A stretch of 45,855 bases of DNA, from the sequence record SRR2962707_1709. One strand, given 5' to 3'. Shown piece by piece: positions 1 to 45,855 of this stretch. The notes below the pieces were generated by a model, which saw nothing but the letters and a program-made list of their open reading frames with translations, was not told the DNA's origin and ran no database searches. The position numbers and the translations under genes are program-made. Position 1 is the first letter of the stretch; every line of letters begins with the position of its first letter.

Positions 1-177
1 CACAACAATAACTGTCCACAGGACCTAGAGGTCTCCTCAACGCAGAAGGCGATGCGGCAAGGCGGCTTTCACAGCCAGCCGTTGATTTCCGCCTGCATGT
101 AGATACAGTCTTTGTCTGATGCCGGCTGCGTGAAATTGCAGTATAGTCATCGTGATGATCTGCGAAGGGAGGATCCC

Positions 178-1101
178 GTGGAAACAAGTCCCGGCCAGGC
201 AAGAACATTGCGGTTTGAAGAAGTGTGTTACGGCAAGTCCGTACGCACTCCGGGCGGCCCTTTGCATGAAAGCGCTCTGTATGGAGTGAACTCCGTTACC
301 CCGGGCATCACCAATCCGCTGCGCTATATACCTGCAAATTTTCTCGGAAACACAAATCTCGCGTCGAGCATGATCGACCCCGCGTTCGCCGGGCGTGGCG
401 CATTGGTTGTCAAGGCAGTCGATGAAGGGCTGGCGATCATGCGCATGCGCTACCGAGCCGAGGCAGGCGAGGGGGAAAGCGGCCGCCAGTTCCTGCTGTC
501 GCGAACCTTGCTGCTGCCCGACATCCAGCACTGGCACGAAATTCCGCCCGGTCTGTTCTCCTGGTGCGAGCAGCGACTGGAGGCGCAGCCTTTCGTTTTC
601 GATCAGCCTAGCTCGCCGCCGGTGCGCTCAGTCGACCTTCCACCATTTCAGGCTCGGGATGTGAGCTGGTTCGACAATCTCAGCCAGCATCGGCAAATCC
701 AGCTGGGGTCGGCCTTCCAGGCAATCACCAGGCGGGTTGGTTGGACCGTGTCCGGAATGGTGGCGGAATCGGAGAAGCAAAGGCCTGCCGCTCTGATTGC
801 TGCCGATCTTGATGTCATGTCCTCGCTGCCCAGAAAATTCCCTCTCAGGAATGGCGACACTGACCAGTTCATCCTGAACCTGGGTCTCGAGCCGTTGCTG
901 ACCCCGGGTGCGGTCAGCTATTTTCCCGGCCATCGCGGCAGCGCGATAGAAGCGCCTGACTTGCATGCGCTGCGCATAGCCATCATCAGCAGTGAAGAAA
1001 ATCAGCCTGCCGAACCGTCCGTCAAACAAACCCAGGGGACGTCCGATAGCCTTGATCGCAGGATTGGCGCCGAGCCGATCCCATTGAAGTGGCTTTCATA
1101 A
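178..1101 (+). CDS. Hypothetical protein with putative GAP1-N-like (GTPase-associated protein 1 N-terminal) domain
   Basis: ORF 112..1101. GTG at 178 follows a strong RBS (AGGGAGG). The N-terminal pattern FEEVCYGKS...YGVNSVTPGI and the later GESGRQFLLSRTLLL resemble the GAP1-N signature (QxxYxS...GFqxxaxSpG...GRxgNffaHxlv). Domain call by eye. Confidence 0.55.
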   Translation: METSPGQARTLRFEEVCYGKSVRTPGGPLHESALYGVNSVTPGITNPLRYIPANFLGNTNLASSMIDPAFAGRGALVVKAVDEGLAIMRMRYRAEAGEGESGRQFLLSRTLLLPDIQHWHEIPPGLFSWCEQRLEAQPFVFDQPSSPPVRSVDLPPFQARDVSWFDNLSQHRQIQLGSAFQAITRRVGWTVSGMVAESEKQRPAALIAADLDVMSSLPRKFPLRNGDTDQFILNLGLEPLLTPGAVSYFPGHRGSAIEAPDLHALRIAIISSEENQPAEPSVKQTQGTSDSLDRRIGAEPIPLKWLS

Positions 1102-1234
1102 CAAATTCAGATAATTGGTTGCATTTTAATCATTTACTTTACTGCCACTCAACGAACTGCCAGCTGTTGCGCTAAGGATTCATAAACTATATCGTTCGAG
1201 TTCGTATCGGGTAAGTACTAGCGTTGGGTCTTTA

Positions 1235-4200
1235 ATGTTGGATTGGGATCTAAGTAACCCTAAGAAAACGCTTTTGCGTTTAGAGAATTGCTGTGTGATC
1301 TGTGATCTTGGCAAATTCTCTCGCGTAGTTACGCTCTCCAATTCGACTTTGGCTGCCGACGAAACGCTTAAGATATCTGTTGCAGGATACATCGAAGAAG
1401 CGCCTTGGCTTAATGCAAGCCTTCGTGATGTAGGCAGTGGCGATTCTATACTTCAGTGTGAATTGGGCAAAGCCAAGAATATTGATCTGGTCCTTGAGTG
1501 CTCACGGGAGCCGAGCGAGGACGAGATCGACGATGCATCCCGTGACCAGTTTACACTCTCCATCACGCTGCAAACAAAACGCGCAGACGGTCAGTCGCAA
1601 AACCTCAAGGTAGAGCTTGTCGGTCCGCGTTTGCAGACGCTGAAATGGCAGCCGCCGGTGGTGCAGACCAGGCAGGCAGCGATCCCTGAGCTCAGCCGGG
1701 TCGAAAAGCAGGAAAACACCGATGTTGATCTGTTCACGATCAACATAAAGCAGCCCGTCGCCCGGCTGGAATACGGCGGCGCACCCACCAACCTGATTGT
1801 CTCGGGCCGCTTGAGCTGTCGCGTTGACGATGAAATCAGGGATGTGACGGCCAACATCACCATGGGGCCGGCCGTTGCCCGCTCCACTGCGGGGATGGCC
1901 TGCGAGCTGCGCGCCGGCGATGAAGTGTCCATTCCCTGCATCGTGTCGATCAATGAAATATTCGAGGCCGCCGATAGCGCCGATACCCTGCAGATGCAGT
2001 TCGACTGGAGCTGTATTTTCAGCGACGAAACCCAGGCGCCTCTCTCAGGCGCCTATGATTTTGACCTGCAGTTGAGACAGGGAGAGATCCTGGCTCTGAA
2101 GTATCGTGACGCGTCGGCTGTGCCCAACATGATCCGCAGCGAAACCCCCTTTGTCGAGCGCTTCCCGCTGGAGTTTTCCGTGCCGATTTCCGGCGGCGGG
2201 GTTCAGTTCGAGCTTGGCGATACCATCGAGTTCGATGTCGTGAGCCTGGATGACAGCTGGGATGTAGTTGCCCACGCGCATATCTTGCCCGAAGGCGAAA
2301 AAACGGTGCTGGCCAGCCGCGAAGATTTCAAGCTGGTGCAGGACATCGAGGTTGATCAGACCAGTGGCGGGAAAATTCAGATCCCGTTCCACAACACTGT
2401 TTTGGACGAAACCGGCGACACCGACCGCTATCAGCTGTTCATCCGCTTTGAAGCCAGGCGGCTGAAAATCAGGGCAGGCATGTCATTGGTGGCCGAAGAC
2501 GATCTGTTCGAGCACAAATACGGCATGGTGGCGGTCGATATCGTGCTGCGCCAGCGCGACCCCAAATATCTGATTTGCCTGGATTACGGCGCATCGGCCA
2601 TTGCAGCCTGGTTCGGCAGGGTGGAGCGAAATCTGGCGCGCCAGCTGATCCCGCTGGGCTCCTACGCCTACAGCCTTGCCGGCGCACACTCGGAATATGA
2701 TCCGAACAAGAAGCGCTGGCAGAACGTCCTGATCCCGTCCACCATCGGCCTCAACCCGGCAAAACATGTGCGCTCGCGCAAGGCGCCGTTGTCCTATGGC
2801 AATCTCTCTTATGTCGGCACCAAGCTGCAGGCTGCGGAAAAGAGAATGGCGCGGTTTGGCCGGACCTATGACGTCTCCATTCCGGTCGATCGTGATTTCG
2901 TCACCGACGGCGAAGCCTCGGCTTATCTTGAACTTCAAACGCTCGTCATCCCGGATCTCAAGCGCATGCTGATGAACTCGGAGCCGGGATTCAAATACCG
3001 TATCAAGCAATCGGTGATCGAGCGCACAGCCAATGGTTTGCAGGCAACGCGTGAAATCAACCTCGCGGCACTGACCAAGGACGCCTTCCACGAACTGGGC
3101 TCCTACATGGTTCCCAACGCGCTGTTTTATGCGCATGACCAGCTCGATGGCCCGATTGTCAGCGAGTTCGGCGACGAGCGCTTTGACCAATGGCTTGAGT
3201 GTGCCGACAATGACGTTCAGGTGGTGGTCACCCATCCCAGCGGCATCGCGCATCACAAGCGGGATCTGTACAGGAATGCTGCCAGATCCTTTGCGCAAGG
3301 CCTGACCGGAACCCAGGATGCGCGCGCCGCACGTGAGCCCAAGCTGATCCCTGAAGCCTTGGCCGCAGCCTATTTCGGCATTTCCCGCTCGCAGGGCAGC
3401 CGTGAGGAAACAGAAGTTTTTGCCTGCATCGATATCGGCGCCAGCACCGTGGATGCCAGCCTGATCGAAGTGAAGATGCGGCACGACAGCATCGAAAGCT
3501 GGAAGGTCTTTGCGCATTTCGGAGCCACCATCGGCGGCGCCAACCTGGATGAGGCGCTGCTCGCCGTTCTGATCCAGAACCTGCGTGAGCTGTTCTCCTC
3601 AACCGAGCCGGTCTTCGAGGATCTTGAACTCGACCATCGTTTCTTGCGTGACGAGGCTCTCAAGACAGCGCTTCTGCCGCGCATTCAGGAAGCCAAGCGG
3701 GCGCTGTCGGAAACGTTGATGCGCTATGCAGGCACCGACAACGAGTATCGCTGGGCTGAAGAGGGGGACGGCAGTTCCTTCGCGGTGGAACTCAATGACA
3801 TTCTGCGCAGTGCATCGCCCGGACAGCCGCTCAGCGAGCGTGACACAGCCATTCCCGGCTCGAATGAAAAGGTGCAGCTGCGCGTCAGGACGACCGAGAC
3901 CGGCGGACAGGCCGTCTGGATCGAGATTTCGCCGGATCTGCTCGATGCCAATGATGAGATCACCAATCCGGCGCGCAGCAATCCGCAAACGGTCGCCCGG
4001 ACCCTTGGCTATGCTGTTCCGGCGATGCTGATCAGGGAAGCACGGCGCTTGAATTTGCGCGATCCGCAATGGGTTGTGACCGGTCGTGCCAGCCTTTGGC
4101 CTTCGATCTTCACAGGCATCGGGCGCACCGCGCAACTGCTTGGTCAGGCGCGCGACATGGCGCCTTCAAGGCCGTTCAGTCCCGACGATATGAAGAACGC

Positions 4201-4633
4201 CACGGTCTATGGCGCCGCCCGTCTGGCAACCTCCGGACTGGAAGTGACAGACGGCGCGGATCACTCCTATGCGCTGGTGCTGCATGATGACGGGCGCGGT
4301 GTTGTCTCGGAGATCGAGTATCTCGATACGCGCACGCGCTCTGAAGGCAACAAGAGCGTCCGCTTCCTGCCCAATCGCTGGCTCAGCCGCGTCCTGCCGG
4401 GGCTGGATGATGTAGGCAGCAAAAACGACATCACCCGCGACGAGATTGTTCGCCTGTTCGGCATCTTCGGTCAGAAGGTGGTTGTCGATCAGTCTCAGGT
4501 CAAGCCTGGCGGTTTGGCCGGAGGGCAGGATCAGCACGTCGAGATTTCCTGGAAGCGCAGGAACTCCGATGTCGAATTCACTGTCGGCGACATCATCGTT
4601 CGTCAACCCCGAAGTCGCTTGGCGGGAACCTAG
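1235..4633 (+). CDS. Large divergent Hsp70/actin-fold (ASKHA) ATPase with ~440-aa beta-rich N-terminal extension
   Basis: Ordered ASKHA motifs: phosphate-1 ICLDYGAS, VVVTHPS, connect-1 LIPEALAAAY, phosphate-2 CIDIGASTVD, IGGANLDEALL, IQEAKRALS, adenosine VVTGRASLWP, connect-2 KNATVYGAA. No canonical DnaK substrate-binding domain. Start uncertain (weak RBS). Confidence 0.8.
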   Translation: MLDWDLSNPKKTLLRLENCCVICDLGKFSRVVTLSNSTLAADETLKISVAGYIEEAPWLNASLRDVGSGDSILQCELGKAKNIDLVLECSREPSEDEIDDASRDQFTLSITLQTKRADGQSQNLKVELVGPRLQTLKWQPPVVQTRQAAIPELSRVEKQENTDVDLFTINIKQPVARLEYGGAPTNLIVSGRLSCRVDDEIRDVTANITMGPAVARSTAGMACELRAGDEVSIPCIVSINEIFEAADSADTLQMQFDWSCIFSDETQAPLSGAYDFDLQLRQGEILALKYRDASAVPNMIRSETPFVERFPLEFSVPISGGGVQFELGDTIEFDVVSLDDSWDVVAHAHILPEGEKTVLASREDFKLVQDIEVDQTSGGKIQIPFHNTVLDETGDTDRYQLFIRFEARRLKIRAGMSLVAEDDLFEHKYGMVAVDIVLRQRDPKYLICLDYGASAIAAWFGRVERNLARQLIPLGSYAYSLAGAHSEYDPNKKRWQNVLIPSTIGLNPAKHVRSRKAPLSYGNLSYVGTKLQAAEKRMARFGRTYDVSIPVDRDFVTDGEASAYLELQTLVIPDLKRMLMNSEPGFKYRIKQSVIERTANGLQATREINLAALTKDAFHELGSYMVPNALFYAHDQLDGPIVSEFGDERFDQWLECADNDVQVVVTHPSGIAHHKRDLYRNAARSFAQGLTGTQDARAAREPKLIPEALAAAYFGISRSQGSREETEVFACIDIGASTVDASLIEVKMRHDSIESWKVFAHFGATIGGANLDEALLAVLIQNLRELFSSTEPVFEDLELDHRFLRDEALKTALLPRIQEAKRALSETLMRYAGTDNEYRWAEEGDGSSFAVELNDILRSASPGQPLSERDTAIPGSNEKVQLRVRTTETGGQAVWIEISPDLLDANDEITNPARSNPQTVARTLGYAVPAMLIREARRLNLRDPQWVVTGRASLWPSIFTGIGRTAQLLGQARDMAPSRPFSPDDMKNATVYGAARLATSGLEVTDGADHSYALVLHDDGRGVVSEIEYLDTRTRSEGNKSVRFLPNRWLSRVLPGLDDVGSKNDITRDEIVRLFGIFGQKVVVDQSQVKPGGLAGGQDQHVEISWKRRNSDVEFTVGDIIVRQPRSRLAGT

Positions 4634-4643
4634 AGGACGCAAG

Positions 4644-5462
4644 ATGGCGGTGATTGGTATCGAGTTCACATCCGCAATTGCACAGGTAATCTTCATTGTG
4701 CTGCTCGCCGCTGTCGTCGGGACGGCGATCTGGTTGATCCGGCGGCTCCGCCAGACCGAAACGCAACTGGCGTCGATCCGGCGGGAGAACGGCAAACTGC
4801 GCAATGAAATTGCCAATATTACCGGCTGGACCACCAATGGACGCCTTCCCGAAGACTGGCAGGAGCGGTTGCGCAACGACAAGGCCGTGGCCGGAAACGT
4901 GCCGCCGCCGGTTGGCGCCGAGGTGCCCGGCGAGCTTGTGCTCATGGCAGCGCACCACGCCCTGGCTTCGATCGAGCCGCCACACTTTGCCTCAAGCGAC
5001 AGTGCCGAGGAAGTCAGCCGCGCCCACCAGCGCAACATCGAGCTGATCGAGGGGCTGGCTGCCGAGCGTATTGATCCGCTGCCGGCTCTCGCCAACGGCG
5101 ACATGGACAAGCTTTTTTGCTTCTGGCGGCGCCTGGAGGCCTATTTTCCGGACCGCGCTGAAACCGATGCCTATGGCTTGGCGGCCTACGCTGTCCTTGA
5201 TCTGTTCAAGCGCCGCCAGGTTCAGGTGATCGCGCCACGGCCCTTGTCTGTCGAAAGCGTCAAGAACTGTGTTTTCACCACTGATGACAGCGAAAAACTC
5301 AGGGATATTTCCCGCATCCGCACAGCGGCTTTTGCGGCAAGCTCCCGCTTTGCCAATCCCAAGGGGGGAGAAGAGCTGGTGATCGATTGTGAGCGCCCGG
5401 GCTGGAATGGGCCGAATGGCCGCAAAAGCCCCCGAATTCTGATTCTGGACCGGTCATGGTAG
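4644..5462 (+). CDS. Membrane-anchored coiled-coil protein with GrpE-like C-terminus
   Basis: ATG 4644 with GAGGA RBS. N-terminal TM (IAQVIFIVLLAAVVGTAIWLI), short coiled coil, helical middle, and C-terminal VIDCERPGWNGPNGRKSPRILIL resembling the GrpE beta-domain (VvevlrpGYxlxgRvlRpAxVvV). Confidence 0.55.
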   Translation: MAVIGIEFTSAIAQVIFIVLLAAVVGTAIWLIRRLRQTETQLASIRRENGKLRNEIANITGWTTNGRLPEDWQERLRNDKAVAGNVPPPVGAEVPGELVLMAAHHALASIEPPHFASSDSAEEVSRAHQRNIELIEGLAAERIDPLPALANGDMDKLFCFWRRLEAYFPDRAETDAYGLAAYAVLDLFKRRQVQVIAPRPLSVESVKNCVFTTDDSEKLRDISRIRTAAFAASSRFANPKGGEELVIDCERPGWNGPNGRKSPRILILDRSW

Positions 5463-5477
5463 GGCGCGGATGCATTC

Positions 5478-6989
5478 ATGACACTCGGTAACCCGGTTCG
5501 CTTCACTGATGAGACTGACCGCCCGGTCATCATGATTCCGGTGAAGCTGGACTTGCGCGACAACCAGGCTTTCTGGCGCCGCAATGTGTTCGGTATCCCC
5601 AAGCGCGGGCTGCTGGGCTGGTTGTTCTCCAAGGGCTCCAAGGCGGCGCGGGATTTCCCCTGGGTGGTTGGAGGCAACCCCGACCCGAGCAAGAGAACAG
5701 GCCTGTTTCAGGTCTCGCGCGGCTCGGTTGATGAAGTTCTCTACAACATCACCGACAAGCTGGTCATCGGAACTGCCAATGGCAGCGAGGTGGTCGAGGT
5801 GGCCTTTCAGCATCTCACCTTTGTTTCGGGTGCCGGCGGTGTCTGTGACACGGCTTCCGAAATGGGGCTTGAGGAGAGAATATCGGAAAGCCTGGGGTCG
5901 ACCCTGAAAGGCTATTTCGATCCGACAATCGGCATCAGGGTGGACTGCATGGTCAACCCGTCGCTGCCGGCCAACCAGCTCAACATGTATCTTGGCCAGG
6001 GCGTGTTCGTGCCCCGGCGTGGCGAGCGCCCGATCGGCTGGATCCGCTATTATCCCGACCCTTCCATGCGGGAGGATTTCAACCAGCCGCAATTGCTCGA
6101 TGGCCGGCCCGCAGGTCTTTACAAGGGACAGGGCGGACTGGCGATCGGCATCGGCGAAGGGCTTTTGCACTCGCAAATTGATCTCGGCTCCGACGAGGAA
6201 GTGCAATCGCCGTTCATGTTCATCAACAAGGAAGCGGTGCTTACCCCGGCCAATGAAGAGCCAAGGGCCCGCGGCGTCGATGCCCGCCTTTCATTCTGCC
6301 GCGGACAGGGCAATGAGCCCGTTCCGACGCAGGTGGCGCGCACCGACGAGCAGTGTGATGTCGCCTGGAAGATCGACTTTGTCGGCACCGCCCAGATTCC
6401 CGGACGGCTTGAACTCTGCGTCGATTCCCGCAAGTCGCGGCTGCACTGGAAACCGACCAATGGCTGCAACGCCGCCATAAGCTCTTTGCTGTTCGACTTG
6501 CGCGACTTTTCCCATCGCGACATCGAGCGGGTGTGGATTGATCTCGACCGGGACAACATCCTGACAGCCTACGCGCTTCAGGTCGCACGGGTCTCCCTGG
6601 TCTGGGACTGCGAGAACGAAGAGCAATATGTCTACGAATGGGGCCAGACCGGCGCGCCGTTCAAGACGCCGGGCAGCGTCGGGCTGAAATGCCGGACCAT
6701 CGAAAACAACATGATCGAGGTCGGCCGCGCCGATGGCGAGCCTTTCGGTTATCTCGAATTACCGGAAGTGCCGGAGAAGGTGATCTTCTCGGACACCTTC
6801 CAGTCTTTCAGCGGCTATCATCTCGACTGGCTCGATCAGTGTGGGCGCATCTCCTTTGGCGACACGGTTTTGTCGCTTGGCGAGGCCTATGCGGAAAAAT
6901 GCTCCGGCATGCCGCTCGCCAGATTTGAGCCGGGCGAGACCAAGAAGGTCGTCGGTCCGCTAGTCCTCACCCCCTACGAGGGAGGCTGA
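5478..6989 (+). CDS. Hypothetical protein, 503 aa, soluble; possible FhaA-N (DUF3662)-like N-terminal domain
   Basis: Long ORF with high-GC codon usage, tightly packed in the operon (15 bp after the previous stop, 4 bp before the next start). No TM segment. Weak by-eye similarity to FhaA N-terminal domain at aa ~80-175. Confidence 0.6.
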   Translation: MTLGNPVRFTDETDRPVIMIPVKLDLRDNQAFWRRNVFGIPKRGLLGWLFSKGSKAARDFPWVVGGNPDPSKRTGLFQVSRGSVDEVLYNITDKLVIGTANGSEVVEVAFQHLTFVSGAGGVCDTASEMGLEERISESLGSTLKGYFDPTIGIRVDCMVNPSLPANQLNMYLGQGVFVPRRGERPIGWIRYYPDPSMREDFNQPQLLDGRPAGLYKGQGGLAIGIGEGLLHSQIDLGSDEEVQSPFMFINKEAVLTPANEEPRARGVDARLSFCRGQGNEPVPTQVARTDEQCDVAWKIDFVGTAQIPGRLELCVDSRKSRLHWKPTNGCNAAISSLLFDLRDFSHRDIERVWIDLDRDNILTAYALQVARVSLVWDCENEEQYVYEWGQTGAPFKTPGSVGLKCRTIENNMIEVGRADGEPFGYLELPEVPEKVIFSDTFQSFSGYHLDWLDQCGRISFGDTVLSLGEAYAEKCSGMPLARFEPGETKKVVGPLVLTPYEGG

Positions 6990-6993
6990 GGCG

Positions 6994-9834
6994 ATGAAAG
7001 CCAGACTGTTCAGCGCGCGCCATTTTCAGATTGTTGTGCTGTCCCTGCTTGCTGGCATTCTCTATCTCGGGGCTCACTTCTTCGTCGACACCTTCAGGAT
7101 CAACCGTATCTGGATGGAGCGCGTCGAGATTCCGAGCGCGCTCGCCTTCGATGCCACCACATTTGATTTTCTGGTCGATGGCGGCGCGATCTGGCCGGTT
7201 CGCGATGGTGTGTCCGTCGCTCTCGGACATGCCCCTTGCAACACGCTCGCCATGCGCTCGCCCGAGACGGTTATCCTGGCCTCCGGCCCAGCCGGTGACG
7301 CTGGCCGCAAATATGTCCGCGAACTGTGTGAATCGGCGCAGGGCGAGCGCATCCGCGAACAGGTTGCCAATTTCAATCAAAGCTACCGGATTGTCTCTGT
7401 CTCCGACAATCGCGAGGCCGACAGCGCGCTGAAATCCGACCAGGGCGTGGCCTGCGCCGATGGTGTCAGCACAGCCAGGCTGTTCGTGCCCGCCCGCTGC
7501 CTGCCCAACAAATGGGAAGCGACCATTGCTGCTGACGGCAGGGCGGTTCAGTCGATCACCACGGCAACGATCTCCCAGTTCGACTATGCCTTTCTTGCCA
7601 GCGAGACGGAGAGCTTCTTCGGCGACTGGAAAGTCATCACCCCGGTCATCGACACGCAAACCGGTGAATCGGGCCAGTACAGGTTCAGGACCACCATGAC
7701 CTTCGGCGAAATGCCGGTGAGCATTCGCACCATCGGGGCTGTGCGGTCAGTCTCGATCAACGGCACGCCGCTGAACATCGATCCCGCCACCGGGCCTGAC
7801 GAGGTTGCCGAAGCAGCGGGTCTGAAGCAACTGGCCTCGCTGGCGGTCTATTGTGCCGATGACACCCGGTCGATTGGTCACCGCGTACGGTGCGAAGGCG
7901 AAAGCCCGCGTGGGCGGCCGACAGGGACGCAGATATTCCTGTCTGAGGCGAAGGGCCGAGCCGTCGATCTGGAATTGCTCATTGAACCGTCGATCCGGAT
8001 TGATCGCGGGCTCAGGCGCTATCTCGCCAATCGTCAGAAAGGCATGCCGGAAATTCCCGACCAGAAGGTTTCGCTGGGTTTCGGGCGCATTCGCGTCGCC
8101 TGTGAACTGGCCGGGTTCAAGATCGGTAAATCAGCCACCGGCGGAGCCGACACAGGCTGCGAGCTGAGCTGGAATGTGCCGGGCAATCAGAGGGTTGAAA
8201 GCCAATCCGAGCCCTTGACCGGTCTGGTTTTGGCCGATCTGCCGGTTCTGGATTCGCAAGGCGCGCTGACCCAGAAAGCCTTCCAACTGGGGCTTGGCGG
8301 TTTGCTTGGGCTGGGCACCGGGGATTCCGGCTCTGTTGCTGCCGCACTGACCCGGACGGAGGAGGGCGAAAATCCCTCGCTGACCCTGATCCCCGATTAC
8401 CAGGAAAAGGCGCTTGCAGCACTGGCGCAAAACTACACTTGCCCGAAAGACGAGGAACGTTGCGACCGGCGCGCCGATCTGGTCATTCTTGATGCGGACG
8501 GCGAGGATGCAGGCAATGTGCTGGCCGTTGCCAGCCTGCCGCAACCACGCACCGGAATGTCCTCGTGGGATATCGAAACACTTGAGCTGACCGCATCCGC
8601 CAAGAGCCCGCTGGCTGCCTATGCCTGGCGCAATTACGATCTGCGCGGCACGCCGGGCTCCGCCTTCAAGCTGGTCACCGCGCTGGCGGCCAGCCAGCAT
8701 GTTCTAGATACTGGCGATACGGCGCTTGAAAGCGTGCTGCTTGGTACTTCGACGCCGCTGCAGATCGCCGATCTGTTTGGCATCGCCGCGACGAGGCCCT
8801 CCTTCAATGGCCGCTGCAAGCCCGACTACGAGGAACGCGATCCGAAGAAGATGAATGCCCTGCCGATCCTGGGTGCGAGAGACAGGATCGTTTTCTGCAT
8901 GGGCAATTCGGCATCATCCGCCGGTGTCCGCAGTGGAATAAGCCATATCCTGGAAACCGGTGTCGACAGCGGTTGCGGTGATGCCCGGACCCCGAGAGCC
9001 GGTATGTGCGAAGCGATCAAGCGTTCCTCGAACCTGTTTTTCGCGGGCATTGCGATGTATCTGGATGCCGACAAGCTGCTCGATCCGGAAACCGGCTTCG
9101 AGCACACCAGGCTGGTGCCAGATCTCATTTTGGCCAGGGAAGCCGAACGGTTTTTCCCGGCTGCCCGCAGCTCGGAAGCCATCAGCCGCAAGAGCGCGCT
9201 CGACATTCTCGATGTGAACTATCCCGCCACCGGGCGCGGCCGTGCCAGCCCGATGATCGTTGAAGCTGGCCTTCCCGTGCCGCCGGGAGAGCCGCGGCGG
9301 CTGAGACTGGCGCGCGGCGGTATCGGGCTCTCCGTCAGCGCCAGCCCGCTTGCCATGGCCTCGGTCGCAGCCTCCGTCGCCACCGGCAAGATTGTCCGGC
9401 CCCACCTTGTGCCGCGGGCGGAGCGTGGCCCGTCGGATGATCCTATCGAAGGCGAACCACTGCTGGTCGCCGCACCGGAAAAACAGGCGCTGGCCGATAA
9501 ATTTCTGCGCGAATTACGTGACGGCATGGGCGCCGTGATTCGGAAACAGGGGGGCACCTCGCGCAGTGCTTTTGCCAAGATTCCGGCAGAGCTTCGCAAC
9601 GCGATCTATGCAAAGACCGGCACCGCGCCGGTGTTTGGCCATTCGAATTCGCCGCCCGACGGGCGCTATGCATCGTGGCTGGTCGGCTATGTCGATCCGC
9701 AGCCGGGGCTTCCCGGCATTGACCAGAAAATTGCTTTCGCGTGCCGCGTGGCATTTTCCCCGAGCTACGGCGGATCGGTCTGCGGGCCGATTGTCCGCGA
9801 CTTTCTCCTCGCCTTGTACGAGGCGGAAAAATGA
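6994..9834 (+). CDS. Class B-like penicillin-binding protein (transpeptidase), 946 aa, atypical N-terminal region
   Basis: N-terminal TM anchor. Motif 1 TPGS-A-F-KLVTA (SxxK, 8659-8670), motif 2 KRSSN (SxN, 9025-9033), motif 3 AKTGTA (9613-9621). Also GxVLAVASLP and IGLSVSASPLAMASVAASVATGKIVRPHL, typical of PBP2/PbpA transpeptidase domains. Confidence 0.9.
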   Translation: MKARLFSARHFQIVVLSLLAGILYLGAHFFVDTFRINRIWMERVEIPSALAFDATTFDFLVDGGAIWPVRDGVSVALGHAPCNTLAMRSPETVILASGPAGDAGRKYVRELCESAQGERIREQVANFNQSYRIVSVSDNREADSALKSDQGVACADGVSTARLFVPARCLPNKWEATIAADGRAVQSITTATISQFDYAFLASETESFFGDWKVITPVIDTQTGESGQYRFRTTMTFGEMPVSIRTIGAVRSVSINGTPLNIDPATGPDEVAEAAGLKQLASLAVYCADDTRSIGHRVRCEGESPRGRPTGTQIFLSEAKGRAVDLELLIEPSIRIDRGLRRYLANRQKGMPEIPDQKVSLGFGRIRVACELAGFKIGKSATGGADTGCELSWNVPGNQRVESQSEPLTGLVLADLPVLDSQGALTQKAFQLGLGGLLGLGTGDSGSVAAALTRTEEGENPSLTLIPDYQEKALAALAQNYTCPKDEERCDRRADLVILDADGEDAGNVLAVASLPQPRTGMSSWDIETLELTASAKSPLAAYAWRNYDLRGTPGSAFKLVTALAASQHVLDTGDTALESVLLGTSTPLQIADLFGIAATRPSFNGRCKPDYEERDPKKMNALPILGARDRIVFCMGNSASSAGVRSGISHILETGVDSGCGDARTPRAGMCEAIKRSSNLFFAGIAMYLDADKLLDPETGFEHTRLVPDLILAREAERFFPAARSSEAISRKSALDILDVNYPATGRGRASPMIVEAGLPVPPGEPRRLRLARGGIGLSVSASPLAMASVAASVATGKIVRPHLVPRAERGPSDDPIEGEPLLVAAPEKQALADKFLRELRDGMGAVIRKQGGTSRSAFAKIPAELRNAIYAKTGTAPVFGHSNSPPDGRYASWLVGYVDPQPGLPGIDQKIAFACRVAFSPSYGGSVCGPIVRDFLLALYEAEK

Positions 9835-12800
9835 AAATCATCCGCTCCATCAGTTCGGTCTTCGGCATCGTTATGCGCCTCGTCTTCGGGCTTGCCACAC
9901 TGGCCGTGATCTTCTGGTGGATGTTCGCGCTTCAAACTGCAGCCGAAAAGGCGCCGCAGTTCAGTTCGCTCAAGGATCTGAAGCTGACGATACCGCGCGG
10001 CGAGGAAGTCGTGCTCGGTCGTGCGGAATTGCTCCAGCCGGCAGGCGCGCGCTCGGCGGAGCTGCAGCATGTGCGCCTGCGCGCGACGGATGAAGGTCAA
10101 CTGCTGATCAGCCGGGTGGCGGAGCTGCGCGGCCTCAATGTCGAGTTCGGTGGCAAGACCGAAGAGGGCTCGAGCGAGCGCTATGAGATTTCCCGCCAAA
10201 AGGGCGCCTACACTCTGCTCTCGGCCGGTTCGCAGTTTGTAAAGATCGCTGTGAGGGATGACGACGGCATCGAATTTGCCGTCGAAGACTGGACAGGCAA
10301 GGCCTCGACCGCGGTTGTCTACCGCAATGGCGCGGAAATCCTTGTCGACGGGAAGCCCGCGAAGGGATGTTACGAGCAGAGTACCGCGAGCTGGGTTGTC
10401 TCTCAGGCCAACAAGCTGAGCCAGGACATCACCGGCAGGCTATCCAATCTTGTCGAGCCGTTTGGGCTGGGTGATCTGTTGCGCAGAAAAGGCCGGGCCA
10501 CAATCGCGGTCCTGGGCGGCGATGTGGATTGCACGATGCACAGCTATGCATTGGTGGCGATGCCGCGCGCCAATCCGGAACTGGAATTCATTGTCCGCAA
10601 GAACCTCTCTGACGACCGCCTGTTTGTGTCGATCTACCGCGATGCCCAACTGGTTCCCGTCAGTTTCGAGACCTGGCTCAACGGTATGCGGATCCGCCAG
10701 AACTATGGCCGCACAGGCATCGAGATCCCGGTGGCCTCCACCGCAGAACTCGAAAATCCGCCGGTCACGCATTTTACCGCCGGCAAGACCCGCTACGTGA
10801 TTGAAACGACGCCCACTCCTGAAGGCGGATGGGACGTTCACATCGCGCCCAACCGCCGGGTTGCGCTGTTTGATCGCAGCGTCTGCGCCCAGGCAGCCGA
10901 GGCGGTTGAGGAAACCGCATCGGCTGAAGATTGCCCGCCACCGCTCGACAGCTCGCCCAACGTGTTGCCCAAGGGCGCGAGCATCGAGGTTTCGCAATTG
11001 CAGCTCCCCTCGACGCTCGACCGCTTGTTTGTCAGCAGCCCGGAAGGGCTTGTGAGTGCCGAAATTCTGGCCCGGGGTGCCGCGATCTGCCTGTGCCTGC
11101 TGATCGTGCTGGCAGTCCCGGGCGCCACGATCTGGCGCGCCAATGGCTCCATTGTGCGGGCCGCGTTCCTCGTCCTGGCGGGCGGCTTTGTGCTGATCCT
11201 TGCCTTGCTGCCCGACCTGGTTGCGATCGCCAGGATGATCACCGATGTCCCCGATGCATCGCGCTGGCTTTTCTATGGACTGGGCGCCATGTGGGCCTGC
11301 GCCACAATTGTCGTGATGCTCGACCGCTCCGGTGGCGCCAGCCTCTGCGCATTCTGGCTTGTTCTCACGGGCATTATCGCCATCGGCTCTATTTCCATGT
11401 TCAGCCTCAGCGCCGAAGGCCCCAACACCGACTGGGAGCGCTTCTTCATCAAGCACAAGCTCGTGGTGCTCGACATTTTGCCGCTGTTCGTGATGGCCTT
11501 GACGATTGTCTCCCCGACGGCGCTCAAGCTCAGAATCGGCAATGACTTTGCCGGACGCCCTTCCTTCTTTTCCCCGACGATGTGGCTTCTGGCCATCGTC
11601 TTTGCCCTGTTCGCGGCCTGGTTCTTCCTGGGCAACCAGACCGGGCTCGGCGGCTCGATCCAGCCTGTAGAGGCGGGCAAGTTTGCCATTGTGGTGCTGT
11701 TGGGCGCGGCCCTGGCGCAATGGTTGATCCGCGCCCGGCTGCTGGCCCAGGCCTGGTTCGGCATCACGCTGATTGCGGTCATTCTCTCCACGCTGTTCCT
11801 GATTGCGCTGCTGTTCGTCCCTGCGGTCAAATCCGACTATTCGCCCTTGATCATCATTGGCTCGGCCACGGCGATTACCGCGGTTGTCGGTGTCATGGCG
11901 ATCGGCTGGCGGATCCGCGAAGAAGAATTCGACGACCTGAGGGACATCAAACGGATTCCGCTCTCTTACGTACCGTCGATCCAGGACTACCGCATGAGTT
12001 ATGCTCAGTTCGCTCTGCTGCTTGTCGTGTTCGCGGCCATTATCACGGCGCCGCTGCTCGCACTTGACCGCGCCAGGGCCGTCATTGATGTGGTGCTGGG
12101 GGCGCCGGAGTATTTGATCGCTGCAGCCCTGGTGCTGCTTCTGCTCATCGTCATGCTGATCCGGACGCTGGCCATTCCCCGCGCGGTGTTCATACTGCTG
12201 CTGGGCTTGCCGCTGGCGCTGATGGGCACATGGGCGCTGATGCGCGGCGAGGTGCTGATCCTGGCGCTTGCCGTGACCTGCCTGGGCGTCATCACATTCG
12301 CCGTTGCCATCCGAAATCGCGTCAACTGGACGCTGGCGCGTGTGGCAATTGCAGCACCGCTGATCGCACTGGTCATGGCTGTGGCATTGAGGGACGTGCC
12401 GGCCAAGGCCGGGCTCGGGGTGCAGGACTGGTCCTGGTTCTATGGTCCCGACAAGCAGATCACGGAGCTGGAAAAAGTGCTGGGCGAGGGGCGCCGGTTG
12501 CCGGTCGAAAGGTTGATGAGCTGGGCCGATCTGCGCTTTGGCCGCACCGGCGGATATGAGGCGCCGCGGCAACTGCTGCTGCGCGACATGAATTTTCATG
12601 TGCTGAGGTCACGCGCCACGCTGGCAAATGCGCCGTGCGGGATGAGTGCAGAGCTGACCGCAGCGCCTTACAACATTGGTTATGCCGTCGGCTGGCTGGG
12701 CGAGACAATCTCCCAGGGGCTTGGCATTTCCTGCCCGGATGAGGCGCAGACAGCGGAAACGCTTCGCTGCACGCCCTCGACGCTGAAGGGGCCGGTCAGG

Positions 12801-13226
12801 CCGCATTGTGTGCCGGTCGTCCAGAGCGACTTTGCGGCGACCTACATTGTGACCCGGCACGGCAACGCGGCGGCCACCTTGCTGATTGCGCTGCAGGCCT
12901 GTTTCATCTTTCTGGTCATCAGCCTTTACCTGAAGCTCCAGGCCAAACGCTCACGCGATCCGGTCGAGACGGGCGCCGATCAGGCTCTGGCCTGCATCGC
13001 GCTGGGCGCCGGCATGCTGTTCCTGATGCAGTGGATCCTGGCCTGGTCGAATGCATTCGGGCTGTTGCCCGTCATGGGGCAGCCGATGACGTGGCTATCG
13101 GCAGGAACAAGTCATCATCTATTCATGGCAATACCGGCAGCGCTGGTGCTCCTCGTGGCAGTTCGCCTTGCAGGAATGAAAGCACCCGTGTTAACAATTC
13201 GTATACCACCAAGACGCCGGGGTTAG
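9831..13226 (+). CDS. SEDS-family (FtsW/RodA/SpoVE) peptidoglycan glycosyltransferase, extended, with N-terminal FHA-like domain
   Basis: ATG 9831 overlaps the PBP stop (ATGA). SEDS motifs: GGSIQPVEAGK (QPSE.K), KSDYSP (PDLGT), VPVVQSDF (LPEAHTDF with the catalytic Asp), GLLPVMGQPMTWLSAGTS (GLLPxTGxPLPFxSYGGS). Many TM helices. The N-terminal VVLGRAEL...AELQHVRL...GQLLISRV is FHA-like. Confidence 0.88.
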   Translation: MKIIRSISSVFGIVMRLVFGLATLAVIFWWMFALQTAAEKAPQFSSLKDLKLTIPRGEEVVLGRAELLQPAGARSAELQHVRLRATDEGQLLISRVAELRGLNVEFGGKTEEGSSERYEISRQKGAYTLLSAGSQFVKIAVRDDDGIEFAVEDWTGKASTAVVYRNGAEILVDGKPAKGCYEQSTASWVVSQANKLSQDITGRLSNLVEPFGLGDLLRRKGRATIAVLGGDVDCTMHSYALVAMPRANPELEFIVRKNLSDDRLFVSIYRDAQLVPVSFETWLNGMRIRQNYGRTGIEIPVASTAELENPPVTHFTAGKTRYVIETTPTPEGGWDVHIAPNRRVALFDRSVCAQAAEAVEETASAEDCPPPLDSSPNVLPKGASIEVSQLQLPSTLDRLFVSSPEGLVSAEILARGAAICLCLLIVLAVPGATIWRANGSIVRAAFLVLAGGFVLILALLPDLVAIARMITDVPDASRWLFYGLGAMWACATIVVMLDRSGGASLCAFWLVLTGIIAIGSISMFSLSAEGPNTDWERFFIKHKLVVLDILPLFVMALTIVSPTALKLRIGNDFAGRPSFFSPTMWLLAIVFALFAAWFFLGNQTGLGGSIQPVEAGKFAIVVLLGAALAQWLIRARLLAQAWFGITLIAVILSTLFLIALLFVPAVKSDYSPLIIIGSATAITAVVGVMAIGWRIREEEFDDLRDIKRIPLSYVPSIQDYRMSYAQFALLLVVFAAIITAPLLALDRARAVIDVVLGAPEYLIAAALVLLLLIVMLIRTLAIPRAVFILLLGLPLALMGTWALMRGEVLILALAVTCLGVITFAVAIRNRVNWTLARVAIAAPLIALVMAVALRDVPAKAGLGVQDWSWFYGPDKQITELEKVLGEGRRLPVERLMSWADLRFGRTGGYEAPRQLLLRDMNFHVLRSRATLANAPCGMSAELTAAPYNIGYAVGWLGETISQGLGISCPDEAQTAETLRCTPSTLKGPVRPHCVPVVQSDFAATYIVTRHGNAAATLLIALQACFIFLVISLYLKLQAKRSRDPVETGADQALACIALGAGMLFLMQWILAWSNAFGLLPVMGQPMTWLSAGTSHHLFMAIPAALVLLVAVRLAGMKAPVLTIRIPPRRRG

Positions 13227-13264
13227 TCACCAGTAAAGTTTGAGTAAAGGGAGCAGGCGTTGAA

Positions 13265-15493
13265 ATGGACAAGAAAAACAACGACGGGAATGCGATCCTA
13301 AGTACGACCCGCCTGAAGCAGGGCTTCATCATTGTCTTTGCTGCAGTAGCCTTTTTCATGACTGCATATGCGACAAGCGGCGGCGCGCGAATATTCATGA
13401 CCGAGACCTATGCCTGGGTCGGCATCACCGCGCTTGCTGTCGGATTTCTGGCCTTTACATCGCTGGTGCTTGGCGACGGTATATCCTCCAATCGCCTCAC
13501 CCAGATCGCCCTTGTGACGCCGTTTTATCTGGTCGCGGTGGCGATATGCTGGATTTCCTCCTTTGCCTCCTACCATCAGCAATTCCTCAGCGTTGGCGGA
13601 TCCGATCTGGCCAATGCCGAGACCAATCTGCGGCAGATGGGGCTCTATGCTCACGACATCAATCAGGAAATGAACGAGCGGTATCAGGACAAGAAGGCCG
13701 CCTTGCTGGGCAATGAAGCGCTCAAGGATTACTCGACAAGGATGGGCGCTCTCACCGACGAGCTGCGCGATCGCGACAAGAAAAAGGAAATCGCTTCCGA
13801 GCTGCAGACGCTGATCGAGACCAAGAAAATCGAGTTGCGAAACCGGCAGGGTCAGCTGAAAACCCAGCAGGGCGAAACCGAACGCGGGCTGGTCAAGCTC
13901 ACCAAGCAGATCGAAAGCCTTGAAACGCAGGTTGCCGCAAAACAAACCCGGGTTGCCGCGACTGCCGAGCTTGTCGACAAGCTCGAAATCGCTCTGAAGA
14001 CCGAGGAAGGCGAACCCGGTGTGTCACAGGAGAGCAAGGCTATCCTGCTGGCCGATGGCCTGGCCAGCCAGCTCACCGACGACCCTGCTTGCAATCGCCG
14101 ACGCCGCGCCGGCACCGGCGGCGGACTGAGAGGTACCTGCTACAACGCGCTGGGGGAAAAACTCGCCGATTCCCGCGCCCAGCTTGCCGGGTTGAAGCAA
14201 GAACACGAGAGCGCTCGCAACCAGTTGCTGACAGCAAACCAGCAGCAAGCCGCGCTGCAGGCGGATGTCATGACCGTGGCCCAGGAACTCGACGCGACCA
14301 CCAGCCAGATCAGTGAAGATGTTGCTTCGGGCTATACGCTCGACGCCGACGGTTTCCTGCAAAGCGTCAACGCCTTCATCGATACGCCGTCACAGACCAC
14401 ATTCAAGCAGACCGCGAGCTATTGCCAGGTGGTCACCGAAGTGCTGGCCGATCTCAAATCGGTATCCGACCTTCCCGCTTGCGAGCCGCAAGCCTTGATG
14501 GCGGTGTTCCGGCAGATCGACACGCTCGATGCCGAGCAGGTCGCTTTTGCCCAGACATGCGACGAGACCGACCGGCGCAAGCAGATCATCGACAATCTGC
14601 GCAGCGAGATGCTGGATGTGTCGGGCCCTGAGCGGCTCAAGCCCATCACCCGCGCCTACGACCAGATGCGGGCTGAGGTGCTGGAGACGTGTCTTCTGGC
14701 CGCCGAACAGCGGGGCCTCGAAGGCAGTCCGTACCGCGAGGATCTGGCTAGCCTTTATGACCGGATCAACCCGTCACAGGATGCGATCAGCAAGGCCATC
14801 GGCAAGGTTGAAGCGCTGTTCAATGGAACCGCATCGGCACGCGATTATTTCCCGGCGCTGTTGGCGCTGTTGCAGGAACTCTCATTGCTGCTTTCGAAGC
14901 TGTTCTGGGACGCCAATGTCGTGTCGAAATCGTCAAAACGCAAAGATGATCTGGACACCGCGGATCTTGATCTCGATGCAAAACCGGACGACCCGGATTC
15001 AGTGCTGGCCGCCAAGAACGTGATCCTCAGCACGGTGTTTGACAAGCAGGGCTACCTGTTGCCGCAGCTCTATGACGAGGATTATTCCCATGAGATGCGC
15101 AGCCAGATGCGGCTGATCGTCGACAATCTGTTCCGCAAGCAGATGGCCAGGAAAACCAGCCGTGGCATCTTGATCTCGGAACAGGGGCTGGCGGAAGTGG
15201 GCCGCCGCATCCGACGCCACAATGAAACTGCCGAAAACCGGGCAACGACACCCGAAGCCACCGCCGCTGAAACGGCTGATGTCGCTGAAAATGCGCATTC
15301 AGTCACAGCGTCAGGCGAAACTCCGGCCGGGAACTTTACCGAGGACAAGCCGGCCGCAAAGCTTGCCGCCGCGCAACCCGGCCTGACCGCTTCAAGCGCG
15401 GAAGTGCTTGACGAGGTAGACGCCAACGCCACCCAGCGCCCGCGCCGCCGCAGGCCGGTGGTGGTCAGGCCCAATTTCCGGCGTGAAATCTAA
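13265..15493 (+). CDS. Membrane-anchored long coiled-coil protein (DUF4407-like)
   Basis: Three N-terminal TM helices, a ~400-aa heptad-rich coiled coil interrupted by EEGEPG...GTGGGLRGTCY (similar to the DUF4407 ExxG..TGxxGxGPxY hairpin), a C-terminal TM (YFPALLALLQELSLLL), then a cytoplasmic tail and low-complexity end. Confidence 0.65.
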   Translation: MDKKNNDGNAILSTTRLKQGFIIVFAAVAFFMTAYATSGGARIFMTETYAWVGITALAVGFLAFTSLVLGDGISSNRLTQIALVTPFYLVAVAICWISSFASYHQQFLSVGGSDLANAETNLRQMGLYAHDINQEMNERYQDKKAALLGNEALKDYSTRMGALTDELRDRDKKKEIASELQTLIETKKIELRNRQGQLKTQQGETERGLVKLTKQIESLETQVAAKQTRVAATAELVDKLEIALKTEEGEPGVSQESKAILLADGLASQLTDDPACNRRRRAGTGGGLRGTCYNALGEKLADSRAQLAGLKQEHESARNQLLTANQQQAALQADVMTVAQELDATTSQISEDVASGYTLDADGFLQSVNAFIDTPSQTTFKQTASYCQVVTEVLADLKSVSDLPACEPQALMAVFRQIDTLDAEQVAFAQTCDETDRRKQIIDNLRSEMLDVSGPERLKPITRAYDQMRAEVLETCLLAAEQRGLEGSPYREDLASLYDRINPSQDAISKAIGKVEALFNGTASARDYFPALLALLQELSLLLSKLFWDANVVSKSSKRKDDLDTADLDLDAKPDDPDSVLAAKNVILSTVFDKQGYLLPQLYDEDYSHEMRSQMRLIVDNLFRKQMARKTSRGILISEQGLAEVGRRIRRHNETAENRATTPEATAAETADVAENAHSVTASGETPAGNFTEDKPAAKLAAAQPGLTASSAEVLDEVDANATQRPRRRRPVVVRPNFRREI

Positions 15494-15516
15494 CATCCGG
15501 ATTGTCTGGAAATATC

Positions 15517-15552
15517 AAACGCCGCGCATTCCAGTCGGGTGCGCGGCGTTTT
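15517..15552. terminator. Bidirectional intrinsic terminator between convergent genes
   Basis: AAACGCCGCGCA-N11-TGCGCGGCGTTTT stem-loop between the 15493 stop and the 15622 stop. Confidence 0.8.
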
Positions 15553-15621
15553 CGGTAAGGGGCGTGCTGTGAACGGATCTGGCCACAGCCCGTTGCGAGC
15601 TGCAGCCATTGCGAGCCACAA

Positions 15622-16650
15622 TTAACCCGGAGTGCCGTCGGCATTCTCCGCAGCTGCGGGTTTGCCATTTGCCACTGGCTGGGCTGCGCCCACCTGATCC
15701 CGTTCCTTCAGGATTCCGCTCAGGATCTCGTCCCGCGTGAACAGGAACGGACTGTCCAGCCCGAGTGCTGCAAAGATGAACGGATCGGCGGTCATGTAGG
15801 GATAGCGGACATTGTCCGGTGTCAAAGGCACCGGGAACCGGGAGTTGCCCGGATCGAGTATCTCGGCATTGGCGTCGATATTGGCGCATCCCAGCTGCGG
15901 ATGAAACCCGTAGCTCGACGTGGCGATGAATCTGAGATCGATATCCCGCTCTTGCGAGGGGAACGGTCGAAAATCCTTGATGATGTCGAAGGCTGGCCGC
16001 ATGTGGGCGTGCAGGATGGCGAGCACCGCTTCCGGCTCTGTGGCGATATCGCGCGAACGGTTGCCGAACCGCAGCAAAAGCAGATCGAACATGCTGATCG
16101 CGATTGCCACGCGTTCCAGGTTTTGAAACTCCGGCTTGCCGGCCCGTTCGAAAAAGTCTTCCACCTTGTCGATCAGCGCCTCGAAGCCTTCGTCGGTGCC
16201 GGCGTTCAGCACCGATATGACAAGAACTATTCCCTTGGCCTTGGAAAACCACTCATCGAGTTCTTTTGCTTTTTCTGCGTGTGGATTTGCCTTTCCGGCA
16301 ACTTCGCTGCTTGGAAAGGCGGCCTCTCCCGGCGCGTCGCGGACGTGAATGGTGAATTGCTTGTTCTCAAGCGCGCCCGCTGGCTGAAGCCCGTCCTCGG
16401 CCGGCAGGTCAAGTTCGAGGTCAAACCGGATGTCGGTGACGCTCTCTGTCGCTTCCGGCAGGTTTCGGTAGTAAGTTCTAAGTAGTTTTCGGTTAACCCT
16501 GTCGGTCTCAATGTTGATATTGTGCAGTTGACGGAAGCCGTGAAAGTTCAGCTCGACACATTTTGCAAAGTCGACAAACAAGTTTGTTTTGCCTGATCTG
16601 ACCGGTCCAGTCAGTCCGACATGAATTTCGTTGTTATCATTAACAGCCAA
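15622..16650 (-). CDS. TRAFAC-class GTPase, DO-GTPase2-like
   Basis: G1 GPVRSGKT, G2 PEAT, G3 DAPGE, degenerate G4 SMFD, G5-like FIATSSYG, C-terminal ADPFIF. TTG start preceded by AAGGGA RBS. Confidence 0.8.
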   Translation of the reverse strand: MAVNDNNEIHVGLTGPVRSGKTNLFVDFAKCVELNFHGFRQLHNINIETDRVNRKLLRTYYRNLPEATESVTDIRFDLELDLPAEDGLQPAGALENKQFTIHVRDAPGEAAFPSSEVAGKANPHAEKAKELDEWFSKAKGIVLVISVLNAGTDEGFEALIDKVEDFFERAGKPEFQNLERVAIAISMFDLLLLRFGNRSRDIATEPEAVLAILHAHMRPAFDIIKDFRPFPSQERDIDLRFIATSSYGFHPQLGCANIDANAEILDPGNSRFPVPLTPDNVRYPYMTADPFIFAALGLDSPFLFTRDEILSGILKERDQVGAAQPVANGKPAAAENADGTPG

Positions 16651-16729
16651 TTCAGCGTTCCCTTTTGCTGAATTTCATTATAAGTCTTGGAAACCAATAA
16701 ACCATTTGAATAGTACAGGAAAGAGTTCA

Positions 16730-19279
16730 ATGGGGTTTCGGGGTGGAGATTGCGAGAATATCTGGTTGGCCTGGGATGGCGAGGACCAGGCCGTGTTGGG
16801 GTATTTTGCGTCCAAGGGTGAGGAACTGGTCAAGCACCGCAAAGGTGCGATTGTTCTGTGCCACCTCAAACCGCACGCCTTTCGGGAAGGAAACCGCTCG
16901 GGAATTGTCGTCGACATCTTCTCGATTTCTCCCGGAGAAAACTTTCTCAGAACGCTCCGGCTGCCGCGTGGCACCCACTCCGTCGAGTTGCTGATTGACG
17001 ATGAACAGACGGCAAAGCCGCTCAAGGCTTTCGAGCTGGTAGGGGAGACCGAGGGGCCTGTGCCCAATGCCCGCTATGGCAACGTCGTCATCGCCCTTCC
17101 CGAAGAGGACGGCGACGATCCGGACGCCCGGTTCGTGTGGTCCGACAAGCGCATCCATCACGTCAAGAAGCCGCATGCCCACATCGGGTGGGCGGGTTAT
17201 TTCACCTCATGGCCGGTCCACGAAGACGACGACATGGGAAATGTGGTTGCCGTTACGAGTTTCCGTCTCGAGGTGCCGCATCTCGAAGATGCGCTGCAGA
17301 TCTTTCCGGTCGGCTATGACATCACCGAAGCTGAACTGGTGGCCAGGGATGACAACGCAACCGCAATCACCCGGGCGTCTGTCGAAAATGACCGGGTCCA
17401 GAATGCCGTACTGACCATTGAAGGCAGCCGGCCACTGTTGCACGGGCTCTATTTTCTGCATGTGTCGGCGCACCGGCAGCGGGCCAATGAATGGAGCGAT
17501 ATCATCGATATCGATCCCGGCACGTTCCAGTCGATCAGCGACAATCTGGTTGAGGCTTACCGCCAGCTGCTCTCCAGCACGGGCGACTGGAGTGAAGCCG
17601 AGGTTGGCGATGCAGGACAGAATCTCATCGAGATCCTCACCCAGGAGCACCGCTGGTTCGAGCTGTCGCAGCCGGATTATTTCGTCGATGTGTTCCCCAA
17701 TGAAAGCGGCGAGAAGGTCAAGCTTTCGGTCTACGAGATCTCGGCTGGAGACCACCTGGTTTTCTACGACACCATGGGGCGCAAGCTGCGCGCCGGCCAG
17801 CACCTGAGTTCCGACAGCATCATCGCTTTCAAGGCCAACACCACCGGGTTGCAGCTGCTGCGCGGCGTCTACACGTCGAGCCACAAGAAGATTGCGGAAA
17901 TCGATGCGCACCGGCCGGCCAAACGATCCTCGCTGTCCGAGCCGAATGATTTTGAATCGCTGCCTGCGTCTCTCAGCACCAAGCATGACTGGGTGGCCGC
18001 ACCCTATTCGCCTTTCGAATTCACGCCGCTGAAAGTCCACTCCGCCATCTTTTACGGGATGGGGTCTGAGGAGGGCACCTTTGCCTGGGACGCGTTCATC
18101 CGCGATCCGGCGCCCTGGTTGCTGGCCGACGCGATCAATCCGGATTTCTGGGCAGGCCAGGAAGAATTCAGGCCGGCGCGTGACGGCAATATTCTGTTCA
18201 GGGCTCTCAGTCTGCTCGACCGCGACCAGGCTTTCGTGGCGTTGCCGCAGCTTGAAGACCAGATTGTCGCCGCCTTCCTGATAACCCGTCTGGCCAGAAC
18301 CCCGGTCCTGCGGACATGCATCTACCGCATCAACGGTCTCAGCCCGGCCGGAGATGATCTGCCTGCGCTGGCTGAGCTGGTCAACCGCATTGATCAACGT
18401 CTTCGTGATGTGGAATTCAGGGAATGGCTGTCCTTCAGCCAGCCTGAAATGTTCGAGGCGCTGTGTGAACCCAACGGGGTATCCAGGCCCATTGAACGGG
18501 CGGATCTTGCGAAATTGTCCGAGGAATTGCAGATCGCGGGCGAAATCTTCGATGCGTTCCATGGCGCCTTGGGCGAATCCGCCAAGCGGCCAACAGCGAA
18601 TGTCACCGAAAACGGCCGCTGGCAGTCCCAGGGCGTCAGCGAAGAGGTGCTCGAAAACCTGATCGTCACCCTGACCGAATCCGACCTGGCACGAGACAAG
18701 GTGGCCGGCCAGCATTATGAATCACTGCTCGCCCAGTTTGGCCGCAACGCCTATTACAGAAGCCGGATAGCCTCCGACATCTACAAGCACTATCCGGATC
18801 TGCTGCCCAACGATTCCAAGAAACTGATGGAGTTCCTGCGTGGCCTGCTGACCGAATCCGGATGCAATTTCGACATGCGCAATTTTGATGAGAAGCTGGT
18901 CGGAAGCGTTGCCGAGAACATGCAGAATGTCGAAAACTGGCTTCTGCCCAATGCCATCAACATGCGCAAGATGGCGCAGGTCGAGCTCGACAATGCCTCG
19001 ATGAACACACCGACAGACGAGAAGAAGAAGGCGGCCATCATCGAATTTGCCGCCGCCCATGAAATGCAGAAAACCTGGGATGACATCTCCGATATCATCG
19101 TCCGGGCGGAAGAGGCCGGCATCAGGGTTCCGACCAAGCTTCGCCGTCTGCAGCTGCTCTGGCCGCGCGAAAGCTCAACCACGCTCAGTGAATTCCTGAC
19201 CTTCGAGCAAAAGCACAAACACGTTCTCGGCCAGAAGCTGAGTGAAACCTATGGCTATGACTCGGTGCTTTACGCCTGA
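16730..19279 (+). CDS. Hypothetical protein, ~849 aa (beta-rich N-half, helical C-half)
   Basis: Long ORF with typical codon usage. ATG 16730 with AGGAAAG RBS, divergent from the GTPase across an AT-rich ~80-bp spacer. No recognisable motif. Confidence 0.75.
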   Translation: MGFRGGDCENIWLAWDGEDQAVLGYFASKGEELVKHRKGAIVLCHLKPHAFREGNRSGIVVDIFSISPGENFLRTLRLPRGTHSVELLIDDEQTAKPLKAFELVGETEGPVPNARYGNVVIALPEEDGDDPDARFVWSDKRIHHVKKPHAHIGWAGYFTSWPVHEDDDMGNVVAVTSFRLEVPHLEDALQIFPVGYDITEAELVARDDNATAITRASVENDRVQNAVLTIEGSRPLLHGLYFLHVSAHRQRANEWSDIIDIDPGTFQSISDNLVEAYRQLLSSTGDWSEAEVGDAGQNLIEILTQEHRWFELSQPDYFVDVFPNESGEKVKLSVYEISAGDHLVFYDTMGRKLRAGQHLSSDSIIAFKANTTGLQLLRGVYTSSHKKIAEIDAHRPAKRSSLSEPNDFESLPASLSTKHDWVAAPYSPFEFTPLKVHSAIFYGMGSEEGTFAWDAFIRDPAPWLLADAINPDFWAGQEEFRPARDGNILFRALSLLDRDQAFVALPQLEDQIVAAFLITRLARTPVLRTCIYRINGLSPAGDDLPALAELVNRIDQRLRDVEFREWLSFSQPEMFEALCEPNGVSRPIERADLAKLSEELQIAGEIFDAFHGALGESAKRPTANVTENGRWQSQGVSEEVLENLIVTLTESDLARDKVAGQHYESLLAQFGRNAYYRSRIASDIYKHYPDLLPNDSKKLMEFLRGLLTESGCNFDMRNFDEKLVGSVAENMQNVENWLLPNAINMRKMAQVELDNASMNTPTDEKKKAAIIEFAAAHEMQKTWDDISDIIVRAEEAGIRVPTKLRRLQLLWPRESSTTLSEFLTFEQKHKHVLGQKLSETYGYDSVLYA

Positions 19280-19400
19280 GCCCTGTGTAGCGGCCCTGGG
19301 GCTGCGCTGCCCGGCGCTTGTGCGTGTCATCTCCATCGACGAGTGATGTTGTCCTGCCCGGATCAGCGGCTCCAACCGGATGGTCTGCCGGATCAGCGTC

Positions 19401-19634
19401 TCAGCCGCTTTTGCCAGGTGCCTGGCGGGAGCTGGCCACTGCTGCGGGATCCTCGAAATCGAGATTGCAGCAGATGCGGTAGGCTTCCAGTGCTTCTGCG
19501 TCGAGCTTGCCCAGCTGGTAGAAATACATCGCCGCGCCATAGCGGTGCCAGCCGGACTCGGGCGAGCCAAGAGGCAAGGACAACAGCTGGAGCTGTCGTT
19601 CCTCTTCCTCGGTTTCAGCTTTTATCGGCAGCAT
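19401..19634 (-). CDS. Small protein, 77 aa (RYGAAMYFYQ...LEAYRIC motif)
   Basis: ATG 19634 with GGAG RBS; co-oriented downstream of the gcvT-like gene; protein-like helical sequence. Confidence 0.65.
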   Translation of the reverse strand: MLPIKAETEEEERQLQLLSLPLGSPESGWHRYGAAMYFYQLGKLDAEALEAYRICCNLDFEDPAAVASSRQAPGKSG

Positions 19635-19754
19635 GGAGTGCGCTCCGGAATCACAGTGCCGCGCATCCGGTTGGATGCACAAGGGCCGCTGCGACAGCAT
19701 CAGATGATACATCTGTCCTGGCGTTCAAACGAGTCCATGTGAACGTGGCATGCA

Positions 19755-20960
19755 TCAAAAATCCGCCGGCGGGGTGGCGGTTCTCCGCGGATGCACGAAA
19801 AACGGCTTGTCGACCAGATGGCACCGGGCCATGCGGCGCTGCCATCTGATTTCCTTCTGCAGATAGATTTCCACCCAGAGGTCACTGGTGACTGACTGGC
19901 CATAGGGTGCGTCGAGCCAGGCATAGGCAATGTTGCGCTTGCAGGTTGGCGACCACAGGGCCGATGTCACCATGCCGACCTCGCGGGTCTTCTTGTGATA
20001 GACCAGCGCATGGTGGGCAGGCTTGTCACGCTCGATCTCGATCGCCACCAGTTTGCGAGCTGGTGTCTGTTTGGACAGATCGACAAGGGCGCGGCGGCCA
20101 TTGAAATGCGGCTTGTCGAGCGCCACCAGCCATTCAAGGCCGAGCTCATAGGGCGAACTGGCCCGGTCGGCTCTCAGAACGGTTTGAGCCGAGAGGAAAT
20201 CGGCTTTCGGCAACAGGAAGCCGGCTTCAATGCGCGCCATATCCAATGCGTCATAGCCGATGACTCGCAGGCCGCGAAGCTTGCCCGCGTCCATCAGCGC
20301 ATCCCAGACGGTGAGCGCATCAGCGGGCGCCATCCAGAGCTCATAGCCGAGATCGCCGGTGAAGCCGGTGCGCGAGATGGTGACTGCTGCGCCGCCGATA
20401 GCAAACTCGGCGATTCCGAACGGTTTGAGCGTTTCGATACCGGTCAGCCCCAGATCCTTGAGCAGCGCGCAACTGGTCGGGCCCTGCAGTGCCAGGCCGG
20501 CGATGTCGCGGGTGACGTCGCTGATGGAAACATCAAAGCCCCAGCCGATGTCATCCAGCCAGGACAGTTGCGGTTCCTGGCAGCAGAGCCGGAATTCGGT
20601 GTCTGACAGTCGGAAGACAGTACCGTCGTCTACGACCTGGCCGTCTTCGTCGCACCAGATGCAATAGGCGACACGGCCCGGTTTGAGCTTGCGAATGTCG
20701 CGGGTGACCAGCCGGTTGACCACGGCTTCTGCGTCCGGGCCGGTAATCGCGTATTTGCACATCGGCGAAATGTCGAACAGCGTCGACTGGTTGCGGATGG
20801 CGAAATACTCGAATTCGACGCTGTCGAGCACGGATGGGGAAGCGTAGCCCATCCAGTTCATCCAGGCCTGCTGGCGGTTATGGGCGACCAGACGGTCATG
20901 GAAGGGACCGGGTTCCAGACCCGAGACCACCTGTGCGATAGGTTTTGCTTTGGCTGTCAT
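19755..20960 (-). CDS. GcvT-like aminomethyltransferase (folate-binding) family protein
   Basis: EYFAIRNQSTLFDISPM, DEDGQVVDDG, LALQGP, SRTGFTGDLGYELW, ARIEAG, VTSALWSP. ATG 20960 directly follows the upstream stop. Confidence 0.9.
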   Translation of the reverse strand: MTAKAKPIAQVVSGLEPGPFHDRLVAHNRQQAWMNWMGYASPSVLDSVEFEYFAIRNQSTLFDISPMCKYAITGPDAEAVVNRLVTRDIRKLKPGRVAYCIWCDEDGQVVDDGTVFRLSDTEFRLCCQEPQLSWLDDIGWGFDVSISDVTRDIAGLALQGPTSCALLKDLGLTGIETLKPFGIAEFAIGGAAVTISRTGFTGDLGYELWMAPADALTVWDALMDAGKLRGLRVIGYDALDMARIEAGFLLPKADFLSAQTVLRADRASSPYELGLEWLVALDKPHFNGRRALVDLSKQTPARKLVAIEIERDKPAHHALVYHKKTREVGMVTSALWSPTCKRNIAYAWLDAPYGQSVTSDLWVEIYLQKEIRWQRRMARCHLVDKPFFVHPRRTATPPADF

Positions 20961-20961
20961 G

Positions 20962-22473
20962 TCACTTCCCCTGATCGCGCAAGGCGGCGCGGGCCGCGTT
21001 GAAGCCCGGCGCGCCGGAAATGTCGCCTCCGGGATGGGCGCCGGCACCACACAGATAAAGGCCTGATACCGGCATTCTGTATTGGGCCGCACCATCAAAC
21101 GGGCGCAGCATCAAAAGCTGGTCGACCCGCAACTCGCCATGATGCCAGTGCCCGCCGGCGGCACCATAGCCGGTTTCGATATCGACGGGCGACATCACAC
21201 GACTGGCTGTGACTGCAGAAGACAATCCCGGAAGGGCCTCTTCCAGAACGGCGAGAACCGAAGCTGAAAGTTTGGCCTTGGCATCGTCGGTCCAGCCGCC
21301 ATTCAGATCACAGGGCGTGAACTGGGCGCTGACACAAAGCCGGTTGGCGCTCGCGTCATAGCTGGCTTCCAGCACCGGTCGTTGCGGCAGGTCGCCATAT
21401 TTGGCGGCGTTGAAGGCAGTTTCGATGGCCTGCATCGTAGGCGCGATCACCTGCCGCTGGCCATTGGTGATCTTGCCGCCGCTGCGGAGCGAGGGCGTTT
21501 GGGCGAGGTCGAAATCCAGCCGGCTGACCATGCCCTTGGACGCCATGTTGCGGCAGCGCCGGACGAATTCGCCATCGAGATGCTCGACGCCCAGAAGCGT
21601 CATCAGCGTGGTCTTGGGGGAGGCATTGGACAGCACCAGGGGCGCCGTGATCTCGTCGCCAGATTGCAGCCGCACACCTACCGCCTTGTCCTGATCGACG
21701 AGGATTTTCTCCACCGGCGCGCCGGTGCGGATTTCGCCGCCGGCGGCCGTGACACATTCGCTCAGGGCCTTGACCAGAGCCTCCGGCCCACCTTCCGGCA
21801 TGACCCGCAGCCCGTGGCCATGCGTGGAGTGCGAAGCCATGCGGTAGAGCAATGTGAGAACCGTACCGGGTGAGCGCGGGCCCATGGCGCCGCCAAGCGT
21901 GGCGTCCATCGCCAGCGCACCGGCAAGAGGCCCATCGCCGATCTCATCGTTGAGCAGATCCCAGGCGTTGGACAGGATGATGCGCAACAGGTCGCGCATT
22001 TCTGTCTTGCCCAGTAGGCGCATTTTCAACCCCATGCGGCCAAGTGCAGCCATTTCACCGATGCTTGCCTTGCCGAGGCCCGGGGGAGGCTCAAGCATCA
22101 TCACGCCGAGTGCCTTGGCTTGCCGACCGAGGCGGGCGTGGAACGTGGCGTAGGCTTGGGCCATGTCTGTATCGACGCCGGTCACCCGACCGCCGAGAAT
22201 GGTCACAGGCGATCCGTCGGAACGGATCGAGACGGTCTCGAGGGGTGTCGATGTCCCCATCAACTGCGGGCTCAATCCCAGCGTCTTGATGATTTCCGGC
22301 CGCAGCGCGTAGGGCATCGGCGCCACGCGGAAGCTGGTGTCGCCGAGCATGCCGCCCAGATGATCGCGGGCTTCCAACACCAGAACCTTCTGGCCCTTGC
22401 GCGCCAGCATGGCTGCGGCAACGAGACCATTGTGGCCAGCGCCGATGATGATGGCGTCGTAGTGCGCGCTCAT
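20962..22473 (-). CDS. Phytoene dehydrogenase-like (PYROXD2-like) FAD oxidoreductase, subunit 2
   Basis: YDAIIIGAGHNGLVAA Rossmann motif; C-terminal GLYLCGAGAHPGGDISGAPGFNAA. ATG 22473 overlaps the upstream stop (ATGA). Confidence 0.88.
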   Translation of the reverse strand: MSAHYDAIIIGAGHNGLVAAAMLARKGQKVLVLEARDHLGGMLGDTSFRVAPMPYALRPEIIKTLGLSPQLMGTSTPLETVSIRSDGSPVTILGGRVTGVDTDMAQAYATFHARLGRQAKALGVMMLEPPPGLGKASIGEMAALGRMGLKMRLLGKTEMRDLLRIILSNAWDLLNDEIGDGPLAGALAMDATLGGAMGPRSPGTVLTLLYRMASHSTHGHGLRVMPEGGPEALVKALSECVTAAGGEIRTGAPVEKILVDQDKAVGVRLQSGDEITAPLVLSNASPKTTLMTLLGVEHLDGEFVRRCRNMASKGMVSRLDFDLAQTPSLRSGGKITNGQRQVIAPTMQAIETAFNAAKYGDLPQRPVLEASYDASANRLCVSAQFTPCDLNGGWTDDAKAKLSASVLAVLEEALPGLSSAVTASRVMSPVDIETGYGAAGGHWHHGELRVDQLLMLRPFDGAAQYRMPVSGLYLCGAGAHPGGDISGAPGFNAARAALRDQGK

Positions 22474-24074
22474 GCCGATAGCCCCATGTCGATCTTGTGG
22501 CCGAGGTCGCTCAGCACCTCGCGCGCCGCATTGGCGCCGGGCGCGCCCATCACGCCGCCGCCGGGATGGGTAGACGATCCGCACATGTAAAGCCCCTTGA
22601 TCGGCGAACGGTACTGCGCATAGCCAGGCACCGGACGGTTGAACAACAGCTGATCAAACGTCAGCTCGCCCTGGAAGATATTGCCTTCTGTGAGACCAAC
22701 CTGGTCCTCGATGTCTTTGGGCGTCCGGATCTCCTTGTGCACGATCAGCTTGCGGAAGTCCGGGCTGTGGCGCTCGATCTTGGAGATCACGGTTTCGGCG
22801 AAGGCCTCGCGATTGGCATCATCCCACTCGCCGTTCGCCAGCTGGTAGGGCGCGTATTGCACGAAAATGGTGGCGTAGTGCTTGCCGGGCGGGGCCATGG
22901 TCGGGTCGATCTGGGTCGGGATCAGGAAATCGACATAGGGACTTGCCGACCATTTTCCGTCCTTCCAGTCGTCATAGGCGCGTTCGATCTCGGCCATGTC
23001 ATCGAGAAAATGCAGATCGCCGCGCAGGAACGAGGCGTCCTTCGGCGCACCGGTGAAGCTCGGCATGCCGTCGAGCGCGACATTGAGCTTTCCCGAGGAG
23101 CCGCGGAAGCGGTAGCGCTTGACGCCCTTGACGAAATCCTGCGGCAGTTCCTTTTCAGCCGTGTGGTCGATGAAGGTGCGGCGCACATCCATGCCTGACA
23201 CAACCGTTTCAGCCTCAAGCTCATCACCATTCTCAAGCACCACGCCACGCACCTTGCCGTCGCGGACGGTGAAATGGTCGAGGCCTGAGCCGGTGCGGAT
23301 TTCGCCGCCCGAAGCCTCGAACGAACGTGCCATGGCCTGGGTGATCGAGCCCATGCCGCCGCGGGCAAAGCCCCATGCGCCGATCGCGCCATCGACTTCG
23401 CCCATGTAGTGATGCAGCAGCACGTAAGCCGTTCCGGGCGAGTACGGGCCGAGGCCGGTGCCGATGATGCCGGAGCCTGCGATATAGGCCTTGATCATCG
23501 GGGTTTCGAAATACTGGTCGAGATATTCGGCAATCGACATGGTCCAGAAGCGGACGGTTTCGGCCATCTCGCGCGCGCCGAGATTGTGAAACCGCTTGAG
23601 GATGTAAAGCAGCTCCGAGATGTCGCGCGGTTTGAGCGATGCCGGGTCGGGGGCTGTGCGCAACAGTAAAGGCTTGATGAATTTGCACTGGCGCATCACC
23701 GCGCGGGAGTAGCGTTCATAGCCATCGGCATCGCGCGGCGAATGGCGGATCAGCTCGCGGCGCAGCGCGTCATGGTCGGACATATAGGCGAAATATTCGC
23801 CCTTGGAATTGAACACCCCACCACCCTCATAGGGGATCACCTGCAGACCGTGCTTGGGCAATTCCAGCGCACGGATGATTTCGGGGCGCAGCAGCGAGCA
23901 GACATAGGAACAGTTGGAATAGGTCCAGCCGGGTGTCAGTGACAGGCTGACCGCAGCGCCGCCGACATGGTCTTCCTTCTCAACGATCACGGTCTTCAGC
24001 CCCGCCCGGGCCATGAAGCAGGCGGCGGTGAGGCCATTGTGTCCGGCGCCTACGATGATCGCGTCATATTTCAT
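22470..24074 (-). CDS. Phytoene dehydrogenase-like (PYROXD2-like) FAD oxidoreductase, subunit 1
   Basis: YDAIIVGAGHNGL, SYVCSLLRPEII, PGTAYVLLHHYMGE, GGMGSIT, GLYMCGSSTHPGGGVMGAPGANAA. ATG 24074 with AGAGG RBS. Confidence 0.9.
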   Translation of the reverse strand: MKYDAIIVGAGHNGLTAACFMARAGLKTVIVEKEDHVGGAAVSLSLTPGWTYSNCSYVCSLLRPEIIRALELPKHGLQVIPYEGGGVFNSKGEYFAYMSDHDALRRELIRHSPRDADGYERYSRAVMRQCKFIKPLLLRTAPDPASLKPRDISELLYILKRFHNLGAREMAETVRFWTMSIAEYLDQYFETPMIKAYIAGSGIIGTGLGPYSPGTAYVLLHHYMGEVDGAIGAWGFARGGMGSITQAMARSFEASGGEIRTGSGLDHFTVRDGKVRGVVLENGDELEAETVVSGMDVRRTFIDHTAEKELPQDFVKGVKRYRFRGSSGKLNVALDGMPSFTGAPKDASFLRGDLHFLDDMAEIERAYDDWKDGKWSASPYVDFLIPTQIDPTMAPPGKHYATIFVQYAPYQLANGEWDDANREAFAETVISKIERHSPDFRKLIVHKEIRTPKDIEDQVGLTEGNIFQGELTFDQLLFNRPVPGYAQYRSPIKGLYMCGSSTHPGGGVMGAPGANAAREVLSDLGHKIDMGLSA

Positions 24075-24109
24075 GATCGGCCTCTGGTTGAGAAAAACCA
24101 AGGCTAGAA

Positions 24110-24129
24110 TAAACTGAGCGTTCAGTCAA
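24110..24129. promoter_or_regulatory. Putative BetI/TetR-type operator
   Basis: TAAACTGAGCGTTCAGTCAA near-palindrome in the divergent spacer between the flavoprotein operon and the TetR gene. Confidence 0.65.
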
Positions 24130-24175
24130 AAAATTTGTTCTGTTATCTTTTCGGCCGGTACGTTAGAGATTCCGC

Positions 24176-24796
24176 ATGGCGCAACAAGCTGACGCACAAA
24201 AGGTTTCACCAACCAGCAGTCGTACCCAGGCACGGGTCATTGAGGCTGTGGTCGAGGTGGTGGCGCGCAACGGGATCAGCGGCACGACATTTGCCAATGT
24301 ATCGGCGGCGGCAGGGGTGTCGCAGGGCGTTCTTGTTTTCCATTTCAAGAACAAGGAAGGCCTGCTCACCGAGACCCTGTCGCGGATGCTGCAGGAATAC
24401 GGTGAGGCCTGGAGCGCGGCTATGGCTTCGCCTGATCCGCTTGAGCGCATCCTCGGGTTGATCCGTACAGACTTCAGCCCCGCCATCTGCAGCCGCACAA
24501 AGCTGGCGCTGTGGTTTTCGTTCTGGGGCGAGGCCGGCGCACAGCCGCTCTATAGCAAGATCTGCGTCAAGGCAGAGGTGGCTCGCTATGAGGCCATGCT
24601 CAGCAGCTGCCGGGCGCTGACCGATGCGTCCGGTGGTCCCGACCCGGTGCTGCTGACCAAATCGATCGATGCCTTTACCGACGGGCTTTGGCTGCAGATG
24701 CACTTGCAGGGGTTTCCGATTACCCGCAGCGAAGCGACCGAATCGGCCTTCGCGCATCTGCGTCTTTTGCTGCCGCATCACGCCGCTCAAATCTGA
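24176..24796 (+). CDS. TetR-family regulator, BetI-like
   Basis: HTH GISGTTFANVSAAAGVSQGVLVFHFKNKEGLL; BetI-type C-terminus LWFSFWGEA...DGLWL. Confidence 0.9.
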   Translation: MAQQADAQKVSPTSSRTQARVIEAVVEVVARNGISGTTFANVSAAAGVSQGVLVFHFKNKEGLLTETLSRMLQEYGEAWSAAMASPDPLERILGLIRTDFSPAICSRTKLALWFSFWGEAGAQPLYSKICVKAEVARYEAMLSSCRALTDASGGPDPVLLTKSIDAFTDGLWLQMHLQGFPITRSEATESAFAHLRLLLPHHAAQI

Positions 24797-24808
24797 ATTC
24801 ATCTCCGG

Positions 24809-24848
24809 TTGAAAGGTCGCCCTGAGGGGCTTGCGGGAGACCTTTCAA
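24809..24848. terminator. Stem-loop after the TetR gene
   Basis: TTGAAAGGTC...GACCTTTCAA inverted repeat with additional inner pairing. Confidence 0.5.
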
Positions 24849-24857
24849 AGTCTGCTA

Positions 24858-24877
24858 CTGAATGAACGTTCAACAAA
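24858..24877. promoter_or_regulatory. Putative BetI/TetR-type operator
   Basis: CTGAA-TGAACGTTCA-ACAAA with a perfect 10-bp palindromic core, upstream of the methyltransferase gene. Confidence 0.6.
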
Positions 24878-24945
24878 CCTGTTGCAATGAAGGGCCGTTC
24901 CGCCAATACTCCATGAAACCGATTGAGTGAGGAACTTCATCCATC

Positions 24946-25782
24946 ATGACCGATGGCGGCGCCAATTCGACAGCGAAGAGCAAGGACGGTTGCCGTCCGG
25001 AAGATGCCGCGCCGGAATATGACGACAGCGCCATCCGCTTTCTCGAGGCTCTGTGGGGTGAAGGCTTCTTGTCGCCGGGCGGACCTGATGAAGTTCGCAG
25101 AGTTGTTGCCGATATCGATTTCACCGGCAAACGGGTTCTCGATATCGGATGTGGATCAGGCGGCATTACGTTGTTTCTGGCGCGCGAATACAAGCCGGCG
25201 AGTATTGTCGGCTTCGATGTGGAACAGCCGGTTGTCGATCTGGCGTCCAGACGTGCCGTCGAGCAGGGACTTGAGGACAGGGCCAGTTTTGTGCGCGGCG
25301 CACCGGGGCCGCTGCCGTTTGCCGATCAGGGTTTTGATGTGGTCTTTTCCAAGGATGCGCTGATTCATGTGGCGGACAAGGAAGCGCTGTTTGAGGACAT
25401 CTTCCGGGTGCTCAAGCCAGGCGGGCAGTTTGCTGCCAGCGACTGGCTGACATCGCATGATGGCGAGCCATCGGAGGCGATGCGGACCTATCTGGCAGCG
25501 GAAGGGTTGAGCTTCGGCATGGCCTCGGCCACCCGCTACGAGGCGGCGATGGCGCGCGCCGGCTTCGCCGATGTCGCGACCATCAACAGAAATGCCTGGT
25601 ACCGGGATGTAGCGCGGGGCGAACTGGAACGGCTCAAGGGGCCTTTGTATGCACAGGTCGCCGCTGCCGTGGGGGCGGACTATGTCGACAAGAACATCAA
25701 GACATGGAGTGCCATGCAAGTGGTGCTCGACAGCGGCGAACATTGCCCGACCCATGTTTTCGGAACCAGACCCAACCTCTGA
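24946..25782 (+). CDS. Class I SAM-dependent methyltransferase (phosphoethanolamine/sarcosine N-methyltransferase-like)
   Basis: [10 protein letters not shown] motif [22 protein letters not shown]-terminal [11 protein letters not shown] resembles the PEAMT-type FGxGFvStGG. Confidence 0.85.
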
Positions 25783-25809
25783 CATCTTGGATGAAGAAGG
25801 ACGAATACG

Positions 25810-26505
25810 CTGAGCCAGACAGGTAAAAACGAGAACGCGGCACCGGTCACGCAGTCTGCGGAAACAGCCCGCCGGCGAGAGCCCAAGGCGTTGCGCCGGG
25901 AACAGTTGATCAATGCGACGATCGATTCTCTCGCCAAGCGCGGCTATGCGGCAACCACGCTGGCCGACGTGGCGGATGGCGCAGGCTTGTCGCGCGGCAT
26001 CGTCAATTTCCATTTCACCAGCAAGGACAATTTGCTCAGCGAGACCATCAGGTACCTGCAGGACGAATACACCGCGAACTGGCAGGCCATGGTGAGCAAG
26101 GCCAAGCCCGATACCGCGTCGCAATTGCTGGCCATGGTGACGGCCGATCTCGACAGGAAGATTTGCACGCATCGCAAGCTTGCGGCCTGGTTCGCATTGC
26201 TGACCGAGGCCAAGACAAAGCCGACTTATCAGAAGCTGGCATGGGAGCGCGATGACAAGTACCGCACCACATTGGCCTCGATTTGCCGGGCTGCCAGGCA
26301 GGAAGGCGGATACGCCTTTGACGCACAGAGCACCGCCGACGCGATCTACGCCATGCAGGAGGGGCTTTGGCTCCGGATGATGCTGTTTGGCAAGGAGTAC
26401 AAGCGTGAGACCGCCCTCAAGGTTGTTCTTGATACGCTGTGCACGATATTTCCCAGGCACTTCGCAGAGGACGGAACTCCGTCGACATTTCAAGCAGAAG
26501 ACTAA
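25810..26505 (+). CDS. TetR-family regulator, BetI-like (probable CTG start)
   Basis: RREQLINATIDSLAKRGYAATTLADVADGAGLSRGIVNFHF HTH; QEGLWL. In-frame stop at 25792; CTG 25810 has an AGGA RBS; alternative start TTG 25891. Confidence 0.88.
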   Translation: MSQTGKNENAAPVTQSAETARRREPKALRREQLINATIDSLAKRGYAATTLADVADGAGLSRGIVNFHFTSKDNLLSETIRYLQDEYTANWQAMVSKAKPDTASQLLAMVTADLDRKICTHRKLAAWFALLTEAKTKPTYQKLAWERDDKYRTTLASICRAARQEGGYAFDAQSTADAIYAMQEGLWLRMMLFGKEYKRETALKVVLDTLCTIFPRHFAEDGTPSTFQAED

Positions 26506-26519
26506 TCAAGGAGGTAACA

Positions 26520-27602
26520 ATGCATAAGAAAACATCCAGGGGTTTGATCTCGAGTTTTGCCATAGCCTTGTCGCTCAGTGTTGCGCCGGTGGCGGCACAG
26601 GCTGCCGACAGTGAGCTGACCGTGTTCGACTGGGCAGGATACGAAGACCCGGCGTTCCACCCGGCCTATGTCGAAAAGAACGGGGAGTCTCCGACATTTG
26701 CCTATTTCGGTGACGAGGAAGAGGCGTTTCAGAAACTTCGGACCGGCTTCAAGGCCGATGTCGGGCATCCGTGTTCGCAAAGCGTGGTGAAGTGGCGTGA
26801 TGCGGGCCTGCTGAAGCCGCTCGATACGTCACGCATTGCCGAATGGGACAATGTCCTGCCCGGCTTCAAGACGATGAAGGATCTGATGACGACCGAGGAC
26901 GGCAAGGCGTGGATGGTGCCGTTCGACTGGGGCAACACCGCGGTCACCTACCGGACTGACAAGGTGGACGAAGCCGACATCGCATCGCTCAAGGCCTTTG
27001 CTGATCCGAGGTTCAAGGATCGTGTTTCCATCGGTGACAATGTCGATGATGCTTATGCGCTGGCGTCGCTCGCCATCGGTCTCACCGACTGGGCCAAGAT
27101 GACTGACGCGCAATTTGAGGAGGCGTCAGCCTTCCTGCGCGAGGTTCACAAGAATGTGCGCCTGTACTGGACGGACAACACCGAGCTGAGCCAGGCCATG
27201 GCGGGCGAGGAAGTCGATCTGGCATGGGCGTGGAATGAAACCGCGACCACGCTGATTGCCGATGAAGTGCCCGTGGCGATCAAGAAGGATACGGTTGAAG
27301 GTCTGTCCACATGGGTATGTGGCTATGTTCTGCTTGAGGGCGGAGAAGGCAGCGAAGACAGGGCCTATGATTACCTCAACGCCACGCTCGATCCGGCGGT
27401 GTCGAACTATCTGGTTTCCGAATGGGGCTATGGCCACGGCAATGCCAAGGGCATGGCGGCAATCGATGCCGAGACGCTTGAATACGCCGGCTACAACGAT
27501 GTCGCGGCCTTTGTCGACAAGACCCTGTTCCAGTCGCCGATCCCCTCGGAGCTGAAGCAGAAGATGATTGCGGAATTCGAGAAGATCAAGGCCGGCTACT
27601 GA
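26520..27602 (+). CDS. ABC transporter substrate-binding protein, PotD/PotF family
   Basis: AGGAGG RBS, signal peptide ending AQAAD, LTVFDWAGY, PFDWGNT, AWAWN. Confidence 0.9.
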   Translation: MHKKTSRGLISSFAIALSLSVAPVAAQAADSELTVFDWAGYEDPAFHPAYVEKNGESPTFAYFGDEEEAFQKLRTGFKADVGHPCSQSVVKWRDAGLLKPLDTSRIAEWDNVLPGFKTMKDLMTTEDGKAWMVPFDWGNTAVTYRTDKVDEADIASLKAFADPRFKDRVSIGDNVDDAYALASLAIGLTDWAKMTDAQFEEASAFLREVHKNVRLYWTDNTELSQAMAGEEVDLAWAWNETATTLIADEVPVAIKKDTVEGLSTWVCGYVLLEGGEGSEDRAYDYLNATLDPAVSNYLVSEWGYGHGNAKGMAAIDAETLEYAGYNDVAAFVDKTLFQSPIPSELKQKMIAEFEKIKAGY

Positions 27603-27630
27603 TCGCTTGGCGAATTAGACCAACGCATAG

Positions 27631-27658
27631 AAAAGGCGCCGGATTTCGGCGCCTTTTT
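27631..27658. terminator. Bidirectional intrinsic terminator
   Basis: AAAAGGCGCC-GGATTTC-GGCGCCTTTTT between convergent genes. Confidence 0.85.
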
Positions 27659-27711
27659 CATTCAAGGAGTATGCGTCTGGTGTGTGCAAGCACTGTTCCC
27701 GGCAGACCGGC

Positions 27712-28800
27712 TCAGCCCTGCATGATGATGAAGGCGTCCCTGTCATAGGTGATGCGGATCTCCGAGCCGACCGGGATGTCGTCAGCGCCGAAATCATTGG
27801 TTTCGACTATCGACAGATGTTCGCTCTGCCCCTCGATGGCCACTTCCAGCGAAGTGACTTCACCGAAGTAATTGCGGTCAACCACCTTGCCGCTGATCAT
27901 TGGATCGGCGGTCTCGCCCTCCCAGACAATGCGCAAGCGTTCGGGTCTGATGCCGATGATAGCCTTGGCCGGATCGGAAATCGCCTTGCCGGACAGATGA
28001 CCGGTGATGCTGCCGATGCCTGGCAGGCTGGCCTTGAAGTCCTTGCCGCTGACTGACAGATCGGAAGAGGTGAGGAAATTCATGCCGCCGAGGAAATCGG
28101 CGACCTGGCGGGTGGCCGGGTTCTGGTAGATTTCCTTGGGCTCGGCGATCTGGGCAATCCGGCCGGAGAACATCACCGCAATCCGGTCCGACATGCTCAG
28201 CGCCTCGTACTGGTCGTGGGTGACCAGCACGAAGGTGATGCCGATCTGGCGCTGCAGGTGCCTGAGTTCCACCTGCATCTGTTCTCGCAGGCTCTTGTCG
28301 AGCGCTGACAGCGGTTCATCCAGCAACAGCACCTTGGGGCGCATGACCAGCGCACGGGCCAGGGCCACGCGCTGACGCTGTCCGCCGGAGAGCTGGTTGC
28401 CCATTCTCGGGCCAAGTTCGGCCAGCTCGACCTCGGCCAGCGCCTGCTTGACGCGGGCCTCTTCCTCAGCGCGTCCCAGCCGCAAGCGCTTCAGCCCGTA
28501 GGCGACGTTTTCGGACACATTGAGGTGAGGGAAAATGGCGTAGCTTTGAAACACCATGTTGGTGGGGCGCAGGTTTGGCGGGATCCCGGCCATGGACTTG
28601 CCGCCAATGACGATGGTTCCGGAGGAGGGCTCGTCAAAGCCGCCGATCATCCGCAGCAGCGTGGTCTTGCCGCATCCTGAAGGTCCCAGAAGCGAAAAGA
28701 ACTCGCCTTCCCTGATCGAGGCGTTGAGCGTGTCGAGCGCCCGGAACGTGCCAAAGCTCTTGTCGACATTGTTGATCTCGATCATCGGGGCGCTGGTCAT
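27712..28800 (-). CDS. ABC transporter ATP-binding protein, PotA family
   Basis: GPSGCGKTT, LSGGQRQRVALARA, LLLDEP, VTHDQ; C-terminal TOBE domain. Confidence 0.95.
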   Translation of the reverse strand: MTSAPMIEINNVDKSFGTFRALDTLNASIREGEFFSLLGPSGCGKTTLLRMIGGFDEPSSGTIVIGGKSMAGIPPNLRPTNMVFQSYAIFPHLNVSENVAYGLKRLRLGRAEEEARVKQALAEVELAELGPRMGNQLSGGQRQRVALARALVMRPKVLLLDEPLSALDKSLREQMQVELRHLQRQIGITFVLVTHDQYEALSMSDRIAVMFSGRIAQIAEPKEIYQNPATRQVADFLGGMNFLTSSDLSVSGKDFKASLPGIGSITGHLSGKAISDPAKAIIGIRPERLRIVWEGETADPMISGKVVDRNYFGEVTSLEVAIEGQSEHLSIVETNDFGADDIPVGSEIRITYDRDAFIIMQG

Positions 28801-28850
28801 ATCTCGTCCGTCCGTTTGGCCGTCTCAGGAATTTGCATCACATCTGCTCC

Positions 28851-29657
28851 TCATGGGCGTACCGCCAGTTTCCGTTCGGCCCGGCGCCGGAAGATTTCTG
28901 CCGCAGTCAGCAAGACAAGCGATGCGGCAATCAGAATCGACCCCAGCGCCAGCACATTGGGCAGCTTCGCGGCGAAGCGCAGCTGGCCCCAGATATAGAC
29001 CGGCAGGGTTGGCTCGGAGCCGCTGAGGAAAAAGGCAAGAATGAATTCGTCGAGCGATATGGTGAAGGTAACCAGCAGGCTGGAGACGATCGATGGCGTC
29101 AGCATGGGCAGCGTGACCCGCCTGAGCGTTCCAAAGGAGGTTTCGCCGAGGTCGCGTGAAGCTTCCTCCATGCTGGGGTCAAAGCCTTCGAAACCTGAAA
29201 CCAGAACGGTGACGGAATAGGGCACGCAGATCAGCAGATGCCCGAGAATGACGGTGATCAGCGACAACTCCATTCCCAGGCCGAGCATGACCACGAGCAA
29301 GGATATGGCGATGATGATCTCTGGCAGGATCAGCGGCGCCATGATCAGGCCGCTGGCAGCCCCCTTGCCGCGAAAGCGATGGCGGGTCATGGCGCGGGCA
29401 GCGCAAATTCCGAGAACCGTGCTCAGAACTGCCGCAGTGATGCCGACAATGAGGGAGTTCCATGCAGCGCCCTGCATGGCGGCATTGCCAGCCAGCCCTT
29501 CATACCATTTGAAGGTGAACCCGACCAAGGGCAGCTTCGGTGTGGCGGAATCGTTGAAAGAGAAAATCGGCAGCAGCAGCACCGGGAAATACAGGATCGC
29601 CACATAGATGATCACATAGGTTGAAAGCAGCCGCCGGGATGAAGGGAAAAATCTCAT
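28851..29657 (-). CDS. ABC transporter permease, PotC family
   Basis: Multiple TMs; EEASRDLGET EAA loop; SLDEFI; TLPVYIW. Confidence 0.92.
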   Translation of the reverse strand: MRFFPSSRRLLSTYVIIYVAILYFPVLLLPIFSFNDSATPKLPLVGFTFKWYEGLAGNAAMQGAAWNSLIVGITAAVLSTVLGICAARAMTRHRFRGKGAASGLIMAPLILPEIIIAISLLVVMLGLGMELSLITVILGHLLICVPYSVTVLVSGFEGFDPSMEEASRDLGETSFGTLRRVTLPMLTPSIVSSLLVTFTISLDEFILAFFLSGSEPTLPVYIWGQLRFAAKLPNVLALGSILIAASLVLLTAAEIFRRRAERKLAVRP

Positions 29658-30574
29658 TTGAGAAGCCTCTTCATGCCGGCAAGCAGCAGGATTATGGAGC
29701 CGGCAACCATCGACACGATCACCATGGTGCTGACTGCCAGGGCGGCGCCCAGCGGCCAGTTCGACGCCTTGCCGAATTGCACCTGAATGGCGTTGGCGAT
29801 CATGATGCCGTCCTTGCCGCCGACCAGCTTGGGGGTGACGTAATCACCAACGGTCGGGATCATGACGATCATCAAGGCGGCGATGATGCCGGGCATGGTC
29901 AAGGGTAGCGTGACCCTTAGGAACCGCCGCAGCGGGCCGTCACCGAGATCGGCGGCGGCCTCCAGAAGCGAGCGGTCGAGCTTTTCCAGCGAGACGAAAA
30001 TCGGCAGGATCGCGAAGGCGGCCCAGCTGTGGGCCAGCGTGATGATGACAGCGTTGACGTTGTAGATCAGCGAGCTCAACGGCTCGGAGATCACCCCGAG
30101 ATAAAGCAGGCCGGTGTTGAGTACGCCCTTGTATCCCAGGATGACTTTCCACGACAAAATGCGAAGCAGATAGCCAGACCAGAACGGAACGGTGATGATG
30201 AACAGCCAAAGCCCCTTGTAGCGCCCGCCGTAAAACGAGACGAACCAGGCGACCGGATAGGCAAGCACGACGGTCACGAAGGCGACGGTGACCGAGACGA
30301 ACAGCGAGCGCATCAACAGATCGCGGTAGATCGGTTCGGTCAGCGCCGCCTTGTAGTTCTTCAGCGTGAAGGTGTGGTCAATCGTCAAATAGTCCTGCGA
30401 CCAGAAGCTGTTGGCAAGGATGACGATGATCGGCCCGATCAGCAGCAATACGGCAAAGATCAGTGGCGGAGAAATCGTCAGCCAGCCCTTGCCTGCCTCC
30501 GAGCGCATGAACCGCCTGACCGGCGATTGGCCGATGGAGCGTGAAGCGGGCAATGTGGAAACAGACGGATCCAA
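29654..30574 (-). CDS. ABC transporter permease, PotB family
   Basis: LLEAAADLGD EAA loop; GDYVTPKLVGG; NWPLGAALA. TTG 30574 with GAGGA RBS chosen as start. Confidence 0.9.
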   Translation of the reverse strand: MDPSVSTLPASRSIGQSPVRRFMRSEAGKGWLTISPPLIFAVLLLIGPIIVILANSFWSQDYLTIDHTFTLKNYKAALTEPIYRDLLMRSLFVSVTVAFVTVVLAYPVAWFVSFYGGRYKGLWLFIITVPFWSGYLLRILSWKVILGYKGVLNTGLLYLGVISEPLSSLIYNVNAVIITLAHSWAAFAILPIFVSLEKLDRSLLEAAADLGDGPLRRFLRVTLPLTMPGIIAALMIVMIPTVGDYVTPKLVGGKDGIMIANAIQVQFGKASNWPLGAALAVSTMVIVSMVAGSIILLLAGMKRLLK

Positions 30575-30716
30575 ATGCAGTTCCTCGCCGTGAAAGGCCT
30601 TGCCGGCAGGTCGAATGCCGTTGTGCGGGATGCCTGTCCCAAACGCGCTGGCCTGGAGCAGGCGTCTGTAAGATGAGGGCAAAAGAGAGTTGAATGCAAG
30701 CCGTTTTTCTGCCAAA

Positions 30717-30736
30717 TTGACTGAACAGCCATTCAA
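30717..30736. promoter_or_regulatory. Putative BetI/TetR-type operator
   Basis: TTGAC-TGAACAGCCA-TTCAA in the divergent spacer between the permease and the aminotransferase; aligns with the 24110 and 24858 sites. Confidence 0.55.
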
Positions 30737-30807
30737 TAACTCACTCACATGGCGCCGAAAAGCTGTTGCGATCCGGCACTGCACCTATCTCTCAGGAAAT
30801 CCGCATC

Positions 30808-32202
30808 ATGTCCGACAAAACCGCCAATCTTTACAAAAAGGCCACCCAGGACGCCGTTGATCACCTGATCCAGCCCTGGCCATCGGCCGGCTCGATCGGC
30901 GCGGAAGCGCGCGGCGTGCTTGGGTCGGGTGAGGGCGTTTATGTGCATGACGAAAAGGGCCGCAAGTTGATCGACGGCCCGGCCGGAATGTGGTGCACCA
31001 ATGTCGGGCATCGCAACGCGGTTCTGGCCGATACGCTCAAGGAACAGGCGATGGAGCTGTCCTACAATTCGCCCTGGTACACGACCAACGAGCCGTCGGC
31101 GGAATTGGCCCGGCGCATTGCCGGCCATGCGCCTGGCGACCTCGATCATGTGTTTTTCACCACCGGAGGATCCACGGCGGTGGAGAGCGCGCTTCGTTTC
31201 GCGCAGTTCTACAACAATGTGCGCGGGCTCGAGGGCAAGAAGAAGATCATCTGTCGTGACGGCGGGTATCATGGCTCCACCTATCTGTCGGCGAGCCTGA
31301 ACGGCAGCCAGCGGTCGCGGAACTGGATGGATTTTGCCGATGACATGATGATCCGGCTGTCATGCCCCGATCCGTTCCGCCGGCCCAAGGGTGTGAGCCT
31401 TGAGGCATTCCGCGACCAGCTTGTTACCGAGTTCGCCGAGGCAGTGCGTGAACACGGGGCTGAAAACATTGCGGCCTTTGTCGGCGAACCGATCATGGCG
31501 TCTGGCGGCGTGATCGTGCCGCCGGAGGGATATTTCAAGGCGATCCGCGAGATCTGCACCGCCAATGACATCCTGTTCATCGCCGATGAGGTGGTCACCG
31601 CCTTTGGCCGGCTCGGGCATGTGTTTGCCTCCGAGGCGTGTTTCGACGTGGTGCCCGACATCATTACCTTCGCCAAGGGTGTGACCTCGGGCTATTTTCC
31701 GCTGGGCGGCATGGTGGTGTCTGACCGGCTGCTCAACAACCTGCGTGCGTCCAACCATCCCGAGGCGATGTACGCCCATGGCCTGACCTATTCCAGCCAT
31801 CCCATCGGCTGCGCGGTGGCATTGAAGAACCTCGACATTCTCGAGGATAATTTGCTGGACTACACCCGCGAGATCACCCCATATTTTCATGAGAAAATGA
31901 AATCTCTGGAAGAGCTCGAGCTGGTTGGCGAGGTGCGAGGCATGGGGCTGATGGCCTGCATCGAGTGCGTTGCCGACCGGGAAAGCCACAACCCGATCCG
32001 GCTCGACACCGAAGTCGGAAACCGTATCGACAAGCATTGCCAGGAATTGGGGCTGCTGGTGCGGCCGCTGGTGCATATGTGCGTGATGTCGCCGCCGCTG
32101 GTCATCACCCGCGACCAGATCGATACCATGACGGGGATCCTTCATGAAGGGATTTCACGGACCATGCGCGACTTGCGCCAGGAAGGGATCTGGAACGGCT
32201 GA
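30808..32202 (+). CDS. Class III (omega) PLP-dependent aminotransferase
   Basis: LIDGPAGMWC, FFTTGGSTAVE, GYHGST, FIADEVVTAFGRLG, TFAKG (PLP Lys), HGLTYSSHP. Confidence 0.93.
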   Translation: MSDKTANLYKKATQDAVDHLIQPWPSAGSIGAEARGVLGSGEGVYVHDEKGRKLIDGPAGMWCTNVGHRNAVLADTLKEQAMELSYNSPWYTTNEPSAELARRIAGHAPGDLDHVFFTTGGSTAVESALRFAQFYNNVRGLEGKKKIICRDGGYHGSTYLSASLNGSQRSRNWMDFADDMMIRLSCPDPFRRPKGVSLEAFRDQLVTEFAEAVREHGAENIAAFVGEPIMASGGVIVPPEGYFKAIREICTANDILFIADEVVTAFGRLGHVFASEACFDVVPDIITFAKGVTSGYFPLGGMVVSDRLLNNLRASNHPEAMYAHGLTYSSHPIGCAVALKNLDILEDNLLDYTREITPYFHEKMKSLEELELVGEVRGMGLMACIECVADRESHNPIRLDTEVGNRIDKHCQELGLLVRPLVHMCVMSPPLVITRDQIDTMTGILHEGISRTMRDLRQEGIWNG

Positions 32203-32242
32203 CCGGTTCACCAGCCGGTCCGGTTCAGATGTCGCCAAAATC

Positions 32243-32278
32243 AAAACACCCGCCGCGGAGATCCGGGGCGGGTGTTTT
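32243..32278. terminator. Bidirectional intrinsic terminator
   Basis: AAAACACCCGCC...GGCGGGTGTTTT between the convergent aminotransferase and Rieske genes. Confidence 0.85.
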
Positions 32279-32300
32279 CATTTCCGGTTGGTGCGGTTGA

Positions 32301-33506
32301 TCAGAAGTCTATGCTCATCTCGGAGTTCAACCGTGCAACGTCGTCTTCCTTCGGTCGTTCCTCAAGCAGGCTGACCGGTAGGACGGCGCGGATATGGTCG
32401 TGATGGCTGCGAACGCCATATTCGAGGTCGGAGAGAAAAAAGCCCTTGAACGCGCTCGAATTCATCGCCTCGTTCGACCATTCGGTCAGCCGTATATCCT
32501 CGCCCATGGTTTCATAGTCGATGCGGGCAGCGAGCTTGCGGGCCAGGGTCTGTTCCCGGCTCTCGTCGCGGTAACGATAGACCGATCCGCGCAACAGGGT
32601 CTCGCCCGTCGACAGCGGGAATTCCTGATAGAACTGCACCGATTCCGGTGTCACGCCGATCACCGCGTTGGGGAACATTCCGTAATAGAGCCAGGCACGC
32701 TTGAGGTAATCCGGCATGCCGGGCCGTGGCTGCATGGCCTTGAGGTAATTGCGGACACTCCAGCGGCGGCCATTCTCGTTGCAGTCAGCATAGGAGCGCG
32801 ACATGCCGTTGACGAAGGGTTCGTCAAAATAGGAGCGTCCATAAAGGTCCTGAAGCGCCGGATGCGCCAGTGCCACGTGGTAGCCTTCATTGTCGACGTC
32901 GCGAACCGATTTCCAGTTGACCTTGGAGACCATGGTCCAGATCTCGCCGCTTGGCACCATGTCGGCGATATCGAAATGGGCGATTTCCTCGGCGAACGGA
33001 GCATACATCTCGGCGACCGAGCTTTGGGAGCCCTTCTCGAAGCGAATGAAGACGAAGCCGTTCCAGACTTCCGCCTCAAGTGGCTGCAAGCCGAACTCGA
33101 CCTTGTCGAGATCGGGAAAGGATTTCGGCCGCGCTGCGCCACGCAAGGTTCCATCAAGATTGTAGACCCAGCCGTGGAACGGGCAGATCAGTGCGCCTTT
33201 GCACGAGCCTTTTTCATCGGCCACCACCCGTGCGCCGCGATGCCGGCACATGTTGTGAAACGCCCGCACCTCGCCATCGGTGCCACGCAGCACCAGTGCC
33301 CGTTCGCCGCACATGTCAAAGGCGAGATAGTCGCCGGTGTCCGGCAGGTCCGAGACATGGCAGGCAATCTGCCAGTGCTTGCGGAAAATCTCCTGCTTCT
33401 CGAGCTCGAGAAAGGCATTGCTGTGATAGGTCCAGCCCGGAAGGCCGCTACGATTCCAGTTCTCGGGTATCGAAATATCGCGATGGGAAACTGGGCGATT
33501 CATCAT
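32301..33506 (-). CDS. Rieske non-heme iron oxygenase alpha subunit (choline/carnitine/stachydrine monooxygenase-like)
   Basis: CRHRG...CPFHGW Rieske motif; NWK..DVDNEGYHVALAH mononuclear-Fe motif; C-terminal ED. ATG 33506 with AGGTG RBS. Confidence 0.92.
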   Translation of the reverse strand: MMNRPVSHRDISIPENWNRSGLPGWTYHSNAFLELEKQEIFRKHWQIACHVSDLPDTGDYLAFDMCGERALVLRGTDGEVRAFHNMCRHRGARVVADEKGSCKGALICPFHGWVYNLDGTLRGAARPKSFPDLDKVEFGLQPLEAEVWNGFVFIRFEKGSQSSVAEMYAPFAEEIAHFDIADMVPSGEIWTMVSKVNWKSVRDVDNEGYHVALAHPALQDLYGRSYFDEPFVNGMSRSYADCNENGRRWSVRNYLKAMQPRPGMPDYLKRAWLYYGMFPNAVIGVTPESVQFYQEFPLSTGETLLRGSVYRYRDESREQTLARKLAARIDYETMGEDIRLTEWSNEAMNSSAFKGFFLSDLEYGVRSHHDHIRAVLPVSLLEERPKEDDVARLNSEMSIDF

Positions 33507-33510
33507 GCAC

Positions 33511-33540
33511 CTATTTTTTGAGTAATTACTCAAAAAATAG
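33511..33540. promoter_or_regulatory. Perfect 30-bp AT-rich palindrome (probable operator) overlapping the Rieske gene RBS
   Basis: CTATTTTTTGAGTAATTACTCAAAAAATAG equals its own reverse complement. Confidence 0.75.
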
Positions 33541-34016
33541 AATGAACCTGCATTCTCGTCAAGTCATGTGAGGCGGGGATGCCGAGATCGGCCGCAAGTT
33601 GCCTGTTGGCGGCTGATCGGGCAGATCAAACAACCCCGGGTTCCCCTTGGCGATTTGGTCCGGCTTCCTTGTAAGCGGTAGGCCGAGATCGCCACGATGA
33701 ATGCTGGGCCTCGATCCTTCATGGTCCTCCGAAAGCGTCGCAGTCACGGCAACTGGGTGCCGACCTGTGGTCCACTGGCCGGCACCGGCGATCCTCTGTG
33801 AATTAAATTCACTGCCGGTACGTTGGACCAATTGACGAATGCCACACATTGCAATAAATTTCACTGAATGAAAAAAATGTAAAACTGATTGACAGCCAGC
33901 TTGATTGGAGCTTAGATCGCGATGTTGCGATAATTATCGTATACTGAAATATCTTGCAGGGAAGGCCGCAGACTTACGGCTAGGAGCGAGGGCAGGATAT
34001 AACGTGGAGGAAAATC

Positions 34017-35036
34017 ATGAAGATCGTTCAATTGGCCACGGCGTTGACCGCGGCCACAATGGCAGCCGTATTCGCATTGCCGAGTGCTGCCTCAGCTCAG
34101 AGCAAATTTCAGTGCGAGCCGGGTGAAACCTACGTCATGAATGTGATGGTTTCGGCTCATCCGTACTGGGTTCCCGTATATCAAGGGTTCAAGCAGGCTG
34201 CGGAAGCCATGGGCTGCGAAACCTCATTTTCGGGCACGCCCGACTATGACATCACAAAACAGATCGCTTCATTTGAGCAGGATCTGGTGAAGCAGCCGGC
34301 CGGTATCCTGCTGCATCCGATGCAGTCGGATCCGTTTATCGAGCCGATTGATCGCGCGATCGATGGCGGCGTCGAGATTGTCACATTCGCGGCGGATTCA
34401 CCGAAGTCGAAGCGCACCACCTACATCACCTCGGACAACCTCGCCGAAGCCAAATTCGCGGCAGAAGAGATCGTCAAGCAGATTGGTGACAGCGCCGAAT
34501 ATGCGGTGCTCGAGAACCCGGGCCAAAGCAATCACGATCTGCGCGTCACCGCTTTGCTCTCTTATATGGAAGAGCACTACCCGAACATGAAGCTGGTTGG
34601 CCGCCAGGCGACCAATCAGGACAGCAATGCGGCCTACCGCGCAACGGCGTCCATTCTCCAGGCAAACCCGAATCTCGGTGCCTTGTGGATCCCGGAAGCC
34701 GGGTCCGCGGAAGGTGCTGTGGCAGCGGTGCTGGAAGCCAAGGCCAAAGTGCTGATCATGCATGCCGATGTGACGCCGACCACTCTTGAACACATCAAGG
34801 CCGGCAATATTCACATGGCGCTCAACCCCAACCAGGGCATGCAGGGCTTCATTGGTTTCGTGTCTTTGTTCATGGCCGCGCATTCGGACATGTTCGATCC
34901 GTTCAACGACTACAAGGTCTCCGGTTTCAACCCGGTCCAGATCCCCTATGTCGACAACGGCTTCTCGGTGATCACCAAGGACAACGCCGACTCGTTCGAT
35001 CTGAACGCATACATGGAAGGCCGCGACCCCAACTAA
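34017..35036 (+). CDS. Sugar ABC transporter substrate-binding protein (RbsB-like)
   Basis: GGAGG RBS, signal peptide ending [30 protein letters not shown]. Confidence 0.92.
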
Positions 35037-35063
35037 GCGGTTTCAGGCCAATACCCCCAAACA

Positions 35064-35100
35064 GGTTGCTCGCGCTCATGATTTCGACGCGCGGGCAACC
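35064..35100 (+). other. Intergenic stem-loop after the binding-protein gene (probable mRNA stabiliser or attenuator)
   Basis: GGTTGCTCGCGC...GCGCGGGCAACC inverted repeat without a U-tract. Confidence 0.5.
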
Positions 35101-35139
35101 GGAACCACCGGCGCAAGCCGTCTCAGGAACAGCAGAGTA

Positions 35140-36672
35140 ATGATGGTTATGGACAGCGACCTGATCCTCGAGATTAGCAATCTAAGCAAGGCGTTCGGGC
35201 CCATTCAGGCGCTGCGTGATGTCAGCTTCGAATTGCGCAAGGGCGAGGTGCATGCCATTGCCGGCGAGAACGGTGCGGGCAAGTCGACCCTGATGAACGT
35301 GATCGATGGCATACTGCGCCCCGACAGCGGTGAGATCCGCTTTGACGGGCAGCCGGTAGACATAGCCTCCCCCGCCATCGCACAGAGGCTTGGCATCGGT
35401 TTCGTGCATCAGGAAATTGCGCTGTGCCCGGATATCAGCGTGGCCGAAAACATCTTCATGGCAACAACCAATGTCAGCCGCACGCCACTGATGAATTACG
35501 CGAAACTGGCGCAGAAAGCGGCGGATGTGCTTCGCCGCCTGGGCGATATTGACCCCACGGCCCTGGTTCGCAGCCTGTCGATTTCCCAGCAGCAGCTGGT
35601 CGAGATCGCAAAGGCGCTCACACTGGATTGCAGGGTGCTGATTCTGGATGAACCGACCGCCGCCCTTACCGAGAAAGAAGCGCAGATTCTTTTCGACATC
35701 ATGCGAAAGCTGGTGAGCCAAGGCATATCGATCATCTATATTTCTCATCGGATGGTCGAGATTTTTGACAATTGCGATCGTGTCTCGGTGTTTCGGGATG
35801 GGCAATATATCGTCACCCACACTGTCGCCGAAACAACGCCGACCGAAATCGTCAATGCGATGGTCGGACGCGTCATCGACAAGCTCTATCCGGAAAAACA
35901 AGGCGAAGACGAGAAGTCCGATGCCGTTATTCTTTCGGTTCGCAATCTGAGCGAACAAAGCCGGTTTGCGGATATTTCATTCGATCTCAGGGAAGGCGAA
36001 ATTCTTGGTTTCGCCGGACTGATCGGCGCCGGGCGAAGTGAGATCGTCAAGGGCATCTGCAAGCTTGAGGGGGAGGTAACCGGCGATGTCATGCTCAATG
36101 GCCGCCGTCTCAGCACATCCCATTATCAGCAGAGCATTCGTGAGGGCCTTGTCTATCTGTCGGAAGACAGAAAGGGCGATGGCTTGTTTCTGGAAATGTC
36201 GATTGCCGAGAATGTCTCCGCATTGTCGCTCGGTCAGGTGTCTTCACCCGTCGGCATCATCAACGACCGCCTGGAGGCAGGGCTGGCCCAAAGGCTTGGC
36301 GGGATGCTGAATCTCAAATGCGCCCATGTCGGCGAACCGGTATCCAACCTTTCTGGCGGCAATCAGCAGAAGGTTGCGATCGCCAAACTGCTTTCGGTCA
36401 ATCCAAAAGTCATCTTCCTCGACGAGCCGACGCGCGGCGTCGATGTGGGAGCTAAATCCGAAATCCACATTATCCTGCGCGACCTTGCGCGCAAGGGAGT
36501 CGGTATCGTGATGATTTCATCCGAATTGCCGGAACTCATTGGTGTTTGCGACCGTGTGCTGGTTGTGCGCGAAGGCCGGATCAGCGGCGAGTTGGCCGGA
36601 GAAGACATGACCGAGGAAAACATCATGTATCTGGCTTCAGTGTTGGAAAAGCAGTTGGAGGTCGTCCATTGA
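35140..36672 (+). CDS. Sugar ABC transporter ATP-binding protein (RbsA-like, two NBDs)
   Basis: [36 protein letters not shown]. Confidence 0.95.
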
Positions 36673-37688
36673 CGCAGGAAATCAAAGCCGCAACGTTTGA
36701 TGGACCCGATCTGCAGTCCCATTCGCCAGACAGCCTGCTGGATACTGCCAGGAAATTGTTCCGCATGCGCGAAACCGGGTTGGTGCTGATCATCCTGGCG
36801 CTTTTCATAGTCATGTCGTTCGCCTCACCCTATTTTCTGACCTGGGTGAACATGCGGGCCATGGCGATGGCTTTTGCGGTTGAAGGAATTGTCGTGGTCG
36901 GCATGACGATCCTTCTCATATCCGGCGGCATTGATCTGTCGGTTGGATCGGTGACAGCACTTGCCATGGTGATTGCCGGGTTGCTGTTCCTGGCCGGTCT
37001 GGATCCGTGGACAGCCTCGGCGCTGGCAATTCTGGCCTGTACAGGCATTGGCGCGATAATGGGGTTTTTCGTGACCCAGGTCGGGCTGCATCATTTCATC
37101 GTATCACTGGCTGTCATGGTGATTGCGCGTGGCGCCTGCTTGCTGGGGACGGGCGGCCGGCCGATTGGCCTCTATACGCTTCCGCCCGAGTTCAAGTTCG
37201 TCGGGCAAGGCTCAATCGGCGTCATCCCGATCGTCATCATTATCTTTCTCGTGGTCGTTGTCGCATCCGATTTCATGCTGCGGCGAACCACATTCTTCCG
37301 GAAGGTGTTTTACACCGGCAGCAATGAGAAGGCCGCCGCCTATTCCGGCATCCGCACCAAGCGTGTCGTGTTCTTCACAACGACACTTTGCTCGGCGCTC
37401 TGTGGTGTCGCGGGTATCATTTACATGGCGCGCTTTGGTTCCGCCCAGCCAACCTTTGGCATGGGAATGGAATTGAATGTCATCGCCGCAGCCGTGATCG
37501 GTGGCGCGAGCCTGTCGGGCGGATCGGGGACAATCTTTGGTGCCATACTCGGCGTCATTTTGCTGTCCGTGGTCTCCAGTTCGCTGGCTCTGCTCGATGT
37601 GTCTGTCTATTGGCAGGATATTATCCGGGGCTCGATACTGCTCTCCGCGGTGACAATAGATCATTACTTGAACAAGCGGCGCCGGTGA
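36669..37688 (+). CDS. Sugar ABC transporter permease (RbsC-like)
   Basis: [42 protein letters not shown] start overlaps the ATPase stop (TTGA). Confidence 0.93.
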
Positions 37689-38701
37689 ATGTGATGCAGG
37701 ACCGGAAACTGGAATCCAAAATGGTTGAAAACAAAGAAGAGTTTGAATCCATACGTCAGATGCACACGGTGCTGAGCCTTCATTATCTTGAGGAAATGAA
37801 GCAATCCGACATCGCGGTACGGCTCAATCTTTCGACGTCCAAGGTCAATCGCCTGATCACCCAGGGGAAAAGAATGGGCATGGTGAAAATTGTCATCGAG
37901 AGCCCTTATCAGCCGCTGGTGGATCTGGAGAGCGGGCTCGTTGCCAGCACAAATCTCTCCAATGCCGTGGTTACGCCAGCCGTTGAGGGCAACCCGCACA
38001 CAAACCTTCAGCAGGTCGGGCGCGCTGCCGCCAACCAATTGCTCGAGACCATCCGCGATGGTGACGTCATTGCCATCACCGGCGGCAAGGCGGTCAGCGC
38101 GATGGTGCAAAACCTGAACCCTGACCGGTCGTTTGATGTGAAGGTCGTTCCGCTCACCGGTGGCGTGCAGGGCAAATATTATACCGACGTCAATCATCTC
38201 GCGACGCAGCTGGCCGAACGCCTGGGTGGCACGGCCATGCTTCTTCATGCCCCGCTCTTTGCGGAAAGCCGGGAGCAGCGCGACATGCTGATGGAAATGG
38301 CTTCGATCAAGGAAGTCTTCGACCTGGCTCGCAATTGCACCGTCGCAGTTGTCGGTGTCGGCTCCATCCGCACGCCGGGCTCCAGTTATTTCGATCTGCA
38401 TCCGGGGCCAAATCCCGGCCGCCAGCTGCTGCTTGAGGGCGGCGTGACGGGGGAGTTTCTGGCCCATTTGATCCTGCAGGACGGATCGGTCGCGGACTAT
38501 CCGCTCAATTCTCGTCTTGTCGCGCTGAGCCCGAGTGAACTGGCGCAGTGTCCCGTCACCATTGGTGTGGCGTCGGGCGAAGAAAAGGTTGAGCCGATCT
38601 GCGCCGCGCTGGCGGGTAACCTGTTCAATTCACTCATCGTTGATGAGGTGACCGCCACGGCGGTTCTGGAAAATATTCGAGAGGGAAAACATGTCGCATG
38701 A
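37685..38701 (+). CDS. SorC/DeoR-family sugar-binding transcriptional regulator
   Basis: HYLEEMKQSDIAVRLNLSTSKVNRLI HTH followed by a sugar-binding domain (VPLTGG, HAPLF, VVGVG, IGVASG). Start uncertain (GTG 37685, ATG 37694 or ATG 37721). Confidence 0.9.
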   Translation: MNVMQDRKLESKMVENKEEFESIRQMHTVLSLHYLEEMKQSDIAVRLNLSTSKVNRLITQGKRMGMVKIVIESPYQPLVDLESGLVASTNLSNAVVTPAVEGNPHTNLQQVGRAAANQLLETIRDGDVIAITGGKAVSAMVQNLNPDRSFDVKVVPLTGGVQGKYYTDVNHLATQLAERLGGTAMLLHAPLFAESREQRDMLMEMASIKEVFDLARNCTVAVVGVGSIRTPGSSYFDLHPGPNPGRQLLLEGGVTGEFLAHLILQDGSVADYPLNSRLVALSPSELAQCPVTIGVASGEEKVEPICAALAGNLFNSLIVDEVTATAVLENIREGKHVA

Positions 38702-39686
38702 AATTTTGACCCGTCCGATCGGCGCGTCCGGCATCAAAGCCTCGGTGGTGGGTCTTGGCACCTGGGCAATCGGCGGCTGGATGTGGGGCGGCACCGAGGA
38801 AAAACAGTCAATCGCAGCTATTCAGGAATCGATCGACGAAGGCATATCGCTGATTGATACGGCACCGGCCTACGGACAGGGGTTGTCTGAAACCATTGTC
38901 GGCAAGGCCATTGAAGGGCGGCGTGACAAAGTTGTGCTGGCAACCAAGTGCGGTCTTGTCTGGCACACACAGAAAGGCAACCACTTTTTCGATTACGACG
39001 GCCAGCCGGTTCATCGGTATCTCGGCAAGGAATCGATTGTGCATGAGGTCGAGCAAAGCCTTGCGCGTTTGAAAACCGATTACATCGACCTTTACATTAC
39101 CCATTGGCAGGACCCGACAACACCCGTCGACGAGACGCTTGAAGCGTTGGACATGCTGAAGCAGCAAGGCAAGATCCGTTCGATTGGAGCCAGCAATGTC
39201 TCGACCGACGACCTGCAATCCTACGTCGCATCCGGGAAACTGGACGCGATCCAGGAGGAATACAGCATGGTCAAGCGCGACATAGAAACATCGCTGCTGC
39301 CGATCTGCGCCGAGCATGGCGTATCGGTGCTGAGCTATTCGTCGCTGGCGCTGGGTCTGCTTTCGGGAAAGATAGGTCCCGACCGGACCTTCTCCGGAGA
39401 TGATCAGCGCAAGGACAATCCCCGTTTCTCAATTTCAAACCGTGAGAAGATTGCCCGTCTGATGGGAGATCTGGCGCCGATCGCGGACAGTCACCGTGCA
39501 ACATACGCGCAAATCGTGATTGCCTGGACCGTGCAACAGCCTGGCATCACGTTTTCACTGTGTGGTGCGCGCAACCCGCAACAAGCGCGCGAGAATGCAA
39601 GGGCGGGAGGCATCCGCCTGACGCCGGAGGAACTCAACATGATCAGTGAGGCCGCAAGAACGCATCTGATCGATCTCGACGCCTGA
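38691..39686 (+). CDS. Aldo/keto reductase
   Basis: GLGTWAIGG, IDTAPAYG, ATKCG, YIDLYITHW, GKIRSIGASN, YSSLALGLL. Confidence 0.93.
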   Translation: MSHEILTRPIGASGIKASVVGLGTWAIGGWMWGGTEEKQSIAAIQESIDEGISLIDTAPAYGQGLSETIVGKAIEGRRDKVVLATKCGLVWHTQKGNHFFDYDGQPVHRYLGKESIVHEVEQSLARLKTDYIDLYITHWQDPTTPVDETLEALDMLKQQGKIRSIGASNVSTDDLQSYVASGKLDAIQEEYSMVKRDIETSLLPICAEHGVSVLSYSSLALGLLSGKIGPDRTFSGDDQRKDNPRFSISNREKIARLMGDLAPIADSHRATYAQIVIAWTVQQPGITFSLCGARNPQQARENARAGGIRLTPEELNMISEAARTHLIDLDA

Positions 39687-39749
39687 CGACTAACACATGA
39701 CCGGAAGCAATTGCGGACATCGCCTTGATTGGCGGTGAACGGAGAAGTG

Positions 39750-41480
39750 ATGCCAAAGCAACGAAACGACAGTCTTGATCAAATCCGTCAGAACGGGGCC
39801 TTTGATGCCGTCATCGTCGGTGGCGGCATCAACGGAATCGGCGTGTTCCGCGAACTTGCCTTGCAGGGCTTGCGGGTCTTGCTGGTTGAGCGCAACGACT
39901 TTTGTTCCGGATGCAGCGCCGCGCCGTCACGGATGATCCATGGTGGTCTTCGCTATCTTGAAAATGGTGAGTTCGACCTTGTTCAGGAATCGCTGCGTGA
40001 ACGCGATGCGCTGCTGCACAATGCCCCGCACTTTGTACGTCCGCTTCCCACCATGATCCCGATAGCCTCAGTGTTCTCCGGTCTCTTGAACGGAGCAGCG
40101 GGGTTCCTCGGCCTGAGCAGCAAACCGGCAAACCGGGGCGCAGTTCCGATCAAGATCGGCCTTCTTCTTTATGACTGGGTGACGCGCAAGCGGCGTCTTT
40201 TGCCCAAGCATGGGTTTCAGGGGGCAAGAGAAACATTCCGGCGATGGCCGGACCTGACGCGCCGTTTGCGGTTTTCGGCTACCTATCACGATGCATGGAT
40301 CAGCCATCCCGAGCGCCTCGGTGTGGAGCTTGTGAGCGATGTGGCGCGACTGGCGCCGGAATCCGTTGCGTTGAATTATGCAGAAATCAAAATGGAAGCG
40401 GGTACATTTATCGTAACCGACACGGAAACCGGAGAGCGGTTTTCGATTTCAAGCAGAACCATCGTCAACGCGACAGGGGCCTGGCTCAATGAGGCAATCA
40501 GGGATTTTTCCGGCAACAGGCAGGCAGCCGAAACTCTGGTTTCCGGCACCAAGGGCTCACACGTTATTCTGGACAATCCGGAACTTCATGAAGCGCTTCG
40601 CAACCATATGGTTTTCTTCGAAAATGTGGATGGCCGGGTGTGCATCGTGTTTCCCTATCTGGGCAAGGTGCTGGCCGGCTCAACCGATATTAGGGTCGAC
40701 AGCGTCGAGCGGGTCCGGTGCGAGCCGGAAGAACAAGACTACATTCTCCAAGCCCTCCGGCTGACGTTCCCCAAGATCGCGGTTTCGGATAGTGACGTCG
40801 TTTTCAGCTACAGCGGCATTCGCCCGCTCCCCAAGAGTGATCACAGCTTCACCGGCCGGATCACGCGTGGGCATTTTGTCCATCGTCTCGATGGCCCCGT
40901 TCCCCAGTTCTGCATGGTTGGCGGCAAGTGGACGACCTTTCGCGCCTTTGCCGAACAAACAGCCGACGAGGTAATGTCCGAGCTGGGGCATGAGCGGAAG
41001 ACGGGGACCTTGCATCTGGCGATCGGCGGCGGGGCTGACTATCCTGCAGATCCGGAAGACCTGATCAGTTCTCTGGTGCAGCGCTACAAAATCAGCCAGG
41101 GCCGTGCGGAACACCTCATTGATGCCTACGGCACGAAAGCCGACGATGTGCTGGCATTCTGTGCCACCTGCGGGTCCGACAATCCGCTGGATTCCGTAAC
41201 CAGGATTACGACCGGCGAAATTCTGTTCCTGGTCAGGCACGAAAGCGCTGTCCGGCTCAGTGACTTGATCCTGCGCCGGACATCGCTGGCGATCACCGGC
41301 GAAATTTCCAGCGATCTCATCAATGCCATCGCGGCGATAGCGGCCCCCGAACTTGGCTGGGATACAGCCAGAATGCACCAGGAGATTGATGCGTTTATCG
41401 TCGAACTCAATGACTTTTACGGTGTCACGTCGAAGATGCTGGAACAAAGAAGCCTCGAAAGGAATACCGAATGCGCCTGA
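39750..41480 (+). CDS. FAD-dependent glycerol-3-phosphate dehydrogenase-like (GlpD/EryB family) polyol-phosphate dehydrogenase
   Basis: IVGGGING, SRMIHGGLRYLE, VNATGAW, GTKGSH, YSGIRPL, GGKWTTFR. Confidence 0.92.
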   Translation: MPKQRNDSLDQIRQNGAFDAVIVGGGINGIGVFRELALQGLRVLLVERNDFCSGCSAAPSRMIHGGLRYLENGEFDLVQESLRERDALLHNAPHFVRPLPTMIPIASVFSGLLNGAAGFLGLSSKPANRGAVPIKIGLLLYDWVTRKRRLLPKHGFQGARETFRRWPDLTRRLRFSATYHDAWISHPERLGVELVSDVARLAPESVALNYAEIKMEAGTFIVTDTETGERFSISSRTIVNATGAWLNEAIRDFSGNRQAAETLVSGTKGSHVILDNPELHEALRNHMVFFENVDGRVCIVFPYLGKVLAGSTDIRVDSVERVRCEPEEQDYILQALRLTFPKIAVSDSDVVFSYSGIRPLPKSDHSFTGRITRGHFVHRLDGPVPQFCMVGGKWTTFRAFAEQTADEVMSELGHERKTGTLHLAIGGGADYPADPEDLISSLVQRYKISQGRAEHLIDAYGTKADDVLAFCATCGSDNPLDSVTRITTGEILFLVRHESAVRLSDLILRRTSLAITGEISSDLINAIAAIAAPELGWDTARMHQEIDAFIVELNDFYGVTSKMLEQRSLERNTECA

Positions 41481-42313
41481 GCTCAAAAGCCCGAATGAAC
41501 CGGATGTTCACCAATGGCGGCTGCCTTGACGTTGCGCTGGACCACGGGGTCTGCAATGAGCCAGGCTTCCTGCAAGGCCTCGAAAACATGGAGGGCGTCG
41601 TCGGCACGCTGATCGATGCAAAGCCCGACGCGATCCAGATGGCCTACGGGCAGGCGGATCTGCTGCAGTGCCGGCCCGAAAAGGACAAGCCAGCGCTGGT
41701 CATGCGCATCGACATGGGAAATCCCTACAATGACCAGCGGCACCGGGTGATGTGGTCATCGCTGCAAAACCATGACGAGCCGATCATTGGCGCTCTGGAA
41801 ATGGATGCCGCCTGCGTGGTGGTCAACCTGTTCATGCTGCCTGATGAGCCGGACCTGTTCCACCAATGTGTCAAGAACATCAGCCGGGTTCGCGCCGCGT
41901 GCCACACATACGGGATGCCGTTGATGATCGAACCTCTGGTCATGCTGCCAAATGATGTGCGCGGGGGCTATCAGGTTGATGGGGATGCCGAGAAAATCAT
42001 CACGCTGGTGCGCTTGGCCAGCGAAATGGGCGCTGACATCATCAAGGCCGATCCCACGGAGAATCCGGAAGATTTTCATCGTGTCGTCGAGACGGCGCGC
42101 GTGCCGGTTCTGGTCCGCGGCGGCGGCAAGGACGATCTGAAAGTGGTCCTGCAGAAATCGGCGGCACTGATGGGGCAAGGCGCCAAGGGCATGGTTTACG
42201 GCCGCAACATCTATCAGCATGACAATCCCAAAGCTGTGGTCAACGCCCTGATGGCTATGATTCATCAGGGTGCATCCGGCGATGAAGCATGGGACATCTA
42301 CAATCGTGGCTGA
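41471..42313 (+). CDS. Class I aldolase (DhnA/LsrF-like)
   Basis: VALDHG, GMPLMIE, GADIIKA (Schiff-base Lys), VLVRGGG, VYGRNIYQ. Confidence 0.9.
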   Translation: MRLSSKARMNRMFTNGGCLDVALDHGVCNEPGFLQGLENMEGVVGTLIDAKPDAIQMAYGQADLLQCRPEKDKPALVMRIDMGNPYNDQRHRVMWSSLQNHDEPIIGALEMDAACVVVNLFMLPDEPDLFHQCVKNISRVRAACHTYGMPLMIEPLVMLPNDVRGGYQVDGDAEKIITLVRLASEMGADIIKADPTENPEDFHRVVETARVPVLVRGGGKDDLKVVLQKSAALMGQGAKGMVYGRNIYQHDNPKAVVNALMAMIHQGASGDEAWDIYNRG

Positions 42314-42317
42314 ACAA

Positions 42318-43814
42318 ATGCGCTATCTTCTGGGCCTCGACGCCGGCAACACGGTGATCAAGGCGGTTCTGTTTGATCTTGATGGCAATCAGATCGCCAT
42401 GCACGCGCTTGATGGCCAGACCTCGGTTCCCCAACCGGGTTATGTCGAACGCGATCTGACCGAGTTGTGGCGAAATGCGCATCAGGCCATTCGCGCCTGC
42501 ATAGAGAAAGCGGGTATCGAAGCCCGCGACATCGTCGGCGTCGGCTGTGCCGGACATGGAAACGGGCTTTATCTGCTGGACAAGGACCACGAGCCGCTGC
42601 TCGGCATCCAGTCCCTGGACAGCCGCGCGGCGCGGCTTGCCGATGAGCTTGCGGCGGGAGAAGCCGGCGATTTGCTGCAAGAGCTATGTCTGCAAAAGCC
42701 ATGGCCCTCTCAAACGCCTACGCTGATGGCCTGGGTCAAGCGGGAAAACCCGGCGCTTTATTCCAAAACCGCAGCCGTTATCCTGTGCAAGGACTACATC
42801 ACCTACAAGCTGACCGGCCGGTTGGTGTCCGATGTCTCCGACATGAGCGGATGTGGACTGCTGCGGATGCCGGAATGCGCCTACGACCCGGATTTGTTGC
42901 GCCTTTACGGATTGGAAGACGCGCGCGCAATGTTGCCCGAGCTATTGAAGCCGAGCGATGTCGTTGGCCATGTGACACCGGAAGCCAGTGCTCTGACCGG
43001 GCTGTCCGAGGGCACGCCCGTCGTTGCCGGTTTCTTTGATGTTGTCGCCTGCGCGCTTGGGTCCGGCGTGGTTGCAAACGGTCAGGCATCGATCATCGTC
43101 GGCACCTGGAGTATCAACCAGGTTGTGTCGGCAAAGCCCGTGGCCGCAGCGGAAGTGTTCATGGTGTCGGGATTTGGCGAGGGGCGATACCTAAATATCG
43201 ATTCCAGCGCGACATCGGCTGCCAATCTCGAATGGTATGTTCGCGAGTTTGTCGAGCGCAAGGGCCATCATGATGACCCCTTCGGTTACTGCAACCAGCT
43301 TGTTGCGGAAACCAAACCGGGATCTGATGATCCGATGTATCATCCCTTTCTTTATGGAGCCCGGCTTGGATCGGAGATGCGTGCCGGTTTTTATGGAATA
43401 TCCGGCTGGCACACCGAGGGCCACATGTTGCGGGCTCTGTATGAAGGGGTGATGTTCGAGCATCGGCGCCATATCGATGTGCTGCTGGATGCCGGTGTTC
43501 GTTTCGACGACGTCATCCTCTCCGGCGGTGGTGCACGCAGTCCTGTATGGCCGCAAATATTCGCCGACGGGCTGGGCAAACCGGTGACTATCGCCGCCTG
43601 CCAGGAAACCGGAGCGCTGGGCGCTGCTATCGCAGCGGGATGTGGCGCGGGTGTTGTCATGTCCTATGAAGCGGGTGTCGAAAAAATGACCAGTGCGAAA
43701 CAAACCTTCGCGCCCGATCCCGCATTGCGCGACCATTATGACCGGCGTTATGCATTGTTCATCGAACTTGGCGCGGATTTGCGCAAATTCTGGAGCAAAT
43801 TACGCGATGCCTGA
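42318..43814 (+). CDS. FGGY-family carbohydrate kinase (L-xylulokinase-like)
   Basis: LGLDAGNTVIKA, GHGNG, DSRA, FFDVVA, IVGTWS, SGGGARS, ETGALGAA. Start ATG 42318 or GTG 42306. Confidence 0.92.
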   Translation: MRYLLGLDAGNTVIKAVLFDLDGNQIAMHALDGQTSVPQPGYVERDLTELWRNAHQAIRACIEKAGIEARDIVGVGCAGHGNGLYLLDKDHEPLLGIQSLDSRAARLADELAAGEAGDLLQELCLQKPWPSQTPTLMAWVKRENPALYSKTAAVILCKDYITYKLTGRLVSDVSDMSGCGLLRMPECAYDPDLLRLYGLEDARAMLPELLKPSDVVGHVTPEASALTGLSEGTPVVAGFFDVVACALGSGVVANGQASIIVGTWSINQVVSAKPVAAAEVFMVSGFGEGRYLNIDSSATSAANLEWYVREFVERKGHHDDPFGYCNQLVAETKPGSDDPMYHPFLYGARLGSEMRAGFYGISGWHTEGHMLRALYEGVMFEHRRHIDVLLDAGVRFDDVILSGGGARSPVWPQIFADGLGKPVTIAACQETGALGAAIAAGCGAGVVMSYEAGVEKMTSAKQTFAPDPALRDHYDRRYALFIELGADLRKFWSKLRDA

Positions 43815-45420
43815 CACAGCCGCTGCCGGCGGCAGCTATGATTACATCATTGTTGGCGCCGGCACCGCAGGCTGTGTGCTGGCCAACCGGCTGTCGGCAG
43901 ATCCGAAGAACAGGGTCCTGCTGCTGGAGGCAGGCAAGAGCGACAACTACCATTGGATCCATGTTCCGATCGGGTATTTGTACTGCATCGGCAACCCGCG
44001 CACGGACTGGATGATGAAAACGGCCTCGGAGCCAGGCCTTAACGGCCGCAGCCTGGTCTATCCGCGTGGCAAGGTTATCGGTGGCTGCACCTCGGTCAAT
44101 GGCATGATTTACATGCGCGGCCAGGCCGCCGATTACGATCAGTGGCGGCAGATGGGGAATGCCGGCTGGGGTTGGGACGACGTGTTGCCCTATTTCAAAA
44201 TGAGCGAAGATCATCATGCCGGAACCGGCCTGAACCACGGCTCAGGTGGTGAGTGGAAGGTGGCCAAACAGAGGCTGACCTGGGACATTTTGAAAGCTGT
44301 CCAGGAGGGGGCGAGGGAGTTCGGCATCGAGCCCACGGGTGACTTCAATTCCGGCACCAATGAAGGGTCGGGCTTTTTCGAAGTCAACCAGCACGGTGGT
44401 GTCCGGTGGAATGCGGCCAAGGCGTTTCTGAAACCGGCGCGCGCCCGGAAAAACCTCCACGTCATCACCGAAGCCCACACACAAAAGATTGTTTTTGACG
44501 GACGTCGTGCCACTGGCGTGCGCTATGAGCGCAAGGGTGTGAGTTATCTGGCAAAGGCCGATTGCGAGGTTGTTGTCGCAGCCGGCGCGATCAATTCGCC
44601 AAAGCTGCTCGAGATGTCTGGTGTCGGCGATGCAAAACACCTGTCATCATTGGATATTCCGATCGTCCATGACCTCAAAGGCGTTGGCGAGAACCTTCAG
44701 GATCATCTTCAGATCCGCACGGTCTTTCGGGTGAAGAACACAAGGACATTGAACGAGCAGGCCAACAGTTTGCTTGGGAAAGTTCAGATCGGTCTGCAAT
44801 ATGCTCTTTCACGGAGCGGGCCGATGTCGATGGCGCCAAGCCAGTTCGGGATGTTCACAAAAAGCGACCCCGCCCTGGAAACGCCGGATCTCGAATATCA
44901 TGTGCAGCCCTTGTCGACCGACAAGCTTGGCGATCCGCTGCATGACTTTCCTGCAATTACCGTTTCGGTCTGCAATCTCCGGCCGCAAAGTGTCGGGTCC
45001 TGCCATATCGGGACGACCGACGCCGACCGGCAACCGGACATAAAACTGAATTACCTCAGTGCGGAAGCCGACAAGCTGGTTGCTGTCAAATCGATCCGCC
45101 AGGCGCGGCGGATCATGACCGCGAAGGCTTTGGAACCTTATTCACCGACCGAAATCCTCCCCGGGCCGTTGCATGACAGTGACGAGAATTTGCTGCGCGA
45201 AGCGGGCAACATCGCCACCACAATCTTTCACCCGGTCGGCACCTGCAAGATGGGGTCCGACGATCGAGCCGTGGTCGACGCACAGTTGCGGGTCCACGGT
45301 GTGGACAATTTGAGAATCGTGGATGCCTCGGTGATGCCGAAAATCGTCTCGGGCAATACCGCCTCTCCGGTGGTCATGATTGCTGAAAAGGCCGCCGAAA
45401 TGATCCTTTCTGCGCGCTGA
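43807..45420 (+). CDS. GMC oxidoreductase (choline dehydrogenase-like)
   Basis: YDYIIVGAGTAG, PRGKVIGGCTSVNGM, GVGENLQDH, FHPVGTCKMG, SGNT. Confidence 0.93.
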   Translation: MPDTAAAGGSYDYIIVGAGTAGCVLANRLSADPKNRVLLLEAGKSDNYHWIHVPIGYLYCIGNPRTDWMMKTASEPGLNGRSLVYPRGKVIGGCTSVNGMIYMRGQAADYDQWRQMGNAGWGWDDVLPYFKMSEDHHAGTGLNHGSGGEWKVAKQRLTWDILKAVQEGAREFGIEPTGDFNSGTNEGSGFFEVNQHGGVRWNAAKAFLKPARARKNLHVITEAHTQKIVFDGRRATGVRYERKGVSYLAKADCEVVVAAGAINSPKLLEMSGVGDAKHLSSLDIPIVHDLKGVGENLQDHLQIRTVFRVKNTRTLNEQANSLLGKVQIGLQYALSRSGPMSMAPSQFGMFTKSDPALETPDLEYHVQPLSTDKLGDPLHDFPAITVSVCNLRPQSVGSCHIGTTDADRQPDIKLNYLSAEADKLVAVKSIRQARRIMTAKALEPYSPTEILPGPLHDSDENLLREAGNIATTIFHPVGTCKMGSDDRAVVDAQLRVHGVDNLRIVDASVMPKIVSGNTASPVVMIAEKAAEMILSAR

Positions 45421-45485
45421 GGATTGCCCGATCGAGCGATGCATCTCGGTGGAAACACGAGACGCAGATTTCCTGTGTGCCGCTG

Positions 45486-45735
45486 CTATTCGTGCATCAT
45501 TTGGGATGGGGCGGCATCGTCGGCGAGCAGTTTTCTTGCAGAATCCCGGTGCGCACGGGCTTGAGCCAGGGAAACATCCGGCCATGCACCGAACGATAGC
45601 TGCTTCTGCTTGCCCCCATAGCGATAGACCTTTCGCCATAGCTTGCTGCCGTTCGGATTGACGATCAGCAACAAGCAGCCGCCGTCTCCGTGTTTTGTTG
45701 TTCTGTCGCCCGATTTAAGGGCGCGAACTCGAGGG
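45486..45735 (-). pseudogene. Truncated P4-like tyrosine integrase (arm-type DNA-binding domain only)
   Basis: VRALKSGDRTTKHGDGGCLLLIVNPNGSKLWRKVYRYGGKQKQLSFGAWPDVSLAQAR matches the P4-integrase N-terminus. The frame stops after ~80 aa with no catalytic domain and no proper start. Confidence 0.85.
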
Positions 45736-45829
45736 GCATTTGCGGCATGGCGCCAGAATGCCAACAGAACCTCTGGATGCCGCCACATGTCGCTGGACGG
45801 CAAAGGAGGCGGGCTTAGCAAAACCCAAC

Positions 45830-45855
45830 AAAAAACCCCGCTTTCGCGGGGCTTT
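45830..45855 (-). terminator. Intrinsic terminator of a minus-strand gene beyond the window edge
   Basis: Minus strand reads AAAGCCCCGC-GAAA-GCGGGGTTTTTT. Confidence 0.75.

What the first reader, a model, noticed from the sequence alone, without database searches (positions are those of the whole stretch)
1235..13226. Gene order parallels mreB-mreC-mreD-pbp2-rodA: a possible alternative elongasome
Seen: actin/Hsp70-fold ATPase, then a single-TM coiled-coil protein, then an unknown gene, then bPBP, then SEDS. This is the same order as the proteobacterial mreBCD-mrdAB operon, although no member is a recognisable MreB, MreC or MreD orthologue. Established: Rhizobiales/Hyphomicrobiales largely lack MreB and the elongasome. 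Inference: if the host belongs to that group (the neighbouring catabolic genes look alphaproteobacterial), this would be a laterally acquired or convergent cytoskeleton-guided PG synthase in a lineage without one.
Basis: inference. Interest (0 to 1): 0.75.

Follow-up and report, generated by a model that had tools for sequence, protein, structure and literature searches.

The report
Hsp70-linked accessory cell-wall synthase gene cluster
A marine Hoeflea bacterium that lacks the usual rod-shape machinery carries a conserved nine-gene cluster that joins a very divergent pair of cell-wall-building enzymes to a giant Hsp70-like ATPase, which looks like an undescribed accessory wall-synthesis machine rather than a copy of the MreB system.

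Summary
At 1235-13226 five tightly packed + strand genes encode: a 1132-aa actin/Hsp70-fold ATPase, a 272-aa single-TM protein, a 503-aa soluble orphan, a 946-aa protein with a class-B-type transpeptidase domain (SxxK, SxN, KTG invariant), and a 1131-aa polytopic protein with a SEDS core (catalytic-Asp motif conserved). The order is kept in 16 of 16 Hoeflea loci and in four loci only 21-35% identical.

The unit is larger than reported. It has nine genes (112-19279), adding a 329-aa orphan, a membrane coiled-coil protein, a P-loop GTPase-like protein and an 882-aa orphan.

The host guess is right. It is Hoeflea, and none of the seven module-bearing genomes tested has a true MreB. The six tested for SEDS have only one canonical SEDS (FtsW).

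The MreBCD analogy is only architectural:
- The ATPase resembles Hsp70 by sequence and domain layout.
- Gene 2 probably faces the cytoplasm, unlike MreC.
- Gene 3 is soluble, unlike MreD.
- Only 17 of 32 Hoeflea species and about 3 of 401 sampled Hyphomicrobiales carry the module.

It is therefore an accessory machine, not the lineage's elongasome. Best reading: a new, sparsely scattered variant of SEDS-bPBP peptidoglycan synthase controlled by an Hsp70-type ATPase. The function is inferred, not shown.

The parts
112..1101 (+). g0: 329-aa soluble orphan protein. The true start is probably some 10-25 codons downstream of the TTG at 112.
   Evidence: ORF. No Pfam, NCBIfam or PADLOC hit. No TM segment. 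Conserved directly upstream of g1 in 16 of 16 Hoeflea loci. A 27%-identical homologue lies next to the g7 homologue in Cohaesibacter. The orthologue in L009 has an in-frame stop near codon 10, so the N-terminus as listed is too long.
1235..4633 (+). g1: 1132-aa cytoplasmic Hsp70-type (actin-fold) ATPase. Residues 1-440 form an all-beta array that varies between relatives. Residues 442-1003 form the nucleotide-binding domain. Residues 1011-1124 form a small beta domain at the position of an Hsp70 substrate-binding domain.
   Evidence: AF2 model with pLDDT 85 and pTM 0.72. All 13 PDB profile rows are Hsp70. Of 44 Foldseek rows, 42 are named Hsp70-family chaperones and none is MreB, FtsA or ParM. 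VIA gives Hsp70 Z 20.8-22.9 and MreB Z 20.8-21.1. Residues invariant in 40 diverse relatives: D450, G452, S454, K576, E707, D733, G735, T738, D740, G950, R951. No TM segment.
4644..5462 (+). g2: 272-aa bitopic membrane protein. It has a roughly 10-residue N-terminus, one TM segment, a basic and helical stretch, then a conserved domain of about 200 aa that is probably cytoplasmic.
   Evidence: One TM segment. Orthologous ORFs of 271-281 aa start at the same place. RRLR follows the TM segment; the cytoplasmic orientation is an inference from the positive-inside rule. Conserved at 25-28% identity in Cohaesibacter and L056. No family hit.
5478..6989 (+). g3: 503-aa soluble orphan protein
   Evidence: No TM segment. 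No Pfam, NCBIfam, PADLOC or Atlas hit. Orthologues sit in the same position in L071, L055, L056 and L113, at 25-31% identity.
6994..9834 (+). g4: 946-aa bitopic penicillin-binding protein. It has an N-terminal TM segment, a periplasmic domain of about 500 aa with seven invariant cysteines, and a class-B-type transpeptidase domain.
   Evidence: PF00905 at 61 bits. S556-x-x-K559, S678-S679-N680 and K874-T875-G876-T877 are invariant in 6 sequences down to 28% identity. The PDB profile gives 15 rows, 14 of them named penicillin-binding proteins or D,D-transpeptidases (SpoVD, PBP3, PBP2/FtsI, MrdA, PBP2'), with the SxxK and KTGT motifs aligned. TM segment at 5-23.
9831..13226 (+). g5: 1131-aa polytopic SEDS-like protein. 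It has an N-terminal TM segment, a periplasmic beta-rich domain of about 370 aa, about 16 further hydrophobic segments, and a SEDS core with a long outer loop.
   Evidence: PF01098 at 28.3 bits against a cut-off of 26.4, and 31.6-34.7 bits in five Hoeflea genomes. hhalign against 32 canonical SEDS gives E 5e-5 and probability 60-67%, with D1000 on the TDF aspartate. Two further motif blocks align in the same order as in SEDS. Invariant motifs: QPVExGKF 611-618, SDYSP 668-672, PVVxxDF 995-1001, GLLPxMGQxMxWxSA 1077-1091. 17 hydrophobic segments. The ATG overlaps the g4 stop as ATGA.
13265..15493 (+). g6: 742-aa membrane protein with three N-terminal hydrophobic segments and a long coiled-coil region. 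It is possibly DUF4407-like.
   Evidence: TM segments. Only coiled-coil-type weak PADLOC hits, to LmuB and JetC. A protein occupies the same position in Cohaesibacter (820 aa), L056 and G060. The G060 counterpart hits DUF4407 at 26.1 bits, below the cut-off of 31.3. blastp to the DUF4407-like partner of a paralogous Hsp70-like gene gives E 1e-5.
15622..16650 (-). g7: 342-aa P-loop NTPase, GTPase-like, transcribed divergently from g8
   Evidence: A Walker A motif (G..GKT) and a D-x-P-G-E motif are invariant in 3 sequences down to 30% identity. No Pfam, PADLOC or PDB match. A homologue lies beside the g8 and g0 homologues in Cohaesibacter.
16631..19279 (+). g8: orphan soluble protein of about 860-880 aa. 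The start is uncertain.
   Evidence: No family hit. PDB profile hits are not significant. 76% identical in another Hoeflea genome and 21-28% identical in Cohaesibacter, where it is again divergent from the g7 homologue.

Best explanation
This is a nine-gene accessory envelope module built around a very divergent peptidoglycan synthase pair.

Shown:
- g5 keeps the SEDS signature blocks, including the aspartate of the TDF motif.
- g4 keeps all three transpeptidase motifs of class B PBPs.
- The two genes are translationally coupled by an ATGA overlap.
- Both proteins carry large, family-specific periplasmic N-terminal domains where a recognisable pedestal would normally be.
- The module travels as a unit with g1 (a giant cytoplasmic Hsp70-type ATPase with intact nucleotide-binding motifs), g2 (a bitopic membrane protein), g3, g6 (a membrane coiled-coil protein) and the divergent g7/g8 pair, in which g7 is a P-loop GTPase-like protein.
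- All genes that were measured (g1, g3-g6) are under purifying selection.
- The hosts that were tested lack MreB and RodA.

Inferred:
- g5 polymerises lipid II and g4 cross-links the strands.
- g1 does not act as an MreB-like track. It acts as an ATP-driven switch or clamp that binds cytoplasmic parts of the membrane components. The most likely partner is g6, because a paralogue of g6 accompanies a paralogue of g1 in a second system. g2 is another candidate. This binding would gate the assembly, position or activity of the synthase.
- g7/g8 add a GTPase switch.
- The module is missing from about half of Hoeflea species and is rare elsewhere. It therefore serves a conditional or specialised wall-building task, such as a particular cell form, a pole structure or envelope repair, rather than routine elongation.
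For: - Gene content and motifs.
- SEDS homology and the alignment of the catalytic Asp. Pfam PF01098 is also precomputed for many family members, and the source annotation reads 'FtsW/RodA/SpoVE family'.
- ATGA coupling.
- ATPase fold and motif invariance in 40 relatives of 19-43% identity. Sequence profile hits are to Hsp70 only.
- Conserved order: 16 of 16 Hoeflea loci, L055 and L056, Cohaesibacter with all nine genes, and a divergent MAG carrying g3-g4-g5-g6.
- Seven further pairs of g1 and g5 relatives share an identical longest-contig length: 78086, 23377, 91320, 40529, 17114, 26605 and 20322. That these are the same contigs is an inference.
- dN/dS of 0.05-0.14.
- Accessory status: 17 of 32 Hoeflea genomes; 2 strong ATPase matches of 401 and 3 strong PBP matches of 401 in the order sample; 0 of 400 others in the class sample.
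- Hosts without MreB: 0 of 7 module-bearing genomes have a true MreB. The control gave about 500 bits in 5 of 5 other genomes.
- g1/g6 paralogue pairing.
Against: - No experiment and no expression data exist for this module.
- The SEDS assignment rests on a Pfam score just over the cut-off, on hhalign probabilities of 60-67%, and on motif blocks that align in order. The AF2 model of g5 was poor (pLDDT 59). Foldseek gave no match at E<=0.001; FtsW appeared only at rank 44.
- The profile of g5 found nothing in the PDB by sequence.
- No pedestal domain was detected in g4 or g5, so how the two would pair is unknown.
- No physical link between g1 and any membrane component has been shown.
- The nucleotide-binding domain of g1 superposes on MreB almost as well as on Hsp70 (Z 21 against 22-23), so a filament-forming role is not excluded.
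- The patchy distribution, the variable N-terminal domain of g1 and the GTPase would also fit a conflict system.
Confidence: 0.55

Rival explanations
1. The module is a true alternative elongasome: g1 polymerises like MreB on the membrane and guides the g5-g4 synthase for lateral or polar elongation, in a lineage that lost MreBCD-RodA-PBP2.
For: - The gene order ATPase, bitopic protein, unknown, bPBP, SEDS is real and conserved.
- The tested hosts lack MreB, and have only one canonical SEDS where that was tested. Rhizobiales are reported to lack the Rod complex (abstract of PMC8546619 seen in the listing; passages of PMC12516126).
- MreB structures align to the g1 nucleotide-binding domain at Z 20.8-21.1 over 299-318 residues, within about 2 Z of the best Hsp70 rows.
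Against: - g1 is 1132 aa with two extra domains. Its profile finds only Hsp70 in the PDB, and no MreB, FtsA or ParM appears among the 44 Foldseek rows listed.
- g2 probably faces the cytoplasm, and g3 is soluble. Neither is therefore an MreC or MreD analogue.
- 15 of 32 Hoeflea species genomes show no module. It is found in about 3 of 401 sampled genomes of the order.
- Source names also place relatives in Rhodobacterales (Puniceibacterium, Gymnodinialimonas) and in Methylobacterium. From recall, those groups usually have MreB. This was not tested here.
Confidence: 0.15
2. The module is a conflict or stress system, for example anti-phage defence or emergency envelope repair. The Hsp70-like ATPase and the GTPase would sense an insult, and the PBP/SEDS pair would remodel or thicken the wall as the response.
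For: - The distribution is sparse and patchy within a genus and across orders.
- The module sits in different genomic contexts in two Hoeflea clades. In one clade a tRNA-Leu lies directly upstream. In Cohaesibacter an IS integrase lies beside it.
- The N-terminal 440 residues of g1 are poorly conserved while the ATPase part is conserved.
- A GTPase-like gene is present.
Against: - There are no meaningful PADLOC hits for 10 proteins. The best are 13.7-18 bits, to coiled-coil or unnamed candidate models.
- No nuclease, protease, toxin or other usual effector is present.
- The neighbours are ordinary transport and catabolic genes.
- The module was not found on plasmids or on viral contigs.
- All genes measured are under steady purifying selection across species.
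Confidence: 0.15
3. The two 'synthase' proteins no longer make peptidoglycan. g5 would polymerise or flip another lipid-linked glycan, or g4 would be a D-Ala-D-Ala or beta-lactam sensor that signals to the cytoplasmic ATPase and GTPase.
For: - Both proteins score far below the equivalog cut-offs: 55.9 against 455 bits for PBP2, and 27.8 against 336.7 bits for RodA.
- The large novel periplasmic domains, and the extra membrane segments in g5, could serve other substrates or act in sensing.
Against: - Every catalytic motif of both enzyme families is invariant at 27-33% identity.
- The nearest solved relatives of g4 are working class B PBPs.
- SEDS and bPBP are kept adjacent and coupled, as in known synthase pairs.
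Confidence: 0.1

Closest known systems
RodA-PBP2 with MreB, MreC, MreD and RodZ (the elongasome)
   Same: It has a SEDS polymerase next to a class-B-type transpeptidase, both with intact catalytic motifs. It shares an operon with a cytoplasmic actin-fold ATPase and a bitopic membrane protein. The order of the five genes is the same.
   Different: The ATPase is a 1132-aa Hsp70-type protein, not a 340-aa MreB. No MreC or MreD homologue or topological equivalent is present. No pedestal domain was detected. The SEDS is three times the normal size, with an extra periplasmic domain and extra membrane segments. There are four further conserved genes. The distribution is accessory and patchy.
FtsW-FtsI with FtsA and FtsN (the divisome core)
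   Same: An actin-fold ATPase on the cytoplasmic side could act through bitopic membrane proteins on a SEDS-bPBP pair. This is a working analogy for how g1, g2 or g6 could gate g5-g4.
   Different: The hosts keep a normal FtsW and FtsI elsewhere in the genome. g1 is not FtsA. There is no FtsQLB or FtsN homologue and no dcw-cluster context.
Hsp70 chaperones (DnaK, BiP, HscA/HscC)
   Same: They give the best sequence and Foldseek matches. The nucleotide-binding domain carries the phosphate-1, phosphate-2 and adenosine motifs. It is followed by a beta domain that some Hsp70 structures align through, up to residue 1127.
   Different: There is no PF00012 hit at E<=0.01. g1 has a 440-residue N-terminal all-beta region and no helical lid. 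No J-domain or GrpE partner lies in the module. The context is membrane and wall genes.
Non-canonical bPBPs and SEDS catalogued by Garcia-del Portillo et al. 2025 (PMC12516126)
   Same: That survey reports that Hyphomicrobiales lack MrdA and RodA. It reports transpeptidases without a pedestal in that order. It also reports over-long SEDS proteins with a beta-sheet-rich outward-facing region, for example a neighbouring pair in Bosea lupini (passages read).
   Different: In what I read, the survey does not mention Hoeflea in the main text, an Hsp70-like ATPase or the multi-gene module. Hoeflea and Cohaesibacter appear only in a census table in the supplement (the file was cut when stored). Whether the Bosea pair belongs to this family was not tested. 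Its SEDS is said to carry a recognisable pedestal, which was not detected here.
Earlier findings of this scan: Hsp70-like ATPase with giant fused SEDS-PBP proteins (e1-900980, e1-900981, e1-3986128, e1-4020905)
   Same: The theme is the same: an Hsp70-like ATPase and membrane adaptor genes next to a giant, very divergent SEDS/PBP protein. That protein has an N-terminal ectodomain of about 420 aa and more than 15 TM helices.
   Different: There the two enzymes are fused in one chain of about 1700-1800 aa. Here they are separate genes, with the PBP first, and no fused form appeared among 63 relatives of g5. These are unchecked AI notes from other genomes, and homology to this module was not tested.

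Membership tests
MreB | Sequence membership: a full-length PF06723 match (about 500 bits) in a protein of about 340 aa | tested here: not met
   g1 has no Pfam hit at E<=0.01 and is 1132 aa long. True MreB scores 484-508 bits over model positions 2-326 in 5 of 5 control genomes.
MreB | Actin-fold nucleotide-binding domain | tested here: met
   VIA gives Z 20.8-21.1 with rmsd 3.9-4.3 over 299-318 residues to five MreB entries. The same fold is shared with Hsp70, at Z up to 22.9.
MreB | Forms membrane-bound antiparallel double filaments | not testable with these tools
   Two copies of the domain exceed the size limit of the complex tool. Sedimentation, electron microscopy or live imaging is needed.
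Hsp70 | Sequence membership (PF00012) | tested here: not met
   There is no PF00012 hit for g1 at E<=0.01. Of 40 relatives scanned, only 3 give sub-threshold or marginal Hsp70 hits. The family profile does hit DnaK and mortalin in the PDB at E 3.6e-4 to 0.2.
Hsp70 | Nucleotide-binding domain followed by a beta substrate-binding domain and a helical lid | tested here: inconclusive
   The nucleotide-binding domain aligns at Z 21-23. Several full-length Hsp70 rows align on to model residues 1094-1131, which includes the C-terminal beta domain, with 389-437 residues aligned. No helical lid is present in the model.
MreC | Bitopic protein with a periplasmic coiled coil and beta domains (PF04085) | tested here: not met
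   g2 has no Pfam or NCBIfam hit. It has one TM segment near the N-terminus, followed by RRLR, so the bulk of the protein is inferred to be cytoplasmic. The topology was not measured.
MreD | Small polytopic inner-membrane protein (PF04093) | tested here: not met
   g3 is 503 aa with no hydrophobic segment and no family hit.
Class B penicillin-binding protein | Transpeptidase domain with the SxxK, SxN and KTG motifs | tested here: met
   PF00905 at 61 bits. The three motifs are invariant in 6 sequences. SxxK and KTGT align to SpoVD, and most of the 15 PDB hits are named class B PBPs.
Class B penicillin-binding protein | N-terminal membrane anchor plus a pedestal (PBP dimerisation domain, PF03717) | tested here: inconclusive
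   The anchor is present. PF03717 was not detected at E<=0.01. PDB alignments reach about 100 residues upstream of SxxK into the non-catalytic module of bPBPs. The remaining roughly 420 periplasmic residues are unassigned and were not folded.
Class B penicillin-binding protein | Equivalog of PBP2 (MrdA) | tested here: not met
   TIGR03423 scores 55.9 bits against a cut-off of 455, with C-terminal coverage only.
SEDS (FtsW/RodA/SpoVE) | PF01098 match over the gathering score | tested here: met
   28.3 bits against a cut-off of 26.4, covering model positions 245-351 of 356 only. 31.6-34.7 bits in five Hoeflea genomes. The Cohaesibacter orthologue was not detected at E<=0.001.
SEDS (FtsW/RodA/SpoVE) | Conserved catalytic-cavity motifs, including the Asp of the TDF motif after the large outer loop | tested here: met
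   hhalign against 32 canonical SEDS places PVVQSDF on PExxTDF and GLLPVMGQPMTWLSAGTS on GxxPVxGxPLPxxSyGGS, at E 5e-5 to 9e-5. The QPVExGK and RSRA blocks align in the same order but are not significant on their own. All blocks are invariant in the family. That this Asp is the essential catalytic residue is recalled, not taken from a call.
SEDS (FtsW/RodA/SpoVE) | Ten-helix SEDS membrane fold | tested here: inconclusive
   The g5 model has pLDDT 59, with the membrane core under 50. Foldseek finds FtsW 8p1u_A only at rank 44, with E 0.23, probability 0.98 and TM-score 0.51 on the target.
SEDS (FtsW/RodA/SpoVE) | Equivalog of RodA or FtsW | tested here: not met
   TIGR02210 scores 27.8 against 336.7 bits. 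TIGR02614 scores 22 against 337.5 bits.
DUF4407 | PF14362 match over the gathering score | tested here: inconclusive
   The window's g6 gives no hit at E<=0.1. Its counterpart in G060 scores 26.1 bits against a cut-off of 31.3. The partners of the paralogous ATPase score 12.5-26.4 bits. The matched stretch is coiled coil.
Known anti-phage defence systems (PADLOC) | Any component model matched | tested here: not met
   10 proteins were scanned. The only hits were 13.7-18.1 bits, to PDC-M61B, LmuB and JetC, at E 1.5e-4 to 4.5e-3. The LmuB and JetC hits fall in the coiled-coil protein g6.

The most novel reading that the evidence does not exclude
Besides the elongasome, the divisome and the spore-cortex machine, bacteria have a fourth, undescribed class of SEDS-bPBP cell-wall synthase. 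Its cytoplasmic organiser is an Hsp70-type ATPase working with a DUF4407-like membrane coiled-coil partner and a GTPase switch, instead of an actin or tubulin filament. The class would exist in split form (this alphaproteobacterial module) and in fused form (the giant SEDS-PBP proteins noted earlier in this scan in other phyla). In MreB-less, polar-growing Hyphomicrobiales it would build a specialised part of the wall.
Probability: 0.35. Interest if true: 0.85.

Novelty: new variant of a known kind. Interest (0 to 1): 0.66.

Why it matters
SEDS-bPBP pairs are the core wall-building enzymes of bacteria and are major antibiotic targets. Every well-studied pair is steered by a cytoskeletal element: MreB, or FtsZ with FtsA. 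A conserved pair wired instead to an Hsp70-type ATPase, a membrane coiled-coil protein and a GTPase would be a new regulatory logic for wall synthesis.

It occurs in cultivable, non-pathogenic marine bacteria that lack the Rod system, namely Hoeflea halophila, H. alexandrii and Cohaesibacter gelatinilyticus. The question of what such a machine builds is therefore directly testable.

It also gives a possible function to a family of roughly 1100-1250-aa Hsp70-like proteins that has no annotation. That family has 65 clusters at E<1e-30 among 1.84 billion representatives.

Tried and rejected
- **Window's own genome.** None is held. Host genomes were reached through related loci instead.
- **Plasmids and viruses.** Near-identical DNA of window 1-20000 in plasmids gave no match. 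g1 by tblastn in plasmids gave no match. The g1 family was not found in viral contigs.
- **Complex prediction.** g1 residues 440-1132 with g2 residues 33-272 gave 'no answer', with scores 0.00 and 0.00. The controls were not run and the alignments were not used. This carries no weight either way.
- **Sequencing runs.** 18 rows were listed, all DNA metagenomes, and none holds half of the sampled words. No RNA holder was listed.
- **Protein Atlas for g3.** No usable hit.
- **PDB profile searches.** g5 gave no hit at E<=1. g7 gave only an ATP synthase P-loop at E 2.1. g8 gave E 0.22-0.59, including DOCK10; this is not significant and is kept only as a note.
- **AF2 model of g5.** The 9-sequence alignment gave pLDDT 59, too poor to assign the periplasmic domain or the membrane core. 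The Foldseek rows other than FtsW look like noise.
- **Promoter and terminator scan.** Counts were no higher than in shuffled sequence.
- **Empty-site test.** In five Hoeflea genomes without the module, the two flank markers lie far apart or on different contigs. No simple insertion or deletion site could be shown.
- **dN/dS for g0.** The row against L009 is invalid, because the listed g0 start includes an in-frame stop in L009. It was dropped. The g0 row against L004 gave 0.07.
- **SrfB.** g1 has no SrfB Pfam hit at E<=0.01. No profile-to-profile test against SrfB was run.
- **Weak genome hits set aside.** The weak PBP hit in G097 is a canonical mreB-linked PBP2 and is not part of this family. 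The nine weak ATPase hits in the order sample belong to another system, apart from the one in G060.
- **Literature.** Searches for 'SEDS / bPBP / Hsp70-like', 'DUF4407', 'Hoeflea / penicillin-binding / peptidoglycan / polar growth' and 'Hsp70-like / SEDS / FtsW / gene neighborhood / conflict systems' found no description of this module.

Full report
**What is in the window**

Between 112 and 19279 lies a block of nine genes. At most two of the nine match any curated family. From about 19.7 kb onward the window holds ordinary catabolic and transport genes: GcvT, flavin amine oxidases, TetR, ABC transporters, a Rieske oxygenase and sugar kinases.

The five genes of the finding are:
- g1, 1235-4633, 1132 aa.
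- g2, 4644-5462, 272 aa. The longest ORF starts at 4446 inside g1, but conservation and the orthologous ORFs begin at the ATG at 4644, which is preceded by AGGA.
- g3, 5478-6989, 503 aa.
- g4, 6994-9834, 946 aa.
- g5, 9831-13226, 1131 aa. Its ATG overlaps the g4 stop as ATGA.

The gaps between these genes run from an overlap of 4 nt to 15 nt.

**The two enzymes**

g4 has an N-terminal hydrophobic anchor, about 500 periplasmic residues with seven invariant cysteines, and a transpeptidase domain (PF00905, 61 bits).

In an alignment of six orthologues down to 28% identity, three motifs are invariant: S556-x-x-K559, S678-S679-N680 and K874-T875-G876-T877. A profile of these six finds 15 PDB sequences at E<=0.001. 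They are named SpoVD, PBP3, PBP2/FtsI, MrdA, PBP2' and the like. The printed alignment places PGSAFK on PGSTFK and KTGTA on KTGTA. The PBP2 equivalog model scores only 55.9 bits against a cut-off of 455, and no pedestal domain is detected by Pfam.

g5 has an N-terminal anchor, about 370 residues predicted as beta-rich, and some 16 further hydrophobic segments. PF01098 matches the last third of its model at 28.3 bits, against a cut-off of 26.4.

Profile-profile comparison was run against 32 canonical alphaproteobacterial SEDS proteins. A 6-sequence alignment gave E 8.8e-5 and probability 60%. A 24-sequence family alignment gave E 5.1e-5 and probability 67%. In both, PVVQSDF lies on PExxTDF, and GLLPVMGQPMTWLSAGTS lies on the GxxPVxGxPLPxxSyGGS block. 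Two further blocks, QPVEaGKF on QPSExxK and RSRAxxA on QSKxAxG, align in the same order as in SEDS but are not significant on their own. All of these blocks are invariant in the family.

That the TDF aspartate is the essential catalytic residue of SEDS proteins is my recollection, not a tool result.

The structural check failed. The AF2 model from 9 sequences has pLDDT 59. Foldseek finds FtsW only at rank 44, with E 0.23, probability 0.98 and target TM-score 0.51. A sequence profile of g5 found nothing in the PDB.

**The ATPase**

g1 has no Pfam, NCBIfam or meaningful PADLOC hit. An exhaustive profile search over 1.84 billion representatives finds 165 proteins at E<=0.001, and 65 at E<=1e-30. 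Most are 1100-1250 aa long. Of 40 of them scanned with Pfam, 37 have no hit and 3 have marginal Hsp70 hits.

In 40 relatives of 19-43% identity, the N-terminal 440 residues are barely conserved. The rest keeps these residues invariant: D450, G452, S454, K576, E707, D733, G735, T738, D740, G950 and R951.

The AF2 model (pLDDT 85, pTM 0.72) shows three parts: an all-beta region at 1-440, an actin/Hsp70-type nucleotide-binding domain at 442-1003, and a small beta domain at 1011-1124.

Three comparisons with solved structures bear on what kind of ATPase it is:
- The family profile hits only Hsp70 chains in the PDB: 13 rows, best DnaK at 3.6e-4.
- Of the 44 Foldseek rows listed, 42 are named Hsp70-family chaperones and two are chains of ciliary central-pair entries. 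None is MreB, FtsA or ParM.
- In the VIA re-alignment, Hsp70 rows reach Z 22.9-20.8 with 340-437 residues aligned, and some run on to model residue 1127. Five MreB entries reach Z 20.8-21.1 with 299-318 residues aligned.

The fold of the nucleotide-binding domain alone therefore does not separate MreB from Hsp70. The sequence signal and the domain after the nucleotide-binding domain point to Hsp70.

**Host**

Close homologues of g1 are named Hoeflea. Of 17 loci found among species-representative genomes, 15 are titled Hoeflea, one 'uncultured Rhizobiaceae bacterium' and one (a fragment) 'Alphaproteobacteria bacterium'.

MreB results:
- In five Hoeflea genomes, the best PF06723 matches are 60.8-61.8 bits over model positions 76-317, in open frames of about 650 aa.
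- A bona fide DnaK gives the same pattern, at 66.4 bits over positions 81-316.
- Real MreB scores 484-508 bits over positions 2-326 in 5 of 5 other alphaproteobacterial genomes.
- Cohaesibacter gives 45.7 bits. The fragmentary genome G060 gives 19 bits.

So 0 of 7 module-bearing genomes tested have a true MreB. G060 is incomplete, so absence there is weak evidence.

SEDS results: each of the five Hoeflea genomes has one canonical SEDS (260-269 bits) plus the island protein (31.6-34.7 bits). By contrast, 38 of 41 sampled alphaproteobacterial genomes have two canonical SEDS. This tally includes one unpublished genome, G445. Without it the figure is 37 of 40.

This agrees with published statements that Rhizobiales lack the Rod complex (abstract of PMC8546619 as shown in the listing) and lack MrdA and RodA (passages of PMC12516126).

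**Conservation of the arrangement**

In the 16 full-length Hoeflea loci, g0 through g6 are all present in the same order. Protein identities to the window are 54-98%. dN/dS against two species is 0.05-0.14 for g1, g3, g4, g5 and g6.

Four distant versions exist:
- Metagenome locus L056: ATPase, 263 aa, 499 aa, PBP of 955 aa, SEDS of 1100 aa, then a protein of at least 484 aa.
- Metagenome locus L055: ATPase, a gene whose C-terminal part weakly matches g2 (its longest ORF is 557 aa and overlaps the ATPase ORF), 494 aa, PBP of 963 aa, SEDS of 1274 aa.
- Cohaesibacter gelatinilyticus: 1189, 281, 521, 972, 1054 and 820 aa. Homologues of g8 (minus strand), g7 and g0 follow. All nine genes are therefore present, but g0 has moved next to g7.
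- G060, a more divergent MAG: g3-like of 622 aa, PBP of 1161 aa, SEDS of 1318 aa and a coiled-coil protein of 701 aa on one contig. An ATPase of 1156 aa sits on another small contig.

Identities to the window's proteins in these loci are 21-35%.

Seven further g1 and g5 relatives share the same longest-contig length. This suggests they lie on the same contigs, but that is an inference.

**Distribution**

- Genus: the g1 profile finds 17 of 32 Hoeflea species genomes at E<=1e-30. One of the 17 is a contig-end fragment.
- Order: 2 strong matches among 401 sampled Hyphomicrobiales genomes.
- Class: none among 400 other sampled Alphaproteobacteria.
- The g4 profile finds the same two order-level genomes plus G060. 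A weak fourth hit is an ordinary mreB-linked PBP2.
- Source names add Rhizobium sp. SG_E_25_P2, Puniceibacterium sediminis, Gymnodinialimonas sp., Methylobacterium aquaticum and Rhodoblastus sp..
- No plasmid or viral-contig copy was found.

Within Hoeflea the module sits in two different contexts. In the L011-L014 clade, a lipoate-ligase gene and a tRNA-Leu(GAG) lie directly upstream. In L001, transporter and dehydrogenase genes do. In Cohaesibacter, an IS integrase lies between an upstream ORF and g1. GC content does not set the block apart from its flanks.

This is the pattern of an accessory, occasionally transferred module. It is not the pattern of a lineage-wide housekeeping machine.

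**Why the MreBCD parallel fails in detail**

- g2 has about ten residues before its single TM segment and a run of basic residues after it. By the positive-inside rule (an inference), its conserved 200-residue domain is cytoplasmic. That is the opposite of MreC and closer to the topology of RodZ or FtsN.
- g3 has no hydrophobic segment, whereas MreD is a polytopic membrane protein.
- The module also contains g6, g7, g8 and g0, which have no counterpart in mreBCD-mrdAB. g6 has three hydrophobic segments followed by a long coiled coil. g7 has Walker A and DxPGE motifs that are invariant.

**A lead on the partner of the ATPase**

Eight of the nine weak g1-profile hits in the order sample appear to belong to another system; four loci were fetched and looked at. 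Each of those four has a gene of about 650 aa, an Hsp70-like gene of about 1200 aa and a membrane coiled-coil gene of about 800 aa. This trio lies next to dnaK-dnaJ in all four loci; the dnaK-dnaJ identity was confirmed by Pfam in one of them.

The 800-aa proteins hit DUF4407 below its threshold (12.5-26.4 bits). So does the g6 counterpart in G060 (26.1 bits against a cut-off of 31.3). One of the 800-aa proteins matches g6 by blastp at E 1e-5 over 484 residues.

An Hsp70-like ATPase together with a DUF4407-like membrane coiled-coil protein therefore looks like an older pair, to which the synthase genes were added in this family. That makes g6 the most likely membrane receptor of g1. This is an inference.

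**Mechanism proposed**

Shown:
- Both enzymes have intact catalytic motifs.
- g4 and g5 are translationally coupled.
- The ATPase has an intact nucleotide site.
- The nine genes are inherited together under purifying selection.
- The tested hosts lack the Rod system.

Inferred:
- g5 and g4 make and cross-link peptidoglycan at a particular place or time.
- g1 uses ATP binding and hydrolysis to bind and release cytoplasmic parts of g6, g2 or g5, and so controls assembly or activity.
- g7/g8 act as a nucleotide switch.

The module is dispensable for about half of the genus. I therefore read it as a specialised or conditional machine.

**Relation to what is in print**

A 2025 survey (PMC12516126) notes three relevant things: Hyphomicrobiales have transpeptidases without a pedestal; over-long SEDS proteins exist with a beta-rich outward-facing region; and such a neighbouring pair occurs in Bosea lupini. 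I read the abstract, outline and passages, and ran one supplement search. The main text does not mention Hoeflea. In what I read, it describes neither an Hsp70-like partner nor the multi-gene module. The supplement file was cut when stored, so it may list these proteins without my seeing it.

Four literature searches found no description of the module.

Earlier notes of this scan, from other genomes, describe Hsp70-like ATPase genes next to giant fused SEDS-PBP proteins. They fit the same theme. They are unchecked, and I did not test them.

**Verdict**

This is a real, conserved, undescribed wall-synthase module in an MreB-less host. It is Hsp70-linked and accessory, not an MreBCD-like elongasome. 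Its function remains inferred.

Noticed in passing
L072:10762-19333, L073, L074 and L075 (other Hyphomicrobiales genomes): A second orphan system. It has a gene of about 650 aa, an Hsp70-like gene of about 1200 aa (a paralogue of g1) and a DUF4407-like membrane coiled-coil gene of about 800 aa. In all four loci fetched it lies next to ORFs of dnaK and dnaJ size, which were confirmed as DnaK and DnaJ by Pfam in L072. There is no PBP or SEDS gene nearby.
   Followed up: partly
L012:8565-8649: A tRNA-Leu(GAG) gene lies directly upstream of g0 in one Hoeflea genome. That clade (L011-L014) also has a different upstream gene set from the clade of the window (L001). This hints that the block has moved or been inserted more than once.
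   Followed up: partly
L071:4110-4910: An IS-type integrase (rve domain) lies between an upstream 329-aa ORF and the ATPase gene in Cohaesibacter gelatinilyticus. That upstream ORF has the same length as g0 but showed no tblastn similarity to it.
   Followed up: no
proteins P0094 and P0110-P0164: Many proteins of about 1560-1720 aa match the g1 profile weakly, in three stretches around their residues 1070-1580. Hsp70-like domains of this kind therefore also occur at the C-terminal end of much larger proteins. Their context is unknown.
   Followed up: no
window 15622-19279: The GTPase-like g7 and the 882-aa g8 are transcribed divergently, with starts that overlap or nearly touch. This head-to-head pairing is kept in Cohaesibacter. 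The g8 profile gives a weak, non-significant match to the DOCK10 exchange-factor domain (E 0.29).
   Followed up: partly
window 10440-12599 (- strand): A 719-aa antisense ORF runs inside g5. Other long antisense ORFs lie inside g1 and g4. They look like by-products of the GC-rich coding sequence and were not treated as genes. AT skew falls to -0.23 at 11-13 kb, over the membrane-segment-rich part of g5.
   Followed up: no
window 19755-25782: Directly after the module lie a GcvT-type aminomethyltransferase, two flavin amine-oxidase-like genes, a BetI-type TetR regulator and a methyltransferase. This looks like a methylated-amine or betaine catabolic cluster.
   Followed up: no
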